64,000 nucleotides of DNA from an uncultured Mageeibacillus sp. (GTDB taxonomy: Bacteria; Bacillota; Clostridia; Saccharofermentanales; UBA5734), in assembly GCA_964528645.1 (NCBI GenBank), contig CAZGSR010000011.1, forward strand, positions 405-64,404. The letters run 5' to 3'. The translations under genes were made by a program, and so were the position numbers. The notes below the pieces were generated by a model, which was not told where the DNA came from, ran no database searches, and worked only from the letters and a program-made list of their open reading frames with translations. How positions within the stretch are numbered: position 1 is the stretch's first letter; every line of letters begins with the position of its first letter. Of this stretch, positions 1 through 64,000 are shown one piece after another.

Positions 1-87
1 CTTGCTTAACCGACAATACAGGGCGGTCATTTTGCCTTGCTCCATTTGATTTGATTGCATAGTCCAAACCTCCAGATTATTTGCTAG

Positions 88-405
88 TTGAAATATATCT
101 GTGAACTCTGGGCTGCTTCAAGAATCGATTATGACCAGTTTAATCGGACTTCGATGATCTCAGAAGCTTGCGTCTTCAATCTTCTACAAATCGGTGAAAT
201 GTGAAATAGAGATCTTTCCGATGCGTTGAAAGAAAAATATGATCATGTTCCATGGCGACAGATATACGGTTTAAGGAATCGAATCGTTCACGGATATGAT
301 GACGTTCAGCTGAATATCATCTGGGAAACGATCCAAGAAGTAAAGTGCAGAATTTTCCCCAGTACAAAGAATTCGGCAGTCAAAGTACACAGTTTTCGGC
401 AATGA
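88..405 (+). pseudogene. HepT/DUF86 (HEPN-type) toxin remnant interrupted by an in-frame TGA
   Basis: My own translation of the frame starting at 88 reads ...SEACVFNLLQIGEM*NRDLSDALKEKYDHVPWRQIYGLRNRIVHGYDDVQLNIIWETIQE... RNRIVHGY fits the DUF86 R-x4-6-H motif. There is an in-frame TGA at 202-204 and no start codon after the TAG at 85-87. It is absent from the ORF track because it is split. Confidence 0.55.
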
Positions 406-435
406 AAATACAGAGATTTCGGCAACGGCGTTGCC
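345..435. repeat. Three to four degenerate ~22-bp tandem repeats ending in a small GGCAAC/GTTGCC hairpin
   Basis: The units are GAATTCGGCAGTCAAAGTACAC (369-390), AGTTTTCGGCAATGAAAATACAG (391-413) and AGATTTCGGCAACGGCGTTGCC (414-435), with a weaker copy at 345-368. They share a TT(T/C)GGCA...AAA.TACA core. Confidence 0.4.
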
Positions 436-523
436 TGTTCGAACTCTACCACAACAAGGTCATGGGGATCAAGCTGAGAGGCTGGAAACCCAGCCCCTCA
501 ACCTGAAAATCATAAGACTGCAT

Positions 524-709
524 TCAACGGTTATCGCGAATTATCTTGCGGATGTTTTCGGCGATATCCTGTTCTGACCATTCATAGTCAACCGGCTCAC
601 TGCCAAATATTTCGAGAATTTGTTGCTTTTGCGCTTCTGTAAACCAGTGGTGCAGGCCTCCAGTATAAATTTTGTAAGCGTTTTGTATGATATTGATAGA
701 GTATCTCAA
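524..709 (-). CDS. Hypothetical small protein (61 aa) directly downstream of the ParE-like toxin
   Basis: Supported by the ORF track only. It has a TTG start, no convincing SD and no recognisable motif. I kept it because it lies 31 nt after the toxin stop on the same strand. Confidence 0.2.
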   Translation of the reverse strand: MRYSINIIQNAYKIYTGGLHHWFTEAQKQQILEIFGSEPVDYEWSEQDIAENIRKIIRDNR

Positions 710-740
710 TAGTGAAATGCCGTAAGAACGTTCCTAAAAT

Positions 741-1052
741 TTATTTGATCAGTGAATCCACGTTCATCCGACCGTAAAGAATTCGACTGATTTCAACAAT
801 TTTTTCATGCTCGATCACTGTATAAAAAACGAGATAGTTATTGACTGGAAGGATTCGATACTCGCATTCCAAAGCCTTTATGGGGATATAGACACGGTGA
901 GAATAAGGAAATTTCCCCAAAATCTCTATTGAGTGTTCCAAATCATCCAGCAAATCCAGCGCTGCCTTTGGCGCATGCAATTCCGTTGAAATATATCCAA
1001 CAATTTCCGCTAAATCAGTTTTGGCTTGCGGAAGATACTGGATCTTATACAT
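741..1052 (-). CDS. Type II toxin, RelE/ParE family
   Basis: The 103-aa protein begins MYKIQYLPQAKTDLAEIVGYI and ends NNYLVFYTVIEHEKIVEISRILYGRMN, typical of RelE/ParE-fold toxins. It overlaps the upstream Phd/YefM gene by 8 nt. It is a paralog of 31956-32270. Confidence 0.8.
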   Translation of the reverse strand: MYKIQYLPQAKTDLAEIVGYISTELHAPKAALDLLDDLEHSIEILGKFPYSHRVYIPIKALECEYRILPVNNYLVFYTVIEHEKIVEISRILYGRMNVDSLIK

Positions 1053-1332
1053 TCTTCTGCTCTGCCTGGTTTAATAGTTCACGACGCAAACTGTTGAAAA
1101 CATCTTTATGTGAAAACCTCTGACTGGTTAGCTTCGCTTCCAATTCAGCCTCTTTCAATTTGAAGTAGATTTCACTTTCAAACTGGAGTTTTTCAAATGC
1201 CTCAATACTCATAACGACCATATCGCCATGGCCGTTCTTGGTTAAAAAGACTGGCTCTTCGGTTTCATGCACGATTCTCGAAATATCAGTGAAATGGTTT
1301 CTCAAATCGGATACAGGTCTGATCTGTGGCAT
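1045..1332 (-). CDS. Type II antitoxin, Phd/YefM family
   Basis: MPQIRPVSDLRNHFTDISRIVHETEEPVFLTKNGHGDMVVMSIEAFEKL is a Phd/YefM N-terminal signature. The ATG at 1332 lies 8 nt after GAGGGGG, whereas the ORF-track GTG at 1341 has no spacer. Confidence 0.85.
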   Translation of the reverse strand: MPQIRPVSDLRNHFTDISRIVHETEEPVFLTKNGHGDMVVMSIEAFEKLQFESEIYFKLKEAELEAKLTSQRFSHKDVFNSLRRELLNQAEQKNV

Positions 1333-1358
1333 CTTCAGCACCCCCTCAGTTTGAGTTT

Positions 1359-1387
1359 ATATTATCATAATTATGATAAATCACCAA
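1359..1387 (-). promoter_or_regulatory. Putative promoter with palindromic operator for the Phd/ParE operon
   Basis: The minus strand reads TTGGTG, a 17-nt spacer, then TAATAT. The spacer contains a perfect 18-bp palindrome TTATCATAATTATGATAA (1362-1379). Confidence 0.5.
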
Positions 1388-1452
1388 GTTTGGTTATTTG
1401 GAACAACAAATAGAAGATTCAGCAATATGTCCGAGAAACGCTTCTATTATTT

Positions 1453-2570
1453 CGGAAACAAACACTAGGAAATTAGACTGAGTTATGATATAGTTAATCC
1501 ATGGATTTTATTGACTTGAGAAAACTCAACCGGGATGAACTCGCAACAGTACGCAGACAAGTCGTACGCTTAAAAAAGAAAGGTTTAAAAGGCAAAGAGA
1601 TCGAATCTCTAACTGGCGTACGTATGAATCGCATCAGCGAAATCTGGTCTATGTACAAAGAAGGCGGGAACGAAGCGATTGCGCCTCAGAAAACAGGGCG
1701 CAAGCCAGGCAGCTGCACCCTGCTGACACAACAGCAGGAAAAGGAAATTCGAGAGATTATTATTGACAAGACGCCAGATCAAATGAAGATGTCGTTTGCG
1801 TTATGGACAAGGCAGGCCATCTGTGATCTGGTCAAACGCAAGTATCGAATCAATCTGTCTTTACGTAGCGCGACAAATTATCTGAAAAAGTGGGGATTCA
1901 CATGCCAGAGGCCAACGAAGAAGGCCTATTCCCAAGATGACATCAAAGTGAACCGCTTCATGAAGGAAGAATATCCAGCGATTTCGATACGTGCGGTGGT
2001 TGAAAATGCTGAGATCTACTGGGGCGACGAGACTGGGATAAGCAATCAGGAATATTATCAGAGAGGATTTTCCCCCAAAGGCATCACACCGGTTATGCGT
2101 GTGGAGGCCAAGCACGAACGGATCAATATGATATCTGCCATCACCGGGCGCGGCAGTCTGCGCTTTATGATTTATGACGGTGCTATGAATCAGAAGCTCC
2201 TGATCAACTTTATGAAACGCCTCGTAAAGGATGTGGATCGAAAAGTATTTCTCATCTTGGATAATCTGAGAGTGCATCACGGAAAAGTTGTCGCAGCCTG
2301 GCTTGAGAAAAACAAGGACAAAATTGAGGTCTTTTTCATTCCGCCATATTCACCGGAACTTAATCCAGATGAATATTTGAACCACGTACTCAAGAAGGAT
2401 GTTCACGCTGGTATAAGACCCAGGACCAAGGCGGATTTGCATAGCAAGACCGAGTCTTTTTTGAGGAGGATGCAGCACAATTGCGATAAGGTCAGGAAAC
2501 TGTTTCATCACCCGCGGCTAAAATATATCCGGGACTGTGCGTGCTGATTAATTCCTACCGATTGTTGCCG
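1453..2570 (+). mobile_element. IS630-family insertion sequence (boundaries approximate)
   Basis: A single transposase ORF is flanked by imperfect inverted repeats: CGGAAACAAACACTAGGAAATTA (1453-1475) and TAATTCCTACCGATTGTTGCCG (2549-2570), the latter matching as its reverse complement. I could not resolve a TA target-site duplication. Confidence 0.65.
1501..2547 (+). CDS. IS630-family DDE transposase
   Basis: The 348-aa protein has an N-terminal HTH. DDE-type blocks are IYWGDETGIS, FLILDNLRVHH and FIPPYSPELNPDEYLN, characteristic of IS630/Tc1-mariner transposases. Confidence 0.9.
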   Translation: MDFIDLRKLNRDELATVRRQVVRLKKKGLKGKEIESLTGVRMNRISEIWSMYKEGGNEAIAPQKTGRKPGSCTLLTQQQEKEIREIIIDKTPDQMKMSFALWTRQAICDLVKRKYRINLSLRSATNYLKKWGFTCQRPTKKAYSQDDIKVNRFMKEEYPAISIRAVVENAEIYWGDETGISNQEYYQRGFSPKGITPVMRVEAKHERINMISAITGRGSLRFMIYDGAMNQKLLINFMKRLVKDVDRKVFLILDNLRVHHGKVVAAWLEKNKDKIEVFFIPPYSPELNPDEYLNHVLKKDVHAGIRPRTKADLHSKTESFLRRMQHNCDKVRKLFHHPRLKYIRDCAC

Positions 2571-2770
2571 GGGTAATAATCAATGGACACCATGAAATGG
2601 GTGCGACAGTTCCAGAAACGGAGGCCAACAAGCTGCTGCTGCCTTACCTGAGAGAAATGGTCAATGAACCGAATGCCGAGCGTTTTTTCCAATACAACCG
2701 GCCAGGTGACACCACATGGCAGAAAGATGCGGCAATCGCATTCCTCGGTCGGCCTATCGACCCGGTGTCT

Positions 2771-4192
2771 TCAGATGATAGGACTCGCTTCAATCTCGAA
2801 AGTCAGATCATCCAGGTCCGCTCTGAGGGTTGCGTAATCGGCACCTTTTCGCCAGGTGATCGCCAGTTTGTTCGATGGCGTATCCAGAACGGTGATATCC
2901 CCCAGGAATGCTGGGTGCTGATTGCGAAACCGCATCAATTCGATCAGTGACTGGACGACAGGCCGCTGGACCTCTTGGGCAATTTCTTCGTTTGTATAGC
3001 TATGACGGTTGATTTCACGGCCTTCCTTGGTCTTTTCGATGCGCTCGATGTCATTGCGGCCGGCAAGCATGCCAACATAGTAGACTTGGGGGATGCCTGG
3101 TGCGAAGAATTGGATCGCTCTGGAGAGGAGATAGGCATCATCATGGTCTCCCAGGGCGGAATAGTAGGTGCAGTTGATCTGGTAGATGTCCAAGTTGTTG
3201 TAGGCGGTCGTGTTGTAGACTTTCTTGACGTTGGCCCCTCGTGTGAACAGGGCTTCACGGGTGGCTTCGATCTCCTCGTCTGACAAGAGGTCGCGGACAT
3301 CGACTACGCCAATACCATCATGAGTATCAAGTGTCGTGAACTGGTTACGCGGGCAGATTTCAAGCCAGTTTCTGAGGCGGTCGGATGATTTGGCATAGAT
3401 GGTGTGCAGGACGAGCATCGGTAATGCAAAGTCGTACACGGGGAACCCCTGATCGGCAATTTTGAGCTGGATCGAATAGTGTTCATGGATTTCAGGCAGA
3501 ATCGATACAGCGTGTTCCTGGGTCAGTGCTTCGATGTCATGGAGCAGGTCCCAGATTTCTGGTTCGACAAAAAAGCAATTGGAGTCGACTTTTTTGATGG
3601 CATAGGCAAAGGCATCCAGGCGAATCATCGCTGCCCCATGGTCGATCATCCCCAGCAGAGTGTCGCGGATAAACGCCCGGGTGACTGGCGTTGTGACATC
3701 GAGGTCGATCTGCTCATCACCAAAGGTGCACCAGACCTTCTCACGACTGCCATCGGCGAACTGGGCTTCGAAATAGGGCGCTTTTGGCTTGCGTTTATAG
3801 ATGGCATCGACCTGGGCCGGGGTTGGCTCGCCGCCAGGCCAGAAATCCTTGTAGCGGATGAACAGGTCCTTCCACTCGGATTCGTCCTTTTTGGCGAGGA
3901 AATCCTGGAAGTGTGGGGAATGCTGCGAGATGTGGTTGACCATGAAATCAAACATCAGCTGATAATGCTCACTCAATTGTTGGATATCAGACCAATCTCC
4001 AAAAGCTGGGTCTACTTGATCATAGCGCATCGGGGCAAATCCGCGATCCGCTGATGATGGAAAAAATGGCAGGATATGGACAGCACCCAATGCACCCTTG
4101 AAATGGGTGTCAAGATTCAGGGACAATGATTTTAAATCGCCGCCCATGCTATCTGCATAGGTGATCAGCATGATTTTATTATCTATCGTCAT
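2771..4192 (-). CDS. Sucrose phosphorylase-like glucoside phosphorylase (GH13 subfamily 18 type)
   Basis: The 473-aa protein contains IMLITYADS, FDFMVNHIS, MIRLDAFAY (nucleophile Asp), LPEIHEHY (acid/base Glu) and TLDTHDGIG. The exact substrate cannot be decided from sequence alone. Confidence 0.85.
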   Translation of the reverse strand: MTIDNKIMLITYADSMGGDLKSLSLNLDTHFKGALGAVHILPFFPSSADRGFAPMRYDQVDPAFGDWSDIQQLSEHYQLMFDFMVNHISQHSPHFQDFLAKKDESEWKDLFIRYKDFWPGGEPTPAQVDAIYKRKPKAPYFEAQFADGSREKVWCTFGDEQIDLDVTTPVTRAFIRDTLLGMIDHGAAMIRLDAFAYAIKKVDSNCFFVEPEIWDLLHDIEALTQEHAVSILPEIHEHYSIQLKIADQGFPVYDFALPMLVLHTIYAKSSDRLRNWLEICPRNQFTTLDTHDGIGVVDVRDLLSDEEIEATREALFTRGANVKKVYNTTAYNNLDIYQINCTYYSALGDHDDAYLLSRAIQFFAPGIPQVYYVGMLAGRNDIERIEKTKEGREINRHSYTNEEIAQEVQRPVVQSLIELMRFRNQHPAFLGDITVLDTPSNKLAITWRKGADYATLRADLDDLTFEIEASPII

Positions 4193-4504
4193 AGGAGTCT
4201 CCTTCTGGTCCTCTTAGACCATCACTGGAAAATTTCTGAGCAGTTGATCCATGCTCTATGTTTAATATACATAAAATATGATGAAATGTCATACGATTGA
4301 TATAAATAAATATGCATAAAATCTTCACGCGATTTTTGTTAAATCTATGGATATTTTCGCACGCTTTTTGCTGTTTGAACGGACAGATTCTGCTGGATCT
4401 CAAGAAAATCCACCTTTCATGTATTTTATCGAGTTAATTTGGGAAAACCATCCTTCTATACTGAAAGCATCAGGGACCTGAAACATTGGTGTAGGAGGAC
4501 GACT

Positions 4505-4906
4505 ATGAAGAGAATTCTTGCAATCATGATGATTGCATCCATTGCACTTTCGCTCCTGGCTGGCTGCGGCCAGTCTGGACAATCGACAACCGCCGAGCAG
4601 ACAACGCAGGCAGAACAGACATCGACAACCCAGGCAGCCAGCAAACCAGATTCAATTTCATTCATGTACCAGGGAACCGATCGCCAGCAGGCTGCAATCA
4701 AGGCGGCCGCCGAAAAATTCACCGCTCAGACGGGCATTAAAGTAGAACTAAACTATGCACCTCATGACGTTTATCAAGAGCAGTTGAGTGGTGCGATAGC
4801 TGCCAAGAAAATTCCGGATGTTGTTCAGCTGGATGCGCCATTCCTCTCCAATTTGGCCTGGTCGGGTGTGATCACACCGGTCAAGATGACAATGTATGGC
4901 TGTTGA
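4505..4906 (+). pseudogene. Truncated sugar ABC transporter substrate-binding lipoprotein
   Basis: The ATG at 4505 follows GGAGGA. It has the lipoprotein signal MKRILAIMMIASIALSLLAGC, a Thr/Gln-rich linker, then ISFMYQGTDRQQAAIKAAAEKFTAQTGIKVELNY, typical of family-1 solute-binding proteins. The ORF ends after about 134 aa, whereas such proteins exceed 400 aa, and no permease genes follow. Confidence 0.55.
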
Positions 4907-5082
4907 TTTAGTTCCCGGATTGATTTTATAAATTCCAAACCATCCATACGTGGCATTCGAACATCGGTCACAATGATATCCATACCGTAAATACAATCTG
5001 GACCTATTCTGAAGCTGGAAACAGTGCTGTCAATTTAATTTCGGTTTAGAGCGTACAGGTCTTTTTGTCAAAAGAGAAAGGC

Positions 5083-5135
5083 TGTTATATTGATGTTAAA
5101 TCACATGATGAAATCGATGTTTCTCATGGTAATAT
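5083..5135 (+). promoter_or_regulatory. Possible Pho-box-like direct repeats plus -10 element upstream of pstS
   Basis: TGTTAT (5083-5088) and TGTTAA (5094-5099) repeat with 11-bp periodicity. They are the reverse complement of Bacillus-type TT(A/T/C)ACA PhoP half-sites. A TAATAT lies at 5130-5135. Confidence 0.25.
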
Positions 5136-5256
5136 AGGGAGGTCGGCTCGTTTTTTGGAGAACAGATGGCATTTTGGTTGTGCGAACCAGCTGCTTGTGA
5201 AAAAGAATTCCTGGCCAAGCCTGAGCTGTTGTAACTTTGAGTTTAAGGAACGTTAT

Positions 5257-6108
5257 ATGGACCCGTTTTTATCGATCAAGCGGCGCAACAGAAACCTGCT
5301 TAAACTGGCCGGGATTTTCCTGGTCAGCACAAGCCTTCTTCTATTATCCGGCTGTAGCCAGGCGCAGAAGGCGCATCAGATCATCATCGCTGGATCAACG
5401 TCGGTCCAGCCTTTTGCTGAAATCCTCGCCGAGGAATACATGAAATTACACCCGGATATCAGCATCGATATCCAGGGGGGAGGATCCTCGTCCGGGATCA
5501 AGGCGGCTTTGTCCGGCACTGCTGCGATCGGGATGTCCTCGCGCGATCTGAAGGGCGATGAGCAGTCCCTCTGGTCGGCGGAAATCGCCCGTGATGGCCT
5601 GGCGATCATCGTTCATCCGGACAATCCCGTCACTGAACTGACGAGTGCACAGGTCCAGGACATTTACATCAAAGCGGTGGATAACTGGGCGCAGCTCGGT
5701 GGGCAGGATGGTAACATTCATCTCTTCACCCGCGAAGAGGGTTCGGGAACCCGCGACGCTTTCGTCAGCCTGGCGATGGACAACGCGGATGTCACCCCCA
5801 AAGCCATGGTGCAGGATTCCAATGGTGCCGTCCGGCAGCTGGTCGGTGACGACCCGGGTGCGATCGGGTATATCTCATTGGGACTGGTCAACGAACAGGT
5901 CAAACCGGTCGTTCTGGATGGAGTGACGGCAAGTCACGAGAACATCATCAATGGCTCTTATAAGCTCTCCCGGCCTTTTCTGTTCGTTTCAAATGGAGAT
6001 CCGGAAGGCATCGCCAAGGACTTCATCGATTTTGTCTTGTCAGAAGAGGGGCGTCAGATCCTGACCCGCGAGGGTCTGGTCACTCGCGATGCGGAGGTGC
6101 AGTCATGA
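5257..6108 (+). CDS. pstS: Phosphate ABC transporter substrate-binding lipoprotein PstS
   Basis: The ATG at 5257 follows AAGGAA. It has the lipobox LLLLSGC and the motifs IIIAGSTSVQPF, GGGSSSGI and EEGSGTR. The 64 upstream codons in the ORF-track call are judged non-coding. Confidence 0.9.
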   Translation: MDPFLSIKRRNRNLLKLAGIFLVSTSLLLLSGCSQAQKAHQIIIAGSTSVQPFAEILAEEYMKLHPDISIDIQGGGSSSGIKAALSGTAAIGMSSRDLKGDEQSLWSAEIARDGLAIIVHPDNPVTELTSAQVQDIYIKAVDNWAQLGGQDGNIHLFTREEGSGTRDAFVSLAMDNADVTPKAMVQDSNGAVRQLVGDDPGAIGYISLGLVNEQVKPVVLDGVTASHENIINGSYKLSRPFLFVSNGDPEGIAKDFIDFVLSEEGRQILTREGLVTRDAEVQS

Positions 6109-6956
6109 AACGCCTGCTCGACAGACTGCCGGGGTTCATTTTTCTTCTGATTGCCTTATCTGCCTTGTCTGCACTGGCCCTGATCATTGTCTTTATCTTC
6201 TACGAAGGCATCCCGATCATCGCCAAGGTTGGCCTGGGCCAGTTCACCCTGGGGATGTCCTGGGCACCGGGCAAAGGTGAATTCGGCATCCTGCCGATGA
6301 TTATTGGCACGGTTTCAGTCACGCTTGGTGCAGCCGTCCTAGGTGTGCCGGTCGCGATCTTGACCAGCATTTTCCTGACGGAATTTGCCCCGGCTGCTGT
6401 CAGCCGGATTGTCCGCCCGGCGATTCAGCTGCTGGCGGGTATTCCGTCGGTCGTCTATGGTTTCTGGGGCCTGACCTTCATCGTTCCTTACATCCGTCTC
6501 TGGATCGGTGGCCCGGGTCTTTCGGTCCTGGCTGGATCGGTGATTCTGGCGATCATGATTCTGCCAACTGTTATCAGCATCACGGAGGTATCGCTCCTGG
6601 CTCTGCCGCGAACGTATAAGGAGGGCTCTCTCGCAATCGGTGCAACGCAGTGGCAGACGGTCTGGTTTGTCCAGCTTCCAGCCGCCAAGTCCGGCATCAT
6701 GGCGGCGGTCATTCTCGGCATCGGGCGCGCAGTCGGCGAAACCATGGCTGTCATCATGGTCCTGGGCAATGCCGTTGCCCTTCCGGAATCCTTGCTTGAT
6801 CCGGCCCGTACCCTGACGACCAATATCGGTATCGAGATGGGCTATGCTTCGGGCGATCATCAACAGGCTCTGTTTGCCACCGGTATCGTCCTCCTGGTCA
6901 TCGTCATGAGTCTAAATTCCATTGCCCAGGCTACTTTGAAAAGGAGTCAACGATGA
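6105..6956 (+). CDS. pstC: Phosphate ABC transporter permease PstC
   Basis: This 283-aa polytopic permease overlaps pstS by 4 nt and has the EAA-type loop SLAIGATQWQTVWFVQLPAAKSGI. Confidence 0.9.
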   Translation: MKRLLDRLPGFIFLLIALSALSALALIIVFIFYEGIPIIAKVGLGQFTLGMSWAPGKGEFGILPMIIGTVSVTLGAAVLGVPVAILTSIFLTEFAPAAVSRIVRPAIQLLAGIPSVVYGFWGLTFIVPYIRLWIGGPGLSVLAGSVILAIMILPTVISITEVSLLALPRTYKEGSLAIGATQWQTVWFVQLPAAKSGIMAAVILGIGRAVGETMAVIMVLGNAVALPESLLDPARTLTTNIGIEMGYASGDHQQALFATGIVLLVIVMSLNSIAQATLKRSQR

Positions 6957-7792
6957 TGCGGCTGAATCCCAAAATGACGCAAGTCCTGGCCAAAGCGCTG
7001 ATCTGGGGATCGGCTCTTCTGGTGATCGTCTTGCTGCTCTTCATTCTGCTTTTCGTCCTGATCAAAGGCTTGCCAACCTTGAGCTGGCAATTTTTGACCG
7101 AAAATCCCCGTGACATGGGTCGTTCAGGCGGAATTTTCTCGACCATCATCAGCACGATCCTGGTCACGCTCGTTTCTGTTGCAGTTGCCACACCGTTCGG
7201 CGTAGGAACGGCGCTGTATCTGACCGAATTCACACGCGAAGGCCTGGCGACTCGGATCATCCGTTTCAGTGCGGATACGCTGGCGGCGATTCCCTCGATC
7301 GTCTATGGCCTGTTCGGCTTCATCTTTTTTGTCATCAACCTGAACATGGGCTGGTCGATCCTGTCGGGCGGCCTGACGATGGCGATGATGATTTTGCCGA
7401 CGATCATCCGGACGGCAGAAGAAGCCATCCTCGCGATTCATCCGCTCTACCGCGAAGTCAGCTTTTCCCTCGGCGGCACCAAAATGCAGACCATCCTCGG
7501 CGCCGTCCTGCCTTCAGCTCTGCGCGGCATCATGACCGGTGTCATCTTGTCCATCGGCCGTTGTGTCGCCGAGACTGCGGCAGTCATTCTCACAGCTGGA
7601 TCGTCACTCAGACTACCGGAATCCGTTTTTTCACCCGCCCGGACCATGGCGGTACACTTCTACATCCTGGTTCGCGAGGGTATCTCCATGGAACGTGCTT
7701 ACGGCACAGCAGCGGCTCTGATCATCCTGATCCTGATCATTAATGTCGGAGCCAATATGCTGATCAATCGATTTGTGGCGAAAAACCACTGA
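6953..7792 (+). CDS. pstA: Phosphate ABC transporter permease PstA
   Basis: This 279-aa polytopic permease overlaps pstC by 4 nt and has the loop SFSLGGTKMQTILGAVLPSALRGI. Confidence 0.9.
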   Translation: MMRLNPKMTQVLAKALIWGSALLVIVLLLFILLFVLIKGLPTLSWQFLTENPRDMGRSGGIFSTIISTILVTLVSVAVATPFGVGTALYLTEFTREGLATRIIRFSADTLAAIPSIVYGLFGFIFFVINLNMGWSILSGGLTMAMMILPTIIRTAEEAILAIHPLYREVSFSLGGTKMQTILGAVLPSALRGIMTGVILSIGRCVAETAAVILTAGSSLRLPESVFSPARTMAVHFYILVREGISMERAYGTAAALIILILIINVGANMLINRFVAKNH

Positions 7793-7802
7793 CAGGGGCA
7801 CT

Positions 7803-8564
7803 ATGACTGAGCAACCCAAGATCGCAATCCGCGATTTCAGCTTTTACTATGGCAAACACCAGGCGATCCAGTCCATCAACGTGGACATCCATGCGAATGA
7901 AATCTTTTCGCTGTTCGGTCCGGCCAACAGTGGTACCACGACACTGCTGCGGGCTCTAAACCGGCTCAGTGATCTGGTGCCAGGGGCGCGGACAGAGGGG
8001 CAGATCCTGATCGATGGGCAAGACATTCACGCGGAAGACGTGATTGTCACGGATCTGCGCCGCCGGGTCGGCATGGTCTTTGAAGAACCCGTGCCGCTGC
8101 CGATGTCGATCTTTGACAACATCGCCTATGGGCCCCGGATGCGCGGCATCCGCAACAAAGCCGTGCTCGCGGAACGAGTGGAGGAGTCCCTGAAGCTGGC
8201 TGTCCTCTGGGATGAGGTCAAAGACCGGCTGCACACGTCCGCGCTGCGTTTGTCTGGTGGGCAGCAGCAACGGCTCTGCATCGCCCGCATTCTGTCGCTC
8301 GGACCGGAAATCATGCTCTTAGACCGCCCCTGTGCTGCCCTGGATCCGATTTCGACCGCCAAAATCGAAGACTCCCTGGTCCTGCTCAAGGAAAAAGTGA
8401 CCATCGTCCTGATCCCTCACAACACCCAGCAAGCAGTGCGTGTCGCTGACCGTGCTGGCTTCATGCTGATGGGGGAAATGGTCGAGCAAGGCCCGGCCGA
8501 ACGGCTCTTTACCGTCCCTGAGGACAACCGGACGAGCGACTACATCACTGGCCGGTTTGGCTGA
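7803..8564 (+). CDS. pstB: Phosphate ABC transporter ATP-binding protein PstB with degenerate Walker A and Walker B motifs
   Basis: The start is the ATG at 7803. FYYGKHQAIQ, the signature LSGGQQQRLCIAR, the H-loop IPHN and the C-terminal DYITGRFG are PstB-like. However, Walker A reads GPANSGTT (Lys replaced by Thr) and Walker B reads MLLDRP (catalytic Glu replaced by Arg). Confidence 0.85.
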   Translation: MTEQPKIAIRDFSFYYGKHQAIQSINVDIHANEIFSLFGPANSGTTTLLRALNRLSDLVPGARTEGQILIDGQDIHAEDVIVTDLRRRVGMVFEEPVPLPMSIFDNIAYGPRMRGIRNKAVLAERVEESLKLAVLWDEVKDRLHTSALRLSGGQQQRLCIARILSLGPEIMLLDRPCAALDPISTAKIEDSLVLLKEKVTIVLIPHNTQQAVRVADRAGFMLMGEMVEQGPAERLFTVPEDNRTSDYITGRFG

Positions 8565-8611
8565 TCCAACGGTTTTCGCCCCCAAAGGGTATAAATTGGC
8601 TTTGAAAATCG

Positions 8612-8640
8612 ATAATAGACCCGATCGGGTCTATTATTCT
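8612..8640 (+). terminator. Hairpin after pstB
   Basis: A perfect palindromic stem AATAGACCCGATCGGGTCTATT (8614-8635) is followed by ATTCT. The U-tract is weak. Confidence 0.5.
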
Positions 8641-8752
8641 ACTATGAGTACGATTGGAAGCTATATTTAATCAGAACGAAAAAAGCAGGGTTGACGCAGG
8701 AGGAATTTGCCATGCGTTCAGGCCTTGGCTTGTGGTTTTCAGGGATGATTGC

Positions 8753-9289
8753 CTATAGCTTCTTCTCCATGGTCAGGCCAATCAGAGCCACTCCCCAGTC
8801 CCTGATCTCGTAGCGCTCCATTTCGACAAATCCGGCATTCTGATACATCCGGACAGCCTGTACCTGCTCGGTCGTCGTTTCCAGATAGATTGTGTCAAAA
8901 GGCCCACTGGCCGCATATGCCAGGGCCTTTTGAAACAGCTGCTTGCCCAGGCCGAACCGCCGGTATTCTGGCGCGACCAGCAACCATCTGAATTGGCAGA
9001 CCCCTGCGCCGCGGTCTATGATCGCCGCCGATCCGACCAATTCGCCATTGACTTCAGCCAGCCAGTAGCGATCCAGCGAGGTCTCCTTTTTGGTCAGTAC
9101 TTCAAATAGGGTATGGCAGACATAGCCTTCGAAAACCTGGTTGTAGCCGCATTCGTTTTTATAGATGATGCCGTGCATCGCGATCATGCGTCCGGCATCC
9201 CCGGCATCGAGCGGATTCTTGACCGTGATGGTGATGCGATCCGGTGACTCGGTTTTGGCGTGATCCAGTTGGCAGTTTTCCGTATTCAT
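8753..9289 (-). CDS. GNAT-family N-acetyltransferase
   Basis: The ATG at 9289 follows GAGGAA. The acetyl-CoA binding core is QFRWLLVAPEYRRFGLGKQLFQKAL. Confidence 0.8.
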   Translation of the reverse strand: MNTENCQLDHAKTESPDRITITVKNPLDAGDAGRMIAMHGIIYKNECGYNQVFEGYVCHTLFEVLTKKETSLDRYWLAEVNGELVGSAAIIDRGAGVCQFRWLLVAPEYRRFGLGKQLFQKALAYAASGPFDTIYLETTTEQVQAVRMYQNAGFVEMERYEIRDWGVALIGLTMEKKL

Positions 9290-9463
9290 GGGTTCCTCGC
9301 TGTGGGCAAACACTTTTGCTTGATTTTAGCAACTTCTGCATCGGCTGCCTATCCGCGAACCTTTAGATCACCATATCATTTGTCAAAAGATCCCTGTTTT
9401 GAGATAATAGACGAGAATATTTGATAAATTTGAAAATCTGTGCGTCTAGCAACCGAGGTGGAC

Positions 9464-10198
9464 ATGAAAAAACTCTGCGACGTCTTGTCTGATACCCCGC
9501 TCTTCAGTGGTCTGACCCACGAGCTTTTCCATAGCTACTGCAACAAGACCACCATCCGCCTCGTCTGGAAGGGGGAGGTCCTTTTTAATGAGGGTGACCC
9601 CTGCACGGGGATCGGCATGATCATGGAAGGTCAGCTGGCGATGCAGAAGTATTCGAGCTCGGGTGATTTCGCCACGATCGAGCTGCTTGGTCCGGGTGAT
9701 ATTTTTGGTGAGTACATGATTTTCGGTACGCGCAAGAACTACACCGTGACGATCGAAGCCGTGACCAATTCCAAGATCATCTTCATCACCCGTGAGATGC
9801 TGATGTCGATCCTGTCCCAGAGCCCTGGCGTGATGAATAACTTCCTGACCATCCTCTCGGACCGGATCCAGGCCCAGAACCGGCGCATTTCCCTGCTTTC
9901 GCAGAAGAGCCTGCGCCAGAAAATTGCCAACTATTTACTGGAATTACTGCGCGACCAGCTGGAAAAAGAAGGGGAGAGCCCCAAGACGATCCGCAAGACG
10001 GTCTCGACCCAGGCGGTCGAACTGCCAGTCTCCAAGGAAGTCGTCTCCCGCCTCCTGGCTATGCCGCGGCCGTCTTTTTCCCGTGAGCTGATCAGCATGG
10101 AGCGCGACGGCCTGATCCGGGTCAGTGGCCGTGTGATCTGGCTCCTGGACCTCGATGGCCTGGAAAAAGGTGTGATCGAAGGCTTCCAGGCACCTTGA
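9464..10198 (+). CDS. Crp/Fnr-family transcriptional regulator
   Basis: The ATG at 9464 follows GAGGTGG. It has an N-terminal cNMP-binding-type barrel (GDPCTGIGMIMEGQLAM, GPGDIFGE) and a C-terminal HTH (SKEVVSRLLAMPRPSFSRELISMERDGLI). Confidence 0.8.
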   Translation: MKKLCDVLSDTPLFSGLTHELFHSYCNKTTIRLVWKGEVLFNEGDPCTGIGMIMEGQLAMQKYSSSGDFATIELLGPGDIFGEYMIFGTRKNYTVTIEAVTNSKIIFITREMLMSILSQSPGVMNNFLTILSDRIQAQNRRISLLSQKSLRQKIANYLLELLRDQLEKEGESPKTIRKTVSTQAVELPVSKEVVSRLLAMPRPSFSRELISMERDGLIRVSGRVIWLLDLDGLEKGVIEGFQAP

Positions 10199-10325
10199 TG
10201 TTGCGGAGGACACCACCATTTTAAATACCGGCGACATCATAACAGATCTGGGCCAATTTGCCCGCAGCCTGTTCAGCGACCTGACCAGTGGGCTGCTCTT
10301 TTTTGGCGGCCCGGTCGACATCCTG

Positions 10326-11738
10326 ATGGCTGTTCTCGACATCATTGCCACCTCGCTGGTCGTCTACTACATCCTCAAGCTGCTCCGTGACACACGGGCC
10401 TGGCAATTGCTCAAGGGTCTGGCGATGATCATCGGCTTCGCCCTGGTCTGCAGCCTGTTGGGTCTGACAACGGTCGGATTCCTTTTGAACAACACCATCT
10501 CGGTCTTTGCCATCGCTTTTGTCGTTATTTTCCAGCCGGAACTGCGCCGGGCCCTGGAAACAGTTGGCCGCAGCAGTTTTTCGGTGCTGTCCACGGCTCT
10601 GGCCAGTGACGATACCGAACAGACGACTCGCACCGTCCACCACATGATCGAATCGATCGTCCGGGCCTGTGACAAAATGGCTGCCACACGAACCGGAGCC
10701 CTGATCATCATCGAACGCCAGACGAAACTCGGCGAGTTCATCGAGCAGGAAAATGCCGTCCAGCTCGATGCGGCTGTTTCTGCCACCATGTTGCAACAGA
10801 TTTTCTACAAGGGCTCACCCCTGCACGATGGCGCTGTGGTTATCCGCGATGGCCGCATCAGCGCCGCCCGGGTCCATGTCCCGCTTTCAGATAATTACCA
10901 TTTGCGTCGGGATTATGGCACGCGCCACCGTGCTGCGATCGGCGCCAGCGAGATCGGTGATACCTTGGCTGTTGTCGTTTCCGAAGAAAGAGGCAGCATC
11001 AGTCTGGCGATCGAAGGACGCCTGTTCATCCTTGACAATGCGGATGCCCTGCGCTCTTTGCTGCATAAAATGCTGGGAGCGCCACGCCAGGGTAGCACCT
11101 GGACAGGTATTTTCCGGCCCCGCCGCGATGAGCCGGTAGCCACAACTGTGAAAAACCAGGCTAAGGCAGCTGCTGCCGTTGCCCAGACCTCAGCCGAATC
11201 CGCGCGTGCGATTATTGAATCGCAAAAGAATCGCCAGGAGAAAACGGATGGCCCGGAACAGGAAAGCGTCAGTGCCCCTGCCAGATCGCGCCTGCGCTGG
11301 CCGATTCGGATCGGACGCCAAAGGGACGCGGTCGACCGGCCTAAAATGCCGCGCCGCCAGCGGATTTTGACCGCGCTGGCATCCCTGGTGATTGCGATTG
11401 CTATCTGGCTCTATGTCCAGGTCACCATTAATCCAGTTATCAGCCGGACCTTCTCAACCCAGGTTTCCTACCGAGGGGTCGAGACCGCCAAGTCCAACGG
11501 CTACATCGTCCAGATGCCATTAGAGTCGATCCAGATCACCTTGATGGGCCGCCAGCGAACCATCAATGACTTGTCGGTCAATGACATCAATGCCTACATC
11601 GATTTATCTGGTCTGACTCAGACTGGCTTGCAATCCCTCCCGGTCGCGGTCGATACGTCATCGCTCAGTTACACACGCTCGACTTTTGTCACGCCTTCAA
11701 CCATCACGGTCAGTGTACGGGCGGTAGAGGGCAACTGA
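10326..11738 (+). CDS. cdaA: Diadenylate cyclase CdaA fused in frame to a TM helix plus a single YbbR-like (CdaR-type) domain
   Basis: It has three N-terminal TM segments. The DAC motifs PLHDGAVVI (DGA) and GTRHRAAIG (RHR) are present. After about residue 250 comes a low-complexity linker, then MPRRQRILTALASLVIAIAIWLYV (internal ATG at 11346) and a ~100-aa YbbR-like beta domain. No stop codon separates the two parts. Confidence 0.8.
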   Translation: MAVLDIIATSLVVYYILKLLRDTRAWQLLKGLAMIIGFALVCSLLGLTTVGFLLNNTISVFAIAFVVIFQPELRRALETVGRSSFSVLSTALASDDTEQTTRTVHHMIESIVRACDKMAATRTGALIIIERQTKLGEFIEQENAVQLDAAVSATMLQQIFYKGSPLHDGAVVIRDGRISAARVHVPLSDNYHLRRDYGTRHRAAIGASEIGDTLAVVVSEERGSISLAIEGRLFILDNADALRSLLHKMLGAPRQGSTWTGIFRPRRDEPVATTVKNQAKAAAAVAQTSAESARAIIESQKNRQEKTDGPEQESVSAPARSRLRWPIRIGRQRDAVDRPKMPRRQRILTALASLVIAIAIWLYVQVTINPVISRTFSTQVSYRGVETAKSNGYIVQMPLESIQITLMGRQRTINDLSVNDINAYIDLSGLTQTGLQSLPVAVDTSSLSYTRSTFVTPSTITVSVRAVEGN

Positions 11739-11824
11739 TCCTGGTGGATGCCTTGTTACCTGTTTGTAATATCCAAGAAATATCTGCGTCATCTGCGTGA
11801 CGCATAACTGACTGATTTGTCTAA

Positions 11825-11853
11825 TATTTGTAATAATACCCCTGTGCTATAAT
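11825..11853 (+). promoter_or_regulatory. Putative extended -10 promoter upstream of glmM
   Basis: TG-C-TATAAT lies at 11845-11853 with a weak -35 (TATTTG) 17 nt upstream. It is 43 nt before the glmM start. Confidence 0.4.
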
Positions 11854-11895
11854 GAAAAACCGAACAGATAAGATTTTCTGGATCGAGGAGTTTTT

Positions 11896-13251
11896 ATGAG
11901 TCGTTTATTCGGAACCGATGGTGTCCGTGGTGTGGCCAATAAAGAATTGACACCGGACCTGGCTTTCAAACTAGGCTGGGCCGGGGCCAAAGTCCTGGCT
12001 GGCGAGACATTGCACAAACCTGTCATCCTGGTTGGCCTCGACACACGCATTTCCTGCGACATGCTGGAATCTGCCCTGGTGGCTGGTATCTGCTCAGCAG
12101 GAGCCGATGCCATGGTTTGTGGCGTGATCCCGACGCCGGGCATCGCCTATCTGACCCGCAAGTACAAATGTGACGCCGGCGTCATGATCTCGGCATCGCA
12201 CAACTCGTATGAATACAATGGGATCAAGTTCTTCAGCAACAACGGCTACAAACTGCCCGATGACACTGAGGATCAGATCGAAAACCTGATCAAAGGTTAC
12301 GATGAGTATGCGGCTGACCGGCCGATCGATGGTCAGCTGGGCCGCCGGATTGTCAAATCAACCGCGACCCATGACTACGCTGAGTACCTCAAACGCCGTA
12401 TGGCCGTGGACCTCAGTGGATTGAAGGTTGCCCTGGACTGTGCCAATGGCGCCTGTGCCCACATCGCTCCGGACTTATTTTCGGATCTGGGTGCAGAGGT
12501 CCTGACCATCGGCGTCGCGCCCAGTGGCACCAACATCAACGATGGCTGTGGTTCGACCCATCTTGACGGTCTGCGCCAGTTGGTCCGGCGCGAGGGCTGC
12601 GACATCGGTATCGCCTTTGACGGTGACGCTGACCGCATGCTGGCGATTGATGAAACGGGTGATCCCGTCGATGGCGATGTGATCATGGCCATCGTTGCCC
12701 TCGACATGATGCACAGCGGCCAGCTACGCGACAACACCCTAGTCGTCACGGTCATGAGCAACCTGGGTCTGGACATCATGGCGCAGGAAAAAGGCCTCAA
12801 TCTGGTCAAGACCAAGGTCGGTGACCGCTATGTGCTCGAGGAGATGCTCAAGTCCGGCTACAGCCTGGGTGGTGAGCAGTCAGGACACATCATCCTGCTC
12901 GAGCATTCGACAACTGGCGACGGCATGCTCAGTGCCCTGCGTCTGCTCCGGGCTCTGACCGAGCGCGGCGAGAAGCTGGGTCAGGCCAGGAAAGTCATGC
13001 AAGTCCTGCCCCAAGTCCTGAAAAGCGCCCGCATTCCCAATGAGAAAAAGGCCCGGGCCATGGAGGACGCGGATGTGCTTGAGGCTTGTGCCAAAATGGA
13101 GAAACAGCTCGCCGGCAAGGGCCGGATTCTGGTCCGCGCGTCGGGCACCGAACCGATCATCCGGGTCATGATCGAGGGCCAAAATATTGATGAGATCAAC
13201 CACATGGCCGACCAGCTCACCGCCCTGATCGTGAGCCGCTACGGTATCTGA
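11896..13251 (+). CDS. glmM: Phosphoglucosamine mutase GlmM
   Basis: It begins MSRLFGTDGVRGVAN, has the phosphoserine loop SASHNSYEYNGIKFF and the motifs GDGDADR and GGEQSGH. It sits in the conserved position after cdaA/cdaR. Confidence 0.95.
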   Translation: MSRLFGTDGVRGVANKELTPDLAFKLGWAGAKVLAGETLHKPVILVGLDTRISCDMLESALVAGICSAGADAMVCGVIPTPGIAYLTRKYKCDAGVMISASHNSYEYNGIKFFSNNGYKLPDDTEDQIENLIKGYDEYAADRPIDGQLGRRIVKSTATHDYAEYLKRRMAVDLSGLKVALDCANGACAHIAPDLFSDLGAEVLTIGVAPSGTNINDGCGSTHLDGLRQLVRREGCDIGIAFDGDADRMLAIDETGDPVDGDVIMAIVALDMMHSGQLRDNTLVVTVMSNLGLDIMAQEKGLNLVKTKVGDRYVLEEMLKSGYSLGGEQSGHIILLEHSTTGDGMLSALRLLRALTERGEKLGQARKVMQVLPQVLKSARIPNEKKARAMEDADVLEACAKMEKQLAGKGRILVRASGTEPIIRVMIEGQNIDEINHMADQLTALIVSRYGI

Positions 13252-13263
13252 GGAGGAACGCTT

Positions 13264-15111
13264 ATGTGTGGAATTGTCGGCTATATCGGTTCTGAACCGG
13301 TCCTGCCTGTGCTGCTGGATGGCCTGGGCCGCCTGGAGTATCGTGGCTATGACTCGGCGGGTGTCGCATTCATCGAAAACGGCCAGATTGATGTCCAGAA
13401 GAAAAAGGGACGCATCCTGAACTTGCGCGAAAAACTGGAAGACGCAGGTCTTCTGGCTCGCCAGGACATTCATATCGGGATCGGTCATACGCGCTGGGCA
13501 ACCCATGGTGCACCGAGCGACGAGAATTCCCATCCGCATGTGTCGGCTTCGGGCCGGATTGCAGTCGTCCACAACGGCATCATTGAAAATTACCTCGAAC
13601 TCAAGTACTTCCTCCAGGACCAGGGGTTCGAATTTGCTTCCGAAACCGATACGGAAGTCGTCGCCCATCTGCTCGAATACCATTATGAGGAAGACGCCGG
13701 TCAGGACATTCTCGAGGCTGTGCGCCGGACTTTGTCTGACTTGGAGGGTTCCTATGCGCTGGGGGTCCTCTGTGCCGATGATCCGGAACAATTCATCGCC
13801 GCCCGCAAGGACAGTCCCCTAGTTCTCGGCATTGGGGATCATTGCAACTTCATTGCCTCCGATATTCCAGCCATTCTGAGCCACACCCGGAAAATCATCA
13901 TCATGGAAGACCGCGAGGTTGCCCGCTTGACCAAGGAGTCCATCGAGCTGTTTGATGCTTTTGGCCAGCCGCTCGAGCGCGAACCGCTCCTCGTGACCTG
14001 GGACAGTGAAGCAGCGGAAAAAGGCGGATTTGAGCATTTCATGATGAAGGAAATGCACGAAGAACCACGTGCCGTGCGCGACACGGTGCTGCCGCGCATT
14101 CGCGATAACCGGATCCGCTTTGAAAATTTCCAGATGGACCGGTCGGCTCTGGAAAACCTGGACCGCATCCGGATCGTGGCCTGCGGTACGGCGGCCCATG
14201 CTGGTATTGTCGGCAAGTATGTCATCGAAGCGCTCTGCCGGATCCCGGTCGAAGTCGATGTCGCTTCTGAATTCCGCTACCGAAACCCGATCATCACCGG
14301 GCAAACGCTGACGATCATCATCAGCCAGTCCGGCGAAACGCTTGATACCCTGGCCGCGATGCGCGAAGCCAAGCGACTCGGCTCGCAAATCCTGGCCATC
14401 GTCAATGTCGTCGGCAGCTCGATTGCCCGTGAAGCGGACCACGTCATCTATACGGCCGCCGGTCCGGAAATCGCAGTTGCCTCGACCAAGGCCTACAACA
14501 CGCAGCTGGCCGCCCTCTATTTGCTGGCCTTCCAGATGGCCCATACGCTGGGACGGATCGATGACACCGAGCTGGCGGACTACCTCACGAAATTATCGGA
14601 CCTGCCTGCCTTGCTCGAGACGACGCTGGCCCATCAGGATGATATCCAGCGTTTTGCCGCGGCCCATTTCAATGCCCACAGCATCTTTTTTATCGGCCGA
14701 GGCCTGGACTATGCCCTGTCGATGGAAGCCTCCCTCAAGCTCAAGGAAATTTCCTACATCCACTCGGAAGCGTATGCCGGCGGTGAGCTCAAGCATGGCA
14801 CGATTGCCCTGATCGAAGAGGGGACGCTGGTGGTCTGCCCGATGACCCAGCCGCAACTGGTGGAAAAAATGATCAGCAACATCCGTGAGGTCAAGGCGCG
14901 TGGTGCCGTCATCCTGGGCATCCTGACACCCGATTGCATGCGGGCGGCCGAGGTTTGTGACCAGGTGATCGAACTGCCCCAGATCGATCCGTTGCTGGCG
15001 CCCGTGATCGCGGTAACCCCGACCCAGCTGTTTGCCTATTACATGACCGTCAACAAAGGCTTTGACGTCGACAAACCGAGAAACCTGGCCAAAAGCGTGA
15101 CTGTCGAGTAA
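13264..15111 (+). CDS. glmS: Glutamine--fructose-6-phosphate aminotransferase GlmS
   Basis: It has the MCGIVGYIG N-terminal nucleophile Cys and two SIS domains (SQSGETLDT), and ends KSVTVE. GGAGGA lies 6 nt before the ATG, and only 12 nt separate it from the glmM stop. Confidence 0.95.
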   Translation: MCGIVGYIGSEPVLPVLLDGLGRLEYRGYDSAGVAFIENGQIDVQKKKGRILNLREKLEDAGLLARQDIHIGIGHTRWATHGAPSDENSHPHVSASGRIAVVHNGIIENYLELKYFLQDQGFEFASETDTEVVAHLLEYHYEEDAGQDILEAVRRTLSDLEGSYALGVLCADDPEQFIAARKDSPLVLGIGDHCNFIASDIPAILSHTRKIIIMEDREVARLTKESIELFDAFGQPLEREPLLVTWDSEAAEKGGFEHFMMKEMHEEPRAVRDTVLPRIRDNRIRFENFQMDRSALENLDRIRIVACGTAAHAGIVGKYVIEALCRIPVEVDVASEFRYRNPIITGQTLTIIISQSGETLDTLAAMREAKRLGSQILAIVNVVGSSIAREADHVIYTAAGPEIAVASTKAYNTQLAALYLLAFQMAHTLGRIDDTELADYLTKLSDLPALLETTLAHQDDIQRFAAAHFNAHSIFFIGRGLDYALSMEASLKLKEISYIHSEAYAGGELKHGTIALIEEGTLVVCPMTQPQLVEKMISNIREVKARGAVILGILTPDCMRAAEVCDQVIELPQIDPLLAPVIAVTPTQLFAYYMTVNKGFDVDKPRNLAKSVTVE

Positions 15112-15161
15112 CACAGTCACTCAACCATCTGGCGGGTCACTCCATTTTCTGAACCAAAAAA

Positions 15162-15204
15162 CCGCCCGTTTCTTCTCGTGGTGCTTGCACGAAAGAGCGG
15201 GCGG
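15162..15204. terminator. Long imperfect hairpin between convergent glmS and marR-family genes
   Basis: CCGCCCG (15162-15168) pairs with CGGGCGG (15198-15204), with further inner pairing (CGTG/CACG). An A6 run lies on the plus-strand 5' side, giving a T-tract for the minus-strand gene. Confidence 0.55.
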
Positions 15205-15249
15205 CTTGGTAGTTCTGGACTGATTTGAATGGATGTCAGGACGAGTCGT

Positions 15250-15747
15250 TTACTCAGCTGATTTACGGCGGCGAGTTGGCTTAATCGGCTCTTTGTCCGG
15301 GTCGTAGTCGGCCAGATTGGCCCGCATGCGGTCGAAAAAGGCATTGACCTGGGAGAGTTCTTCTTTGCTGAATCCATTGAACATCCGGGAGTTGATGGTG
15401 CTGAAGATCTCCTCACAGACGCGGGCGGCTTTCTTGCCTTCGTCGGTCAGTTCGATCTGATTGTAGCGGTTATCTTTTTCATTGATGGTTTTGGTGATCA
15501 TGCCACCCTTTTCCAGACGTTTGACTGAGACAGCGATCGATGGGGTCGTAACGTTGAGTGCTTCGGCTAATTCGGTCTGCGAACAGACGCCCTGTTGCTT
15601 CAAGGTCAGAAGCAGGGCGGGCTGGCCGATATATAGGCCGCGCGACATTGCGACGCGATACAGACGGCTGCGATGGAGCTGTGTCAGTTTCTTGAAATTT
15701 TCTTCGGCTGAAAAAGGACCAGATTGACTTTCCTTGGCTGATTCCAT
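15250..15747 (-). CDS. MarR-family transcriptional regulator
   Basis: The 165-aa protein has the winged-HTH core LLLTLKQQGVCSQTELAEALNVTTPSIAVSVKRLEKGGMITK followed by DNRYNQIELTDEGKK. Confidence 0.85.
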   Translation of the reverse strand: MESAKESQSGPFSAEENFKKLTQLHRSRLYRVAMSRGLYIGQPALLLTLKQQGVCSQTELAEALNVTTPSIAVSVKRLEKGGMITKTINEKDNRYNQIELTDEGKKAARVCEEIFSTINSRMFNGFSKEELSQVNAFFDRMRANLADYDPDKEPIKPTRRRKSAE

Positions 15748-15934
15748 GTTTCGTGTTCCTTTCTTGATTTTTACGAGTTCATCGCCTATGCTTTGGAGGG
15801 ACTGGGATACTTCCTTATCTGCTTAATGCCAAGTTTGGGTAAATTCTTGGGCATGTTGCAACAAATAGGTGGGTAATAGATCACGATTTCGCTATTTTAT
15901 GCTAGACAATTAAATGGGTTCTGTCAAGGATTTT

Positions 15935-15942
15935 TGTATAAT
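15935..15942 (+). promoter_or_regulatory. Extended -10 element (TGTATAAT) upstream of the amidase gene
   Basis: TGTATAAT lies at 15935-15942, about 50-90 nt before the candidate starts at 15995 and 16028. There is no clear -35. Confidence 0.3.
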
Positions 15943-15994
15943 AAATGAGCGGAAAATTTCGAAAAGATGCGATAATGAACATTTGACCATTTAA

Positions 15995-17254
15995 ATGTCA
16001 CATGGGTTACATTTTAACGGAGGTGCTGTGTCGCGACAACGATCCAGATTGATATTAACCATCCTGATGCTGGTCAGTGTCCTGACGGTTTTTCTGTCGC
16101 TGGCTGGCTTTCTGCCGGAGGATGGCACGGCCCAGAGGCTGGGTTGGATCGCAGGTGATGATTTCGGTAACGAACAGGGATCTGATAACAATCAGAATGA
16201 AGTGGGCGGTCCTTCAGATCCAGGCCAGCAGCTGCCGTCAGTCACACCCGGGGATGGTGATTTGGCCGAGTTCCCCGTGGCGGAGATGGTTTCCCAGGAT
16301 GATCCAGCCGGACAACTAGAGAGCTGGCCGCTGGAATCCTCGATCGAACGGATTCGCACGGTCGACTTATCCGACTGGAAGGGGCGTGCCCTGGATGCCA
16401 GCGCGCTGTCCGGGATCACGATTTTCCTGGACCCGGGCCATGGTGGCCAGGATACCGGGGCACTCTATCCTGCCCACTCAACAGATCCAATTGCCACTGA
16501 ATCTGTGATTAACCTCGCCATTGCCCAGAAAACAAAGACTGAACTGGAGGCAATGGGTGCTACGGTTTTCCTGATCCGTGATACGGACGTCTGGCAATCG
16601 ATTTTCTACCGCATCGCCTGGACTGGGCGCTATCTGGCACAGCAGTTTCTGACCGAGCTGTCAGATGCTGGATACCAGTCTGACAGGATCGAGGCACTGA
16701 TCCCGCTTCTCGATCAGGTGATGCAGGTCAATAGCGACAGCGAGTCGTCCGGTGGCCGCGGACTGATGAGAGGGGAGGGTGCCAGTGAGGAACTGCGCCT
16801 GCTGCTGGATCTCCAGGCCCAATACGAAGACGCTCTCTATCTGTCAATCCATTGCAATGCCCTGGATGATGATTCCAGCGTCAGAGGATTGCAGGTCTAT
16901 TATCTGACCGGGGCTACTGCTTACGCCAGGGAAAATGAGCTTGCCGTCGACAGGGGCTTGGCAAATGCCGCGCCAGTCTATAGGATGTACCAGGATGAGT
17001 TGCGCCGGCGCTTGGCTGGACTGGTGCATGAATCCGTCCTGGAACGGTTGCCTTCGCTGAAATACGACGGGCAGAAAAGCCTGGTCGATGAGAACTATGC
17101 TGTTTTGCGCGAATTGAATCTAACCAGTGTCCTGATCGAACTGGGATTCATCTCCAATGTTCAGGATCGCAACTTGCTCACAGATGCAGCCAGTCAGAAA
17201 CAGATGGCACAAGGCATTGCCGAAGCCGTCTACCACTACTATTGCTTGCCATGA
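15995..17254 (+). CDS. N-acetylmuramoyl-L-alanine amidase (Amidase_3 type), membrane anchored
   Basis: It has an N-terminal TM segment LILTILMLVSVLTVFLSLAGF, the motif ITIFLDPGHGGQDTGA, and the later motifs LSIHCNA and IELGFISN. The GTG at 16028 behind GGAGG is an alternative start. Confidence 0.85.
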   Translation: MSHGLHFNGGAVSRQRSRLILTILMLVSVLTVFLSLAGFLPEDGTAQRLGWIAGDDFGNEQGSDNNQNEVGGPSDPGQQLPSVTPGDGDLAEFPVAEMVSQDDPAGQLESWPLESSIERIRTVDLSDWKGRALDASALSGITIFLDPGHGGQDTGALYPAHSTDPIATESVINLAIAQKTKTELEAMGATVFLIRDTDVWQSIFYRIAWTGRYLAQQFLTELSDAGYQSDRIEALIPLLDQVMQVNSDSESSGGRGLMRGEGASEELRLLLDLQAQYEDALYLSIHCNALDDDSSVRGLQVYYLTGATAYARENELAVDRGLANAAPVYRMYQDELRRRLAGLVHESVLERLPSLKYDGQKSLVDENYAVLRELNLTSVLIELGFISNVQDRNLLTDAASQKQMAQGIAEAVYHYYCLP

Positions 17255-17299
17255 GGCAACAAATATGCCTGCCGTGACGGCAGGGAGGAGTCTATAGCC

Positions 17300-18874
17300 A
17301 TGAATGTCTACCACCGCCGCCGCAGGCGCACTGCACCGTCTCCCTTTATCCTGTTCCTGGTCCTGGTAATTCTTGTCACTGCCGGGACATTGGCCTACTT
17401 CCGCTTTTTCCGATTCCCCCTCAAGGTGCTGGCAAAAACCCAGACGATTGAGCTGGGCTCAGAAATTCCGGCGGCTGCTTCTGACTATATCGCTGGCAAG
17501 GACGCTGAACTGGCAACAGTCGAGGTCGATACATCGGGTGTGGATGTAGCCAAGGCCGGAAAATACCAAGTCGAGCTGGATTATGAAGGCCGTCGGCGCA
17601 AGGTAACCCTTATCATTACGGATACCGTCGCTCCAAAGGCAACGCTGCGCCGCCAGCCGGTCATCACCGTTCTTGGAAAATCGCTGTCAGCAGACAACCT
17701 GGTCAAAGATGTCGTGGATGCGGCTGAAGTAACCCTGTCGTTTGATGCCAAGGAAATTGTGGATGCCTACAAGCCAACCGAACTCGGCAATTTCGACCTG
17801 GCAATCTTTCTGACTGATGCCTCTGGCAACCAGACCACCTTGCCGCTGCAGATCAAGGTGGTCGAGGCAGACCAGAATCCGCCCCAGTTCACCGGAGTTG
17901 AAGCAGTCCAGCTCGATGTCGGCCAGTCTTTTGACCCACTGGCTGGTGTGACCGCAATGGACGAAATCGACGGCGACCTGACACCGGATATCCAGCTCGA
18001 TGGCGCTGTGGACACCAGCCGCACGGGGGCCATCTCCTTGACCTACACAGTTGCTGATTCCTCTGGCAATGAGGCTCGCATGGTTCGGACGGTCACCGTG
18101 AGCGATCCATTTGCCCATCTTCGCGGATCCAACGTCATCACGATTACAGGCTCTGGGGCCGCCAGCAAACCGCTGCACGCTGTGCTCGAATACCTTGACC
18201 TGGATATCCGCTTCATGGGCATGGTCTACCAGGATCTGACGACAGGCGACGGTTTTGCGATCAATCCGGATAACCAGTACCGCTCGGCCAGCACAGCCAA
18301 GGTTTTCGTCAACATGGCTCTCTACGACGCCATCGACCGCGGCGTCTATGCGCTCGACCAGAAGATCCAGTACGAGTCCTCTGACTTTGAAAGCGGCACC
18401 GGCATCCTGCAGGGCATGGACCTCAAAGTGCCCTATGCACTGAGCACGCTGGCTGATTACGCGGTCATTTATTCCGACAACATCGCCTTCAATATGATCC
18501 GGCGCTTTGTCGGCCGCCAGGAAACCTTTGATTACTATGAGTCGATCATTGGCCACCCGACCAACCGCACCAGCACATCGATGGGTGCTGCAGATGCTGC
18601 TGCCCTGATGAATGAGCTGTACACGTCGGATTCCGCCAATTTCAAGCACATGCTGGACACCATGCGCCAGACCCAGTTCAACGACATGCTACCGCGTTTC
18701 CTGCCCCAGGGCATTGTCGCCCACAAGGTTGGCTTCTACAACACAGTTTATCATGATGTCGGCATCGTCTTCGACGGAGACAAGCCCTATATCCTGACTG
18801 TCTTCTCGGAAGGCCTGACGTACCCCAGCGACAAAATCGCCAACGTCTCCAAGCTGGTCTATGAGAACCGCTGA
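17300..18874 (+). CDS. Membrane-anchored protein with Ig-like repeats and a C-terminal class A beta-lactamase-like serine hydrolase domain
   Basis: It has the TM segment FILFLVLVILVTAGTLAYF and Ig-like segments (for example VTAMDEIDGDLTPDIQLDGAVDTSRTGAISLTYTVADSSGNEA). The hydrolase motifs are S-x-x-K (SASTAKV), S-D-N (YSDNIAFN) and a K-x-G variant (AHKVG). Confidence 0.7.
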   Translation: MNVYHRRRRRTAPSPFILFLVLVILVTAGTLAYFRFFRFPLKVLAKTQTIELGSEIPAAASDYIAGKDAELATVEVDTSGVDVAKAGKYQVELDYEGRRRKVTLIITDTVAPKATLRRQPVITVLGKSLSADNLVKDVVDAAEVTLSFDAKEIVDAYKPTELGNFDLAIFLTDASGNQTTLPLQIKVVEADQNPPQFTGVEAVQLDVGQSFDPLAGVTAMDEIDGDLTPDIQLDGAVDTSRTGAISLTYTVADSSGNEARMVRTVTVSDPFAHLRGSNVITITGSGAASKPLHAVLEYLDLDIRFMGMVYQDLTTGDGFAINPDNQYRSASTAKVFVNMALYDAIDRGVYALDQKIQYESSDFESGTGILQGMDLKVPYALSTLADYAVIYSDNIAFNMIRRFVGRQETFDYYESIIGHPTNRTSTSMGAADAAALMNELYTSDSANFKHMLDTMRQTQFNDMLPRFLPQGIVAHKVGFYNTVYHDVGIVFDGDKPYILTVFSEGLTYPSDKIANVSKLVYENR

Positions 18875-18896
18875 TTCATGCAAAGGAGCACCGTCC

Positions 18897-19181
18897 ATGT
18901 ACATCAAAAACGTCGTCCTCTACATTGATAGAGCGCATGTCGCGGAATTCATCGCTGCAACACGAGAAAACCAGGCCCATTCGCTGCAGGAGCCTGGCAT
19001 GGTCAGTTTCGAATTTTTCCAACATGAGGAAGATGAAACCCGCTTCCTGCTCCATGAGAAATATTTGTACCGCGAAGCAACGGCCGAGCATATGCAGACC
19101 GAGCATTACCAGAAATGGATCACTCTGGTCCGGCCCTGGTTTCTCCAACCAGTCGACCGGACCTTGTACCAGACAGTCTAG
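18897..19181 (+). CDS. Antibiotic-biosynthesis-monooxygenase (ABM) domain protein
   Basis: The ATG at 18897 follows AAGGAG. The ~94-aa protein reads IKNVVLYIDRAHVAEFIAATRENQAHSLQEPGMVSFEFFQHEEDETRFLLHEKYLYREATAEHMQTEHY, typical of the ferredoxin-like ABM fold. Confidence 0.65.
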   Translation: MYIKNVVLYIDRAHVAEFIAATRENQAHSLQEPGMVSFEFFQHEEDETRFLLHEKYLYREATAEHMQTEHYQKWITLVRPWFLQPVDRTLYQTV

Positions 19182-20143
19182 ACTGGAAACAGGATCTGTG
19201 CGGCGTAGATCACAGCGATCAGCGTCAACGCACTCAACACAGTGGTGATCATGACCACCTGGGCTGCAAAGTCCGGGTGGTTTTTGCATTCCACGGCAAT
19301 CAGGGCACTGTTGACGGCAGTCGGGACAGCGGTGGAAATGAAGAGGGTCTGGGCCACGACACCGGATAGACCGAACACGTGGATCAAGCCATAGACGAGC
19401 ACAGGTCCGAGCACCAGGCGGGAAACTGTCGCCAGCCAGGCGTCGCCCGTGACTCGGTGCAGCTTCTGGGTCCGGGCCAGCTGGACACCCAGGGTCAGAA
19501 GAGCGATCGGCACCAAGGCGTTTTTCAGGTAATTCAGAACCACCCAGACGGGCGTCTGTGCCAAGTCCAGAGGGGCCAGTTTAAAAAGCAAGGCCAGGGG
19601 AACGGTGTAGACTGTCGGCATGCGGAAAATCGACCGCAGCGAATCACGCCAGTGGCGGTTGGCGCTGCCGGCTGTGAAAAAGCCCAGGGTGTTGATCGAG
19701 AGGTTCTGGACCAGAAGGACCATGACCTGGGTGGCCAGGGCGACATCAAGGTACGGATTGCGCCCGCCCATGGACAGGGCGCCCGTGCTGTATACCAGGG
19801 TGATCAGCGGGATACCGATATTTCCGGAATTGTAATAAGCGATGCTGTTCTGGAAAGCGATGGCCATGCCGGAGGACATTCGGCGCAGGCGGGCTAAAAG
19901 CCAGCCCGGAGCCAGATTGGCGAAAAGGATCAAAAGGGCAATCGCTAGTGCCTTGAGCGAGTCCAGGCCAATCGCGGTCTGGTAGAGATTGACGAAAGTG
20001 AAGGACGGGACAAACAGGTAGAAATTGAACTTGGTCAGAGTGTTGATATCGACCGGAAATTGGCGCGAGAGGCCGAAGCCCAGGCTGATCAGGATGAAGA
20101 TCGGCAGGATGTTCTGGACAAAGATCGCAAGGACAACAGTCAA
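19178..20143 (-). CDS. AEC-family (auxin efflux carrier) transporter
   Basis: The 321-aa protein has about 10 TM segments and the N-terminus MTVVLAIFVQNILPIFILISLGFGLSRQ, typical of AEC permeases. Confidence 0.8.
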   Translation of the reverse strand: MTVVLAIFVQNILPIFILISLGFGLSRQFPVDINTLTKFNFYLFVPSFTFVNLYQTAIGLDSLKALAIALLILFANLAPGWLLARLRRMSSGMAIAFQNSIAYYNSGNIGIPLITLVYSTGALSMGGRNPYLDVALATQVMVLLVQNLSINTLGFFTAGSANRHWRDSLRSIFRMPTVYTVPLALLFKLAPLDLAQTPVWVVLNYLKNALVPIALLTLGVQLARTQKLHRVTGDAWLATVSRLVLGPVLVYGLIHVFGLSGVVAQTLFISTAVPTAVNSALIAVECKNHPDFAAQVVMITTVLSALTLIAVIYAAQILFPV

Positions 20144-20188
20144 GGTGATACTCTTTTCCGAAAATCGCAGTTAGTGGTCAAACAGTCG

Positions 20189-21319
20189 TTAGCAGTCAAA
20201 CAGGCGCTGGAACCGCATCAGGGAGTCGATCGTCAGGGCCAGGTTCTCTTTGCTGTGATGGCGCGATTCTTCAAATGGAATGGCTGCGCGATTGATGGAG
20301 AAAATCGCGCTGACCCCTAGATCATACGCTTTTTCAGCTTCTTCGCCAATCGCGCCGACGATGACCAGTACAGGCACCGACTGCTTCCTGGCCCGATCAG
20401 CGATACCGGCGACGACTTTGCCGCGCAGGCTCTGGCCATCGATCTTGCCTTCGCCAGTGATGACCAGATCGGCCCCGGCAAGCTGCTTTTCGAATTCGAC
20501 CAGATCGAGCACTGACTGGATGCCGGATTTTAATTTACCGCCGCAGAAAGCGACGATCCCGGCCCCCATCGCACCAGCTGCACCTGCCCCGGGCAAGTGA
20601 CTGACATCGAGGCCGAGATCGCGTTCGATCACGTCAGCCAGGTGCTGGAGGTTATCATCGAGTTCCGCAACCATGTCCGGATCAGCCCCTTTTTGCGGGG
20701 AGAAGACATAAGCGGCACCTTCGGGACCATACATGGGATTATCAATGTCGCACATGGCGGTCACATGACAGTGCGCCAGCAGGGTGCGTGCTGCGCTGAC
20801 ATCGATGGCATGAACACGTGAGAGTGTGCCGCCGGTCGGAATAAACGCCTTGCCGGCCTGGTCCAGGAAACGCACCCCAAGGGCTGCGGCAGCGCCGGTG
20901 CCAGCGTCATTGGTGCAGCTGCCGCCCAGTCCGATCACGATCTCGGTGCAGCCGTTCTGGATGGCATGCAAGATCAGTTCGCCCGTGCCGAAGGTTGTGG
21001 TCAAAGCAGGATTACGCCGGTCTTCGACCAGAGGGAGTCCGGCGGTCTGGGCCATCTCGATGATCGCGGTCTGGCTGTGACGGGCATAGCGGGCAGTCAG
21101 GGGCTCGAAATAGGGACCTTTCACAACGACTTCGACCGGCTCGGCTGCGATGGCCTCGACAAAACAGTCGATGGTGCCCTCGCCGCCATCCGCAACCGGG
21201 ATGGTGATGGTTTCACAGGCAGGATAAAATGCCTGGACACGTTCGGCTATGATCTGGCACACGTCGAGTGAACTCATCGTGCCTTTGAAAGAATCGGGCA
21301 TGATCACACATTTTTTCAT
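20189..21319 (-). CDS. glxK: Glycerate kinase
   Basis: The ATG at 21319 follows GAGGTGG. It begins MKKCVIMPDSFKGTMSSLDVCQ and contains PVADGGEGT, GLGGSCTNDAGTG and LVITGEGKIDGQS, which are glycerate kinase family motifs. Confidence 0.9.
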   Translation of the reverse strand: MKKCVIMPDSFKGTMSSLDVCQIIAERVQAFYPACETITIPVADGGEGTIDCFVEAIAAEPVEVVVKGPYFEPLTARYARHSQTAIIEMAQTAGLPLVEDRRNPALTTTFGTGELILHAIQNGCTEIVIGLGGSCTNDAGTGAAAALGVRFLDQAGKAFIPTGGTLSRVHAIDVSAARTLLAHCHVTAMCDIDNPMYGPEGAAYVFSPQKGADPDMVAELDDNLQHLADVIERDLGLDVSHLPGAGAAGAMGAGIVAFCGGKLKSGIQSVLDLVEFEKQLAGADLVITGEGKIDGQSLRGKVVAGIADRARKQSVPVLVIVGAIGEEAEKAYDLGVSAIFSINRAAIPFEESRHHSKENLALTIDSLMRFQRLFDC

Positions 21320-21679
21320 GGCTTCCACCTCGAGATCATTATAGGGGATGTGAGGGCCCGCTTTCCATGGACAAAGGCACGGAAGATGAGGCATGCCGTT
21401 CCGCGTCTTTTCCAATCATTCAATTTATGAAACAATCATTGCGAATGTTAACCTGGATGGAAAGAATAACGGATATTACTGCAACAAATGAAATGAATTG
21501 GCGCGGATGTGAAAGGCTAGGTTTCATATTCTGAACAACCGGCCGGACTTGACAAACCAGGGCGGGAAAATCGGGAGCATTGTCAATAGTCACGCCAAGT
21601 GGCGAGCGCTATGATCAGGCTATCAAGCAACACATGAAGCGAACACGAAACCGGAAAACGCAAAACAGATAGAAGAAAG

Positions 21680-22579
21680 ATGGTGGATCATTTGAAACTC
21701 GGATTTATCGGACTCGGCATCATGGGCAAACCCATGAGCAAGAACTTGATCAAGGCTGGCCACGAACTGGTCGTCTGCGATTTCAACCAGAACAGCGTCA
21801 CCGAACTGGTCGCCCTGGGCGCCAAATCAGCTCCGGACGGCGCGGCCGTCGCCAAGGAATGTGACGTTATCATCACCATGCTGCCCAATTCCCCCCATGT
21901 CCGCTCGGTCGCCCTCGGCGAAAACGGCATCTCCGACACGGCCAAGGCTGGCACGGTTGTGATCGACATGAGCTCGATCGACCCCGTCGAAAGCAAGGCG
22001 ATCGGCGCCAAGCTCCAGGAAAAAGGGATCGAACTGATGGACGCACCGGTCAGTGGCGGCGAGCCAAAAGCCATCGACGGCACACTCTCCGTCATGGTCG
22101 GTGGCAACAAGGCCACGTTCGATACATTTTATGATGTGCTCAAGGCCATGGCCGGTTCCGTTGTCTATGTCGGTGAGCTCGGCGCTGGAAACATTGCCAA
22201 GCTGGCTAACCAGATCGTCGTGGCCCTTAACATCTCCGCTGTCGCCGAAGCACTGACTTTCGCCCAGAAAGCCGGCGCCAGCCCGGATCTCGTCTATCAG
22301 GCAATCCGTGGTGGCCTGGCAGGATCGACCGTCATGGATGCCAAGGCTCCCCTGATGATGGACAGAAGGTTCGCCCCGGGTTTCCGCATCGAACTGCACA
22401 TCAAGGACCTCAACAATGCCCTCAATGCCGGTCATGCCGTCAGCGCCCCCCTGCCGTTGACCGCCCAGGCGATGGAAATGATGCAAGTGCTCAAGGCCCA
22501 TGGCTTTGAGAAGGAAGATCATTCCAGCCTCGTCCGCTACTATGAGAAGATTTCCGGTATTGAACTGTCCCGCGATTGA
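21680..22579 (+). CDS. garR: 2-hydroxy-3-oxopropionate (tartronate semialdehyde) reductase-like NAD(P) dehydrogenase
   Basis: It has the Rossmann motif LGFIGLGIMGKPMSKNL and the motifs DAPVSGG and GAGNIAKLANQ, typical of the 3-hydroxyisobutyrate dehydrogenase/GarR family. It sits beside gudD and glxK. Confidence 0.8.
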   Translation: MVDHLKLGFIGLGIMGKPMSKNLIKAGHELVVCDFNQNSVTELVALGAKSAPDGAAVAKECDVIITMLPNSPHVRSVALGENGISDTAKAGTVVIDMSSIDPVESKAIGAKLQEKGIELMDAPVSGGEPKAIDGTLSVMVGGNKATFDTFYDVLKAMAGSVVYVGELGAGNIAKLANQIVVALNISAVAEALTFAQKAGASPDLVYQAIRGGLAGSTVMDAKAPLMMDRRFAPGFRIELHIKDLNNALNAGHAVSAPLPLTAQAMEMMQVLKAHGFEKEDHSSLVRYYEKISGIELSRD

Positions 22580-22617
22580 GTCCATAGGATTCCTCACGAA
22601 TTAAAAGGAAGTAGACG

Positions 22618-23943
22618 ATGACACCTGTTATTACCCAAATGGAAGTGTTCCCGGTAGCCGGCAAGGACGCCATGCTCCTGAACCTCTCGGGAGCGCATGC
22701 CCCCTATTTCACCCGCAACATCGTCCTCCTCACCGACAGCACCGGCGCCGTGGGCGCCGGTGAAGTCCCGGGCGGACAGAAAATCACCGCGGCCCTCGAG
22801 CAGGTCATTCCGCTGGTCGTCGGTACCTCGATCGGAGACTACAAGAACACCCTGCTCAAAGTCCGCGATAGCCTGCAGGGCCAGGAAGACGACGTGCGTG
22901 GTCAGCAGACCTTTGACCTGCGCACCGGCGTCCATGTCGTGACCGCGATCGAAGCCCCGCTTCTGGATCTGCTCGGCCAGTACCTCGGTGTCCCGGCTGC
23001 CGCTCTGCTCGGTGAAGGCCAGCAGCGCGACAAGGTCCGCATGCTCAGCTACCTGTTCTATGTCGGCGACCGCAACAAGACCGACCTGCCCTATCACAGC
23101 GATCCGAACGGTTCCTGTGATTGGTACCGTCTGCGCCATGAGGAAGCCCTGACCCCGGAAGCGATTGTCGAACTGGCTCGGGCGACCCGCGAGAAATACG
23201 GCTTTTCCGACTTCAAGCTCAAGGGCGGCGTCCTGGCAGGTGCGGAGGAAATGAAAGCGATCCGCGCCCTCAAGGCAGCCTTCCCGGATTCCCGGATCAC
23301 CCTCGATCCCAACGGCGGCTGGCTCCTGAAAGATGCCATCGAACTGTGCAAGGACATGCACGGCATCCTGACGTATTGTGAAGATCCCTGCGGCGCTGAA
23401 GGCGTGTTCTCCGGCCGCGAAATCCTGGCTGAGTTCCGCCGCGCCACCGGCCTGCCGACCGCAACCAACATGATCGCCACCGACTGGCGCGAAATGGCGC
23501 ATTCAGTCGCCCTGCAGTCAGTCGATATCCCGCTGGCGGACCCGCATTTCTGGACCATGTCCGGTTCGGTCCAGGTCGGCCAGATGTGCCACAACTTCGG
23601 TCTGACCTGGGGCTGCCACTCCAACAACCACTTTGACATCTCCCTGGCCATGGTCGTCCACACCGCTGCTGCCGTTCCCGGCCAGCTCAATGCGATCGAC
23701 ACCCACTGGATCTGGCAGGAAGGCCTCGAGCGCCTGACCAAAGAACCGATGCCGATCGTCGATGGATGCATCGCCGTGCCGCAGAAAGGCGGACTCGGGA
23801 TCGAGATCGACCGCGCCCAGATCGAAAAGGCTCATCAGGTCTATCTCGACAACTGCCTCGGCGCCCGTAACGATGCCATCGGCATGCAGTACCTGATCCC
23901 GGGCTGGACCTTCAACCCGAAAAAACCGTGCCTGGTCCGGTGA
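22618..23943 (+). CDS. gudD: Glucarate dehydratase (enolase superfamily)
   Basis: The 441-aa protein begins [41 protein letters not shown] and contains [15 protein letters not shown] and ATNMIATDW, typical of GudD. Confidence 0.9.
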
Positions 23944-23957
23944 GAGGAGCTGACAGA

Positions 23958-24848
23958 ATGAAATTCAAACCACAGGGAATTATCCCGCCGATCGTCACCC
24001 CCCTGACCGCTGCCGGCCATTTCAATGAAAAGGTTTTCCGCCAGCTGATCGAGCACCTGATCGAACAAGGCGTCCACGGTATCTTTCCGCTCGGTACAAC
24101 CGGCGAGTTCTATGCCTTCGACAATGAAGAAGCCCGTCAAATTTTCAAAGTTGCTGTCGATGCCTGCGCCGGTCGTGTCCCGGTCTATGCCGGCGCCAAC
24201 CACATCACCACCCGCGGCGTGGTCGAAATTGCCAAAATTGCCGAGGATTGTGGTGCAGCGGCCCTGTCGGTTCTGACCCCACTCTTCATTTCCCAGACCC
24301 AGGCGGAGTTGTATGACTTTTATGCGACGATCGCCAGCAAAACGAGTCTGCCAGTTATCATCTACAACAACAAGCCCAAGACCAATGTCGGTGTCGATCC
24401 GGAAACGGTGGCCAAGCTGGCCCAGATCGACAACATCATTGGGGTCAAGGATAGCACGGGTGATTTCACCAACTCGGCCGAGTACCTGCGCCTGACCCAG
24501 GGCAATGAAAACTTCCACGTCCTGCTGGGCCGCGACACCCTGATCTACGCTGGCCTTTGCCACGGTGCCTCCGGTGCCATCGCCTCGACCGCCAATGTCG
24601 CACCTCGGGTTGCCGCTGACATCTACGACCGCTTCATGGCTGGCGACCACGCCGGAGCCCTGGCCGCCCAGTTCAAACTGGCGCCGCTGCGCATCGCGAC
24701 CAACATGGGCACCTTCCCCCAGGTCATCAAGGAAGGCCTGGTCATGCAAGGCTTTGACGTCGGTAAGTGTCTCGAGCCAATCGCCGAACTCCTGCCCGAC
24801 CAGAAAGAGAAGCTGAAGAAAGTTCTTCTGGACATGCAGCTGATCTGA
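23958..24848 (+). CDS. DapA/NAL-family class I aldolase or dehydratase (candidate 5-dehydro-4-deoxyglucarate enzyme)
   Basis: The ATG at 23958 follows GAGGAG. It contains GIIPPIVTPL, PLGTTGEFYAF and the Schiff-base lysine context IIGVKDSTGD. It immediately follows gudD. Confidence 0.8.
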   Translation: MKFKPQGIIPPIVTPLTAAGHFNEKVFRQLIEHLIEQGVHGIFPLGTTGEFYAFDNEEARQIFKVAVDACAGRVPVYAGANHITTRGVVEIAKIAEDCGAAALSVLTPLFISQTQAELYDFYATIASKTSLPVIIYNNKPKTNVGVDPETVAKLAQIDNIIGVKDSTGDFTNSAEYLRLTQGNENFHVLLGRDTLIYAGLCHGASGAIASTANVAPRVAADIYDRFMAGDHAGALAAQFKLAPLRIATNMGTFPQVIKEGLVMQGFDVGKCLEPIAELLPDQKEKLKKVLLDMQLI

Positions 24849-25012
24849 TCCCATTTCCCCTTTGGTAGCTGGAGGCGGCTGAATATCGATCGGGACTGCG
24901 AACGCGTTCATTCGCCTCTGACTATAAACCCTGGCAAACCCAGTAACCCTCCCTTGGGATTTGCATGAGTACCCCCACATCGTCCATGTCTCAAAAAGTG
25001 AAGGAGAAGCGT

Positions 25013-26116
25013 ATGAAAAAAACATTAGCACTGATTCTCGTTCTGACTTTTGCTGTCGCCTTGGTTGCCGGCTGTGCCAGCACCTCTGCAACAACAGCAG
25101 CTCCGGCTGCAACAAAGGCTGGTGAAACGACCGCTGCCACGACCGCTGCCCCAACTGAGCCGGCTGCCACCTTCAAAGGCCAGGACATCCGTGTCGTCAT
25201 TGGCTCAACCTCGACCACAGCTGACACTTACATGAACACCGAAACAGCCTGGCGCTACCTGTCCAAGGAACTGGGTGCTAACTACAAGGTTGACCCGGTC
25301 GGCGCCGGTGCAGCTTATGAGGCTCTGGCCACTGCCAAACCCGACGGTTCACTCGTCGAAGAATTCCATGACATGATGTACATTGGTGTCATGTCCGGTG
25401 CCTTCGATCCCAAATATGCCCTGGAAAATTTCGTTGTCGGCCCTCGCCTCTCCATGAACAATGGATCCTGCTTTGCCGCCAAAAAAGACGCTCCTTACAA
25501 CGACATGAAGGAAATGGCTGAATACCTGAAGGCCAACCCGACCGTTACCTTGCGTCTGGCCGTTGAAGCTGGCAGCGTCTCCCACGTCGCTTTCGTAGCC
25601 TACTATGAATGGCTCGTTGGTGCTTACGGCCAGGACGTCGCCGATCGCATTAAAGTTCTGGCTCTCGGTTCGACCAGTGATAAGCTGCAGGCCATGTGGG
25701 ATGGCAATGTCGACGTGATCTTTGCCGACTACAACACCATGCTCCAGTACACGGAAGAGGGCGTGGACGCCCAGCTCGCAGCCAAGATTATTGCCCTGCT
25801 CGCCGATCTGCCGGGCGTGGATCTGCCGACCTATGCCAGCCTCGGGATCACCATCGATGGCAAGCCCTTCTCATTCTCCAAAGACTTCTTTGTCTTCCTG
25901 CCGAAAGGCGCTCCAGCTTCCCTCCTGGCTGAACTCGACAAAGCAGCCGAAGCGATCTGCAACAATCCTGAATTCCAGGCTGACATGGAAAAAATGAAAT
26001 TCACCCCTGCCTACCTCTCTTCTGCCGATGCCCAGAAGTATCTGTATGAAAAACGTGACAGCTCAAAAGCTTTGATCGAACGTTCACCCTCCCTGGATGA
26101 CCTGACAGCTCAATAA
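25013..26116 (+). CDS. tctC: Tripartite tricarboxylate transporter (TTT) substrate-binding lipoprotein, TctC/Bug family
   Basis: The ATG at 25013 follows GAAGGAG. It has the lipobox LVAGCAS and an Ala/Thr-rich linker. It is followed by tctB-like and tctA-like genes. Confidence 0.8.
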   Translation: MKKTLALILVLTFAVALVAGCASTSATTAAPAATKAGETTAATTAAPTEPAATFKGQDIRVVIGSTSTTADTYMNTETAWRYLSKELGANYKVDPVGAGAAYEALATAKPDGSLVEEFHDMMYIGVMSGAFDPKYALENFVVGPRLSMNNGSCFAAKKDAPYNDMKEMAEYLKANPTVTLRLAVEAGSVSHVAFVAYYEWLVGAYGQDVADRIKVLALGSTSDKLQAMWDGNVDVIFADYNTMLQYTEEGVDAQLAAKIIALLADLPGVDLPTYASLGITIDGKPFSFSKDFFVFLPKGAPASLLAELDKAAEAICNNPEFQADMEKMKFTPAYLSSADAQKYLYEKRDSSKALIERSPSLDDLTAQ

Positions 26117-26224
26117 ATGATGCTGGCCATGTTATCCTACCGGTAAGCATCCGGATGTTGGGGGCGGGCTCTGCCCGTCCCCAATGGATCCTCTGTCCCC
26201 TGATTTTCCGAAAGAGAGCCTGTT

Positions 26225-26635
26225 ATGGATGATTTGCTAAAGGTTTCAATCAAACACTCGACAAACCATTTAGTTTTTCCCAGAATCATTCTGGGTATTC
26301 TGGTCGTTTTCTTGGTGATCCTCCTGGTCCAGGCGATCCAGAAATCGGTTAAGACCAAAACACACCTGCTTCAGTTCAGAGGCAAACGTTTCTTTATTGA
26401 AGATTTTGATAAACTTAAACTTTTCGGCACCGTGATCCTGCTAGCCCTGTATGCTTTTGCCATGCCGCGCATCGGGTTTATCGTTTCCGGCATCCTGTTC
26501 ATTTCGCTGTTCCATATTCTTTTTGTCAGCCGCAGGGATCTGAAAAATATTGCCATTTCTGTCGGCATCTCTTCTGTGGAAACCGTTGCAATCTGGTTGA
26601 TTTTCAGCCAGTTGCTTAATGTCACATTGCCCTGA
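26225..26635 (+). CDS. tctB: TTT small membrane subunit TctB-like
   Basis: This 136-aa, 4-TM protein lies between the tctC-like and tctA-like genes. Confidence 0.65.
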   Translation: MDDLLKVSIKHSTNHLVFPRIILGILVVFLVILLVQAIQKSVKTKTHLLQFRGKRFFIEDFDKLKLFGTVILLALYAFAMPRIGFIVSGILFISLFHILFVSRRDLKNIAISVGISSVETVAIWLIFSQLLNVTLP

Positions 26636-26651
26636 AAGGAGGGGATGAATC

Positions 26652-28154
26652 ATGATTACTATTGGTCTGATCCAATTCGGCGTGCTCCAGCTCGTCATGG
26701 CCCTCCTAGGTGTTGTCATCGGCATTATCTTTGGATCCCTGCCGGGAATGACAGCTACCATGGCTGTGGCAATTTTTCTGCCCATCACCTACGCCTATGA
26801 CCTGCATACCTCAATCTTCCTGCTGATTGGCCTATATATTGGCGGCATCAGCGGTGGCTTGATCCCGGCTATCCTGATCAACATTCCTGGGACACCGGCC
26901 TCGATCACGACTGGTTTTGATGGCCACCCGATGGCCAAACGTGGAGAAGGCGTCCGTGCACTGAAAATCGGCATCACAGCCTCCTTTTTCGGCGGCATCA
27001 TCAGTTTGGTCGCGCTGGCCCTTTTCACCCCTATGCTGGCCAGGCTCGCGATTAAATTCGGTGCGATTGAAAAATTCCTGATCATCCTGTTTGCTATGAC
27101 TGTCATCGCCTCACTCTCGCGCGGTGCCATGACCAAAGGCGTTTTTGCTGGATTCCTTGGCGTGTTCGTTTCACTGATCGGTGTCTATGAAGGCAACCAG
27201 ACGATCCGGCTGCTCCCCGAGTTTTTGAAAACGCCCCTGCGGGAAGGCTTCCAGCTCCTGCCGGTCCTGATTGGGCTGTTCGCTTTTGCCCAGCTGTTTG
27301 AAACCGCTGAAGCGGGCATGAAAAATTCGATAGTTGATAAAAATCTGCTGGCCAGCAAAGAAACTCGCAAATTCAGCATCAAGGATTTCAAGGGCCATGT
27401 TATCAATGTGTTCCGTTCCGGCCTGATCGGAACCTTCCTGGGCATCTTGCCTGGCGTCGGTGGATCAGCCGCCTCACTGATGTCCTATTCCCAGTGCAAA
27501 TCCTGGAGCAAGCATCCGGAAAAGTTGGGTACGGGTGAGCCAGAGGGCCTGATCGCCAGCGAAACAGCCAATAATGGCCTGACCGGTGGCGCACTTGTTC
27601 CGTTGCTCTCCCTCGGTATTCCAGGTGACTCGACTACTGCCGTTCTCGTTGGTGCATTTGTTTTGCAGGGCGTCCAGGTTGGCCCTCTGTTCATCAGCAA
27701 GAATCCGGATATCTGGTACACGATTCTGTTCGCGGTCCTCGTCGCCAATATCCTGATGTTTGTCTCCATGTTCTATCCGGTCAAGTTCCTGGCCAACATC
27801 ATCAAACTGCCTTACAGCAAGCTCTATCCGGCAATCATCATTCTCAGCGTCGTTGGCGCCTTTTCCGCTCGCAGCGGCAACATGGTTGACGTCTGGACCA
27901 TGCTGTTCTTTGGCCTGGTCGGCTACATCTTCAACAAGATCGGCTTGCCGATGACAACCTTCCTGATCGGTTTCATTCTCGGCCGTGACCTGGAAAAGTA
28001 TTTCATGGACTCCATGAAGGGCAACAGCGGATATTTATCTGCATTCTTCTCCCGTCCCATCGGTAATGCGATCTGGGTTCTGATCATCCTCTTCCTGGCC
28101 TATGCCTTCTATGACAACCGGAAGCACCATAAACAGATGAAAAAGGCGGCCTAG
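26652..28154 (+). CDS. tctA: TTT large membrane subunit TctA
   Basis: The 500-aa polytopic protein has GIIFGSLPGMTATMAVAIFLP and GILPGVGGSAASLMSYS, characteristic of TctA. Confidence 0.9.
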   Translation: MITIGLIQFGVLQLVMALLGVVIGIIFGSLPGMTATMAVAIFLPITYAYDLHTSIFLLIGLYIGGISGGLIPAILINIPGTPASITTGFDGHPMAKRGEGVRALKIGITASFFGGIISLVALALFTPMLARLAIKFGAIEKFLIILFAMTVIASLSRGAMTKGVFAGFLGVFVSLIGVYEGNQTIRLLPEFLKTPLREGFQLLPVLIGLFAFAQLFETAEAGMKNSIVDKNLLASKETRKFSIKDFKGHVINVFRSGLIGTFLGILPGVGGSAASLMSYSQCKSWSKHPEKLGTGEPEGLIASETANNGLTGGALVPLLSLGIPGDSTTAVLVGAFVLQGVQVGPLFISKNPDIWYTILFAVLVANILMFVSMFYPVKFLANIIKLPYSKLYPAIIILSVVGAFSARSGNMVDVWTMLFFGLVGYIFNKIGLPMTTFLIGFILGRDLEKYFMDSMKGNSGYLSAFFSRPIGNAIWVLIILFLAYAFYDNRKHHKQMKKAA

Positions 28155-28285
28155 AACCCGCGCAATTCATGGTCGGTTGCTGATTGTTCGCATCTATCTG
28201 TTTGCTCATGTTAGACCCTTCCAGGATCACGGTCAGACCTGTGTGATTTTGGAGGGGTTTTCTCACTCGATCGAGGTAAGACCGT

Positions 28286-29593
28286 ATGGAAATCATCAGA
28301 GGCGGTACCGTATCCAGACTGATCGGTGCGACTCAAATCCCGAAGTTGTTCCGCGCGAAACAGACGTTTGATCGCTGCCAGATCAAACCGGAAGAAATTC
28401 CATCCGTTGTATTTGAACAGCTAAGCCAGCCTGCATTTGACAGCTTGATCTGTGCCGGTATGGAAATTGCCATCACGGCAGGTAGCCGCGGGATTCGCAA
28501 CGTAGACTGGATCACCCGCACCATCGTTGATTTTGTCCGTTCAAAAGGGGCCATCCCATTTATCGTGCCAGCCATGGGAAGCCATGGCGGTGCAACCGCC
28601 GAGGGCCAGCTGGAGATTCTGGCGGGATATGGCATCACCGAGAAAACCATGGGGTGTGACATCCGTTCTTCCATGGAGACCATTGACTTGGGGTACTCAG
28701 AGCTGGGCAAGCGAGTCGTGATCGACAAACATGCCTTCCAGGCGGATGGGATCATTGTTTCATGCCGGTTAAAACCACACAATGCATTCCGGGGGCCCTA
28801 TGAAAGCGGACCTTGCAAGATGATGACCGTCGGCCTGGGTAAGCAAGTCGGAGCAGAAGTCGTTCACAGCGACGGCATGGGTGTGATTGGCCAGCATATC
28901 CCAACCATGGCCAACGTTGTCCTGGAAAAGGCACCGATCCTTTTTGCCATCCCCAGCATTGAAAATGCCTATGACGAAACCTGCAAGATCGAGGCAATTC
29001 TGGCCCAGGATATCCTGAAACGGGAGCCGGAGCTGCTCGAGTTTGCTAAGGCCAGCATGCCCCGGCTGATCATTGGCGAGGGTGACGTCCTGGTAGTCGA
29101 CGAGATCGGGAAAAACTTCAGCGGGACTGGTGTTGATCCCAATATCACGGGGACTTTCTCGACACATTTTGCGACTGGTGGCGTCCAGGTTCAGCGAACC
29201 TGCATGCTGCGCCTCAGCGAAGTCTCCCACGGCAATGGCTTGGGTGTGGGCTTGGCTGATGCGATCACCAAACGCATCTTTGATGATCTTGACCCAGAAA
29301 AAATGTACCCTAACTGCATCACCAGCACCGTGCTTGCTTCTGCCAGGATTCCCTGTGTTGTAGCCACAGAAAAAGAGGCCATCCAGTTATGCATCAAGAC
29401 ATGTAACAGGGTGGATCAAGAAAAGATTCGATTGATCCGGATCCCCAATAGTCTGCACATCGGCCAAATCATGCTCTCGGAAGCCTATTATGCGGATGTG
29501 GTTGCTGGAAAATATCCCGGGCTGGAGGCGTTGGGTGAACCGGAAGAGCTGGTCTTCGATGAAAATGGCGTCATCAAAACCGAAATTTCCTGA
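28286..29593 (+). CDS. LarA-like (lactate racemase N-terminal domain / DUF2088-type) protein, possible 2-hydroxyacid racemase or epimerase
   Basis: Hand alignment to the LarA core gives these correspondences: ITAGSRGI to SDHTRP, VPAMGSHGGATAEGQ to VATGFHRPST, and RLKPHNAFRGPYESGPCKMM to IESHFFAGFSGGRKSV. Candidate His, His and Lys positions are therefore retained. I could not run an HMM. Confidence 0.45.
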   Translation: MEIIRGGTVSRLIGATQIPKLFRAKQTFDRCQIKPEEIPSVVFEQLSQPAFDSLICAGMEIAITAGSRGIRNVDWITRTIVDFVRSKGAIPFIVPAMGSHGGATAEGQLEILAGYGITEKTMGCDIRSSMETIDLGYSELGKRVVIDKHAFQADGIIVSCRLKPHNAFRGPYESGPCKMMTVGLGKQVGAEVVHSDGMGVIGQHIPTMANVVLEKAPILFAIPSIENAYDETCKIEAILAQDILKREPELLEFAKASMPRLIIGEGDVLVVDEIGKNFSGTGVDPNITGTFSTHFATGGVQVQRTCMLRLSEVSHGNGLGVGLADAITKRIFDDLDPEKMYPNCITSTVLASARIPCVVATEKEAIQLCIKTCNRVDQEKIRLIRIPNSLHIGQIMLSEAYYADVVAGKYPGLEALGEPEELVFDENGVIKTEIS

Positions 29594-29683
29594 TGATTGA
29601 TCCGGTCAGGTCGTTCGCTTTCACTGACCGCATCCATGTTATGATGGAACTGTCTTACCACCCATGAAATTACGAGGTGCCCG

Positions 29684-31600
29684 ATGTCTGGAATCGCATT
29701 GTTTGTCCCCCGCGAAGAAATGGTTGGCTATGCCCACAAAATTCTCCAGAGCGAAGATTTCGGCATCCAGGAGATCCGCCGGATCGAGACCAGCCAGGCG
29801 GTCCGCGAGGCACAGGAAGCCCAGAAACGTGGTATCAACATCATCATCGCCCGCGGCTATCAGGCGTCGCTGATCAAAAAGCATACTGATATTCCAGTGG
29901 TCGAAATCGCACTGACTGGACAGGAAATGGGGCTTCTGATCACCCGCGCCAAACAGTTGGTTGAAAAAGAAAACCCCGTCATTGCCGTCGTCGGTCCAAG
30001 CAACATGTTCTGCGACATGACGTATTTCGACCAGATTTTCCAGGTCCAGGTCAAACCTTATCTGGCCACAGATGCCGATGCCCTGAACCTGTGCGTCAGC
30101 CAAGCTATTTACGAAGGCCCCGACATCATCATCGGTGGTGACACCGCGATGGCAGCTGCAGCCAAGGCGAAAATCCCGGCACTTTTCATGGATTCAACCG
30201 AAGACTCTCTGCGCGAGGCCTTCAAGGTGGCCAAGAAACTGAAATTCGTCCGTGAAACTGAGAAGCAGAACGTGGCTCAGATGGATATCCTGCTGGATTA
30301 CTCTTTCAGCGGTATCATCAAAATGGACAGCGTGGGCACGGTCCTCGTGGTCAACCACAGCATGGAGGAGATCCTCGACAAGCGTGCGGTCGAACTGATC
30401 GGGCGCCCACTCCAGGACGTCGTCCGCGACCTCGACCGGGACAGCATCACGCAGGTTCTGTCATCCGGTGACCAGATCTACTCGACCTTCCTGACCTTGA
30501 ACAATAATGCTCTGGTGGTCAATCTGGCCCCGATCCTGGTCGAAGGGCGCATCGATGGCGCAATCCTGACTTGCCACAAGGTCAAAAAGCTGGAAAAGTT
30601 ACCGTCAGACCTGTTGCGCGAGCGTTACCTGATGGGCCTGGTTGCCCAGGGCGATTTCGACCAGATCCCGCAAAATTCAGCAGCGATCAAGGACGGTATC
30701 CGTCTGGCCCGGCTCTATGCCCAGTCCAAAAGTCCGGTCCTGATCCACGGTGAAATAGGTACCGAGAGAGAGACATTCGCCCAGGCCATCCACCGCCACA
30801 GTCTGAACAAGAACGGCCCCTTCATCACGATCAACTGCCACGGCATGGATGATGGTATGCAGGCGGAGGTCCTGTTCGGCGCGACCGTCGAGTCCAGTGG
30901 CCAGCAGGAGCGAGAATCCGGCGCGCTGGCGATTGCCAGCCAGGGGACGCTTTTGATCAGCGAAATCGACCACCTATCCCTCAACAACCAGTACCGCCTC
31001 TACAAGGCGATCCGCTATAAATCCCTGATCAAAAACGATGTCGTCCGCTCGTTGAACCTCGATGTCCGGATCATCGCCACAACCTCCCGCCACCTCGACA
31101 CCTTGGTTGAGCAAGGCCTGTTCCGGGCTGATCTCTATTACCTGCTCAATGGCCTGACCCTCGCCATCCCGCCCCTGCGCGAACGGCGCGAGGACATCGG
31201 CCATTTCCTCGACTTGTTCACCAAACGTTATTTCGACATCTATGCCCGTTTTCATGTCCTGACAGCCGGCGCGCGCAAAACCATCCTCGATTACAACTGG
31301 GAGGGCAACATCATCCAGCTCGAGAGCTTTTGCGAGCGCATGATCCTGACCGCCAGTCATCGGACGATCGACGAGGTCTTCATCAAAGACCTGATGCAGC
31401 AGCTCTATCCACTGATCCAGCGCCAGGAGGGGCGGGAAACCGTCGTCGTCTACCAGAGCCCGGAGGCGATCGCGATCACCCAGGCTCTGGAAAACCACCA
31501 GGGCAACCGCGAACTCGCTGCCACCGAGCTCGGCATCAGCAAGACCACCCTCTGGCGCTACATGAAAAAGTTTGGTATTTCAAGCAAGTTCAATCTGTAA
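29684..31600 (+). CDS. PrpR_N-PAS-AAA+-Fis-HTH regulator (sigma-54 activator architecture) with degenerate ATPase and no GAFTGA loop
   Basis: It has an N-terminal PrpR-type domain and a PAS-like region (IIKMDSVGTVLVVNHSMEEILD). The AAA+ core reads VLIHGEIGTERE (canonical GESGTGKE), LLISEID (canonical LFLDEIG) and LFGATVESSGQQ (canonical LFGHEKGAFTGA). PPLRERREDI is retained, and the C-terminal HTH is NRELAATELGISKTTLWRYMKKFGI. Confidence 0.8.
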   Translation: MSGIALFVPREEMVGYAHKILQSEDFGIQEIRRIETSQAVREAQEAQKRGINIIIARGYQASLIKKHTDIPVVEIALTGQEMGLLITRAKQLVEKENPVIAVVGPSNMFCDMTYFDQIFQVQVKPYLATDADALNLCVSQAIYEGPDIIIGGDTAMAAAAKAKIPALFMDSTEDSLREAFKVAKKLKFVRETEKQNVAQMDILLDYSFSGIIKMDSVGTVLVVNHSMEEILDKRAVELIGRPLQDVVRDLDRDSITQVLSSGDQIYSTFLTLNNNALVVNLAPILVEGRIDGAILTCHKVKKLEKLPSDLLRERYLMGLVAQGDFDQIPQNSAAIKDGIRLARLYAQSKSPVLIHGEIGTERETFAQAIHRHSLNKNGPFITINCHGMDDGMQAEVLFGATVESSGQQERESGALAIASQGTLLISEIDHLSLNNQYRLYKAIRYKSLIKNDVVRSLNLDVRIIATTSRHLDTLVEQGLFRADLYYLLNGLTLAIPPLRERREDIGHFLDLFTKRYFDIYARFHVLTAGARKTILDYNWEGNIIQLESFCERMILTASHRTIDEVFIKDLMQQLYPLIQRQEGRETVVVYQSPEAIAITQALENHQGNRELAATELGISKTTLWRYMKKFGISSKFNL

Positions 31601-31637
31601 ATGGCGCGAGAGGAGCAGAGCATGGGGCCATATCAAT

Positions 31638-31673
31638 TTGAGATCTAAAGAAAAAGAGGTATAATATCTTTAG
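31638..31673 (+). promoter_or_regulatory. Promoter with flanking inverted repeat (operator) for the second Phd/ParE operon
   Basis: TTGAGA (31638-31643), a 16-nt spacer, then TATAAT (31660-31665). The inverted repeat CTAAAGA (31645-31651) / TCTTTAG (31667-31673) brackets the -10. Confidence 0.55.
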
Positions 31674-31696
31674 GAAACTCAAAGGAGGCAAGCACG

Positions 31697-31969
31697 ATGC
31701 CACTCATTAAATCCAGTACCGATCTACGGAATAACTATAACGATATTTCCACCTTTTGCCATGAAAACCATGAACCCGTTTTTATTACGAAAAATGGCCA
31801 AGGGGATTTAGCCGTCATGAGCATTGAAACATATGAAGCCCTGAGCGGAAAACTTGAACTGTATCGACTGCTGGACGAGGGCAGGTCTGCTATCAAAGCT
31901 GGTAAAAAACGCCCTTTAAAAGAAGTGATGAATGATATCAAACAGGGTATCGCTGATGGCAAATTATAA
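31697..31969 (+). CDS. Type II antitoxin, Phd/YefM family (second copy)
   Basis: MPLIKSSTDLRNNYNDISTFCHENHEPVFITKNGQGDLAVMSIETYEAL is closely parallel to the antitoxin at 1045-1332. AAGGAGG lies upstream. Confidence 0.85.
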   Translation: MPLIKSSTDLRNNYNDISTFCHENHEPVFITKNGQGDLAVMSIETYEALSGKLELYRLLDEGRSAIKAGKKRPLKEVMNDIKQGIADGKL

Positions 31970-32270
31970 GATTGACGTATCTGAACCAGCCGAAAATGAT
32001 CTCAAAGAGATTGTCCGCTATATAACTTCTCAGCTGTCTGCTCCACTATCAGCGATCCATCTGATGGATTTGATTGAATCTGCAATCGAGGGATTATCCG
32101 ACATGCCTCAGCGGTTCCCATTGATTTCTGATGAACGTCTATCGCAGATGGGATACAGGAAGCTCGTTGTTAAAAACTATGTTGTGTTCTATTTGATTGA
32201 TGAGAAAAATAAAGTGGTTGAAATCGGAAGAATTCTGTATGGCAGACGCGACTGGCTGAGTCTTCTCTAA
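31956..32270 (+). CDS. Type II toxin, RelE/ParE family (second copy)
   Basis: The ATG at 31956 overlaps the antitoxin end by 14 nt. The protein begins MANYKIDVSEPAENDLKEIVRYI and ends KNYVVFYLIDEKNKVVEIGRILYGRRD, parallel to the toxin at 741-1052. Confidence 0.8.
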   Translation: MANYKIDVSEPAENDLKEIVRYITSQLSAPLSAIHLMDLIESAIEGLSDMPQRFPLISDERLSQMGYRKLVVKNYVVFYLIDEKNKVVEIGRILYGRRDWLSLL

Positions 32271-32275
32271 TTTTA

Positions 32276-32968
32276 TCAAACCAGCCAGCTGCTCAGCAGG
32301 GGTGCCATCAGGACCGTGGCCAGTCCGGCCAGACTGATCGACAGACCGCTCATCGCGCCCTCGACTTCACCGATTTCCAAGGCCTTGGCCGTGCCGAGCA
32401 CGTGTGAGGCGGTGCCGATGGCGATGCCCTGGGCGACGGGATCGGTGATTTTCAAGATCCTGAACAAAGGCTGCGCCAGGACAGCGCCGAAAATGCCAGT
32501 GACGACGATCGCGGCGACGGTGACTTGCGGCAGACCACCCAGCTGCTCGGACAGGGCGATGCCGATCGGCGTCGTGACGGATTTGGGCAGCATCGAAAGT
32601 AGCAGTTCCTGCGACAGGTGAAACAGCTTGGACAAAAAGATGATCGACAACAAACTCAGCAGGCTCCCGGCCACGATCCCGGTGAGAATCGGTCCAGGAC
32701 TTTCCTTGAGCAGGCGGATGCTTTTATACAGCGGGATGGCCAGTGCGACGGTCGCCGGGGCCAACAGGAAGCTGATGATCTGCCCGCCTCGATTGTAGTC
32801 CTCCAGCGACAGGGGCGTCAGTTGGATCAGGAGAATAATCAGGGCAACAGCGATTAAAAGCGGATTGAGCAGAGAGAGCCGCGTCTTGCGGTTGAGCCAG
32901 AGACCGGTTTCGAAAGCCAGTAAGGATATCAAGACGCCGAACACAGGTGTGGCTAGAATATCCGTCAT
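32276..32968 (-). CDS. lrgB: LrgB/CidB-family membrane protein
   Basis: This 230-aa polytopic protein overlaps the upstream lrgA-like gene in an ATGA start/stop overlap. It contains LLNPLLIAVALIILL and PKSVTTPIGIALSEQLGG, typical of LrgB. Confidence 0.85.
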   Translation of the reverse strand: MTDILATPVFGVLISLLAFETGLWLNRKTRLSLLNPLLIAVALIILLIQLTPLSLEDYNRGGQIISFLLAPATVALAIPLYKSIRLLKESPGPILTGIVAGSLLSLLSIIFLSKLFHLSQELLLSMLPKSVTTPIGIALSEQLGGLPQVTVAAIVVTGIFGAVLAQPLFRILKITDPVAQGIAIGTASHVLGTAKALEIGEVEGAMSGLSISLAGLATVLMAPLLSSWLV

Positions 32969-33309
32969 ACGCGTTTCCTCAGCCTCTGAACGATCAGCCC
33001 CGTCAGGGCGAGAACGAGAATCGTTGTGACGAACGCAATCAGGATGAGGACCAGCCAGTTGCCCTGGATCACACCAAGGATGGCCAGAAGGCCAACCCCA
33101 GCTGGGACAAACAATACCGTCATATGGCTTAAAAGGAACTGTGCCACCCCTTCGACTTGTTCGAGCTTGACCAGACCAGTCAAAAGCGCACCGAGAAGCA
33201 AAATCAGGCCCAAGATGTTGCCCGGCAGGGGGACGCCCAAGCCGCGATTGAGAAAATCACCCAGGAAGACAAACAGTAAAAGGAGCGCCAGCTGGCGCAA
33301 CGCTTTCAT
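32965..33309 (-). CDS. lrgA: LrgA/CidA-family holin-like membrane protein
   Basis: This 114-aa, 4-TM protein contains LPGNILGLILLLGALLTG, typical of LrgA. Its start overlaps the stop of the dehydrogenase gene (ATGA). Confidence 0.8.
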   Translation of the reverse strand: MKALRQLALLLLFVFLGDFLNRGLGVPLPGNILGLILLLGALLTGLVKLEQVEGVAQFLLSHMTVLFVPAGVGLLAILGVIQGNWLVLILIAFVTTILVLALTGLIVQRLRKRV

Positions 33310-34343
33310 GACGAAGCCCCGGAGGCCGCGTTCGGCTGGCTTTCAGACTGGACACCTGCAACTTGGGTCGTGCGGTAGCCGGTGCTGCTGTCGACGACAT
33401 TTTCCAGCTGCTCGCCGCGGATGAAATGACCCAGATTGCGGGTCGCCAGGGCGACGATCGAATCCAGGGTCGCCTGGAGATGGTAGAAACCAGAGACATG
33501 CGGTGTGATCATGGCGTTGGGCAGGGACCACAGGCGGTGATCGGCCGGCAGAGGCTCCGGATCGGTGACATCGAGGCCGGCGCCGCCCAGATGGCCAGCG
33601 ACCAGTGCGTCACAGAGCGCCTCAGTCTCGATCGCATTGCCACGCCCAACATTGAGCAGGACGGCACCTGGTTTCATCCGGGCCAGTCGTTCGCGGTTGA
33701 TCAGATGGACGGTCTGGGGTGTTTCCGGCAGCGTCAGGGCGACCACGTCGGCCAGGGGCAGCAGATCATCGAGCTCAGCGAGGCCATGGACCGAGGACAC
33801 GTAATCCGGCTTGCCTGCCGCTGGCATGCGCCGGATACCCAGTACCGTACTTCCCAGGGCCTGCATCCTGCGGGCAAACTGGCTGCCGATGTCGCCCAGT
33901 CCGATGACCAGGGTGGTCGAACCTGTGATCGATGTCACAGCTCCTTCATCATGCCACAGAGCACGTTTCTGGTTGTCGCGATAGAGGTGCAGCTTTTTGA
34001 TCAGCATGAGGCACAGACCCAGCATGTGTTCGGAAATCGCCAGGCCATAGGAGCCGCTGGCGTTGGTCAGCTGTGTGCCTTCTGGCAGTACGCCGGGCTT
34101 GGCATAGTCATTGGAACCAGCGGAATTGAGCTGGATCCAGCGCAGCCGCTGGGCGTCCCTCAGCAGGGCAGGGGGGACATTGCCGAGGATGATGTCCGTC
34201 GCTGCAACATCCGTTGCCTGCAGGGCCTCGCGGCTGGTGTAGATGAAGGCATGGCCAGGCGCCTGGCTTTCCAGATCACGACGCTGATCGGGCGTCATGG
34301 GAATCGTGACAAGAATATTTTGCATAGGCAGGTCCGGTCGCAT
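33306..34343 (-). CDS. D-isomer-specific 2-hydroxyacid dehydrogenase (glycerate/hydroxypyruvate-type candidate)
   Basis: The ATG at 34343 follows AAGGAG. It has the NAD motif VIGLGDIGSQFARRM and the catalytic context LLNVGRGNAIETEAL and ITPHVSG. Confidence 0.85.
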   Translation of the reverse strand: MRPDLPMQNILVTIPMTPDQRRDLESQAPGHAFIYTSREALQATDVAATDIILGNVPPALLRDAQRLRWIQLNSAGSNDYAKPGVLPEGTQLTNASGSYGLAISEHMLGLCLMLIKKLHLYRDNQKRALWHDEGAVTSITGSTTLVIGLGDIGSQFARRMQALGSTVLGIRRMPAAGKPDYVSSVHGLAELDDLLPLADVVALTLPETPQTVHLINRERLARMKPGAVLLNVGRGNAIETEALCDALVAGHLGGAGLDVTDPEPLPADHRLWSLPNAMITPHVSGFYHLQATLDSIVALATRNLGHFIRGEQLENVVDSSTGYRTTQVAGVQSESQPNAASGASS

Positions 34344-34401
34344 GGGTTCTCCTTACAAATATGGTTTCACCTGTGCCCCGAACTGCTGCGGTCAGACTGA
34401 T

Positions 34402-35919
34402 TTATGTAATCGGGGCCGGATTGAAAATGCACAGGTCATTGGCCAGGTTGTATTGTTCAGCATAAGGCATTTTGCGGCCGCTGGCCACATCAAGAATCAA
34501 ATGGAAGAGTTCAGTGCCGACTTCGGCAATGGAGGATTCGCCGCGAGCGATTACGCCCGCATCGACATCAATCAGATCACTCCAGATATTTTTCAGGTTG
34601 GAGCGGGAGGAGACCTTAATCACCGGAGCCGCTGCGAGGTTATAGGGGGTGCCACGGCCGGTCATGAAGACCTGGAGCGTGATGCCAGAGGCCAGTTGCA
34701 TCGGTCCGCAGACGAAATCACTGGCCGGGGTGGCGGCAAAGATCAGGCCCTTTCGGGTCGGGCGTTCGCCGGGGGATAGGACTTCGACAATCGGGGCCGT
34801 GCCGGACTTGGCGATCGAACCCATCGCTTTTTCGACGATGTTCGACAAACCGCCCTTTTTGTTGCCGGGGGTTGGATTGGCACTGCGATCGACTTCGCTG
34901 CCAGCCAGATAGTCATCATACCAGGCCATTTCTGCCGCCAATTTTTTCACAACAGATTCCTCCGTGCACCGCTGGGCGAGCAAATGGACGCCGTCACGGA
35001 CTTCCGTGACTTCGGAGAACATCACCGTCGCACCTGCAGAGATCAGCAGATCGGAGGCGAAGCCTGCCGATGGATTGGAGGTGATGCCGGAGAAGGCGTC
35101 GCTGCCGCCGCACTGCATGCCGATGCACAGATCAGACAGGGGCAGCGTTTCCCGCCGCCGCTGATTCAGCCGGGCCAGTTTTTGATCGGCCATATGAAGG
35201 ATCGCCTCGATCATGGCGGCAAAGCCCGCACACTCCTGCAGCGTGATCACGTTCTCCGGGGTGTTTTCTTCCGGGGTGAGCAATTTGTCGGGTGTCAGTT
35301 TTTCACAGCCAAGGGCGACGACCATCAGCTCGCCGCCGAAATTGGGGTTTTCCTTGAGATTGCGCAGGGCCCGGATCGGGATGATGGCGTCCGGGGCATT
35401 GATCGCGACCCCGCAGCCATAGGCATGATTGATCGGAACGACCCCATCGACGTGCGGATATTTCGGCAACAGTTCGCGCCGGATGCGATCGACGGCGACA
35501 TTGAGTACCCCAGTGACACACTGCACCGTGGTATGGATGGCCAGGAGATTTCGCGTGCCGGCGAAACCGCCTGTGGGACGACGGAAACCCTCAAAGGTCA
35601 GGATGGGCGGTTGTGGCAGCTGGACAGTATGGTCCGGATTGGCCTTCAGCTCACTGGTGGCAGGTGTCCGGGGCAGGTCAAGCATGAACTCGTTGATCCA
35701 CTGGCCGGCTGCGATCGGAGCGAGGGCGTAGCCGAGGATGACACCATAGCGGATGACAGGATCCCCCGCTGAAATGGCCTGCAGGGCGACCTTGTGTGCC
35801 TCCGGGATCGGATCGAGAGTCCATAGCGATTCTGTTACTGGTGTCCCGGCCGGACAGTCCGAGATGGATATGGCCACGTTATCTTGTGGTAGTATTTGAA
35901 TGAATTGTTTTTCCAGCAT
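34402..35919 (-). CDS. UxaA-family sugar-acid dehydratase (galactarate/altronate dehydratase type)
   Basis: The ATG at 35919 follows AAGGAGGG. It has an N-terminal SAF domain (ILPQDNVAISISDCPAGT...IPEAHKVAL) and then a large UxaA C-domain (GMQCGGSDAFSGITSNP, FMTGRGTP). Confidence 0.85.
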   Translation of the reverse strand: MLEKQFIQILPQDNVAISISDCPAGTPVTESLWTLDPIPEAHKVALQAISAGDPVIRYGVILGYALAPIAAGQWINEFMLDLPRTPATSELKANPDHTVQLPQPPILTFEGFRRPTGGFAGTRNLLAIHTTVQCVTGVLNVAVDRIRRELLPKYPHVDGVVPINHAYGCGVAINAPDAIIPIRALRNLKENPNFGGELMVVALGCEKLTPDKLLTPEENTPENVITLQECAGFAAMIEAILHMADQKLARLNQRRRETLPLSDLCIGMQCGGSDAFSGITSNPSAGFASDLLISAGATVMFSEVTEVRDGVHLLAQRCTEESVVKKLAAEMAWYDDYLAGSEVDRSANPTPGNKKGGLSNIVEKAMGSIAKSGTAPIVEVLSPGERPTRKGLIFAATPASDFVCGPMQLASGITLQVFMTGRGTPYNLAAAPVIKVSSRSNLKNIWSDLIDVDAGVIARGESSIAEVGTELFHLILDVASGRKMPYAEQYNLANDLCIFNPAPIT

Positions 35920-36085
35920 GGTCAGCCCTCCTTGAGGCAGGTGTCCAGGTGAGATCCTAACAGATACCATTATCAGCTGCTGACCGCTGCTCGCAATTGA
36001 CAGGTGCATAGACTTGGCCAGCGATTTTTGTCGGACATGGCAAGTGTGCAGGACCTGAAATGAAAACTGGAAAGGATCGTGCAAA

Positions 36086-36682
36086 TTGTCTGTTAAAAGC
36101 CCTGCTTATTTCAGCTTGCTGGCAACATTTTTCAAAATCGGCCTTTTCACTTTTGGTGGTGGCTATGCGATGATTCCGCTGATCGAGCGCGAAGTGGTCG
36201 AGAAACGCCACTGGATCAGTGAAAAGGACCTGGTTGACCTGATAGCGATCTCACAATCGCTGCCAGGTGTGTTTGCGATCAATCTCTCGACCTTCATCGG
36301 CCAGCGCCAGCGCGGCCGGCTGGGTGCCATCGCCAGTGCCATCGGGTGTGCACTGCCATCGTTTCTGGTCATTCTGGCCATCGCCGCGGGTCTGGCGCGC
36401 TACCAACAGTTGGCAATCGTGCAGCATTTTTTCATCGGTGTCCGGGCGGCTGTCACTGCCCAGATCCTGCTTGCCACCCTGAAAATGGGCCGCCAGATCG
36501 TCAAAGACAAGGTCACGGCCCTCATCGCCCTGATGGCCTGGGTTTTGGTCATAGCCATGGATCTGCATCCGGTCCTGACTGTCCTCGGCGGCGCGGCAGC
36601 TGGTCTGGCCCAGTACTGGCTGGCACCTGCCTACACGAGCCGGATCATCAAGCCGACACAAAAGGGCGGTGAAGCGTCATGA
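36086..36682 (+). CDS. chrA: Chromate transporter (CHR) family protein, first half-size subunit
   Basis: FFKIGLFTFGGGYAMIPLIEREVVEKRHWISEKD is the CHR signature. It has a TTG start and overlaps the second half-gene by 4 nt. Confidence 0.8.
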   Translation: MSVKSPAYFSLLATFFKIGLFTFGGGYAMIPLIEREVVEKRHWISEKDLVDLIAISQSLPGVFAINLSTFIGQRQRGRLGAIASAIGCALPSFLVILAIAAGLARYQQLAIVQHFFIGVRAAVTAQILLATLKMGRQIVKDKVTALIALMAWVLVIAMDLHPVLTVLGGAAAGLAQYWLAPAYTSRIIKPTQKGGEAS

Positions 36683-37272
36683 TCCTCTGGCAGCTGTTTT
36701 TCACTTTCTTTCGCATCGGCCTCTTCACATTTGGCGGTGGGTATGCGATGGTGCCACTGATCCAGCGTGAAATGACCAGTCATCAGTGGATTTCCGTCCA
36801 GCAATTTGGCGACATCCTGGCCATTTCCCAGATCACACCCGGCCCCCTGGCGATCAATACTGCAACCTATGTTGGCTTTGTCATCGCTGGCGTGGCTGGC
36901 AGTGCGGCCGCGACCATAGGCGTTATGCTGCCCTCGTTGCTCCTGATCCTGGTCCTGACCCATTGGCTCAACCGGATCTGGCACCATCCGCTGACCCGGA
37001 TGGCTTTCCACGGCCTGCGCCCGACGGTCGTAGCCTTGCTGGCTTCAGCGGCCTGGTTTTTTGCCCAGGCTTCCCTGATCCGGCCCCTGGCCGAGAACTG
37101 GCTCGAACACCTGAAAATGGATCCTTTGAGCCTTATAAGCCCTCTTTCGCTTGTTCTATTTGCCTTGACCATTTTTTTGCAGGTCCGGTTCAAGCTCAGT
37201 CCGATTTCGGTCATACTTATCTGCGGCGTTATCGCGGTCCTCGTGCTGCCGATCTGGCCTGGCTGGGCCTGA
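36679..37272 (+). CDS. chrA: Chromate transporter (CHR) family protein, second half-size subunit
   Basis: It carries the CHR signature FFRIGLFTFGGGYAMVPLIQREMTSHQWIS. The paired short-chain CHR arrangement is present. Confidence 0.8.
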   Translation: MILWQLFFTFFRIGLFTFGGGYAMVPLIQREMTSHQWISVQQFGDILAISQITPGPLAINTATYVGFVIAGVAGSAAATIGVMLPSLLLILVLTHWLNRIWHHPLTRMAFHGLRPTVVALLASAAWFFAQASLIRPLAENWLEHLKMDPLSLISPLSLVLFALTIFLQVRFKLSPISVILICGVIAVLVLPIWPGWA

Positions 37273-37383
37273 TTCTTTGAAAAAATCCGCATGAATCCGC
37301 ACGGATCTTGTTGAAAGCCTTGAATGAATCGTCTTTTGACGGTACCTTAAGAAAAGACCATTTTCCCAAGGAGATCATTGACC

Positions 37384-38646
37384 ATGGATGTTCAAATTGT
37401 CGGTGGCGGCTGGTCCGGTTGCGCAGCAGCCATTGCCGCCAGGAAGCAGGGCGTATCCGTCACCTTGCATGAACGGACCGATTTGCTGCTCGGCACGGGA
37501 CTGGTGGGCGGCATCATGCGCAACAACGGTCGTTTCACTTCGACGGAAGAAGCCATCGCCCTCGGTGGTGGTGAATTGTTCGATATCACCGACCAGACTG
37601 CACGCCATCGCAACATCGAATTCCCCGGTCACAAGCATGCGACGCTTTATGACATATCGACCACACCGTCAGCCGTGACCGATTACCTGCTATCGATCGG
37701 GGTCAAGATCGTCTATCATTCCCGGATCGAGAAACTCGTCATGACCAACCAGACGATCCACGCCATCGGCTGCAAAAAGGGCAAAACCTATGCCGGTGAT
37801 GTCTTTGTCGATGCGACCGGCACCGCGGGACCGATGGCTAATTGCAAGAAATACGGCAATGGCTGTGCGATGTGCATCCTGCGTTGCCCGAGCTTTGGCG
37901 GACGTGTCAGCCTGACCGGCCTGGCTGGAGTGACTGAGCTGGTCGGCAAAAAAAGCAGTGGCGCCGTCGGTGCGATGAGTGGCTCCTGTAAATTATTTAA
38001 GGAATCCCTGTCGCCTGAGATCGTAGCTGAGCTCAATGAGAAAGGCGTCGCCCTTGTTCCCGTTCCCCAGAATCTGGTCGAGGATCATCTCGACATCAAA
38101 GCCTGCCAGCAATATGCCCTGGCTGAATTCCGCGACAACATTGTCCTTTTGGACACGGGTCACGCCAAACTGATGTCGCCCTATTTTGAAATCCACCGTC
38201 TGCAGCAGATCCCTGGCCTGGAAAAAGCCCGCTATGAGGATCCGTATTCTGGCGGCCAGGGCAATTCCATGCGCTTTTTTGCCATGGCTCCCCGCGACAA
38301 CACCCTTGCGGTCGAAGGCGTCAACAACTTGTTCTGCGCCGGCGAAAAGGCTGGCCTGCTGGTTGGCCACACCGAGGCCATCGTCACCGGTACCCTGGCT
38401 GGCTACAATGCCGCCCGAGTGGCTAAGGGACTCGAACCCATCGAGCTCCCCCGCAGCCTCGTGATCGGTGATGCGATCGCCTTTGTGCGCGAACAGATGC
38501 AGACTGAAAAGGGCCTCGGTTTGAAATACACCTTCTCAGGCTCGGTCCTGTTCGAGCGCATGCAGGAGCTTGGATCCTATACGACCGACATCCCCACGAT
38601 CCGCCAACGCGTCGAACAGGCAGGCCTAACCGGCGTTTTTGCGTAA
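37384..38646 (+). CDS. FAD-dependent oxidoreductase with GidA/TrmFO-like ends and an internal Cx6Cx2Cx3C cluster; function unknown
   Basis: The ATG at 37384 lies 9 nt after AAGGAGA. It has the dinucleotide motif VQIVGGGWSGCAAAIAA, the Cys cluster CKKYGNGCAMCILRC (37843-37887), and the C-terminal LFCAGEKAGLLVGHTEAIVTGTLAGYNAAR, which resembles GidA/TrmFO. Confidence 0.55.
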   Translation: MDVQIVGGGWSGCAAAIAARKQGVSVTLHERTDLLLGTGLVGGIMRNNGRFTSTEEAIALGGGELFDITDQTARHRNIEFPGHKHATLYDISTTPSAVTDYLLSIGVKIVYHSRIEKLVMTNQTIHAIGCKKGKTYAGDVFVDATGTAGPMANCKKYGNGCAMCILRCPSFGGRVSLTGLAGVTELVGKKSSGAVGAMSGSCKLFKESLSPEIVAELNEKGVALVPVPQNLVEDHLDIKACQQYALAEFRDNIVLLDTGHAKLMSPYFEIHRLQQIPGLEKARYEDPYSGGQGNSMRFFAMAPRDNTLAVEGVNNLFCAGEKAGLLVGHTEAIVTGTLAGYNAARVAKGLEPIELPRSLVIGDAIAFVREQMQTEKGLGLKYTFSGSVLFERMQELGSYTTDIPTIRQRVEQAGLTGVFA

Positions 38647-38667
38647 ATAGAACATTTGGAGGTTTCC

Positions 38668-40041
38668 ATGGCCACAATCGGTACCTTGCACCTCGTCTAC
38701 CTGGTGATGACTCTGTTGATCATCACAGCCCTACTGTTCAAAAAGGAGATTGTCCTGCCTTCTGTGGTCGGTATTTTCCTGATGGGCCTCTTTTTCACGG
38801 GTCATCCGATCAAAGCGATCCAGGTCCTGTACAATGCCCTGGTTGTGGCCGGTGGTGAATTCCTCGGTATCATCGTGGTCATTGCCCTGGTTGTCTCCAT
38901 GACCAAAACGCTGGCCACCATCGGCGCGGACGAGTTGATGATCCGGCCTTTGAAAAACGCCATTCACTCCAATAAAGTCGCTTTTTTCGTCGTCGGCGCG
39001 GTTATGCTGGTCGCCTCCTGGTTCATCTGGCCTTCTCCGGCTGTGGCCCTTGTCGGGGCGCTGCTTCTGCCTTTTGCCCTGCGCGCCGGTTTGCCGGCGA
39101 TCTGGGCTGCTGTTGCCATGAACCTGTTTGGCCACGGCATTGGCCTCTCGAGTGACTTTTTCATCCAGGGAGCCCCTTCAATCACCGCCAAATCAGCAGG
39201 CATTGGTCCGACCGATATCATGGTTGCCAGTGTACCGATCTGGCTTGTCATGTCGGTTGTCACCATTGCCGTCGCCTTTGTCATGTTCCTGCAAGATCTC
39301 AAGAAAAATCCGCAGATGGCTGTGGTTGACCTGGCCGCAACCGAATCCGAATCCAAAGTCAAAATCACGACTTTTTCCTATGTCATGGCTGTGGTCACAC
39401 CCCTGGCCTTCGTCCTCGACGTCTTTTTCATGATCACCCTCAACATCGTCGGTGGCGATGCCACCGCCCTGGTCGGTGGTACCGCGATCCTGATCATGAC
39501 CGCCATCCTGATCGGCAAGGGAGACCTGATGGATTCGCTCGATGAAATCACCGACAAATTCAAGGAAGGCTTCATCTTCGCCATCAAAATATTTGCTCCG
39601 GTCATTGTCATTGGCGGGTTCTTCTTCCTCGGCAGCGGTGAAATCGCCGCCAAGATCATGGGTGAAGGCGCCCCTAACATCCTCAATGACTATGGTATGT
39701 ACTTGGCTGGCATCGCACCGCTGGCCAAATTCCCGGTCGTCATCATCCAGGCTCTGATCGCTGTTGTCACCGGCCTCGATGGCTCCGGCTTCTCTGGTCT
39801 GCCCCTCGTCGGCTCACTCGCCCAGACCTTCTCCGTCGCCACCGGTGCCAACATCGCTTCACTGGCTGCTCTCGGCCAAGTCATCACCATCTGGGTCGGC
39901 GGCGGTACGATCATTCCCTGGGGTGTCATCCCTGTGGCAGCCATCTGCAATGTCAAACCCGCCGACCTCGCCCGCAAAAACCTCATCCCAGTCCTTTCCG
40001 GCCTCGCCGCCGCTGTCATCGTCACGATGTTTCTGGTGTAA
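38668..40041 (+). CDS. Polytopic membrane transporter of undetermined family
   Basis: The ATG at 38668 follows GGAGG. The ~457-aa protein is hydrophobic throughout, with at least 10 TM segments. I saw no motif I can assign to a family with confidence. Confidence 0.55.
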   Translation: MATIGTLHLVYLVMTLLIITALLFKKEIVLPSVVGIFLMGLFFTGHPIKAIQVLYNALVVAGGEFLGIIVVIALVVSMTKTLATIGADELMIRPLKNAIHSNKVAFFVVGAVMLVASWFIWPSPAVALVGALLLPFALRAGLPAIWAAVAMNLFGHGIGLSSDFFIQGAPSITAKSAGIGPTDIMVASVPIWLVMSVVTIAVAFVMFLQDLKKNPQMAVVDLAATESESKVKITTFSYVMAVVTPLAFVLDVFFMITLNIVGGDATALVGGTAILIMTAILIGKGDLMDSLDEITDKFKEGFIFAIKIFAPVIVIGGFFFLGSGEIAAKIMGEGAPNILNDYGMYLAGIAPLAKFPVVIIQALIAVVTGLDGSGFSGLPLVGSLAQTFSVATGANIASLAALGQVITIWVGGGTIIPWGVIPVAAICNVKPADLARKNLIPVLSGLAAAVIVTMFLV

Positions 40042-40215
40042 AAAAGACAACCAACCGCTTTGTAACATTTGTCCACTGAAATTGTCATGAATAATTAGCT
40101 TTTCTGTCACATGAATGTACGTCCAGTCGCTTTATGATGAATGTGACTGCATGGATCCGAGCCACTGCCCGTCTGCCGCCCTGGCAGGCTGGAGTGACGT
40201 TCCTGCCAGTTTGTC

Positions 40216-43200
40216 GTGTGGGCAAACTGGAGACGCGAAACGACTGGAGACAGAATTGTGAAAACTGAAAAGGAAGGTCTTGTTCCGGACAACGAAATTG
40301 ATCGCCTGTTTTGTCATCGGCAATACCCACTGACATATCCTCAAAGGGGGGTTTGGTATCTTGAGAAGATCAATCCAGATACCGGCATTGGCAATCTGGC
40401 GGTCACTTTGAAATTCAACCAAGTCATCGATTACACAACGGCAAATCAGGCTGTAAACTTGCTTCTGGCGCAAAATGAGGGATTCAGGACCAGGATCCGG
40501 GAAAATCCCGATGGCGAAGTCACGCAATATTTTGCTCCTTTTGAACCCTATGTCATGCCGCGCTTCGATTTTAGCCTGGTCGACAGAGAAATGCTTTACC
40601 AATGGGACCGGACGGAAGTTCGCCGGCCCTTTGAACTGGACCATAATCTATATTATTTTGCATATGTCAAAATCGACAGCCAGTCTTCTGCCTTGTTTAT
40701 GCGTTTTCATCATCTGATTGCCGATGCCTGGTCCTTTGTCCAGATCGGCAATGACCTGATGGCATTTTATGACCGGTTAAGTGATGGTCGGGGGGTCAGT
40801 GAACCGGAAAACCCACCCTACCGTGATTTCATCCAATCGGAACAATCGTATATCGGATCTGAACGGTATCACCTGGACAAGGAATTCTGGAGCAACCAGT
40901 TTTTGACTTTGCCGACTTTGACTACCTTGAAAACTCGTACATCAGAACGGATTGGTTTGACTGCCAAGCGGCGCAGCTATGCGTTACCGGAGAAGCTGAC
41001 CAGCAAGATCCGGGACTATTGTCATGAAAACCGGACTTCGATTTTTGCGCTGTTTTTTGCAGCCATGAGTATCTACATCAACCGGATCAAGGACCAGGAT
41101 GACATCGTGATCGGAACACCAGTCCTTAACCGTTCCAATGCCAGGGAAAAGCGGACGATCGGCATGTTTATCAGTACCGTTCCCTTGCGGATCAAAATTG
41201 ATCAGCACCTGACCTTTCAAGAATTCTCCCGCAAGCTAGATGCATCCTGGTTTTCTGTGCTCAAACATCAAAAATACCCTTACGACCTTCTCCTCCGTGA
41301 CGTCCGGGAATCTTTCCCTGATGTAGAGAAGCTTTTTGATATTGCCATCTCATACCAAAATGGCAAAATCAACCGCAGCCAGGAGGGCCTGGCAGGCAAC
41401 GCCGAGGTGCGCTGGCATTTCACAGAACACCAGACCGAAGCTTTGTATCTGCATATCAATGAGCGAGAAGGGGAGAGTCAGATTCTCCTCAATTATGATT
41501 ATCTGGTCGATCTATTCTACGCCAAAGAAATCGACTATATCCACGACCATATGCTGCGCTTGCTCTGGCATGCTCTGGATAATCCGCAACGACCGATCAG
41601 CCAGATCCATATGCTTTCCGAGAAGGAACGCTACAAGGTTTTGACCCTGTTTAACCAGACAAACGCCGAGTATCCGAGCAGCCAGACGGTGACCGGATTA
41701 TTTGAAGCCCAGGTCGATCGTTCGCCGCATTCTCCGGCAGTCGTCATCGGCAAAAAATCATACACGTATGATGTTGTGGATCAAATGGCTGAAAGGGTCG
41801 CCAGAGAACTCCGGCAGGCAGGTGCCAAGAGAGAATCAATTGTCGCTCTTTTTATGCAACCATCCTTGACCATGATTGTCTCTATCCTGGGCGTATTGAA
41901 GGCCGGTGCTGCTTATCTGCCCATCGATCCGGACTATCCGACCGAGCGGGTTTCATATATGCTGGAAAATTCTGGCGCCAGGATCCTTTTGCAAGGAACA
42001 CGTACAAGTAGTCCGACTGGATTTGATGGGACCATTCTCGATGCGTCCGCCATTGTGGCGAATGCATTACGCCAAAAAGCCAATGGATTGCGCTTGCCAA
42101 GGCAGAACTCACTCATTGAACCGTCGAATTTACTGTATGTTATCTATACTTCAGGATCGACTGGCCGCCCCAAAGGCGTCATGATTGAACACCGCAATGT
42201 TGTCCGGCTGCTCTTTAATGACCGTACACCGTTTGACTTTGGCCCGCAAGATTGCTGGACTTTGTTCCACTCGTATTGTTTTGATTTTTCGGTCTGGGAG
42301 ATGTATGGTGCACTTTTGTATGGCGGTCGTCTGGTCATTGTCCCTAAGCCAGTCGCCCGGGATACACAGGCTTTCCGCAAATTGCTGATTGATCAGCAAG
42401 TGACCGTTTTAAACCAGACGCCAGCTGCCTTTTACAACCTGGCGGACCAGGAAGTCCAGAAATCCGGTTCTGAGCTCTCTGTCCGCATGGTCATTTTTGG
42501 TGGAGACGCCTTGAAACCTCAGCTGCTCAGAGCCTTTCACGCTAAATATCCTCATGTGCGCCTGGTCAACATGTACGGAATTACGGAAACGACCGTCCAT
42601 GTCACCTATATTGATCTCAAAGACACTGACCTCCAAAATGGCACCTCCAATGTAGGACGACCCATTCCGACAATGCGTGTCTATATTCTGGACAAAAATC
42701 TCAATCCGATGCCGATAGGAGCTCCCGGTGAGATCTTTGTTAGCGGTGCTGGTGTAGGACGTGGCTATTTGAATAATCCTGAGCTGACAGCAGCCCGGTT
42801 CATGCCCAGCCCATTCGAACCAGGCGAAAAACTCTACCGGTCTGGCGACCTGGGCCGGTTCTTTCCAGAAGGCGATATCGAGTATCTGGGCCGGATCGAT
42901 CATCAGGTCAAAATCCGAGGACACCGGATCGAGCTGGGTGAAATCGAGTCAGCCATTCTCGAACACAACCGGATCAAATCCGCCCGGGTCCTGACAGTGG
43001 AAAACGGACAAGGCAATAAGCAGCTGATCGCCTACTTTGTGCCTGCGCAGCCGATCACCCTCCATGAGCTGCGGGCTTATCTGACCAAGCTGCTGCCGGA
43101 ATATATGATCCCAACGTTCTTTGTTGCCCTGGACCGGATTCCACTCAACAGCAATGGTAAAATCGCCCGGGAAAAATTGCCTGGCCCTGATTTTGACTTG

Positions 43201-44262
43201 GCGCTGGTAGCCGAATCGACACCGCCGGCCACCGAGCTCGAAATCAGGATCGTTGCAGCATTTTCGGAAGTCTTGGAATGCTCGGGAATCGGTCGTGAGG
43301 ACCACTTCTTCCGATTGGGTGGGGATTCACTGAGTGCAGCCAGGCTGGTTGCCATCCTTGGTGATCCGGTGACCTTTGCTGATTTGTACAGTCATCCAAC
43401 GGTCCGGGATCTGGCGCAATTCATGCTAAACCAGTGTTCAGACCGCCCGGGCAGCTTGCTGGTACTCCGTCAATCCTGCGCGCTGAAACACTTGGTCATA
43501 TTTCCCTATGCCGGTGGAACTGCTGCGACCTGTCTGGCCCTCAGCCAGCAAATCAGCCAGCTGACGGATGACCTGAATGTGATTGCGGTCAATTTGCCGG
43601 AGCAGCGTTTGCCACAACATGCGATGGCCGAGACAATTGCCCATGAACTGAAGCAGGAATTGATGGGTGAACTCTATATTTACAGCCATTGTGCTGGTTC
43701 CAGCCTGGCGATTGAAACCGCTCTGCTGCTGGAAAAGATGGGCCGTCCACCGGTTTCGGTTCTGGTCGGTGCCTCGTTACCGCCTTTTGCGTTCGCCTCG
43801 CACAAATCGATCGTCTCGCCGGTCGCTTTGATCCGGCAGGGTCTCAATCGTTTGCTGGCAAATCCCTGGCGTTACCTGAGCGATTCATCATTGCTGAAAA
43901 TCCTCTTGTCAATTGGTCTTCGCACTGGCGACATACAACCGGAGCAACAAGAAAATATGATCCGCTGGTTTCGCCAGGATGCGGCAGAATTTTACGACTT
44001 TTTCAACCGGAAACAGCACGAAGCTCGGCTGGATCCTGATTGCATGAGGTTGTCAGCGCCCATTCATTGCATCGTTGGCGACCAGGACCCTGTCACGATG
44101 GGGGCCAAACGACTGTATCAACGCTGGAATCGATTCTCAAACCAGGTGGATTTGACGATTATTCCGCAAGCTGGACATTATTTCCTCAGTGCCCAGGCCA
44201 GCGAACTGAGTCAATGGATTTTGCAGATCATTGACCGTACTGCCGGTGACCGGCATGATTAA
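40216..44262 (+). CDS. Single-module nonribosomal peptide synthetase, C-A-T-TE
   Basis: C domain: HHLIADAWS. A domain: LLYVIYTSGSTGRPKGV, NMYGITETT, YRSGDLGR, GRIDHQVKIRGHRIELGEIE and NGKIAREKL. T domain: FFRLGGDSLSAARL. TE domain: LVIFPYAGG, YIYSHCAGSS, IVGDQDP and QAGHYF. The likely true start is the GTG at 40258, 7 nt after GGAGA. Confidence 0.9.
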   Translation: MWANWRRETTGDRIVKTEKEGLVPDNEIDRLFCHRQYPLTYPQRGVWYLEKINPDTGIGNLAVTLKFNQVIDYTTANQAVNLLLAQNEGFRTRIRENPDGEVTQYFAPFEPYVMPRFDFSLVDREMLYQWDRTEVRRPFELDHNLYYFAYVKIDSQSSALFMRFHHLIADAWSFVQIGNDLMAFYDRLSDGRGVSEPENPPYRDFIQSEQSYIGSERYHLDKEFWSNQFLTLPTLTTLKTRTSERIGLTAKRRSYALPEKLTSKIRDYCHENRTSIFALFFAAMSIYINRIKDQDDIVIGTPVLNRSNAREKRTIGMFISTVPLRIKIDQHLTFQEFSRKLDASWFSVLKHQKYPYDLLLRDVRESFPDVEKLFDIAISYQNGKINRSQEGLAGNAEVRWHFTEHQTEALYLHINEREGESQILLNYDYLVDLFYAKEIDYIHDHMLRLLWHALDNPQRPISQIHMLSEKERYKVLTLFNQTNAEYPSSQTVTGLFEAQVDRSPHSPAVVIGKKSYTYDVVDQMAERVARELRQAGAKRESIVALFMQPSLTMIVSILGVLKAGAAYLPIDPDYPTERVSYMLENSGARILLQGTRTSSPTGFDGTILDASAIVANALRQKANGLRLPRQNSLIEPSNLLYVIYTSGSTGRPKGVMIEHRNVVRLLFNDRTPFDFGPQDCWTLFHSYCFDFSVWEMYGALLYGGRLVIVPKPVARDTQAFRKLLIDQQVTVLNQTPAAFYNLADQEVQKSGSELSVRMVIFGGDALKPQLLRAFHAKYPHVRLVNMYGITETTVHVTYIDLKDTDLQNGTSNVGRPIPTMRVYILDKNLNPMPIGAPGEIFVSGAGVGRGYLNNPELTAARFMPSPFEPGEKLYRSGDLGRFFPEGDIEYLGRIDHQVKIRGHRIELGEIESAILEHNRIKSARVLTVENGQGNKQLIAYFVPAQPITLHELRAYLTKLLPEYMIPTFFVALDRIPLNSNGKIAREKLPGPDFDLALVAESTPPATELEIRIVAAFSEVLECSGIGREDHFFRLGGDSLSAARLVAILGDPVTFADLYSHPTVRDLAQFMLNQCSDRPGSLLVLRQSCALKHLVIFPYAGGTAATCLALSQQISQLTDDLNVIAVNLPEQRLPQHAMAETIAHELKQELMGELYIYSHCAGSSLAIETALLLEKMGRPPVSVLVGASLPPFAFASHKSIVSPVALIRQGLNRLLANPWRYLSDSSLLKILLSIGLRTGDIQPEQQENMIRWFRQDAAEFYDFFNRKQHEARLDPDCMRLSAPIHCIVGDQDPVTMGAKRLYQRWNRFSNQVDLTIIPQAGHYFLSAQASELSQWILQIIDRTAGDRHD

Positions 44263-46141
44263 ATTACTGCTTAATCCAGATTTTGCACTCGTCCTGCTTT
44301 CGATCGCCTTCGTCGTATTTCTGTCGGTGATTGTCTGGCGGATGAAAAATAAGCAGCTGATCCATCACGTGTTCCTGGGCTTGATGGGCTGTCTGTTCAT
44401 CTGGGCCATCGGTGCGATGATCCTGCTGCGCGACAATCTCCTGGGCCATCCGATCCAGATCTGGGCAGTCAATTTCACATATATAGGCTTGATCCTAACC
44501 CCTGTTGCAGCCCTCTATGTAGGTGTGGTTTTTGCCCACAATACGGTCAAACTCAGTCCTTTCCACTTACTGACTCTATCCATACCGTTTCTGTCCCTGT
44601 TCTTGCTCTTTACCAATGAGTATCACCATGTATTCTATAAATTCTATGACTATGCACAGCTGACCTCAGCCAGTGCTCTGGGTTGGTATTTCGTTATCCA
44701 TACTGCCTATTCATACACATGCATTACCATTGGGCTTTCATTTCTGGCGTATTTTTCGATCAAGAATGCCGGTTTTTTCTCCAAGCAGTCTATTTTTATT
44801 CTGACAGGTGTCATACTCTCGTTTGGCTTCAATGCTGCTGTGACCTTCCAAGTCATTCCAGCCAGATTCCACTACACAGTCATTGTTTTATCTTTGTCTT
44901 GCATCTTTTTCTATTTCGCCATATTCAAATATGATTTTCTCAGCATTGTGCCAATCGCACTGCAAAGAGTGGTCGATCATATTTCCGACAGCTTCATGGT
45001 CTTCGATGCAAATGACAACCTGGTCGATTTTAACAAGACTTTCATTGACACGTTCCAGTCTGAGGCCAACATTACGCGAAAAATCACGATCGACACGCTG
45101 GCTGATCGAGTCCGAGGCAACCGCTCCATGTTCAATCTGCTGCGGAAATTCAGGGCCGTTGTTAAGCGACGCATGCGCCTGACCCTGGAAGAAACCCTGG
45201 ATATCAAAGGCCAGAAGCGCTTCTTTTCGATTGAAGTGACGCCTGTCTATAATCAGGGCCGTTTTATCAGCACCATTATTCTACTCAAAGACATCACAGA
45301 AATCCGGGAAGCGCTGGACTCACTGCGCCGCAATCATGAAATGCTGATGGAGAAGGAACGACTTGCTTCGCTGGGTCAATTGATTGGCGGCATTGCCCAC
45401 AATCTCAAGACTCCTATCATGTCGATCTCGGGTGGCATCGAAGGCCTCAAAGATTTGATTGAGGAGTATGAGGACTCGATTGGAGACAGCAGTGTAACGG
45501 CTGAAGACCATCATGAGATTGCTCGCGAGATGCTGGCATGGATTGACAAGATCCGGCCACATTGCACTTACATGTCAGATATCATCACAACCGTGAAAGG
45601 ACAAGCGGCTCAGTTTAATACATCGGACGAAATGACCTTCACTTTGAATGAACTGATCCATCGCGTAGAGTTGTTGATGAAACACGAACTTAAACGCTAT
45701 CACTGTGTGCTCAATATTCACCTCAAGTCCAGTAACATCATCGAATTGAAAGGTGAAATCAACAGCCTGGTCCAGATTTTCGACAACCTGATCATCAATG
45801 CCCTGCAATCCTATGAAGGACGCCAAGGTCAGCTAGACCTGACCATTGAAGAAAATGAGAACCAAATTATATTTATGCTCAAGGATTATGGCAGTGGAAT
45901 ATCACCCTCAGTCCGTGACAAATTGTTCAGAGAAATGGTGACCACAAAAGGTAAGCTCGGCACTGGCCTTGGACTATATATGTCTCACGCAACCATAAAA
46001 GGAAAATTTGGTGGTCGGATGTGGTTTGACAGTGAGCCAGGCAAAGGGACTTGTTTCTTTATAGAACTTCCACTGGCCCGTAGTTATCCAATACCCGCTT
46101 TGACAAGTACACAAAGAAATGGGGTGCCCCGTTATGCGTAA
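44255..46141 (+). CDS. Sensor histidine kinase with an N-terminal 7TM domain and a PAS-like domain
   Basis: The ATG at 44255 overlaps the NRPS stop (ATGATTAA). About 7 TM helices occupy the first ~230 aa, followed by the PAS-like VVDHISDSFMVFDANDNLVDFNKTF. It has the H-box LIGGIAHNLKTPI, the N-box FDNLIINALQS, G1 KDYGSGI and G2 GTGLGL. Confidence 0.85.
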   Translation: MIKLLLNPDFALVLLSIAFVVFLSVIVWRMKNKQLIHHVFLGLMGCLFIWAIGAMILLRDNLLGHPIQIWAVNFTYIGLILTPVAALYVGVVFAHNTVKLSPFHLLTLSIPFLSLFLLFTNEYHHVFYKFYDYAQLTSASALGWYFVIHTAYSYTCITIGLSFLAYFSIKNAGFFSKQSIFILTGVILSFGFNAAVTFQVIPARFHYTVIVLSLSCIFFYFAIFKYDFLSIVPIALQRVVDHISDSFMVFDANDNLVDFNKTFIDTFQSEANITRKITIDTLADRVRGNRSMFNLLRKFRAVVKRRMRLTLEETLDIKGQKRFFSIEVTPVYNQGRFISTIILLKDITEIREALDSLRRNHEMLMEKERLASLGQLIGGIAHNLKTPIMSISGGIEGLKDLIEEYEDSIGDSSVTAEDHHEIAREMLAWIDKIRPHCTYMSDIITTVKGQAAQFNTSDEMTFTLNELIHRVELLMKHELKRYHCVLNIHLKSSNIIELKGEINSLVQIFDNLIINALQSYEGRQGQLDLTIEENENQIIFMLKDYGSGISPSVRDKLFREMVTTKGKLGTGLGLYMSHATIKGKFGGRMWFDSEPGKGTCFFIELPLARSYPIPALTSTQRNGVPRYA

Positions 46142-47714
46142 GCGCAAACAAAATGAAATGTCAAATTTCCGGATCATTGTCGTGGATGATGAGTTCGGTA
46201 TCATCGATTCGCTCTCGGTTGTCCTGAACCGGGGTGGCTATGAGACGGTTGGTGAAACCGATCCTCTGAAAGCAATCGAGCGGATCAAACACGAGCATTT
46301 TGACTTGCTGATCCTGGACTACCTGATGTTCCCGTTGCATGGCGACGAGGTGGTTGAACAGATCCGGATGTTCAACAAAGAGCTGTACATCTTGCTCTTG
46401 ACCGGTCATCGTGATCTGGCGCCGCCGCTGGAAACGATCCGGGCTCTCGATATACAAGGTTATTGCGAAAAGAGCGACAAATTTGACCAGCTGATCCTCC
46501 TGGTCGAGTCCGGCATCAAATCGATCACCATGTTACAGATGATCAAGAAATTCCAGGAAGGACTCAACAAGATCCTCCAGGCGGTGCCCAAGATCTACCA
46601 GCTCCAGCCACTGGGCAGCATTCTGGAAGACATCTTGTCCGAGCTGCTGCCACTGGTCAACAGTGAACATGCCTTTATTCTGGTGGATGATGTCACAGGC
46701 CCGAATGCCGATAAGAAAAGCATTTTCAAAGGGATCGGCCGCTATCACCAGGACGTGGATGTGTTTGTTGACATGCTCCAGCCCAGTTTGATGGAAGAGA
46801 TCGGTTATGCGCGTCTCAACCAGAAGATCGTCCATTTTGACGAAGGTGTCATTTTGCCGCTGAACAATGAACTGATGCAGTCGATCGGGGTGATCTATGT
46901 CGAGAGTCTCGATTTTGGAAATTCACAACTGGATGATGGCATCAAACTGCTGGAAATATATGCTGGCCAGGCGGCTTCGTCGCTGAGCAATGCTTTCCTG
47001 CACTCGATGGTCCACATGAAAAACGAGGAGCTGAACCGTACGTATGACCAGCTCAGGAACGGCTACATGGACACAATCGAGGCGCTGCGCCTGGCGGTCG
47101 ATGCCAAGGATATCTACACCCGGGGCCATTCCGACCGCGTCTCCTATTTTGCAACCCTGATCGGCAAGGCTATGAACCTGCCGCAGGACCAGATTGAACT
47201 GCTGCGGATCAGTGGTTTTTTCCATGATGTTGGCAAGATTGGGACCGGTGACGATATTCTGGCCAAAACAGACCGCCTGAACGATGCCGAATACGAGGAA
47301 GTGAAGAAGCACCCGCTCAAGGGCGCCCAGATTCTATCGGCTGTCTTCATGTTCAAGCAGGTGGTACCGATCGTCCAGTATCACCACGAGCGGATCGATG
47401 GCATGGGTTATCCTCATGGCCTCAGAGGTGAGCAGATCCCGTTCCTGGCCAGGATCATATCCGTTGTTGATGCTTTCGACGCCATGACATCGGATCGTCA
47501 ATATCGCTCGCGCATGGATGTCGAACATGCCAAGAACCAGCTCGTCCAAGGCAGAGGGACCCAGTTCGACAGCCAGGTGGTCGATGTGTTCCTCGGCTTG
47601 CTGGAACGCTATGAAGACATTTTGGCGGACATGGCTGTGTTGAACATCGGCGGCCACGACCCCTACAACCTCACCTTGAGCGCGCCCGTTGCCGAACCAT
47701 TGTCGGCTTCATGA
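46134..47714 (+). CDS. Response regulator with REC, a central GAF-like region and an HD-GYP (c-di-GMP phosphodiesterase type) output
   Basis: The ATG at 46134 overlaps the kinase stop (ATGCGTAA); alternative starts are at 46119 and 46158. REC motifs: IIVVDDE, DLLILDYLMFP and LLLTGH. HD-GYP motifs: HSDRVS, FFHDVGKI and HHERIDGMGYPHGL. There is no DNA-binding domain. Confidence 0.85.
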   Translation: MRKRKQNEMSNFRIIVVDDEFGIIDSLSVVLNRGGYETVGETDPLKAIERIKHEHFDLLILDYLMFPLHGDEVVEQIRMFNKELYILLLTGHRDLAPPLETIRALDIQGYCEKSDKFDQLILLVESGIKSITMLQMIKKFQEGLNKILQAVPKIYQLQPLGSILEDILSELLPLVNSEHAFILVDDVTGPNADKKSIFKGIGRYHQDVDVFVDMLQPSLMEEIGYARLNQKIVHFDEGVILPLNNELMQSIGVIYVESLDFGNSQLDDGIKLLEIYAGQAASSLSNAFLHSMVHMKNEELNRTYDQLRNGYMDTIEALRLAVDAKDIYTRGHSDRVSYFATLIGKAMNLPQDQIELLRISGFFHDVGKIGTGDDILAKTDRLNDAEYEEVKKHPLKGAQILSAVFMFKQVVPIVQYHHERIDGMGYPHGLRGEQIPFLARIISVVDAFDAMTSDRQYRSRMDVEHAKNQLVQGRGTQFDSQVVDVFLGLLERYEDILADMAVLNIGGHDPYNLTLSAPVAEPLSAS

Positions 47715-47801
47715 ATCGCCAATAACCGGAAAACCTCAACCGCGTAGTGTCATCACCCGCTTCAAGGTTTATAATCGAATTAGACCGAACAAAGCGAGGC
47801 G

Positions 47802-48707
47802 ATGGGTATGTTAACAGACAAGCGACTGAATCAGGCTTATCAGTCAGCCAAAGTCCTGGAGTTTGATGAAACGTCCCGCCTGATCTTCTTTTCCGACTGC
47901 CATCGAGGCGATAACAGCCTGTCCGATGAGTTTGCCCGCAACCAGGCCATCTACCAGTACGCGATGGCCTACTATTATTACAACGGCTACACCTATGTCG
48001 AGGCCGGTGACGGCGATGAACTGTGGGAATATGCCCATTTCAAACATATCCGGATTGCCCACAGCGATATTTTCCATACCCTGCAGCACTTCCATGAAGA
48101 AGACCGCATGATCATGCTGTACGGCAACCACAACATGAGTCTTAAGAATAAAGACTATGTCAGGAAAAACCTCCATTACTATTTTGATGAATACAATGAT
48201 GAGGAAACAGTCCTGTTCGAAAATCTGGAGCCCTGTGAGGCTCTGGTTTTGCGTCACCGTGAGACGGGACAAGAAATCCTGACCGTACATGGCCACCAGG
48301 GTGACCTGATGAATGACCAGCTCTGGGTTGTCTCCATGCTGATGATGCGCTATTTTTGGCGCCTGATGCACATCGTCGGTTTCCAGAATCCCTCCAGCCC
48401 TGCCAAAAATGCCCACAAGCGACATAAGATTGAAAAAATGTACAATCGCTGGATTTCTGCCAACCGGAAAATGCTGATCTGTGGCCATACACACCGACCC
48501 AAATTCCCCAAAAGCTCCGACCTGCCCTATTTCAATACCGGGTGCTGCATCCACGCCCGGGGCATCACTGGCATCGAGATATTCGAAGGCAAGATCATGC
48601 TCGTCGAATGGCGGGTCCGCGCCGACAAGGAGGGCAGTCTGCACATCTCGAGGAAAATCATCCGAGGCCCAGAGCCGGTCAGTCGGTATGACAACATATG
48701 GAAATGA
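47802..48707 (+). CDS. Calcineurin-like metallophosphoesterase
   Basis: The motif series is FFSDCHRGD, AGDGDELWE, LYGNHN, VHGHQGD and CGHTHRP. Confidence 0.75.
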   Translation: MGMLTDKRLNQAYQSAKVLEFDETSRLIFFSDCHRGDNSLSDEFARNQAIYQYAMAYYYYNGYTYVEAGDGDELWEYAHFKHIRIAHSDIFHTLQHFHEEDRMIMLYGNHNMSLKNKDYVRKNLHYYFDEYNDEETVLFENLEPCEALVLRHRETGQEILTVHGHQGDLMNDQLWVVSMLMMRYFWRLMHIVGFQNPSSPAKNAHKRHKIEKMYNRWISANRKMLICGHTHRPKFPKSSDLPYFNTGCCIHARGITGIEIFEGKIMLVEWRVRADKEGSLHISRKIIRGPEPVSRYDNIWK

Positions 48708-48823
48708 CCTGCTCGCACACGATGTGAGGTTTTCCCCACTGCTGCGTTAACGGGGGTGCGGCTACCAAAATTGCCCGTTCAAAAAATTTCAATTTTATTC
48801 ATGGTTAAAGGCCGTCAATTTGC

Positions 48824-48852
48824 TTGCTTGTCTGGCGGACGGCCGTTATAAT
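48824..48852 (+). promoter_or_regulatory. Putative sigma-70-type promoter of the decarboxylase operon
   Basis: TTGCTT (48824-48829), a 17-nt spacer, then TATAAT (48847-48852). It lies 82 nt upstream of the ATG at 48935. Confidence 0.45.
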
Positions 48853-48934
48853 TTTGTTGAATATGCTTAACTTTCGCGAAAGGTTCACTGCGATTGGAGC
48901 ATAACAAAGCTTGCCCGACATAAGGAGGTTTCCA

Positions 48935-50311
48935 ATGCAGATCAAATTCACAGAAACTGTCCTGCGCGATGCCAACCAGTCGCTGGTGGCGACCCGCATG
49001 CCGCAGAAAGATTTCATTGACATCCTGGACACCATCAACCAGGCTGGCTACTACTCAGTCGAGTGCTGGGGCGGCGCGACGTTTGACTCCTGCCTGCGTT
49101 TCCTGGACGAAGATCCATGGGAGCGCCTGCGCCTGATCAAAAAACACATTCCCAACTCCAAGCTCCAGATGCTGCTTAGGGGCCAGAACATCCTCGGCTA
49201 CCGTCATTACCCGGATGAGGTGGTCCGACTTTTCGTCCGTCACTCGATCCAGAATGGCATCGACATCCTGCGCATTTTCGACGCTTTGAATGACTTCCGT
49301 AACATCGAGGTCGCGGTTGACGAGACTCTGAAGTGCGGCGGCCACGCCCAGGGCACGATCTGCTACACGATCAGCCCGATCCACAACCTCGAGTCGTATA
49401 TCCGGATGGGCAAGGAGCTCGAGCAGATGGGCGTCCACTCGATCTGTATCAAGGACATGGCCGGGATCATGAGCCCGCAGGAGGCCTTTGACCTCGTCTC
49501 GGCTCTCAAGGCCAACGTCAGCCTGCCGATCGTCGTCCACACCCATTCGACCACTGGTCTCGGCCCGATGACCTATATGAAAGCTGTCGAAGCCGGTGCC
49601 GACTGCATCGACTGCGCCATCTCCTCATTCTCCGGCGGCACCTCGCAACCCGCCACAGAGTCCCTGAACTATGCTCTGAAGCAGATGGGCTACGAGTCCG
49701 GGCTCAAAGAGGACGTGCTCAAGCAGATCAACGATTTCTTCAAGCCAGTCAAAGACAAATACGTCGCCTCCGGCCTGCTCGATCCCTATGTCCTGAGCAC
49801 CGACACCGACGCCCTGACCTACCAGATCCCGGGCGGCATGCTGTCCAATCTCGTCTCCCAGCTCAAGCAGCAGAACGCGATCGACCGCCTGCCCGAGGTG
49901 CTCGCTGAGACCCCGCGCGTCCGGGCCGATCTCGGCTACCCGCCCCTGGTCACTCCGATGAGCCAGATGGTCGGTGTCCAGGCCGCGACCAATGTCCTGG
50001 TCGGCGAACGCTACAAGAACATCTCCAAGGAAGTCAAAGCCTACATCCGGGGCGAATATGGCACCCCACCCGGCACGGTCGATCCGGACCTGATCCAGAA
50101 GGTCCTCGGCGACGAGCAGCCGATCACCGGTCGCTACGCCGAGACACTGGCACCGGAATTCGAGGCCGCCAAGGCCAAGCTGGCTGGCATCGCCGAGAGT
50201 GACGAGGATGTCCTCAGCTACCTGGCCTTCCCGCAGATCGCCGAGAAGTTCTTTGCCAACCGGGCCGAGAAGAAGATCAATCGGGTCTCCTACTCGATCC
50301 GCCAGGTCTGA
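48935..50311 (+). CDS. oadA: Oxaloacetate decarboxylase alpha-type carboxyltransferase subunit lacking a biotinyl domain
   Basis: The ATG at 48935 follows AAGGAGG. It has LRDANQS, SICIKDMAGI and VHTHSTTG (HMGL-like TIM barrel) plus a PYC/OADA-type C-terminal region. It is 458 aa long and ends without an AMKM motif. Confidence 0.8.
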   Translation: MQIKFTETVLRDANQSLVATRMPQKDFIDILDTINQAGYYSVECWGGATFDSCLRFLDEDPWERLRLIKKHIPNSKLQMLLRGQNILGYRHYPDEVVRLFVRHSIQNGIDILRIFDALNDFRNIEVAVDETLKCGGHAQGTICYTISPIHNLESYIRMGKELEQMGVHSICIKDMAGIMSPQEAFDLVSALKANVSLPIVVHTHSTTGLGPMTYMKAVEAGADCIDCAISSFSGGTSQPATESLNYALKQMGYESGLKEDVLKQINDFFKPVKDKYVASGLLDPYVLSTDTDALTYQIPGGMLSNLVSQLKQQNAIDRLPEVLAETPRVRADLGYPPLVTPMSQMVGVQAATNVLVGERYKNISKEVKAYIRGEYGTPPGTVDPDLIQKVLGDEQPITGRYAETLAPEFEAAKAKLAGIAESDEDVLSYLAFPQIAEKFFANRAEKKINRVSYSIRQV

Positions 50312-50324
50312 CAGGGGGAAACAC

Positions 50325-50654
50325 ATGGATATCATCAACAGCCTGTTCACCAGTGTATTTGGCATCAGTGTCGTGTTTGCGGTACTGATCGCCCTGATTT
50401 TACTGATTTACGGGCAGTCATTGGTCATGAAAAAAATGCACAGGGAGAAACCTGCCGAGGTTGTGGTAGAAACAGACAAACCCGCTCCGGTTGCAGCTAC
50501 GACTGCATCAGCTGCCAGTACCACCGTTCCGGGCAAGCTTGAGCTCGTCGGGATCGATGAAAAGACCGCTGCCATGGTCATGGCGATTGTTTGTGACGAG
50601 AGCGGGATTCCTGTCAACGAACTGATTTTCAAATCCATCCGTGAAATTGCCTGA
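50325..50654 (+). CDS. Decarboxylase small membrane-anchor subunit (OadG / gamma-delta type)
   Basis: The ATG at 50325 follows AGGGGGA. It has the N-terminal TM MDIINSLFTSVFGISVVFAVLIALILLIY and an Ala/Thr/Pro-rich linker. It lies between the alpha and biotin-carrier genes. Confidence 0.6.
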   Translation: MDIINSLFTSVFGISVVFAVLIALILLIYGQSLVMKKMHREKPAEVVVETDKPAPVAATTASAASTTVPGKLELVGIDEKTAAMVMAIVCDESGIPVNELIFKSIREIA

Positions 50655-50678
50655 GTGACTGGGCTGAGGAGACAACAC

Positions 50679-51068
50679 ATGAAGTATCAAGTGACGATCA
50701 ATAACAAGACCTATGAAGTCGAAGTCGAACGCGGCGAAGCCAATCTGCTCGCCACCTATGAGGCTGTTGCACCAGTCGCGTCGGTGGCTGCTGCTGCCCC
50801 CACTCCAGTGGCAGCTGCCTCCGCTCCGGCGGCACCGCATGTCCAGGCCGTGGCCGGCGAGGCCCTGACCGCCCCGATGCCGGGCACCATCATCAGTGTC
50901 CTGAAAAAAGTCGGCGACAAAGTCGCTGAGGGCGAAGTCGTCTGCATCCTCGAGGCGATGAAAATGGAAAACGAAGTGGTGGCGGCGATCGCCGGCACTG
51001 TCGGCCAAGTCCTTGTCGCCAAGGGCTCCGTGGTCAAGACCGGCGATCCGCTGGTCATGATCCATTGA
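50679..51068 (+). CDS. Biotin carboxyl carrier subunit (biotinyl domain protein)
   Basis: The ATG at 50679 follows GAGGAG. An Ala/Pro-rich linker precedes the biotinylation motif ILEAMKMENEV. Confidence 0.85.
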   Translation: MKYQVTINNKTYEVEVERGEANLLATYEAVAPVASVAAAAPTPVAAASAPAAPHVQAVAGEALTAPMPGTIISVLKKVGDKVAEGEVVCILEAMKMENEVVAAIAGTVGQVLVAKGSVVKTGDPLVMIH

Positions 51069-51081
51069 TGGAGGACGCCAG

Positions 51082-52221
51082 ATGTTGATCGATACCCTGG
51101 GCAAACTCTGGGGTGACTCCGGGTTTGCTGCGCTCGACCTGCCACATCTGCTCATGATCGTGATTGCCGGTGTCCTGATCTACCTGGCGATCGTCAAGAA
51201 ATTTGAACCCCTGCTCTTGCTGCCGATCGCTTTTGGCATGCTGTTGGCCAATCTGCCAATCACCGGCCTGATGGATGCACCGCCTGCCGATCACAGCGGC
51301 CCGGGCGGATTGCTGTACTATCTGTACCAGGGCGTCAAGCTGGGCATCTATCCGTCGCTGATCTTCCTTGGCATCGGGGCGATGACTGACTTCGGCCCGC
51401 TGATCGCACGGCCCTCGAGCCTGCTGCTGGGCGCGGCCGCGCAGTTTGGCATCTATGTCGCCTTCACCGTGGCTCGGATGCTCGGCTTCACGGTCCAGGA
51501 GGCGGCCTCGATCGGCATCATCGGCGGAGCAGATGGCCCGACGGCGATCTTCCTGACCACGCGACTGGCGCCGGAGCTGCTGCCTGCAATTGCGATTGCA
51601 GCCTACTCTTACATGGCCCTGATCCCATTGATCCAGCCGCCGATCATGCGCGCCCTCACCACCGAGAAGGAGCGCCAGACGGTGATGTCGCAGCTGCGTC
51701 ACGTGTCGAAGTCTGAAAAGATCGTCTTTCCGATCATCGTCACGATCGTTGCTGTCCTGCTGTTGCCATCCGTTGCGCCTCTGATCGGCATGCTGATGCT
51801 GGGCAACCTGTTCCGTGAATCAGGCGTCGTTGACCGCATCTCCCAGACCGCCCAGAACGAGCTGATCAATATCGTTACGATCTTCCTGGGTGTCACCGTG
51901 GGTGCGACGGCCAATGCGGATCGATTCCTGCAATGGGAAACCCTCAAGATCATCGGCCTGGGCCTCTTCGCCTTCGTCTTCAGCACCATCGGCGGCACAC
52001 TGTTCGGCAAGCTGATGTACGTGGTGACCGGCGGCAAGGTCAATCCGCTGATCGGATCAGCCGGCGTCTCAGCGGTGCCGATGGCCGCCCGTGTTTCCCA
52101 GGTCGAAGGGCAGCGGGCCAATCCGAAGAACTACCTCCTGATGCATGCCATGGGCCCCAATGTCGCCGGTGTCATCGGCTCGGCGGTTGCGGCTGGTTTC
52201 CTCCTCGCGATGTTTGGTTAA
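51082..52221 (+). CDS. oadB: Na+-translocating decarboxylase beta subunit
   Basis: This 379-aa polytopic protein contains IGIIGGADGPTAIF and GSAGVSAVPMAARV, typical of the OadB/GcdB/MmdB family. Confidence 0.9.
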   Translation: MLIDTLGKLWGDSGFAALDLPHLLMIVIAGVLIYLAIVKKFEPLLLLPIAFGMLLANLPITGLMDAPPADHSGPGGLLYYLYQGVKLGIYPSLIFLGIGAMTDFGPLIARPSSLLLGAAAQFGIYVAFTVARMLGFTVQEAASIGIIGGADGPTAIFLTTRLAPELLPAIAIAAYSYMALIPLIQPPIMRALTTEKERQTVMSQLRHVSKSEKIVFPIIVTIVAVLLLPSVAPLIGMLMLGNLFRESGVVDRISQTAQNELINIVTIFLGVTVGATANADRFLQWETLKIIGLGLFAFVFSTIGGTLFGKLMYVVTGGKVNPLIGSAGVSAVPMAARVSQVEGQRANPKNYLLMHAMGPNVAGVIGSAVAAGFLLAMFG

Positions 52222-52295
52222 AGACCAATCACAAAATAATACAAAAGGCGGGCAGGCGATTTTCTTGTCCCGCTGTCCAGGCGAACGCTATAATT

Positions 52296-52333
52296 CAAGA
52301 CAGGTCTTGTCACAAGACCTGTCTTGCTTTTTG
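52296..52333 (+). terminator. Rho-independent terminator after the decarboxylase operon
   Basis: A perfect 14-bp stem, CAAGACAGGTCTTG (52296-52309) pairing with CAAGACCTGTCTTG (52313-52326), has a 3-nt loop and is followed by CTTTTTGG. Confidence 0.8.
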
Positions 52334-52375
52334 GCCATAACAAGAGCGTCTGCTCATATCGCTGGAGGATCAGCC

Positions 52376-53467
52376 ATGCCAATTCATTCCTCGTTGCTCA
52401 AACAGGCACTGCGGGAGATTGTTTCCCCCAATGAAGACTATTTCAAAGCGGCCAATGTACGGCTTGACTCCCTGGTCAAGCCACCCCAGAGCCTGGGACA
52501 TCTCGAGGCGATGGCTGCCCGCCTGATGGCCATCCAGCAACAACCTGTGATTTCGGTGGAGAAACGCTGCGTGATCGTTCTGGCTGCCGATAATGGCGTC
52601 GTTGCAGAAGGTGTCTCCAGTGCACCCCAGGCTGTCACCGCACTGCAGACGATCAATATCCTCAATGGCCTGGCCGGCGTTTCGGTTCTATCCCGCCAGT
52701 TTGCCGCCGACCTGATGGTCGTCGATGTAGGTGTAGCCACTGATCTGGACCACCCTCAGCTGGTCAAACGCAAAATCAGGTCTTCGACTGGCAACATCGC
52801 CCGCGAACCAGCTCTGACCGAAGCAGAGGTCATTCAGGCACTGGAAACAGGGCTGGACTTGGCCCGTGATGCCAAAAGCAAGGGCTACCAGGTGCTGGGC
52901 GTGGGTGAAATGGGGATCGGCAACACTACGACCAGCAGCGCTGTCCTGGCGGGTCTTCTGGGTTATGGCCCAGGCCAGGTTGAGCCGCTTGTCGGCCGTG
53001 GGGCCGGCCTGAGTGATGCGGATTTTTACCATAAGGTGTCGATCATCGAACAGGCTTTGCAGCTGCATCAGCCAGACGCAAACGATGTCCTTGATGTCTT
53101 GGCCAAAGTGGGGGGGCTCGATCTGGCGACGATGACCGGCGTTTATCTCGGCGCAGCCGCCAATCGTCTGCCTGTTGCCATCGATGGTTTCATATCAGTC
53201 GTTGCTGCATTGTGTGCGGTCCGCCTGGCCCCTGCTGTGCGCGACTATCTCTTTGCTTCACACCAGTCCTATGAACGCGGCTATCTGGTGGCGATCCGGG
53301 AACTCGATCTGCCCACACCGCTGCAACTCGATATGCGCCTGGGGGAGGGCAGTGGCTGCCCACTCCTGTTTGCTTTGATGGATGCAGCGGTTGCCATCTA
53401 TCACAATATGGGCACTTTCAGCTCTGGAGGGATCGATCTCACATACACTGAGGAGATTACCTTCTGA
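52376..53467 (+). CDS. cobT: Nicotinate-nucleotide--dimethylbenzimidazole phosphoribosyltransferase CobT
   Basis: The ATG at 52376 follows GGAGGA. It contains KPPQSLGHLE, GEMGIGNTTTSSA and RLGEGSGCPL. Confidence 0.9.
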   Translation: MPIHSSLLKQALREIVSPNEDYFKAANVRLDSLVKPPQSLGHLEAMAARLMAIQQQPVISVEKRCVIVLAADNGVVAEGVSSAPQAVTALQTINILNGLAGVSVLSRQFAADLMVVDVGVATDLDHPQLVKRKIRSSTGNIAREPALTEAEVIQALETGLDLARDAKSKGYQVLGVGEMGIGNTTTSSAVLAGLLGYGPGQVEPLVGRGAGLSDADFYHKVSIIEQALQLHQPDANDVLDVLAKVGGLDLATMTGVYLGAAANRLPVAIDGFISVVAALCAVRLAPAVRDYLFASHQSYERGYLVAIRELDLPTPLQLDMRLGEGSGCPLLFALMDAAVAIYHNMGTFSSGGIDLTYTEEITF

Positions 53468-54048
53468 TGCGACTTTTTATCAGCGGTGGCTGCAAGAACG
53501 GCAAATCGTCCTTTGCCGAATCATGGGCAGCTTCTGCGGTGAAACCGGGACTGCCGTTGTATTATCTGGCAACGATGCTGCCCAAGGATCAGGAAGATCA
53601 GGAACGCATCCAGCGCCACCGGCGGCAGCGGGCCGATTTTTCTTTCCAGACTGTGGAGATCCCACGTAACATCGGACAGGTGCTCAAGTCCTGCGATCAA
53701 CAGGGTCATTTCCTGCTCGACAGCACAACCGCCCTGCTGGAAAATGCCATGTTTTTGCCCGATGGCTCTGTGAATCTGCAAGCTGGCGAATCGATCTGTG
53801 CAGACCTCGCGGGGCTTGTGTCGCAGTTGGACCACATCACCCTTGTCAGCGACTATCTGGGCTCTGATGCATTTTTCTATGACCCTCTGGTAGAAGTGTT
53901 TCGCAGCTCCCTGGCCAGGATTGACCGGATGTTGGCCCAGACGTGTGATGTCGTCGTCGAGATCTGTGCCGGCCAGCCGATTTTCCACAAGGGACAGGAC
54001 TTGTTCCGGCAAGCCTCAAGACCTTTATCCGCAGCAGGTGAACGATGA
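53467..54048 (+). CDS. cobU: Adenosylcobinamide kinase / adenosylcobinamide-phosphate guanylyltransferase CobU
   Basis: It has the P-loop FISGGCKNGKSSFAE and a His-containing segment ERIQRHRRQR, and ends VSDYLGSD...SLARIDRMLA, parallel to CobU/CobP. It overlaps cobT by 1 nt. Confidence 0.85.
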   Translation: MRLFISGGCKNGKSSFAESWAASAVKPGLPLYYLATMLPKDQEDQERIQRHRRQRADFSFQTVEIPRNIGQVLKSCDQQGHFLLDSTTALLENAMFLPDGSVNLQAGESICADLAGLVSQLDHITLVSDYLGSDAFFYDPLVEVFRSSLARIDRMLAQTCDVVVEICAGQPIFHKGQDLFRQASRPLSAAGER

Positions 54049-54806
54049 GAGTGATCAAAGCCTGGTTCATGACCCTGGGTATGTTCACCATCGTGCCGGT
54101 TCCCCCTGTCTGGGACGACGACGCTAAACCATGGGTCGTTCCTTTGCTTCCAGTGGCCGGAGTTTTCCCGGGAATCCTGGCAGCCGGGACCGCCTGGTTG
54201 CTGTCCTTCGTGGAATCCAGCCGCCTGCTGGAAACGGTGCTAGTCTTGCTGGCCTGGCACTTAGCCTCAGGTTTCATCCATGTCGACGGCCTGATGGATA
54301 CGTCTGACGCACTGTTTTCCCGGGCCAGCCGGGACAAACGCCTGGCTATCCTCAAAGACCCCCATGTCGGGTCTTTCGCCGTGATAGTACTGGTGGTGGT
54401 CCTTTTGCTGCAGCTGGCCTCGCTGGATTCTGTCGGGGACGAGCCATTCGCCTTCTGGCCCTGGCTGATGATCCCGGTGCTGTCCCGTGCCTGGGCCAGC
54501 CTGGCTGTTTTGTTGACCCCGAAAGTCCTGACCGAAGGGTATGCCAGTCAGTTTCGCAGCTCGCTGAGCGTGCAATTCATCCTCATACCATTGATTGCGT
54601 TGGTTGGTCTGCCTGTTATCGCGTTTTTTCTGGCTGGTTGGATAGGATTGACACTGGCCATGATCCTGGCGCTCGCCGCCGGTCTGACCTGGTTCATTTT
54701 GCAGCGCAGCTTTGGTGGTATTTCGGGTGATCTGGCCGGATTCATCCTGGTTGTCTGTGAAACTGCGGCCCTGCTGGCCTGGGCCCTTTTGCCGGAGGTT
54801 GTCTGA
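54045..54806 (+). CDS. cobS: Adenosylcobinamide-GDP ribazoletransferase (cobalamin synthase) CobS
   Basis: This 253-aa polytopic protein contains FIHVDGLMDTSDALFS and GGISGDLAGF, typical of CobS. Confidence 0.85.
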   Translation: MRVIKAWFMTLGMFTIVPVPPVWDDDAKPWVVPLLPVAGVFPGILAAGTAWLLSFVESSRLLETVLVLLAWHLASGFIHVDGLMDTSDALFSRASRDKRLAILKDPHVGSFAVIVLVVVLLLQLASLDSVGDEPFAFWPWLMIPVLSRAWASLAVLLTPKVLTEGYASQFRSSLSVQFILIPLIALVGLPVIAFFLAGWIGLTLAMILALAAGLTWFILQRSFGGISGDLAGFILVVCETAALLAWALLPEVV

Positions 54807-54808
54807 GC

Positions 54809-55192
54809 ATGGTTTTTGTCATCGGAGGTGCCTATCAGGGTAAACTCGAATATGTTCGCGCACAGGTGTGTGCACCAGATGCCAGTGTCTGGGCCTGCCA
54901 TGAACAGAGTCTGGAAATCGACTGGTCCTGCCAGGTGATCGATAAAATCCATCTCCTGGTCTGGGCTCGCCAGCAGGCTGGTCTGGATACGCTGGACTAT
55001 CTCCGGCAACACCAGAGTCTGCTGCAGGAAAAGATTGTGATTTGCGATGATCTTTCCTCCGGGGTGGTACCGATTGACCGTGATACCCGGCTCTGGCGCG
55101 AAAACGTGGGGCGCTGCTCCGTCTGGCTGGCCAGGGAAGCAGAGCGGGTGGTCCGTGTTTTCTGTGGCCTGGCCACAGAACTGAAGGCGTAA
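54809..55192 (+). CDS. Short CobU-like paralog lacking the central His-containing region
   Basis: The 127-aa protein has an N-terminus VFVIGGAYQGKLEY that resembles the CobU P-loop (GGxxxGKS with Ser replaced by Leu). Its C-terminus VICDDLSSGVVPIDRDTRLWRENVGRCSVWLAREAERVVRV parallels the CobU segment VTNEVGxGIVPEN..R.FRD..GR.NQ.LA. Confidence 0.4.
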   Translation: MVFVIGGAYQGKLEYVRAQVCAPDASVWACHEQSLEIDWSCQVIDKIHLLVWARQQAGLDTLDYLRQHQSLLQEKIVICDDLSSGVVPIDRDTRLWRENVGRCSVWLAREAERVVRVFCGLATELKA

Positions 55193-55199
55193 GCCCGGC

Positions 55200-55793
55200 A
55201 TGGAATTACTTTTGATCCGCCATGGACTGACCAAGGCCAATCTTGAACGCCGTTTCTGTGGCCTGACCGACTGGCCTGTGCTGCCAGAAGCCCTGCTGTC
55301 TCTCGACCAGATGGTTCTTACGGGGGTCATGCCACCGGTTGAGGTCGTTTGCCATACAGGCCTTCTGCGAACAATCCAGACCGCTGAGCACCTGTTTCCG
55401 GGCATTCCCATGCAGCCTGTTCCCAGACTCGCTGAGTTTGATTTTGGCGATTTTGAAACATTATCCCATGAAGAGCTGCAAGATAATCCGGTATATGTTC
55501 GCTGGCTGGCCGATTTCGAAACGCTGGCCTGCCCGAATGGTGAAAGCCAGCGCGATTTTGTGGCCCGGATTCGACAAGGCTGGCTGGAACTGGCCTCTGA
55601 CTGGACGGGAAAAACTATTGAAAAAGCCGCCCTGGTGACCCATGGCGGCGTGATCGCAGTGCTGATGAACGACTGGTTCCCCGGTGACCAGGACCTGCTA
55701 GACTGGCAACCGGCTTGTGGGTCAGGCTATCGGGTCAGTTTTTCGGCTGGACATCCGAAGCTGGTTGAATCATTCGGCGCCAGAATGATTTGA
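55200..55793 (+). CDS. cobC: Alpha-ribazole phosphatase-type histidine phosphatase CobC
   Basis: It has the RHG motif LLIRHGLTKAN and a later LVTHGGVI. It is the last gene of the cob cluster. Confidence 0.75.
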   Translation: MELLLIRHGLTKANLERRFCGLTDWPVLPEALLSLDQMVLTGVMPPVEVVCHTGLLRTIQTAEHLFPGIPMQPVPRLAEFDFGDFETLSHEELQDNPVYVRWLADFETLACPNGESQRDFVARIRQGWLELASDWTGKTIEKAALVTHGGVIAVLMNDWFPGDQDLLDWQPACGSGYRVSFSAGHPKLVESFGARMI

Positions 55794-56424
55794 CTTCCTT
55801 TCGGCTGGCCAGCGGGATGACTTCGATCGCATCAATTTCCAGTTCCTTCATGGAATAAATCTTGAACCGGTGCTGCTTATAGGAAACCTCCAGGCCTGTG
55901 AATGGCTTGAGGCCCTCCTCACGGATCAGATGCAGGACCAGGTCGCGGGCTGAACGTCCACCATCGTCCGGGGTGAATTTCGTACCCAGGATGGCATTCA
56001 TTTCGCCCAGCGTGGTGTTGGCTTCGATGATGACCCCGTTCGGGTCGGTCTTCTGGGCAAAATAGCGCTTGACGATCAGCAGGGCACAAATTGCCACGAC
56101 ACCGAGGACGATTTCGTAATATTTGGGTTCGTCGATGGCAATCTTGCGGGCGATGATGAAAAACAGGACTTCGATGGTGCTTTCCGGTGTGTGCTTGGAG
56201 ATCATCTTGACAAACTCGACAGCGATGATCAGTTCAATCACGTGCTTGAGGAAGGGCTGGATGTCAAATGTATAGATACGATGGGTGATGTCCCAGAAAT
56301 GGCCGTATAAGCTGACCAGAATCTCAATACCAGCCAGCAGGACGGCTAGGATGATCAACCCGGACAGGGCGATTTCCAAGTAAGAAGCGATGCGGCTGAC
56401 ACGGCTGCGAAAGTATTGTTTCAT
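55735..56424 (-). CDS. PsiE-like four-TM membrane domain fused to a C-terminal soluble domain
   Basis: The N-terminal ~130 aa contain IELIIAVEFVKMI and FFIIARKIAI, as in PsiE-family proteins. The C-terminal ~100 aa are soluble and of unclear family. Its 3' end overlaps cobC by 59 nt. Confidence 0.45.
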   Translation of the reverse strand: MKQYFRSRVSRIASYLEIALSGLIILAVLLAGIEILVSLYGHFWDITHRIYTFDIQPFLKHVIELIIAVEFVKMISKHTPESTIEVLFFIIARKIAIDEPKYYEIVLGVVAICALLIVKRYFAQKTDPNGVIIEANTTLGEMNAILGTKFTPDDGGRSARDLVLHLIREEGLKPFTGLEVSYKQHRFKIYSMKELEIDAIEVIPLASRKEVKSFWRRMIQPASDVQPKN

Positions 56425-56643
56425 GGTCCCTCCGTCGGGATTGACACTTGCAAAAGGTGCAGAGGATTATGCAAACTGGGATACAGGGCAGGAAAGTAAA
56501 GGGTCAGTTCAAGGAAGTGTTTCGATTATAGTTGATTCAGAATAGGTTGACAACTTGGATCTGGATTCCCGGATGCCAGTGGTGCAGGAGGTTGAATGCG
56601 GGCAGACCTACCTGCTTTCAACCGTGAGTTTGTCCGACACTGA

Positions 56644-56678
56644 AAAGCCGCGGATCCCTGATTTGGATTCGCGGCTTT
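56644..56678 (-). terminator. Rho-independent terminator downstream of the eRF1-like gene (usable from both strands)
   Basis: AAAGCCGCGGATCC (56644-56657) pairs with GGATTCGCGGCTTT (56665-56678), with 13 of 14 bp paired and a 7-nt loop. The minus strand continues TTTTCA. Confidence 0.7.
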
Positions 56679-56725
56679 GATCTAAATGAAATCAAAGATT
56701 GTTGAAAACAACCGGATCGCTTGAA

Positions 56726-57895
56726 TCAATATCGCATCAGGGCGACGGCATCAGCACCGTCAGGGATCTGGTCCGGATCGATGGAGTGCACCTGTGCCCC
56801 GTTCGACAACGCCCGGATCGCGGCGAATTCGAGCAAGTCCTGATGTTCGAAAGGGTTGGCCGGATTTCCCGGCTGGGGACGGCTGATTTCGCGTGTTTCC
56901 GGTACGAAACGGCCAGGGAGTGTTTTACCGCGTGGGATGAAAAGCTTGTCGACCCGTCCGTGATCTGCCGCCTCGATGATCTGGCGGATGTTCTGGCGGA
57001 TCCGGTCGCTGCCAAAGAAGTTCTGGGCATTCGTCCAGTCCTGGCTGGCGTGATCAGGCAGATGAGCCTGAACGACCGCCCAAGCCCTGTCCCGGAGCTC
57101 TGTTTCGGTGAGGTGGTCAGGTGAACCGGGGATGTTCACTGGCAGCAAATTGGGATTTTTACTCACCTTTTGGAAAACGGCAAACAGATAATCAACACTG
57201 GCCAGGACCAGGGGCAGATTTTCTTTTTGCCAATGTTCGAGGATCTTGCCATCGACAGCCCGGCAATAGTCCTCAACCATCAGGCGGTCGCGATCTTTGC
57301 TGTTTTCAAAACCATGGCTGACAGCACCTGCGACAGCACCATGGTTCGATCCAGCCGCGCCACCGTACTGCCGCCGTTGCTTTTCGAACGAATAAGCTGA
57401 GACAATGGTTTCCAGTGACTCCGGCAGATCCTGGACTGGGATCTGGATCAGGCGATTTTTGCTGCCGCGATAGACTCGGACGGCCCCTCGGCCAATGGCC
57501 AGCAACAGATATTCTGCGTTCAGGACATCCAGCTCGAGCAAGGGGCGCACCGTGAAATGATCATCGATGACTATGTTTTCATCCACTGGCTGTTCCAGCG
57601 AAAAAATCACAGACTGGTTGTCGCTCATGAACATAGCCAGGGCTTCAGGGGCGACCGCCCAGAAGAGCGGTTGTTCCAGGAGCTCACTGGCCGGTTTGAG
57701 GATGTTCTGGATTTTGGGGACAGTCAGGCCATTGCCTTTGAGGTGGTCCTCGGCCTGACGCAACAAGGTGCGAAGGCGGATCTGGGACATCTTGACATCG
57801 TTGCCTTCACGCAGGATTGGCAGATAGATGGAAACACAGGGGAATTCCTGGATCGAAACCAGGGTTTGCAATGTATCGCGGTCAAAACGTAGCAT
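56726..57895 (-). CDS. Bacterial archaeo-eukaryotic release factor-like (eRF1/Pelota fold, baeRF-type) protein
   Basis: The ATG at 57895 lies 7 nt after GGAGA; the ORF-track start at 57940 has no SD. The central segment FEKQRRQYGGAAGSNHG...DRDRLMVEDYCRAVDGKI parallels the eRF1 M-domain segment KKHGRGGQS...EKRHNYVRKVAE. The C-terminus ...IIEAADHGRVDKLFI...DLLEFAAIRALSNGAQVHSI...GADAVALMRY parallels eRF1 domain 3, which ends in ...AILRY. Confidence 0.45.
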   Translation of the reverse strand: MLRFDRDTLQTLVSIQEFPCVSIYLPILREGNDVKMSQIRLRTLLRQAEDHLKGNGLTVPKIQNILKPASELLEQPLFWAVAPEALAMFMSDNQSVIFSLEQPVDENIVIDDHFTVRPLLELDVLNAEYLLLAIGRGAVRVYRGSKNRLIQIPVQDLPESLETIVSAYSFEKQRRQYGGAAGSNHGAVAGAVSHGFENSKDRDRLMVEDYCRAVDGKILEHWQKENLPLVLASVDYLFAVFQKVSKNPNLLPVNIPGSPDHLTETELRDRAWAVVQAHLPDHASQDWTNAQNFFGSDRIRQNIRQIIEAADHGRVDKLFIPRGKTLPGRFVPETREISRPQPGNPANPFEHQDLLEFAAIRALSNGAQVHSIDPDQIPDGADAVALMRY

Positions 57896-58048
57896 AGCAT
57901 CATCTCCATTCTTCTCGCTGCAGCAAAGCTCTAATTTCATTATACATCTTCGTTCTGGAAAAAACTGAATGGATTATGGTTACTTTAATTCATTGAAGCC
58001 CAGCAAGTTTCCATGATACAGTTAATAAAAGCCAGGGAGGTCGTTGCC

Positions 58049-59053
58049 ATGGAATTTCAGACTGAAAGGATGTCCCTCCAGCTGGCAGACAGGGTCGATT
58101 CTCTGATGGAGCCTGTGCCCTCGAGCCTGCCAGAACTAAACAAGCAAAACCAAATTTTCGGCTTGATCTTGAGCGATCCGAAAATTGCCCGGCAAGAGCT
58201 GGCGATTTTTCCGCTTTGCCTTGATTTGGCTCGGCGCAAAGCCCGGGCTGGAGGTCTTGAGCAGGGGGCGCTTTTTTGTGGGCTCGACCCGAAAAAGCAT
58301 CCCTGCCATCCAGATGATCCCCCAGAGACTCCGCTCCGCCTACTGCCGAGTTTCAGCTTGTCCCAATTGATGATCGATTACTACCGGACCAGCCTTGACT
58401 TCCAGTTCCTGCTTTCAGGCGGGGCGGATGTGATCTTCGAGACCGCACGTCTGTGGCGGTCGGTCCAGAAGCCAGGCACGGCTTACGATGTCAGCGAATG
58501 GCCAGCCTTAGAACCCCTCATCCAGCTCAATTTGCACTGGACAAGCCGGATCTGGTCGATGCTGGAACGTGCCGGAAAGCAGCAGGGTGTGGCAGCACGG
58601 CTTGGCTTATCTGAGCAGGAGGTCCACCAATTGGCCGAATTACTCATGCCGCTGCCAGAAAAGACTATGTTCAGAGACAAATCCAGTCAAATACAAGAGG
58701 CTGCAGACATATTGTCAGGTCTGGTTCACACTGGCCACAACCTGTCATCTGAAACTTGGCACAGCGGTGTTGAAGCGGGCTTTCTTGCTATCCTGGCAAC
58801 ACAGATCGCCCGCCTCGTAATCGATGGGGAAGAGCTCTCATTTTCGCCTGTTTTACCGCTTGGTTGGCAGGGATATACCCTGCGCCTAACCTTCAGGGGC
58901 AGCAAATTCGACGTTCAGATCACAGGCTCGACAGGCAAGCTGACCCTGACCGAAGGTTCTGCTATTCCCGTTATTGTCTACGGTCTGGAGTACATGCTTG
59001 AAGATGAATTTGAATTTGACCTTGTGAAAAATGAGGCTTTTCCTGATGAATGA
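58049..59053 (+). CDS. Degenerate, shortened GH65-like (glycoside phosphorylase family) protein
   Basis: The ATG at 58049 lies 8 nt after GGGAGG. DYYRTSLDFQFLLSGGADVIFETARLWRS matches the GH65 ETARFW region. The C-terminus EAGFLAILATQIARLVIDGEELSFSPVLPLGWQGYTLRLTFRGSKFDVQI matches the GH65 C-terminal sandwich. The catalytic GPDEY region and about half of the usual length are missing. Confidence 0.4.
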   Translation: MEFQTERMSLQLADRVDSLMEPVPSSLPELNKQNQIFGLILSDPKIARQELAIFPLCLDLARRKARAGGLEQGALFCGLDPKKHPCHPDDPPETPLRLLPSFSLSQLMIDYYRTSLDFQFLLSGGADVIFETARLWRSVQKPGTAYDVSEWPALEPLIQLNLHWTSRIWSMLERAGKQQGVAARLGLSEQEVHQLAELLMPLPEKTMFRDKSSQIQEAADILSGLVHTGHNLSSETWHSGVEAGFLAILATQIARLVIDGEELSFSPVLPLGWQGYTLRLTFRGSKFDVQITGSTGKLTLTEGSAIPVIVYGLEYMLEDEFEFDLVKNEAFPDE

Positions 59054-60737
59054 ATCGATAGGACAATCTTTGGATAACGACAGTCCGTCAAGGCACAAAC
59101 GGTTTCCAGGATCTGTTTTCTGGTTGCTGCTGCCCGCGATCCTGTATGTGGTTTTTCTGCTGGTGCTTCCTGGGCAGCGACTGGATCTTGAGCTGGAACA
59201 GGCACAACGGCTTGGTGTCGAATGGTACGTGGCTGGTCCGGACGGGGAAGGCCAACCGGTCAGCCTTCCGGCCAATTTAACATGGCCTGCGGGAAATCCG
59301 CTTACGATAAAAACCAGTCTTCCACCTCCTTTTAAAGATCAACAGACGCTCTTGATCCGTTCGTCTCTCCAGACCATATCGGTCTTGCTGGACGGGGAAG
59401 CCATTCACTCCTATGATCGCCTCAAACAAGAATGGCCTCGATCACCTCTGGCAAGTTCCTGGCACATGGTCCGGATACCATCCCATAGTGACGGCAAATC
59501 GCTGGAAATTGTTGTCACTTCTTCGTATGAAAGCATGTCTGGCCGGATCAATGCCATCCATTACGGTAACAAAGCGAGCTTGATGTATTGGCTGGCTACG
59601 ATCTATGGTCCGGGTTTGTTTTTGAGCGTCCTGCAGATTCTGGTCGGAGTAACTTTGCTGGCCGTTGCGTTTTTCATGCCGTCGAGATCCCGGAGAAGCA
59701 TCTGGGCACTCGGTGCCTTTGCTGTCCTGATGGGCAGCTGGTTTCTGGCAGAATCCAGGATGATGCAATTTTTCTTGCCCAATGATCTGATTATCGGCAG
59801 CCTGGCCTATGTTTCACTGACACTTTGCCCGATTCCGTTCTTGATTCTGGTTTCTGACACTGTTTTGCCAGACTATCGGGTTTTATTCAACCGCCTGGTC
59901 ATTCTGTTCAGCATTTTTTCCATTCTGATCCAGTTGCTTCAGTTCCTTGGCTGGGCAGATTTTTTCACTACCGTGCTGTATACCAATCTAGGGATTGCTC
60001 TGGTCATGAGCGTGATTCTCGTCATGCTGGTGAAAGGCTGGCTCTTGAACAAGAGTAAGGAAATCGCCCGATTCCTGATCGCATTTTCCATTCTGGCTTT
60101 CTTTGGTTTTCTGGAGTTTGCCAACTTTTTAAGGGGTGATTTTACCGATACATCTGTCTTTTTGCGTCTTGGGTTTATCGCATTCCTTCTGATCCTGGCT
60201 TTCCAGTCCTTGCGCAACGCCCGGCTGATCATGCTCCAGAATCAAGCTGCGCTGATCTATGAAAAAATGGCCTTTGAGGATATTTTAACTGGCCTTGGCA
60301 ACCGCGCGGCCTTTGAACGGGATACGGCCGGTTTCAAATTGAATGCCCAGATCGGATCGTCCGTCAGGCTTGTGTCCATGGACCTCAATAATCTGAAGTG
60401 GATCAATGACCAGAAGGGACATGCTGCCGGTGATGAAGCAATCCGTCTGGCCAGCCACTGCATGAAACAATATTTTGCGCCCCTGGGTCGCTGCTATCGG
60501 CTGGGTGGTGATGAATTCGCCTGTCTGATCCAGCCGGATCAGCCGGAGGTTTTCCGTCAGAATCTGGAGCAGTTCCAGACGCAAATCAAGACGATCAGCA
60601 AGGACGTGGACTACCCCTTTTCGATTGCCATAGGTAGCGCTGTCTATCCGACTGAAAGAACAGATTCTTTCCATAAATTCCTGATCCAGGTCGATCAGTT
60701 GATGTATCAGGACAAGCAAAAAAAGCCTGTACCTTGA
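59031..60737 (+). CDS. Diguanylate cyclase (GGDEF) with an extracytoplasmic 7TMR-DISM-type sensor domain and 7 TM helices
   Basis: The GGDEF domain contains DILTGLGNRAAFERD, VSMDLNNLKWINDQKGHAAGDEAI and YRLGGDEFACLI. An N-terminal signal/TM segment is followed by a ~170-aa extracytoplasmic domain and then about 7 TM segments. The start is at 59031 or 59046 and overlaps the previous gene. Confidence 0.85.
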   Translation: MRLFLMNESIGQSLDNDSPSRHKRFPGSVFWLLLPAILYVVFLLVLPGQRLDLELEQAQRLGVEWYVAGPDGEGQPVSLPANLTWPAGNPLTIKTSLPPPFKDQQTLLIRSSLQTISVLLDGEAIHSYDRLKQEWPRSPLASSWHMVRIPSHSDGKSLEIVVTSSYESMSGRINAIHYGNKASLMYWLATIYGPGLFLSVLQILVGVTLLAVAFFMPSRSRRSIWALGAFAVLMGSWFLAESRMMQFFLPNDLIIGSLAYVSLTLCPIPFLILVSDTVLPDYRVLFNRLVILFSIFSILIQLLQFLGWADFFTTVLYTNLGIALVMSVILVMLVKGWLLNKSKEIARFLIAFSILAFFGFLEFANFLRGDFTDTSVFLRLGFIAFLLILAFQSLRNARLIMLQNQAALIYEKMAFEDILTGLGNRAAFERDTAGFKLNAQIGSSVRLVSMDLNNLKWINDQKGHAAGDEAIRLASHCMKQYFAPLGRCYRLGGDEFACLIQPDQPEVFRQNLEQFQTQIKTISKDVDYPFSIAIGSAVYPTERTDSFHKFLIQVDQLMYQDKQKKPVP

Positions 60738-60823
60738 TTGGCCGAACCGGTCAAACTGCGTTATGATGGTAACAGGAAGTTACGGAAAGTGATGCAGGCA
60801 CATGACTTGACGAGCTGACTATC

Positions 60824-60836
60824 AAGAATTATTCTT
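60824..60836 (+). promoter_or_regulatory. PerR/Fur-like palindromic box overlapping the putative rubrerythrin promoter
   Basis: AAGAAT-T-ATTCTT is a perfect 6-1-6 inverted repeat. It overlaps the candidate promoter TTGACG, 17-nt spacer, TATTCT, and lies 30 nt before the rbr ATG. Confidence 0.35.
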
Positions 60837-60866
60837 AGTAGCATCTAGACTTAAGGAGGATGACAC

Positions 60867-61460
60867 ATGGCCAAACTAGAAGGAACCAAGACCCTTGAGA
60901 ACTTGATGAAAGCATTTGCAGGAGAATCCCAGGCTCGGAACCGCTACACGTATTTTGCGTCGGTTGCCCGGAAAGAAGGCTATCACCAGATTGAAGCCAT
61001 TTTCCTGGAGACCGCCGACAATGAGAAAGAACACGCCAAACTATTCTACAAATACATTGTCGCTGGAATGGATGCCCAATCCGCAGTTCCGGTAGACATC
61101 TGCGCGACCTACCCGGCCGGACTCGGGGACACCCGCCAAAACCTGCTCTCTGCCGCCGCTGGCGAACGCGAAGAGTGGACCCTCCTGTATAATAATTTTG
61201 CTGAAATTGCCGTCCAGGAAGGTTTCAAAGATGTCGCAGCCACCTTTGACAAAATCGCAGAGGTCGAAAAGGAACACGAAGCCCGTTATTTGAAGCTGGC
61301 TGAAAACATCATCAATGACAAGGTTTTTGCCAAGGACGCACCCGTACTCTGGAAATGCCGCAATTGTGGCTATATTGTGGAAGGATTGGCTGCGCCGCAG
61401 ATTTGCCCGGCCTGCAAACATCCACGCGAGTACTTCGAAGTCGCTGCGATGAATTTCTAA
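60867..61460 (+). CDS. rbr: Rubrerythrin
   Basis: AAGGAGG lies upstream. It contains TLENLMKAFAGESQARNRY and EKEHAKLF (diiron four-helix bundle) and a C-terminal rubredoxin-type WKCRNCGY...CPACKHP. Confidence 0.9.
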   Translation: MAKLEGTKTLENLMKAFAGESQARNRYTYFASVARKEGYHQIEAIFLETADNEKEHAKLFYKYIVAGMDAQSAVPVDICATYPAGLGDTRQNLLSAAAGEREEWTLLYNNFAEIAVQEGFKDVAATFDKIAEVEKEHEARYLKLAENIINDKVFAKDAPVLWKCRNCGYIVEGLAAPQICPACKHPREYFEVAAMNF

Positions 61461-61521
61461 GAAACCGCACCAGTACGGGGCTGGATTTACCTGGCTCCAA
61501 TGATACCGGAGGATACAAATC

Positions 61522-62034
61522 ATGGGCAAGACAGCCGTAGAAATTTCCAATGTCAACAACAAAGAAATCATCACAGTCCTGAATGAAGCATTGTCCGAGG
61601 AATGGCTGGCGTACTATCAGTACTGGATCGGTTCGCGCCTGATGGTCGGACCGATGCGCAGTGAGGTTGAACCTGAATTGCTGCTGCACGCCACCCAGGA
61701 GCTCGGTCATGCAGAGCTTGTCCTCAACCGCATCATCCAGCTCGGCGGCACTCCCGTTCTTAATCCCAACAAATGGAAAGACCTGGCCCGCTGCGACTAT
61801 GAGGAGCCATCTGATCCGTACATCGAAGTCATTCTCGAACAGAACCTGCGCGGTGAACGGTGCGCGATCCAGCGCTACCAGACCCTGGCGGCCATGACTG
61901 AGGGTAAGGACTATGCGACCTACCAGATGGCGATCACGATCCTGAACGAAGAACTCGAGCACGAGCACGACATCGAGGATTTCATTGCCGACATCGAACG
62001 GTTGAAAGAAGACATCCGCCAGTTCCGGCTCTGA
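61522..62034 (+). CDS. Ferritin-like (bacterioferritin/Dps-superfamily) diiron protein
   Basis: The 170-aa protein has E-x-x-H pairs QELGHAE and EELEHEH within predicted helices. Confidence 0.7.
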   Translation: MGKTAVEISNVNNKEIITVLNEALSEEWLAYYQYWIGSRLMVGPMRSEVEPELLLHATQELGHAELVLNRIIQLGGTPVLNPNKWKDLARCDYEEPSDPYIEVILEQNLRGERCAIQRYQTLAAMTEGKDYATYQMAITILNEELEHEHDIEDFIADIERLKEDIRQFRL

Positions 62035-62268
62035 CACCAAAACCCCGCCAGATAGTTCCAGTCCATTGCAGCGGGAAACCTGAATTTTTCTAGAAAAAAC
62101 CGGTTCCGTACCTATTGGATGAAAATCCATAGAGATGGGACCGGTTTTTAAATGGTGCAGATAAGCTGTGTTGGAGCAAGGGAACTGGCGATCTTTTGCC
62201 GGGGGTTCATTAAAACCTGAGGTGTGATCGCCAGTCCCTTTGTCCAGTCAGCAGGAAAATGGGCTGGT

Positions 62269-62886
62269 TCAGCGGTACTGAATGGCGTTGAACTTGCAGG
62301 CCTCGATACAGTTGCGGCAAACCAGGCATTCAGCAGGCTGGATCTTGTATTTGCCGCCTTCGGATTTGCTGATGGTAGCCGTTGGGCAAACCTTTGCACA
62401 GGCGCCGCAGTTGACACAGGCACTCGCCTCGATGGCCATTTTCTTCCTGGAGAGACGGCCGGGCAGGCTGAGAATCGTGCCATATGGGCACAAGTAACGA
62501 TGCCAGAGCAGTTCAGGGAAGAAAAGGGTCAGGCCGATCCCAAGGAAAAAGAGGGCTGGCAGGACCGGCAACGGTTTTTTGCCGATGATACCCAGTGCAG
62601 CGAGCCCCAGGAAAGCGACCAGGATGGCGATCCGGACCCAGGACTGAGTGAGCCATTTTGGCGTCGCCAGGCTCTTGATGTTGAGTTTCTTTTTCAACCA
62701 GGTCTCAAACCTCATCACGGTGTTCATTGGGCAGACCCAACCACAATAGAAGCGGCCAAAGAACAGGCCGGCAATGGCACTGCCCAGGAAGATAACCATC
62801 CAGAGCTGGATTTTGCCTTTGGCCAACAAAACGAGGAACAGGACGAGAAAAACGATTTGCAGGGCCGTCTGGAGTTTCTTAGTCAT
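62269..62886 (-). CDS. Membrane-bound 4Fe-4S ferredoxin-type protein (NapH/MauN-like)
   Basis: The start is the ATG at 62886. It has TM segments containing GRFYCGWVCPMN and HRYLCPYG, then two ferredoxin motifs CVNCGACAKVCP and CLVCRNCIEACK. Confidence 0.7.
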   Translation of the reverse strand: MTKKLQTALQIVFLVLFLVLLAKGKIQLWMVIFLGSAIAGLFFGRFYCGWVCPMNTVMRFETWLKKKLNIKSLATPKWLTQSWVRIAILVAFLGLAALGIIGKKPLPVLPALFFLGIGLTLFFPELLWHRYLCPYGTILSLPGRLSRKKMAIEASACVNCGACAKVCPTATISKSEGGKYKIQPAECLVCRNCIEACKFNAIQYR

Positions 62887-62887
62887 G

Positions 62888-63220
62888 CTATTTCTCGCCT
62901 CTGCCAACCCAGTTGGGATTAGGCGTCTTGACGACGTAGAATTCCAAAATGCCGTCAGAAAAATTATTGACATTCATTTTTGTATTGTTCGGGATTTCGA
63001 TGATCTGGCCGGACTGGTAATCAACAGCGGCCTGGTCACCCAGGCGAAGGTTCATGGTTCCACGCAGAATCACCATGTTGACATGGGCATTGGTATAATG
63101 CTCCGGCAATCCTTCACCGGTCGGCATGATCATGTGATTGATCAGAATCGATTCTGCACTGACGACAGTCTCAATGGTCCGGGTATCCTGCTGGATCGGG
63201 GTGTGAACAGTTTCAATCAT
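62888..63220 (-). CDS. Cupin-domain protein
   Basis: The ATG at 63220 follows AGGAGGAA. The ~110-aa protein has the motif context MPTGEGLPEHYTNAHVNMVILRGTMNLRLGD and GQIIEIPNNTKMNV, typical of small cupins. Confidence 0.65.
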   Translation of the reverse strand: MIETVHTPIQQDTRTIETVVSAESILINHMIMPTGEGLPEHYTNAHVNMVILRGTMNLRLGDQAAVDYQSGQIIEIPNNTKMNVNNFSDGILEFYVVKTPNPNWVGRGEK

Positions 63221-63345
63221 AGTGGGTTCCTCCTGACAGTAAACGATGTGTTGAGTATAATGGGACACAGATAAAAAGAGAGTTACCATGGAAACTTATT
63301 TGGCAAAACAATGCAAAGATTCTTGAAAGGGCAGGTTGTTCACGC

Positions 63346-64000
63346 ATGGCAGATAAGATGTCTCAGGATCATCTCTGGCTGGCTCTGGCAAAAATTCCGC
63401 CGCTCGATACCCTGCGCAACGAGCAATGGCACAGACTCGAGCAATCAGGATCTGTCCGGTTCCTGACTTTTGAAAAAGGCGGTCTGATCCATTTGCAGCA
63501 GGAACCTTGTACTGATCTCGATGTCATTCTGGAGGGGCAAATTTCGATCCAGAACATTGCCGAGGATGGAACCGTCCTGACGGTCAATTTGTTCACGCCA
63601 CGTGACCTTCTGGGTGTCAACCTGATCTTTGCCAGCAAAAACCGCTATCCCATGACTGTCATTGCCGACCGCAAAAGTCTGGTGGCCCAGATCCCCGGGG
63701 ACTGGATCATGCTCTTTTGCCGGGAAAACCCTGACTTCATGGCTGGAGTGATGCGAGCCATATCCGACCGTTCGCTTGTTTTGACTGGTCGGATCCAGGC
63801 GATGGCTCACCGCAGCATCCGCAAGGCCTTGCTCGATTATCTGGAATACGAACAGGCTCTCCAGGGCAGCCGGACCATCCGCCTGCCGGTGAGCAAGAAA
63901 ACGCTGGCCGAACAGTTGGGTGTTGAACGCACCTCCCTGAGCCGCGAACTGGCCAAGATGCGCGAGGATGGTCTGGTACTGTATGATTCCCGGACCATCA
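63346..64000 (+). CDS. Crp/Fnr-family transcriptional regulator (3' end runs off the window)
   Basis: My own translation from the ATG at 63346 reads MADKMSQDHLWLALAKIPPLDTLRNEQWHRLEQSGSVRFLTFEKGGLIHLQ...RKALLDYLEYEQALQGSRTIRLPVSKKTLAEQLGVERTSLSRELAKMREDGLVLYDSRTI. It is open to the window end, which is why it is absent from the ORF track. Confidence 0.8.
   Translation, partial: MADKMSQDHLWLALAKIPPLDTLRNEQWHRLEQSGSVRFLTFEKGGLIHLQQEPCTDLDVILEGQISIQNIAEDGTVLTVNLFTPRDLLGVNLIFASKNRYPMTVIADRKSLVAQIPGDWIMLFCRENPDFMAGVMRAISDRSLVLTGRIQAMAHRSIRKALLDYLEYEQALQGSRTIRLPVSKKTLAEQLGVERTSLSRELAKMREDGLVLYDSRTI

Follow-up and report, generated by a model that had tools for sequence, protein, structure and literature searches.

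A candidate N-acyl-threonine beta-lactone synthetase encoded together with a sensor kinase and an HD-GYP regulator in Clostridia

Which product does a C-A-T-TE NRPS with a cysteine thioesterase release, and does the enzyme act on its own? The question is raised by a gene in a stretch of 64,000 nt (the window) from an uncultured Mageeibacillus sp. (GCA_964528645.1, contig CAZGSR010000011.1, positions 405-64,404, forward strand). The host is an anaerobic Clostridia bacterium (GTDB lineage Bacteria; Bacillota; Clostridia; Saccharofermentanales; UBA5734). The reading frame is open from GTG 40216 to 44262 on the + strand, corresponding to 1348 aa. Since GGAGA is located 8 nt 5' of GTG 40258 and the closest homologues are annotated at 1334 aa, 14 codons less, the start was moved to GTG 40258. 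This is probably the true start and gives a protein of 1334 aa; residues are numbered from GTG 40216 throughout. The reading frame, motifs, pocket positions and codons described in the first-pass annotation were all found where it had placed them, and its domain order C-A-T-TE was borne out by Pfam (Table 1). The motifs are kept across 75 homologues and are therefore no chance pattern.

Table 1. Location of the cassette genes, the NRPS domains and the upstream region in the window.
Feature	Position (nt)	Strand	Residues (aa)	Evidence
Intergenic region, presumed promoter region of the cassette	40042..40257 (216 nt)	+		Sequence reading
NRPS gene, C-A-T-TE	40258..44262	+		ORF calling, Pfam, homologue lengths, sequence reading
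N-terminal condensation (C) domain	40318..41637	+	35-474	Pfam, E 1.2e-85
Adenylation (A) domain	41701..43161	+	496-982	Pfam, pocket reading, PDB match, family alignment
Thiolation (T; carrier, PP-binding) domain	43246..43422	+	1011-1069	Pfam, family alignment
ObiF/SulM-type thioesterase (TE) domain	43489..44262	+	1092-1348	Pfam, PDB sequence match, AF2 model/Foldseek
Sensor histidine kinase	44255..46141	+		Pfam HisKA_7TM E 1.3e-31, HATPase_c E 4e-20
Response regulator REC-DUF3369 (GAF-like)-HD-GYP	46134..47714	+		Pfam Response_reg, DUF3369, HD_5, HD

The C domain has the active-site motif HHLIADAWS at aa 165 (His codons 40708-40713). Homologues with one or two modules likewise have HHxxxDA in their N-terminal C domain, but HHxxxDG where a C domain is internal. 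No carrier or docking domain was annotated N-terminal of the C domain. Its sequence scores against solved starter C domains were no better than those against elongation C domains, and did not assign it to the starter type proposed earlier (starter vs LCL).

Both parts of the A domain, AMP-binding (aa 496-852) and AMP-binding_C (aa 909-982), were matched over the full Pfam model. The pocket positions 690, 691, 694, 733, 760, 762, 786, 794, 795, and 982 read DFWNIGMVHK. The best PDB match of the pocket segment was 5n9w/5n9x, which we take to be the Thr-activating domain Thr1, with FDFSVWE, VLNQTP, and NMYGITETTVH identical. Pocket reading and identical motifs thus both uphold the threonine code that had been proposed. 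Among 76 family sequences, 64 show this code or its I-to-V variant, and the terminal A-domain code of the 76 stands for Thr in 67, for Ser in 5 and for neither in 4. Such codes can mislead, since the beta-hydroxy-homoPhe A domain of ObaI was called Thr by NRPSpredictor2 (PMC5490192). The T domain carries GGDSL, the commonest form of this motif in the family, at aa 1035, with Ser1038 as the predicted phosphopantetheine site.

The nucleophile elbow of the TE reads YSHCAGSS, with Cys1159 encoded by TGT at 43690-43692. Asp1291 is located in VGDQDP (codon 44086-44088) and His1321 in QAGHYF (CAT, 44176-44178). ObiF1 was the best PDB sequence match, and its HCAG, GGQDP, and GHYF aligned with HCAG, QDP, and GHYF of the window TE. 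The classical post-strand position lacks an Asp in both enzymes (VLVGAS in the window, LAIGGM in ObiF1), and the triad of the TE is arranged as in RifR, a geometry also ascribed to ObiF1 (PMC6668435) and SulM (PMC11298585). In an AF2 model of the TE (pLDDT 91.7) the two best Foldseek matches were 8w2c (SulM TE, TM 0.80) and 6n8e (ObiF1, TM 0.78, rmsd 2.3), followed by the type II TEs RifR, RedJ, and YbtT. The alignment with ObiF1 confirms that Cys1159 sits on the nucleophile elbow. The suggested Cys-Asp-His triad is likewise sustained by the alignment and was invariant in all 76 aligned family sequences (window plus 75 homologues). In all, the NRPS is very probably a C-A(Thr)-T-TE(Cys) enzyme of the ObiF type.

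The first-pass annotation had called Cys-TEs rare. This holds among characterised enzymes but not for sequences at large: a TE profile search of a 1.84-billion-protein library (E<=1e-30) found 420 representative clusters, and the nucleophile was Cys in 146 of 149 aligned sequences (the 148 top matches and the window). Of these 149 sequences, 92 have a complete A domain, with a Ser- or Thr-like code in 54. A Cys nucleophile by itself is no proof of ring formation, because AB3403 has a Cys TE without assigned function (PMC11298585). Judged from sequence and model, release of the NRPS product as a beta-lactone nevertheless appears somewhat likely. The proposal was strengthened by an invariant triad combined with a terminal A domain coded for Thr or Ser in 72 of 76 family sequences.

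The gene was also described as stand-alone. No other NRPS gene is located nearby, and in this respect the description stands. It fails in that the NRPS forms a conserved cassette with two further genes, the first of which it overlaps by 8 nt; in treating the NRPS as an isolated orphan, the first reading overlooked this 7TM kinase and the HD-GYP regulator, both coupled to it in translation. The kinase ORF, from its ATG, shares 8 nt with the end of the NRPS gene, stop codon included (ATGATTAA), and the regulator ORF shares 8 nt with the kinase gene in the same way (ATGCGTAA; alternative ATG at 46119). The kinase consists of a HisKA_7TM membrane sensor, PAS, DHp (H-box AHNLKTP), and HATPase. The regulator retains the acidic residues of REC, the HD motif and HHERIDGMGYP. 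Its best NCBIfam match was a response-regulator c-di-GMP phosphodiesterase model, with a score under the curated cut-off, and REC-DUF3369-HD-GYP has been termed the "RpfY" architecture (bioRxiv 10.1101/2021.11.05.467447). The regulator is predicted to be a c-di-GMP phosphodiesterase.

No DNA-binding domain was found in the regulator. The intergenic region in front of the NRPS matched no Rfam family, c-di-GMP riboswitches included, and a promoter scan of its + strand gave no match. With neither a DNA-binding domain nor a riboswitch before the NRPS, a feedback loop is not visible in the window. As noted earlier, Pfam annotation and gene neighbourhood revealed no acyl ligase, carrier protein, MbtH or PPTase near the NRPS. 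A PPTase was not found in the window, nor an acyl donor gene at the locus.

The NRPS, HisKA_7TM kinase, and REC-DUF3369-HD-GYP regulator occurred in the same order and on the same strand in loci with unrelated flanks. Of the informative Clostridia genome loci, i.e., the 27 with enough sequence downstream of the NRPS, 26 have the cassette with the kinase directly 3' of the NRPS. One Clostridium locus (L023) has the TE but no kinase. Isolates with the cassette include Sporobacter termitidis DSM 10068 and Clostridium lacusfryxellense DSM 14205. NRPS, kinase and regulator stayed adjacent in five or more unrelated genomic settings and at NRPS identities as low as 37-39%, and pairwise NRPS and kinase identities were correlated (r = 0.95, n = 26 distinct cassettes). 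A reverse search of metagenome loci from the kinase sensor domain recovered an NRPS directly upstream in 26/34 and the regulator downstream in 31/42. Most kinase relatives are encoded directly 3' of a small NRPS. The domain test found no upstream NRPS for the other 8 of the 34, one of which (L110) has an ORF with C domain and carrier there. Kinase relatives were also linked to C-A-T-R NRPSs, and relatives of the window NRPS that end in a reductase domain (L097, L101, and L121) are followed by the same kinase family. Members of ~1850 aa begin with a PilZ domain, which binds c-di-GMP, joined to C-A(Ser)-T-TE(Cys), and here too kinase and regulator come next.

From these data the NRPS is probably coupled functionally to the two-component pair. 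Linkage and co-inheritance indicate a connection but not its direction; the kinase may respond to another stimulus and simply share expression with the NRPS. With these partners the NRPS is read less as minimal warhead machinery than as the signal synthase of a sensory cassette, of which we found no published description. We give a probability of roughly 50% to the three genes forming an operon for a signal synthase making an N-acyl-threonine beta-lactone, a sensor kinase and a c-di-GMP output circuit. The NRPS would, judged by its specificity code, load L-threonine onto its own carrier domain, and the N-terminal C domain would N-acylate it with a donor supplied in trans, presumably acyl-CoA or acyl-ACP from primary metabolism. 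The TE would take the N-acyl-threonyl chain onto Cys1159, where attack of the threonine beta-hydroxyl on the thioester is expected to free the N-acyl-L-threonine beta-lactone, as homology, fold, and family-wide covariation suggest. The lactone or its ring-opened form may be the cognate ligand of the co-translated 7TM kinase, which would phosphorylate the regulator and so alter c-di-GMP hydrolysis. Conserved linkage, co-inheritance, and the PilZ-NRPS fusion in relatives point to these last steps, and that the NRPS product is the signal of the kinase is put forward tentatively.

An orphan NRPS making N-acyl-Thr or its beta-lactone, with kinase and regulator adjacent by chance, would fit the lack of other biosynthetic genes within ~10 kb and the FAD-protein and membrane-protein genes 5' of the NRPS, which are conserved by local synteny only. 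We consider this very improbable: the retained adjacency, the overlap at both junctions, the recovery of NRPSs from the kinase side and the tight correlation of NRPS and kinase divergence contradict it. Alternatively, the same cassette could make a linear N-acyl-threonine, a lipoamino acid acting as signal or membrane-active compound, through hydrolysis by the Cys-TE. RifR, RedJ, and YbtT are hydrolases, small NRPS-like systems of Clostridia are known to make N-acyl amino acids and amides (PMC10871352), and beta-lactones are labile to hydrolysis, so that the linear acid would be present in any case. Hydrolysis leaves unexplained the strict Cys in place of the usual Ser, its near-exclusive pairing with Thr/Ser codes and the ranking of two ring-forming TEs above hydrolases; moreover, the catalytic Cys of ObiF is reported as needed for beta-lactone formation (PMC6668435). 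We consider a linear product unlikely.

The lactone might also be a covalent warhead, i.e., an antibiotic or an inhibitor of Ser/Thr/Cys hydrolases directed at competitors or host, with kinase and HD-GYP regulator as a co-expressed self-protection or stress circuit. Known N-acyl-alpha-amino-beta-lactones are antibacterial electrophiles, obafluorin inhibiting ThrRS covalently (PMC9880928). Aldehyde release, expected from the reductase domain of the C-A-T-R NRPSs next to kinase relatives, would add to a theme of reactive products. Against this, no resistance gene (e.g., a second ThrRS), exporter or immunity gene was conserved with the cassette across the compared loci, the output is second-messenger turnover rather than transport or detoxification, and the PilZ fusion places the synthetase within c-di-GMP signalling and not in a defence island. 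We regard a warhead role as improbable, to a similar degree as a linear product, and retain the lactone-signal circuit as the preferred reading.

Among known enzymes, ObiF/ObiF1 (ObaI), the obafluorin NRPS of Pseudomonas fluorescens/Burkholderia diffusa (6n8e; PMC6668435), has the C-A-T-TE core in common with the window NRPS, as well as a Cys-Asp-His TE with Asp in the RifR-like position. The two align over ~840 residues of A-T-TE (E 6e-165), with a TE identity of only ~23%. The A domain of ObiF takes a beta-hydroxy-alpha-amino acid, and its product is an N-acyl-alpha-amino-beta-lactone. ObiF has additional MbtH-like and aryl-adenylation domains and needs an aryl carrier protein, the DHB pathway and the transaldolase ObiH, all absent at the window locus. 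Its pocket reads FDASVWE and VFGQIP, unlike the canonical Thr pocket of the window NRPS, and it is proteobacterial, located within an antibiotic gene cluster and without an adjoining two-component system. The TE of the sulfazecin monobactam synthetase SulM (8w2c/8w2d; PMC11298585) resembles that of the window in its Cys nucleophile, Asp at position II and constrained lid, and closes a four-membered ring when a beta-substituent attacks the acyl-Cys thioester. SulM differs in being a multi-module NRPS that forms a beta-lactam from N-sulfonated 2,3-diaminopropionate, in a Gln-Cys-Asn motif and arginine-rich pocket (PMC11298585) where the window TE has His-Cys-Ala, and in an identity of 16%.

The close relatives of the window NRPS include matches with a C-terminal NAD_binding_4 domain. 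Small gut-Clostridia NRPSs ending in a reductase domain reportedly yield dipeptide aldehydes or pyrazinones (Guo et al., Cell 2017). They share with the window NRPS an N-terminal C domain, a size of one or two modules and release of a reactive electrophile, but reductase release gives an aldehyde where the Cys TE is predicted to give a lactone. SQ 26,517, reported as N-acetyl-threonine beta-lactone from a Bacillus species (Bacillota), belongs to exactly the compound class predicted here; a tie to this enzyme family is conjecture, and no biosynthetic genes published for the compound are known to us. PMC5490192 (its reference 56) groups it with obafluorin among the alpha-N-acyl-beta-lactones.

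Since threonine and homoserine are isomers, the predicted N-acyl-Thr lactone would be a constitutional isomer of an N-acyl-homoserine lactone. Signal synthases are known from the Xanthomonas Rpf/DSF system (synthase RpfF, sensor kinase RpfC, REC-HD-GYP regulator RpfG), from CqsA/CqsS and from LuxI-type AHL systems. The window cassette resembles these systems, and Rpf above all, in having a gene for a predicted small-molecule synthase beside a polytopic sensor kinase, with a receiver-HD-GYP output tying signal to c-di-GMP (HD-GYP families are reviewed in bioRxiv 10.1101/2021.11.05.467447). It differs in its synthase, an NRPS where RpfF is a crotonase, CqsA is aminotransferase-like and the AHL systems use LuxI. 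Its sensor is a HisKA_7TM domain for which no ligand is known, its regulator carries a GAF-like DUF3369 in addition, its hosts are anaerobic Gram-positives and the link between its parts is predicted from the genes. The NRPS is a further enzyme of the ObiF type, and its conserved cassette with kinase and regulator suggests a cell-signalling system not described before.

The NRPS gene of the window was found to be the first of three overlapping genes. Its stop codon (44260-44262) overlaps the start of a HisKA_7TM histidine kinase gene (ATG at 44255), and the kinase stop codon in turn overlaps the ATG of a gene for a REC-DUF3369-HD-GYP regulator. The first-pass annotation had pictured a stand-alone enzyme. 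Its observation of the enzyme was confirmed and its chemistry is plausible, but it missed the two overlapping genes, which left the biological framing incomplete. The regulator retains VVDDE, LILD, FHDVGK and HHERIDGMGYP, which completes the receiver and HD-GYP catalytic sets, and from their sequences both the kinase and the regulator appear intact. The regulator is a predicted c-di-GMP phosphodiesterase of the RpfG/'RpfY' type; the REC-DUF3369-HD-GYP 'RpfY' family has been defined previously (bioRxiv 10.1101/2021.11.05.467447).

Features of the NRPS cassette and its surroundings (nt, window positions; aa, residues counted from the ORF start at 40216)
Feature	Position	Strand	Basis or remark
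NRPS ORF	40216-44262	+	1348 aa
Condensation	aa 35-474	+	Pfam
AMP-binding and AMP-binding_C	aa 496-852 and aa 909-982	+	Pfam, both full-length model matches
PP-binding	aa 1011-1069	+	Pfam
Thioesterase (TE)	from aa 1092	+	Pfam
HHLIADAWS (C domain)	His codons 40708-40713	+	motif read
GGDSL (carrier)	Ser1038	+	motif read
YSHCAGSS (TE elbow)	Cys1159, TGT 43690-43692	+	motif read
VGDQDP (TE)	Asp1291	+	motif read
QAGHYF (TE)	His1321, CAT 44176-44178	+	motif read
Histidine kinase	ATG 44255, stop 46139-46141	+	HisKA_7TM sensor (N-terminal), PAS, H-box, ATPase
Regulator REC-DUF3369-HD-GYP	ATG 46134	+	Pfam Response_reg, DUF3369, HD_5, HD
GIDA/TrmFO-like FAD protein	37378-38646		directly upstream pair
461-aa polytopic membrane protein	38656-40041		upstream pair; no Pfam or NCBIfam match
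Metallophosphoesterase	47802-48707		adjoins cassette in closer relatives, 76-98% identity
Oxaloacetate decarboxylase alpha-subunit-like gene	48911-52221		downstream of metallophosphoesterase

The order NRPS, kinase, regulator was kept in loci where NRPS identity was 37-57% and the flanks were otherwise unrelated, and it was also found with a two-module NRPS (locus L009) and with a one-module NRPS carrying a Ser code (L010). We scanned one genome per species and counted Clostridia loci only when there was room downstream; the kinase followed the NRPS in 26 of the 27 Clostridia genome loci. Isolates with the cassette included Sporobacter termitidis DSM 10068, whose NRPS is of the two-module type, and Clostridium lacusfryxellense DSM 14205. 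The kinase was absent from all of the approximately 50 non-Clostridia loci with the same TE type (Actinomycetota and two Anaerolineae). Across 26 non-identical complete cassettes the pairwise identities of NRPS and kinase were closely correlated (r = 0.95), and mean identity was highest for the regulator (0.65), followed by the kinase (0.49) and the NRPS (0.44). The reverse search was made in metagenomes with the sensor region of the kinase. NRPS domains were located directly upstream of 26 of the 34 kinase relatives with more than 2.5 kb upstream, while the regulator was downstream in 31 of 42. The TE was ObiF-like in 11 of the 26 upstream NRPSs, and the remainder included reductase-ending proteins (L097, L101, L121) and the C-A-T-TE of L107. 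By sequence and by comparison between genomes, the three genes belong together, with operon-like coupling and a conserved, co-inherited linkage. A full-text literature search, covering mostly work outside the subscription journals so that absence is no proof, returned no description of an NRPS-HisKA_7TM-HD-GYP cassette and nothing on this NRPS family or on threonine beta-lactone biosynthesis.

Re-reading the sequence reproduced the ORF and every motif and coordinate of the first-pass annotation exactly. The true NRPS start is likely the GTG at 40258, which has a GGAGA in front of it and would give the 1334-aa length annotated for the nearest homologues. Near-identical loci were L011, with a TE 100% identical to that of the window and a kinase and regulator 99% identical, and the metagenome locus L091, which matches the window at 99%. 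The ten pocket residues of the A domain were again read as DFWNIGMVHK, matching the canonical threonine code at 10 of 10 positions. The best PDB match to the pocket segment (aa 682-818) was 5n9w/5n9x (E 8e-29), with FDFSVWE, VLNQTP and NMYGITETTVH identical. We take this structure to be the L-Thr-activating domain Thr1; the database label is only 'Adenylation domain'. The pocket of ObiF1, the obafluorin enzyme (PDB 6n8e), differs (FDASVWE, VFGQIP, ...TTIN), and its substrate is beta-hydroxy-p-nitro-homoPhe, whereas the window code reads Thr. Codes can mislead, as NRPSpredictor2 predicted Thr for the corresponding A domain of ObaI (PMC5490192). The window A domain is nevertheless predicted to load an amino acid with a beta-nucleophile.

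ObiF1 was the top match when solved structures were searched with the window TE. YSHCAGSS aligns with ObiF1 YGHCAGNA, placing Cys and not Ser on the G/S-H-C-x-G elbow, and Asp1291 (QDP) and His1321 (GHYF) pair with GGQDP and GHYF of ObiF1. The classical Asp position is empty both in the window TE (VLVGAS) and in ObiF1 (LAIGGM). This corresponds to the RifR-like triad, with the Asp at 'position II', that has been described for ObiF1 (PMC6668435) and for the sulfazecin enzyme SulM (PMC11298585). An AlphaFold2 model of the TE, built from 22 family TEs (pLDDT 91.7), was compared with known folds by Foldseek. SulM (8w2c, TM 0.80) and ObiF1 (6n8e, TM 0.78, rmsd 2.3) filled ranks 1-5, followed by the type II TEs RedJ, RifR and YbtT; type I TEs such as Vlm2 ranked 26 or lower. 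In fold, including the lid, the modelled TE is thus nearer ObiF1 and SulM than ordinary type I TEs. The earlier proposal that Cys1159 occupies the nucleophile elbow of a Cys-Asp-His triad is borne out by both the alignment and the fold. Taken together with the A-domain code, these data point to an apparently complete and active C-A(Thr)-T-TE(Cys-Asp-His) enzyme, in which release may proceed by Cys-dependent formation of a four-membered ring.

A search of 5.8 billion proteins yielded about 75 full-length relatives with the TE of the window. Nearly all of those named to a taxon were Clostridia or Bacillota MAGs, with one module (approximately 1290-1350 aa, 39-99% identical) or two (approximately 2340 aa). 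The Cys, Asp and His residues were invariant across 76 aligned family sequences, as well as in a TE alignment (A1). Among the 76 sequences the terminal A domain carried the code DFWN[IV]GMVHK in 64, DFWSVGMVHK in 3, the Ser code DVWHFSL[VI]DK in 5 and an odd code in 4, so that 72 had a terminal Thr or Ser code. Module 1 of the two-module relatives was mostly Ser-like. With a TE profile run against 1.84 billion representative proteins we found 420 clusters at E<=1e-30. The nucleophile was Cys in 146 of 149 aligned TEs (the top 148 profile hits plus the window), and a Ser- or Thr-like A code was present in 54 of the 92 aligned TE sequences with a full A domain. To our knowledge only two members of this TE type have been characterised. 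The rarity that the first-pass annotation ascribed to Cys TEs therefore holds for characterised enzymes, but not for sequence space, where the type is common. The tight pairing of the TE with beta-hydroxy amino acids is at present the strongest argument for the putative beta-lactone release, and N-acyl-threonine beta-lactone chemistry is plausible and stands on firmer ground than when it was first proposed.

The C domain is N-terminal, beginning approximately 21 aa from the likely start, and neither an upstream carrier in cis nor another NRPS or carrier gene within about 10 kb was found. It scored 85, 82 and 63 bits against 8f7f, 7c1h and 4jn3, which we take to be starter C domains, and 102 and 95 bits against 7kw2 and 2jgp, presumably elongation C domains, so that the score did not favour the starter type. 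HHxxxDA is common to all N-terminal C domains of the NRPS family and HHxxxDG to the internal ones. The N-terminal C domain would be expected to take its acyl donor from primary metabolism.

Cys TEs were also seen outside the three-gene arrangement. Actinomycetes carry the same type without kinase and regulator. Streptomyces loci (L072, L077-L080, L083) encode single-module proteins of approximately 1320-1460 aa with the Thr-like code DFWSVGMVHK. Acrocarpospora, Microbispora, Herbidospora and Planobispora have proteins of approximately 1790-1920 aa with the code DLPKVAEVGK and about 480 aa beyond the TE; the Streptosporangiales loci are L037, L041, L045, L054, L056-L059, L064-L066, L071, L073, L075, L082, L084 and L086-L090. 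Around the Streptomyces gene of L077, in high-GC DNA, the ORF picks held only generic dehydrogenases. The sole Clostridia genome locus with a Cys TE and without kinase and regulator was L023 (Clostridium sp. MAG, 5359 bp), where genes for an AEC-family membrane transporter, ribosomal protein L25 and a pentapeptide-repeat protein follow. A kinase-linked C-A-T-TE (L107:5051-5989) has a TE of a different lineage, with the elbow AGWCIGG, a Cys nucleophile and the A motif FDVFVFE; a further protein, P0115, has the same GWCIG elbow.

Two groups of relatives connect the synthetase further to the kinase and to c-di-GMP. Members of approximately 1850 aa (L034:3144-8741; L051:3132-8693, from C. lacusfryxellense DSM 14205; L032:88-5619) carry an N-terminal extension of about 560 aa, consisting of PilZ and then about 330 aa without a Pfam match, in front of C-A(Ser)-T-TE(Cys). 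PilZ scores were 31.5 and 27.0 bits (Pfam cut-off 22.5), and L034 has both RxxxR and DxSxxG. Downstream of these NRPSs the kinase and regulator are retained. The fusion, unusual in itself, links the synthetase with c-di-GMP by a route that does not depend on gene order. The other group, from metagenome loci, ends in a thioester reductase: C-A-T-R with a Ser code (L097:1462-5916), C-A-T-R with a Thr code (L101:1605-5990) and a longer, multi-module ...C-A-T-R (L121:811-5886). In all three a HisKA_7TM kinase comes next, at about position 6001, and the HD-GYP regulator is usual in these sibling cassettes. The kinase family thus seems to be linked to small NRPSs generally, and not to the beta-lactone type alone.

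The upstream pair of the window (the GIDA/TrmFO-like and membrane proteins) was considered as tailoring or export partners and rejected. It accompanies the cassette, at 77-99% identity, only in the closer relatives L001, L003, L005, L011 and L014-L016, and is absent in L006, L007, L009 and L010. As the pair is more conserved than the NRPS, synteny is indicated, and the two genes probably adjoin the cassette by synteny and not as partners. The genes downstream have the look of routine metabolism; in L001, which is syntenic, genes for the gamma and beta subunits of the decarboxylase come next, together with cobalamin genes. A scan of 39800-49000 for promoters and terminators gave weak consensus matches only, and no convincing terminator between the three genes. 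G+C was 0.47-0.53 across NRPS and kinase (40001-46000) and approximately 0.56-0.58 on either side; this and the lineage-varying flanks would both fit a cassette that moves horizontally as one unit. A tblastn search with the Sfp-type PPTase located immediately upstream of the two-module NRPS of Peptococcaceae bacterium UBA5757 (L009:9114-9767) found no PPTase in the window, so that this genome must encode its PPTase at another site. Neither a c-di-GMP riboswitch nor any other Rfam family was detected across the window, the region ahead of the NRPS included, and the regulator has no DNA-binding domain. Feedback on synthesis is therefore not visible in this genome.

In the mechanism we propose, which we consider about as likely as not, an acyl donor from primary metabolism would enter through the N-terminal C domain, and the NRPS would release an N-acyl-threonine beta-lactone. 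The 7TM kinase would sense this product or its hydrolysate, and phosphorylation of the regulator would alter c-di-GMP hydrolysis. In the PilZ-fused relatives feedback on synthesis could be direct. A bolder reading, to which we assign a probability of about 0.3, is that Clostridia use NRPS-made N-acyl-Thr/Ser beta-lactones as diffusible autoinducers, with a dedicated HisKA_7TM kinase to read them and the HD-GYP regulator to turn them into a change in c-di-GMP. PilZ on the synthetase would then close a c-di-GMP loop in some lineages, and the reductase siblings would make this a general communication system of anaerobic Bacillota, running from small NRPS through 7TM kinase to c-di-GMP. Since the predicted signal is an electrophile, the kinase could sense it covalently.

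Two other explanations for the enzyme appear rather improbable. The NRPS might simply carry a fused TE of the common hydrolytic or editing kind, releasing linear N-acyl-Thr. This ranks low, as it leaves the conserved Cys, the pairing with Thr/Ser codes and the fold ranking unexplained. Alternatively, ring formation may serve antagonism, the beta-lactone being a warhead and the two-component pair the producer's own response circuit; here we would assign similarly poor odds, and the cassette has no conserved companion gene for resistance or export. That kinase and regulator adjoin the NRPS by chance is very unlikely and is contradicted by the linkage data.

If beta-lactone signalling does occur, the N-acyl-threonine beta-lactones would gain biosynthetic genes as a compound class, and ObiF-type beta-lactone chemistry, so far tied to two antibiotic pathways of proteobacteria, would reach into a large and uncultured portion of the Clostridia. 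The widespread HisKA_7TM sensor domain would have its first candidate ligand, and c-di-GMP signalling in Gram-positive anaerobes a new example of an input that is chemically defined. Known quorum sensing in these bacteria is mostly peptide- or AI-2-based, and a small-molecule, non-peptide, AHL-like signal would be added to it. The system is compact, since it has only three genes and the product of its single 4-kb synthetase can be predicted, and because at least two cultured strains carry the cassette the hypothesis is directly testable. Should the enzymology alone hold, a minimal, donor-promiscuous beta-lactone synthetase would be of biocatalytic interest. The enzyme by itself would be a moderately interesting orphan, to which the conserved link to an orphan sensor domain and c-di-GMP adds weight.

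Enzymatically, the window NRPS belongs to the ObiF type but is much simpler, without MbtH domain, aryl-loading module and transaldolase. SQ 26,517 is of Bacillus origin and has a threonine core, and the predicted product class of the window matches it. The compound is an alpha-N-acyl-beta-lactone according to the passage that cites it in PMC5490192. N-acyl-Thr/Ser beta-lactones are four-membered-ring constitutional isomers of the N-acyl-homoserine lactones of Gram-negative bacteria. The proposed logic of synthase, sensor and HD-GYP protein resembles that of the Rpf/DSF circuit. Unlike Rpf/DSF, the cassette combines an NRPS as putative signal synthase with an orphan HisKA_7TM sensor, in a Gram-positive anaerobic host.

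Follow-up and report, generated by a model that had tools for sequence, protein, structure and literature searches.

Does a two-component system encoded directly behind an NRPS read the product of the synthetase, or does it control it? This question is raised by three adjoining genes in a stretch of 64,000 nucleotides (the window) from contig CAZGSR010000011.1 of an uncultured Mageeibacillus sp., in which the following features were located.

40061..40086, + strand: TGTAAC-N16-TGTC, a candidate promoter some 170 nt before the NRPS start
40258..44262, + strand: single-module NRPS, C-A(Thr)-T-TE, 1334 aa from the gene callers' GTG 40258
40708-40728, + strand: motif HHLIADA of the NRPS C domain, located in the sequence
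43327-43329, + strand: carrier Ser of the NRPS, located in the sequence
43690-43692 (Cys), 44086-44088 (Asp) and 44176-44178 (His), + strand: TE triad of the NRPS, by alignment with ObiF1/SulM
44255..46141, + strand: sensor histidine kinase, 628 aa, by Pfam, hydropathy and located boxes
44612-44629, + strand: conserved motif TNEYHH of the kinase sensor, by invariant columns
45398-45400, + strand: phospho-acceptor His382 of the kinase, in the H-box IAHNLKTP
46134..47714, + strand: response regulator REC-DUF3369 (GAF-like)-HD-GYP, 526 aa, by Pfam, PDB matches and AlphaFold model
46317-46319, + strand: phospho-acceptor Asp62 in the REC domain of the regulator
47217-47237, + strand: FFHDVGK of the regulator, HD residues at 47223-47228
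47382-47414, + strand: HHERIDGMGYP of the regulator, the HD-GYP signature
47802..48707, + strand: metallophosphoesterase, by weak Pfam Metallophos and Metallophos_2 matches
59031-60737: GGDEF protein with 1+6 predicted TM segments

The two junctions within the trio have the same layout. The NRPS stop codon TAA (44260-44262) overlaps with a kinase-frame ATG at 44255-44257 (ATGATTAA), and the kinase stop codon TAA (46139-46141) with a regulator-frame ATG at 46134-46136 (ATGCGTAA). The letters thus bear out the two 8-nt start/stop overlaps described in an earlier note on this DNA. The kinase could also begin in frame at TTG 44231 and the regulator at ATG 46119, and the longest NRPS reading frame begins at GTG 40216, upstream of the gene callers' choice. 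ATG 44255 fits the 628-aa length of kinase relatives with 91% and 89% identity, and ATG 46134 fits the gene callers' product of 526 aa. In the relatives L005, L009, L008 and L006, the spacing is −8, −4, +1 and +15 nt between NRPS and kinase and −14, −8, −4 and +145 nt between kinase and regulator. Close gene spacing is kept in relatives and reading frames overlap or abut in most survey loci; the exact 8-nt overlap varies.

The earlier note had proposed a neighbourhood survey for co-occurrence of the NRPS with HisKA_7TM kinases and HD-GYP regulators. Our survey covered 80 loci of species-representative genomes and was seeded on kinase-core motifs. The NRPS ends at the kinase start in 55 of 61 testable Clostridia loci and is missing from the other six. 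A REC-HD-GYP regulator is present in 47 of the 55 NRPS-linked loci; in 44 cases it follows immediately and on the same strand. The 16 distant kinases in this kinase-seeded survey had neither an NRPS nor an HD-GYP partner beside them. As the NRPS adjoins the kinase so regularly and the distant kinases lack either partner, the adjacency is not due to chance. The note had also considered that homologous synthetases might never be adjacent to such a pair. They are: a reverse survey seeded solely on the TE motif found the kinase downstream in six of seven loci with a TE identity of at least 29%. Regulator-seeded sampling added the cassette of a cultured Dehalobacter and of another MAG, and an orphan regulator paralogue exists. 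Cassettes with kinase homologues of 55-68% identity have the identical NRPS-kinase-regulator order amid completely different flanks.

The cassette thus recurs across dozens of Clostridia species. Family-wide recurrence is limited to NRPS, kinase and regulator. A PPTase recurs in 10 loci, further recurrent neighbours are housekeeping genes from synteny, and none of the conserved cassette genes is of a resistance type (such as a hydrolase or target duplicate). Conservation of the trio between unrelated flanks and its recovery by the thioesterase-only search agree with the note's reading of one tightly coupled operon. That NRPS, kinase and regulator form one functional unit is strongly supported. 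An account of the NRPS-kinase-HD-GYP cassette was not found in the searchable literature, beyond the reach of which some key papers lie.

Pfam assigns Condensation, AMP-binding, PP-binding and Thioesterase domains to the window NRPS; MbtH-like, aryl carrier and aryl-A domains were not found by Pfam, nor was a terminal reductase (R, NAD_binding_4), as the protein ends in Thioesterase. The Stachelhaus code of the A domain, DFWNIGMVH, predicts Thr and agrees with the earlier guess of an acyl-Thr product. The closest PDB structures of the T-TE part are ObiF1 (6n8e) and SulM (8w2d). The Cys is aligned with theirs, the window segment YSHCAGS pairing with YGHCAGN of ObiF1, which places the Cys nucleophile in the G-x-C-x-G position. 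D1291 (GDQDPVT) and H1321 (GHYF) pair, in the sequence alignment only, with the ObiF1 segments GGQDPLT and GGHYF. Among described NRPS thioesterases, a Cys nucleophile combined with a relocated Asp is limited to ObiF1 and SulM, each of which forms a four-membered ring (PMC6668435, PMC11298585). The Cys, Asp and His of the window TE do not vary across six TE-type relatives, and the Cys is present in 140 of 145 representatives of the TE clade. The window TE belongs to the ObiF/SulM cysteine clade, which the earlier note had not recognised.

A Thr code (DFWN[IV]GMVH) adjoins the TE in every TE(Cys)-type cassette, and Ser and Thr codes together account for approx. 44 of 92 upstream A domains in the whole Cys-TE clade, non-hydroxy codes for about half. 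Since the TE falls into the ObiF/SulM clade and is always preceded by a Thr module, the predicted product is most likely an N-acyl-threonine beta-lactone. The C-A-T-TE layout, the Cys nucleophile and the choice of a beta-hydroxy amino acid by the A domain beside the TE are shared with ObiF1 and SulM, and the His and the putatively relocated Asp align with theirs in sequence. In contrast, the substrate is plain Thr and the host belongs to the Clostridia. Moreover, the C domain is not ObiF-like and matches ObiF1 weakly.

The kinase was described earlier as 7TM-PAS-HisKA-HATPase, and this architecture holds, with two of its domains just below cut-off. HisKA_7TM (PF16927) matches residues 13-233 with 110.6 bits (cutoff 28.6) and HATPase_c scores 72.7 bits; PAS_4 (22.4 bits) stays slightly below 23.1 and HisKA (24.7 bits) below 26.9. 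Hydropathy indicates a polytopic sensor of six to seven hydrophobic segments, followed by the PAS-like linker, DHp and CA. The protein stops after HATPase_c, and Pfam detected no REC or HPt domain in it. The kinase has H382 (IAHNLKTP), N511, DYGSGI and GTGLGL, all unchanged in 17 relatives. The wholly membrane-embedded sensor has few conserved polar residues (among them T120, N121, H124, H125 and Y154).

Response_reg (52 bits, cutoff 30.2), DUF3369 and HD_5/HD were found in the regulator by Pfam. The GAF-like middle domain DUF3369 was absent from the earlier note, which was right that a DNA-binding output is missing, no such domain being found by Pfam. The REC residues D18, D19, D62, T90 and K113 do not vary among 38 relatives. 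The same holds for H332, H364, D365, H393, H417, H418, E419, D422, G423, G425, Y426, P427 and D446 of the HD-GYP domain, and the signature read from FFHDVGK and HHERIDGMGYP therefore stands with its catalytic residues. PDB sequence matches are 5z7c, 4mcw, 4r8z and 9rbz, and an AlphaFold model gave Foldseek matches to PmGH and a REC-GAF kinase. The HD-GYP domain aligns to PmGH (4mcw) and V-cGAP3 (5z7c). Where the DPETQNH motif of PmGH has a Glu, the third-metal ligand, the window regulator has a Tyr, as does V-cGAP3. Since the top PDB match is a 3'3'-cGAMP phosphodiesterase, the substrate could be 3'3'-cGAMP. Of the c-di-GMP turnover proposed earlier as the readout, second-messenger turnover is retained and c-di-GMP as the sole possible substrate is not. 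An output of this kind instead of transcription is supported at the level of sequence: a predicted phosphodiesterase phosphorylated via Asp62 would make the level of a second messenger, not direct transcription, the readout.

Little else in the neighbourhood belongs to the cassette. The motif TGTAA[CT]-N16-TGTC, whose window version we take to resemble ECF-sigma promoters, also precedes the NRPS in L005, L008 and L009 (background 0.024 per 460 nt) and is absent in the wider cassette family. In the window and seven relatives, neither a c-di-GMP riboswitch nor another Rfam element was found ahead of the NRPS. The metallophosphoesterase gene does follow the regulator, as noted before, and is an accessory fourth gene restricted to the window's sub-clade. 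It occupies this position in L001-L005, L009-L010 and L091, is absent there from L006, L008 and the wider family, and has no match in PDB, NCBIfam or PADLOC that would be informative. Including this gene, the GC content of the cassette is 0.50 compared to 0.56 in the flanks. The GGDEF gene 11 kb downstream, which had been linked to the cassette, lies beyond unrelated genes and is found again in just one close relative; this link is not supported.

Comparison of the cassettes revealed where they vary. The NRPS part has one or two modules and releases its product through a reductase, a Cys-TE or a Ser-TE; besides these three release chemistries, the A-domain codes of 64 loci form 47 distinct tuples. 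Of the 55 NRPS-linked survey loci, 51 have an R-domain terminus. Mean identity is 23% in the kinase sensor, 56% in the kinase core and 65-88% in the regulator. Rapid divergence of membrane domains is common anyway. In one clade the sensor has been swapped outright (9% identity to the window sensor). The adjacency of the genes outlasts exchange of NRPS module number, release domain and sensor domain. Sensors beside identical A codes are more alike than core identity predicts (residual +0.24 to +0.27; permutation p approx. 2-4e-4 in two sub-groups; p = 0.12, not significant, in the TE sub-group), an association confounded by shared descent and possibly by a non-linear sensor-to-core relation. 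Thr-specific NRPSs also occur with unrelated sensors, as in the window compared to L044 and L045 (9% sensor identity).

Recurrence of the trio across dozens of species suggests that a lipid-like compound is made and self-read as a signal. We put the probability that the cassette is an Rpf/DSF-like self-signalling circuit, widespread in Clostridia and with the NRPS as signal synthase, at roughly 45%. At the level of sequence, NRPS, kinase and regulator, with their overlapping or abutting frames, form a single transcription unit. Judging from the domain chemistry, the condensation domain would transfer an acyl group, from a donor provided in trans, to the L-threonine held on the carrier domain, and the Cys thioesterase would free the product, most likely the N-acyl-threonine beta-lactone. 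In relatives, a reductase domain would release N-acyl amino or dipeptide aldehydes instead. The lipophilic product may then enter the membrane, where the cognate polytopic sensor of a kinase, either the producer's own or one in a nearby cell, would perceive it. Given the intact catalytic residues, the kinase would phosphorylate Asp62 of the regulator and thereby activate the HD-GYP phosphodiesterase, so that c-di-GMP or a related cyclic dinucleotide falls; the GAF-like middle domain may bring in a second input. Perception of the NRPS product by the kinase is what we infer from a hypervariable sensor and NRPS next to a conserved core and regulator, and from the code-matched sensors. As the regulator is devoid of a DNA-binding domain, there is no obvious autoinduction loop.

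Alternatively, the kinase might read an external or host cue, and c-di-GMP would then govern how the metabolite is produced, exported or used, making the two-component pair an input to the NRPS and not its readout. Two-component systems are common within biosynthetic gene clusters, and the unrelated sensors paired with Thr-specific NRPSs would fit such cluster-situated regulation. An outward-directed function is also suggested because the products of related reductase-type gut NRPSs are reported to be protease-inhibiting dipeptide aldehydes for which such a role is proposed (PMC12327764). However, a regulator without any DNA-binding output and eight loci without a riboswitch or other Rfam element upstream of the NRPS speak against this. 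Being located downstream of the NRPS and coupled to it by reading frame, kinase and regulator are made along with it and not before. Moreover, an unrelated cue does not account for a sensor that has diversified as much as the NRPS has, and we regard this explanation as unlikely.

Less probable still is self-protection, in which the kinase responds to a disturbed membrane or envelope, or is itself covalently modified, and lowers c-di-GMP in an immunity or homeostasis loop. Electrophilic warheads such as the predicted beta-lactone or aldehyde might call for such a loop. The sensor, buried in the membrane and poor in conserved polar residues, would suit it, the ECF-sigma-like candidate promoter in the window's clade would suit envelope-stress control, and the earlier note had allowed for an effect of the product on the membrane. 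Yet generic membrane-stress sensing requires no diversification or swap of the sensor alongside NRPS specificity, and the cassette lacks a conserved resistance-type gene. A fortuitous neighbourhood of independent genes kept adjacent through shared ancestry is hardly credible: although one large gut clade maintains the cassette in a syntenic housekeeping context (Tex, ABC-F, CorA), so that part of the conservation is plain vertical inheritance, adjacency in 55 of 61 species persists between wholly different flanks, survives exchange of NRPS modules, release domains and sensors, is recovered by the independent TE-seeded search and goes along with overlapping or abutting frames in most loci.

The self-signalling reading can be taken further, to private chemical languages of Clostridia. 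Here, a lineage-specific NRPS electrophile (an N-acyl amino-acid or dipeptide aldehyde, or a beta-lactone) would be the ligand of a co-evolving polytopic kinase, possibly captured covalently, with c-di-GMP degradation by the REC-GAF-HD-GYP regulator as sole output. We offer this version tentatively and consider it rather doubtful. If true, the gut 'protease-inhibitor' NRPS products, whose native role has long been debated, would serve in cell-cell or self signalling, the window variant would be the first beta-lactone autoinducer, and a previously unrecognised family of chemical languages would include many gut species.

Most relatives of the cassette have a C-A-T-R or C-A-T-C-A-T-R synthetase and come from gut Clostridia MAGs or isolates, e.g. 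Clostridium sp. CAG:273 and CAG:508. Guo et al. in 2017 reportedly described a gut Clostridia NRPS family producing dipeptide aldehydes or pyrazinones. Habitat and architecture of our relatives fit, by description only, the published account of dipeptide-aldehyde producers (ruminopeptin rup cluster; PMC12327764); unlike rup-type NRPSs, the window NRPS ends in a Cys-TE and not in a reductase. Pvf of Pseudomonas, derived from the NRPS PvfC, and coralinone are small self-signals altering group behaviour (PMC10194917, PMC10979478). Published accounts of Pvf and the myxobacterial coralinone mention no dedicated kinase and HD-GYP pair with the synthetase (PMC10194917, PMC10979478), and no coupled pair of this kind is reported for ObiF and SulM.

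In the agr system, a hypervariable signal is matched by a cognate polytopic-membrane histidine kinase. Common to agr/com quorum sensing and our cassette are a signal-biosynthesis gene and a receptor kinase in one operon and, in parallel to signal diversification, a hypervariable membrane sensor beside a conserved kinase core. The signal is predicted to be non-ribosomal and lipidic here and is a ribosomal peptide there, and the predicted output is a phosphodiesterase instead of LytTR or another DNA-binding domain.

The closest parallel in overall design is Rpf/DSF of Xanthomonas. RpfC is a hybrid sensor kinase that ends in REC and HPt domains, whereas our kinase is devoid of both and senses through a HisKA_7TM domain. 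The synthase is an NRPS here and a crotonase (RpfF) there, a crotonase being found neither in the cassette nor among its conserved neighbours, and synthase and sensor have no sequence-level orthology. The hosts here are Gram-positive anaerobes, and the regulator carries the GAF-like DUF3369 in addition. Nevertheless, synthase, membrane sensor kinase and REC-HD-GYP genes are clustered in both systems, with the regulator gene beside that of the kinase. RpfF, RpfC and RpfG (REC-HD-GYP) set the precedent of synthase, sensor and regulator, and the lipophilic signal, the membrane-associated input domain and the phosphorylation-activated c-di-GMP degradation of Rpf/DSF (PMC8042644) are the very traits predicted for the clostridial cassette.

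The window belongs to the MAG of an uncultured member of Clostridia/Eubacteriales. Its NRPS, kinase and regulator have overlapping reading frames, as the earlier note had claimed. The NRPS stop TAA (44260-44262) overlaps an in-frame ATG of the kinase at 44255 (ATGATTAA), and the kinase stop TAA (46139-46141) overlaps the regulator ATG at 46134 (ATGCGTAA). TTG 44231 and ATG 46119 are other possible starts of the kinase and the regulator, respectively. The overlapping ATGs agree with the length of kinase relatives at 89-91% identity (628 aa) and with that of the regulator as called (526 aa). The recurrence of the same 8-nt overlap holds for the window but not for its relatives, which keep tight spacing only, and the exact overlap was dropped as a special feature. 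The NRPS comprises the Pfam domains Condensation, AMP-binding, PP-binding and Thioesterase. The 7TM-PAS-HisKA-HATPase layout initially read for the kinase was also recognized by Pfam (HisKA_7TM, PAS_4, HisKA, HATPase_c), with PAS_4 and HisKA slightly under the cut-offs. The regulator, labelled only 'DUF3369 domain-containing protein' by NCBI, contains Response_reg, DUF3369 and HD_5/HD.

Genes of the cassette and its surroundings in the window
37378-38646 (+), GIDA/TrmFO-like FAD oxidoreductase, just before the following gene
38656-40041 (+), 461-aa protein with about 13 predicted TM segments, without Pfam or NCBIfam match
40258-44262 (+), NRPS
44255-46141 (+), kinase
46134-47714 (+), regulator
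47802-48707, metallophosphoesterase downstream of the regulator, with a weak Pfam score
55735-56424 (-), PsiE/CorC_HlyC-domain membrane protein, adjoining the following gene
56726-57940 (-), bacterial archaeo-eukaryotic release-factor-like protein, baeRF family 3, 6 or 7
58013-59053 (+), 346-aa ORF limited to the C-terminal portion of a GH65 glycoside hydrolase
59031-60737, GGDEF protein with 1+6 predicted TM segments

The metallophosphoesterase gene noted after the regulator is present, and searches of PDB and NCBIfam gave no informative match to its function. A GGDEF cyclase does lie 11 kb downstream, but its proposed functional link to the cassette was rejected: unrelated genes on both strands lie between, and a downstream GGDEF gene recurs in a single relative (L009) only. 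The GGDEF gene begins within the last part of the GH65-fragment ORF, possibly the remnant of a gene. Upstream, the pair of oxidoreductase and 461-aa TM protein occurs at about 80% identity before the cassette of L005 and is missing in more distant relatives. It was not accepted into the cassette, as it is kept in the closest relatives alone (L001-L005 and L091) and has the GC content of the flanks. From the NRPS through the metallophosphoesterase, the GC content is 50% versus 56% in the flanks of the window; in most relatives, cassette GC follows host GC. An anti-phage defence reading was discarded since PADLOC gave nothing beyond a trivial HD match.

Kinase homologues are numerous in Clostridia. 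All four that were traced to long contigs (55-68% identity) showed the same NRPS-kinase-regulator order among wholly different neighbours. Contigs from one genome per species were scanned with kinase-core motifs and the flanks annotated by BLAST, resulting in 80 loci. The kinase reached at least 32% identity in 64 of them, all from Bacillota or Clostridia; the other 16, from cyanobacteria, Bacteroidota and proteobacteria, resemble the kinase core only distantly and have neither NRPS nor regulator. Sufficient upstream sequence for the NRPS test was available at 61 of the 64 loci, and at 55 the kinase start coincides with the end of an NRPS reading frame. A REC-HD-GYP regulator lies in the flank of 47 of these 55, directly downstream on the same strand in 44 cases. 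A reverse survey of metagenome contigs, seeded with the thioesterase motif G[ED][LI]x[LFI]Y[SG]HC[AV] alone, yielded nine loci. The thioesterase identity is at least 29% in seven of them, and six of these have the kinase immediately downstream, followed by the regulator where the contig continues. Homologous NRPSs are thus clearly found next to the two-component pair, the co-occurrence on which the earlier note had made its proposal depend. Sampling from the regulator side gave three cases: the cassette of Dehalobacter sp. DCM, that of another MAG and one orphan regulator paralogue. In the completely sequenced Dehalobacter sp. DCM (L100, CP092282.1), the one cultured carrier found, an inserted IS (DDE transposase, 5686-7128) separates NRPS and kinase. 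A related contig (L101) begins within the kinase, leaving the NRPS junction outside, and has the regulator directly after it. The orphan paralogue (REC-DUF3369-HD-GYP) shares 68% identity with the regulator of the window. It occupies a second locus on the L005 contig (ERZ25039462 contig_26601) and has no NRPS or HisKA_7TM kinase adjacent to it. Downstream of its cassette, at a distance of 2-5 kb, L005 itself has another REC-HD-GYP gene as well as a hybrid kinase.

All-against-all clustering of flank ORFs limited family-wide recurrence to NRPS, kinase and regulator, which very probably form one functional unit. A PPTase was among the flank ORFs of 10 loci. Housekeeping genes (Tex, ABC-F, CorA) make up the rest of the recurrent neighbours, and their recurrence is attributed to synteny within one clade. 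At locus L011, a T-box leader (339-585; Rfam RF00230, 111.8 bits) unrelated to the cassette lies upstream of the gene preceding it.

The Stachelhaus code of the window A domain, DFWNIGMVH, corresponds to Thr. As the C domain is N-terminal without an upstream carrier, the acyl donor must come in trans. From this position alone we infer a starter-type C domain; a call from PDB matches was abandoned as ambiguous, elongation-type and starter C domains scoring alike. The two best solved relatives of the T-TE region are ObiF1 and SulM, and the window motif YSHCAGS aligns with YGHCAGN of ObiF1. No NRPS thioesterases other than ObiF1 and SulM are described as combining a Cys nucleophile with an Asp that has moved to a position after beta-7, and both close four-membered rings via attack of a beta-substituent (PMC6668435, PMC11298585). 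Cys, Asp and His are invariant in six TE-type cassette members. A search of a word-indexed protein database with the T-TE fragment gave only nine short, uninformative matches, and an exhaustive representative search was used for the TE clade instead. The Cys-thioesterase clade comprises 301 representatives at 50% identity (E<=1e-10), and the Cys is present in 140 of the best 145. Many clade members (among the representatives P0313-P0461) have an ObiF-like look, with about 1800 aa and some 470-510 residues past the TE, and the A-domain code DLTKIAHVS recurs upstream of the clade's thioesterases. As a caveat for the product predicted below, Ser or Thr modules precede only about half of the clade members. 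In all TE(Cys)-type cassettes, the module adjoining the TE is coded for Thr, also in two-module members with kinases only 38-39% identical to that of the window. Given the ObiF1/SulM-like Cys-TE and the Thr code, the window NRPS is predicted to make an N-acyl-L-threonine beta-lactone. Such a simple compound, formed in an anaerobe by an ObiF-like cysteine thioesterase, would bring this rare mode of product release into a further phylum.

The window and its closest relatives have C-A-T-TE synthetases, whereas most other loci have C-A-T-R or C-A-T-C-A-T-R. At least one locus (L102, 1-7096) has a serine-type TE, an ordinary GFSAG thioesterase at the end of a two-module NRPS. With it, three release chemistries (R, Cys-TE and Ser-TE) accompany the same kinase and regulator. 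Stachelhaus codes form 47 distinct tuples in 64 loci, and the membrane sensor of the kinase varies to the same degree as the NRPS. Mean pairwise identity is 23% for the sensor versus 56% for the DHp/CA core, and 13 of 240 sensor positions, including a TNxxHH motif, are at least 90% conserved in 45 HisKA_7TM-type members. In one clade with single-module C-A-T-R cassettes (L044-L061, L072, L089 and L090; e.g. L045, 6738-8777), HisKA_7TM is swapped for a different polytopic domain (sensor 9%, core 57% identical to the window). These kinases of about 660-680 aa have a sensor of five TM segments, a loop of about 110 aa and one TM segment without similarity to HisKA_7TM; their cores are about 55% identical to that of the window, and their regulators lack DUF3369. 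The regulator is the most conserved component, with 65-88% identity over the best 120 clusters. Sensors associated with identical A-domain codes were more alike than core identity predicts in two sub-groups (permutation p ~2-4e-4) and not in the TE sub-group (p = 0.12); this association is confounded by relatedness and only suggestive.

In the kinase, His382 of the H-box is present, as are the N, G1 and G2 boxes. In the regulator, the receiver residues D18, D19, D62, T90 and K113 and the complete HD...HHE..DG.GYP ligand set show no variation among 38 relatives. Of the proteins with solved structures, those most similar to the regulator are the cGAMP phosphodiesterase V-cGAP3 and the c-di-GMP phosphodiesterase PmGH, which make c-di-GMP the likely, not proven, substrate. 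Profile searches with the DUF3369 region matched a GAF domain and the N-terminal domain of PmGH, both weakly. With the AlphaFold model of the regulator (pLDDT 71), Foldseek matched PmGH over about 390 columns and also a REC-GAF kinase. We read the modelled architecture as REC-GAF-like-HD-GYP.

In the reading we prefer, the kinase would sense the NRPS product, and its signal would lead to phosphorylation-activated hydrolysis of a cyclic dinucleotide by the regulator. For this whole chain we estimate a probability of roughly 0.45. Agr-type signal-receptor pairs show joint diversification of signal and sensor beside a conserved transmitter and regulator, and the cassette matches this pattern in its NRPS and sensor. 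Together with the Rpf/DSF-like arrangement of the genes, it favours product sensing.

The kinase-regulator pair might instead act upstream, as a regulator of the metabolite, which we consider unlikely. An RNA-element feedback route to the NRPS was rejected, as no Rfam element, including the c-di-GMP riboswitch, was found upstream of it in the window (gathering threshold), in its 400-nt leader (E<=1) or in seven relatives. A TGTAA[CT]-N16-TGTC motif precedes the NRPS in the window (40061-40086), L005 (5884), L008 (6009) and L009 (6013). It is confined to the sub-clade of the window, against a background of 0.024 per 460 nt, and resembles ECF sigma (SigX/SigM-like) promoters. The leader after the motif measures about 170 nt in the window and holds an additional GC-rich inverted repeat, which L005 and L009 lack. 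Still less probable is a damage or self-protection loop answering the electrophile. Coincidental adjacency of NRPS and kinase-regulator pair is hardly credible, with the gene order recurring among wholly different neighbours.

If the kinase does read the NRPS product, c-di-GMP turnover would be under the direct control of a lipo-amino-acid or lipopeptide of non-ribosomal origin. The cassettes would then offer matched synthase-receptor pairs of dozens of specificities, usable in deorphanising ligands and as parts of orthogonal sensors. The abundant small NRPS clusters found in Clostridia of the gut and of anaerobic digesters would also gain a native function open to testing; so far, their products have been treated chiefly as inhibitors of host proteases. 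The window NRPS itself falls outside the reductase-type peptide-aldehyde family, whereas most cassette relatives have that architecture, and the habitat of the R-type relatives matches that of the published gut Clostridia producers (PMC12327764). Full-text searches of the literature gave no description of an NRPS-kinase-HD-GYP cassette; a mention in Guo et al. 2017 or Schneider & Balskus 2018 is possible. The Rpf/DSF system of Xanthomonas follows the logic of synthase, membrane sensor kinase and REC-HD-GYP regulator (PMC8042644), and the cassette combines the same three functions in one tightly spaced unit. Unlike Rpf/DSF, its synthase is an NRPS and no crotonase, and its kinase lacks the hybrid architecture. 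Thus, the cassette is not an Rpf member and would, if its kinase senses the NRPS product, represent a widespread Gram-positive counterpart of DSF/Rpf.
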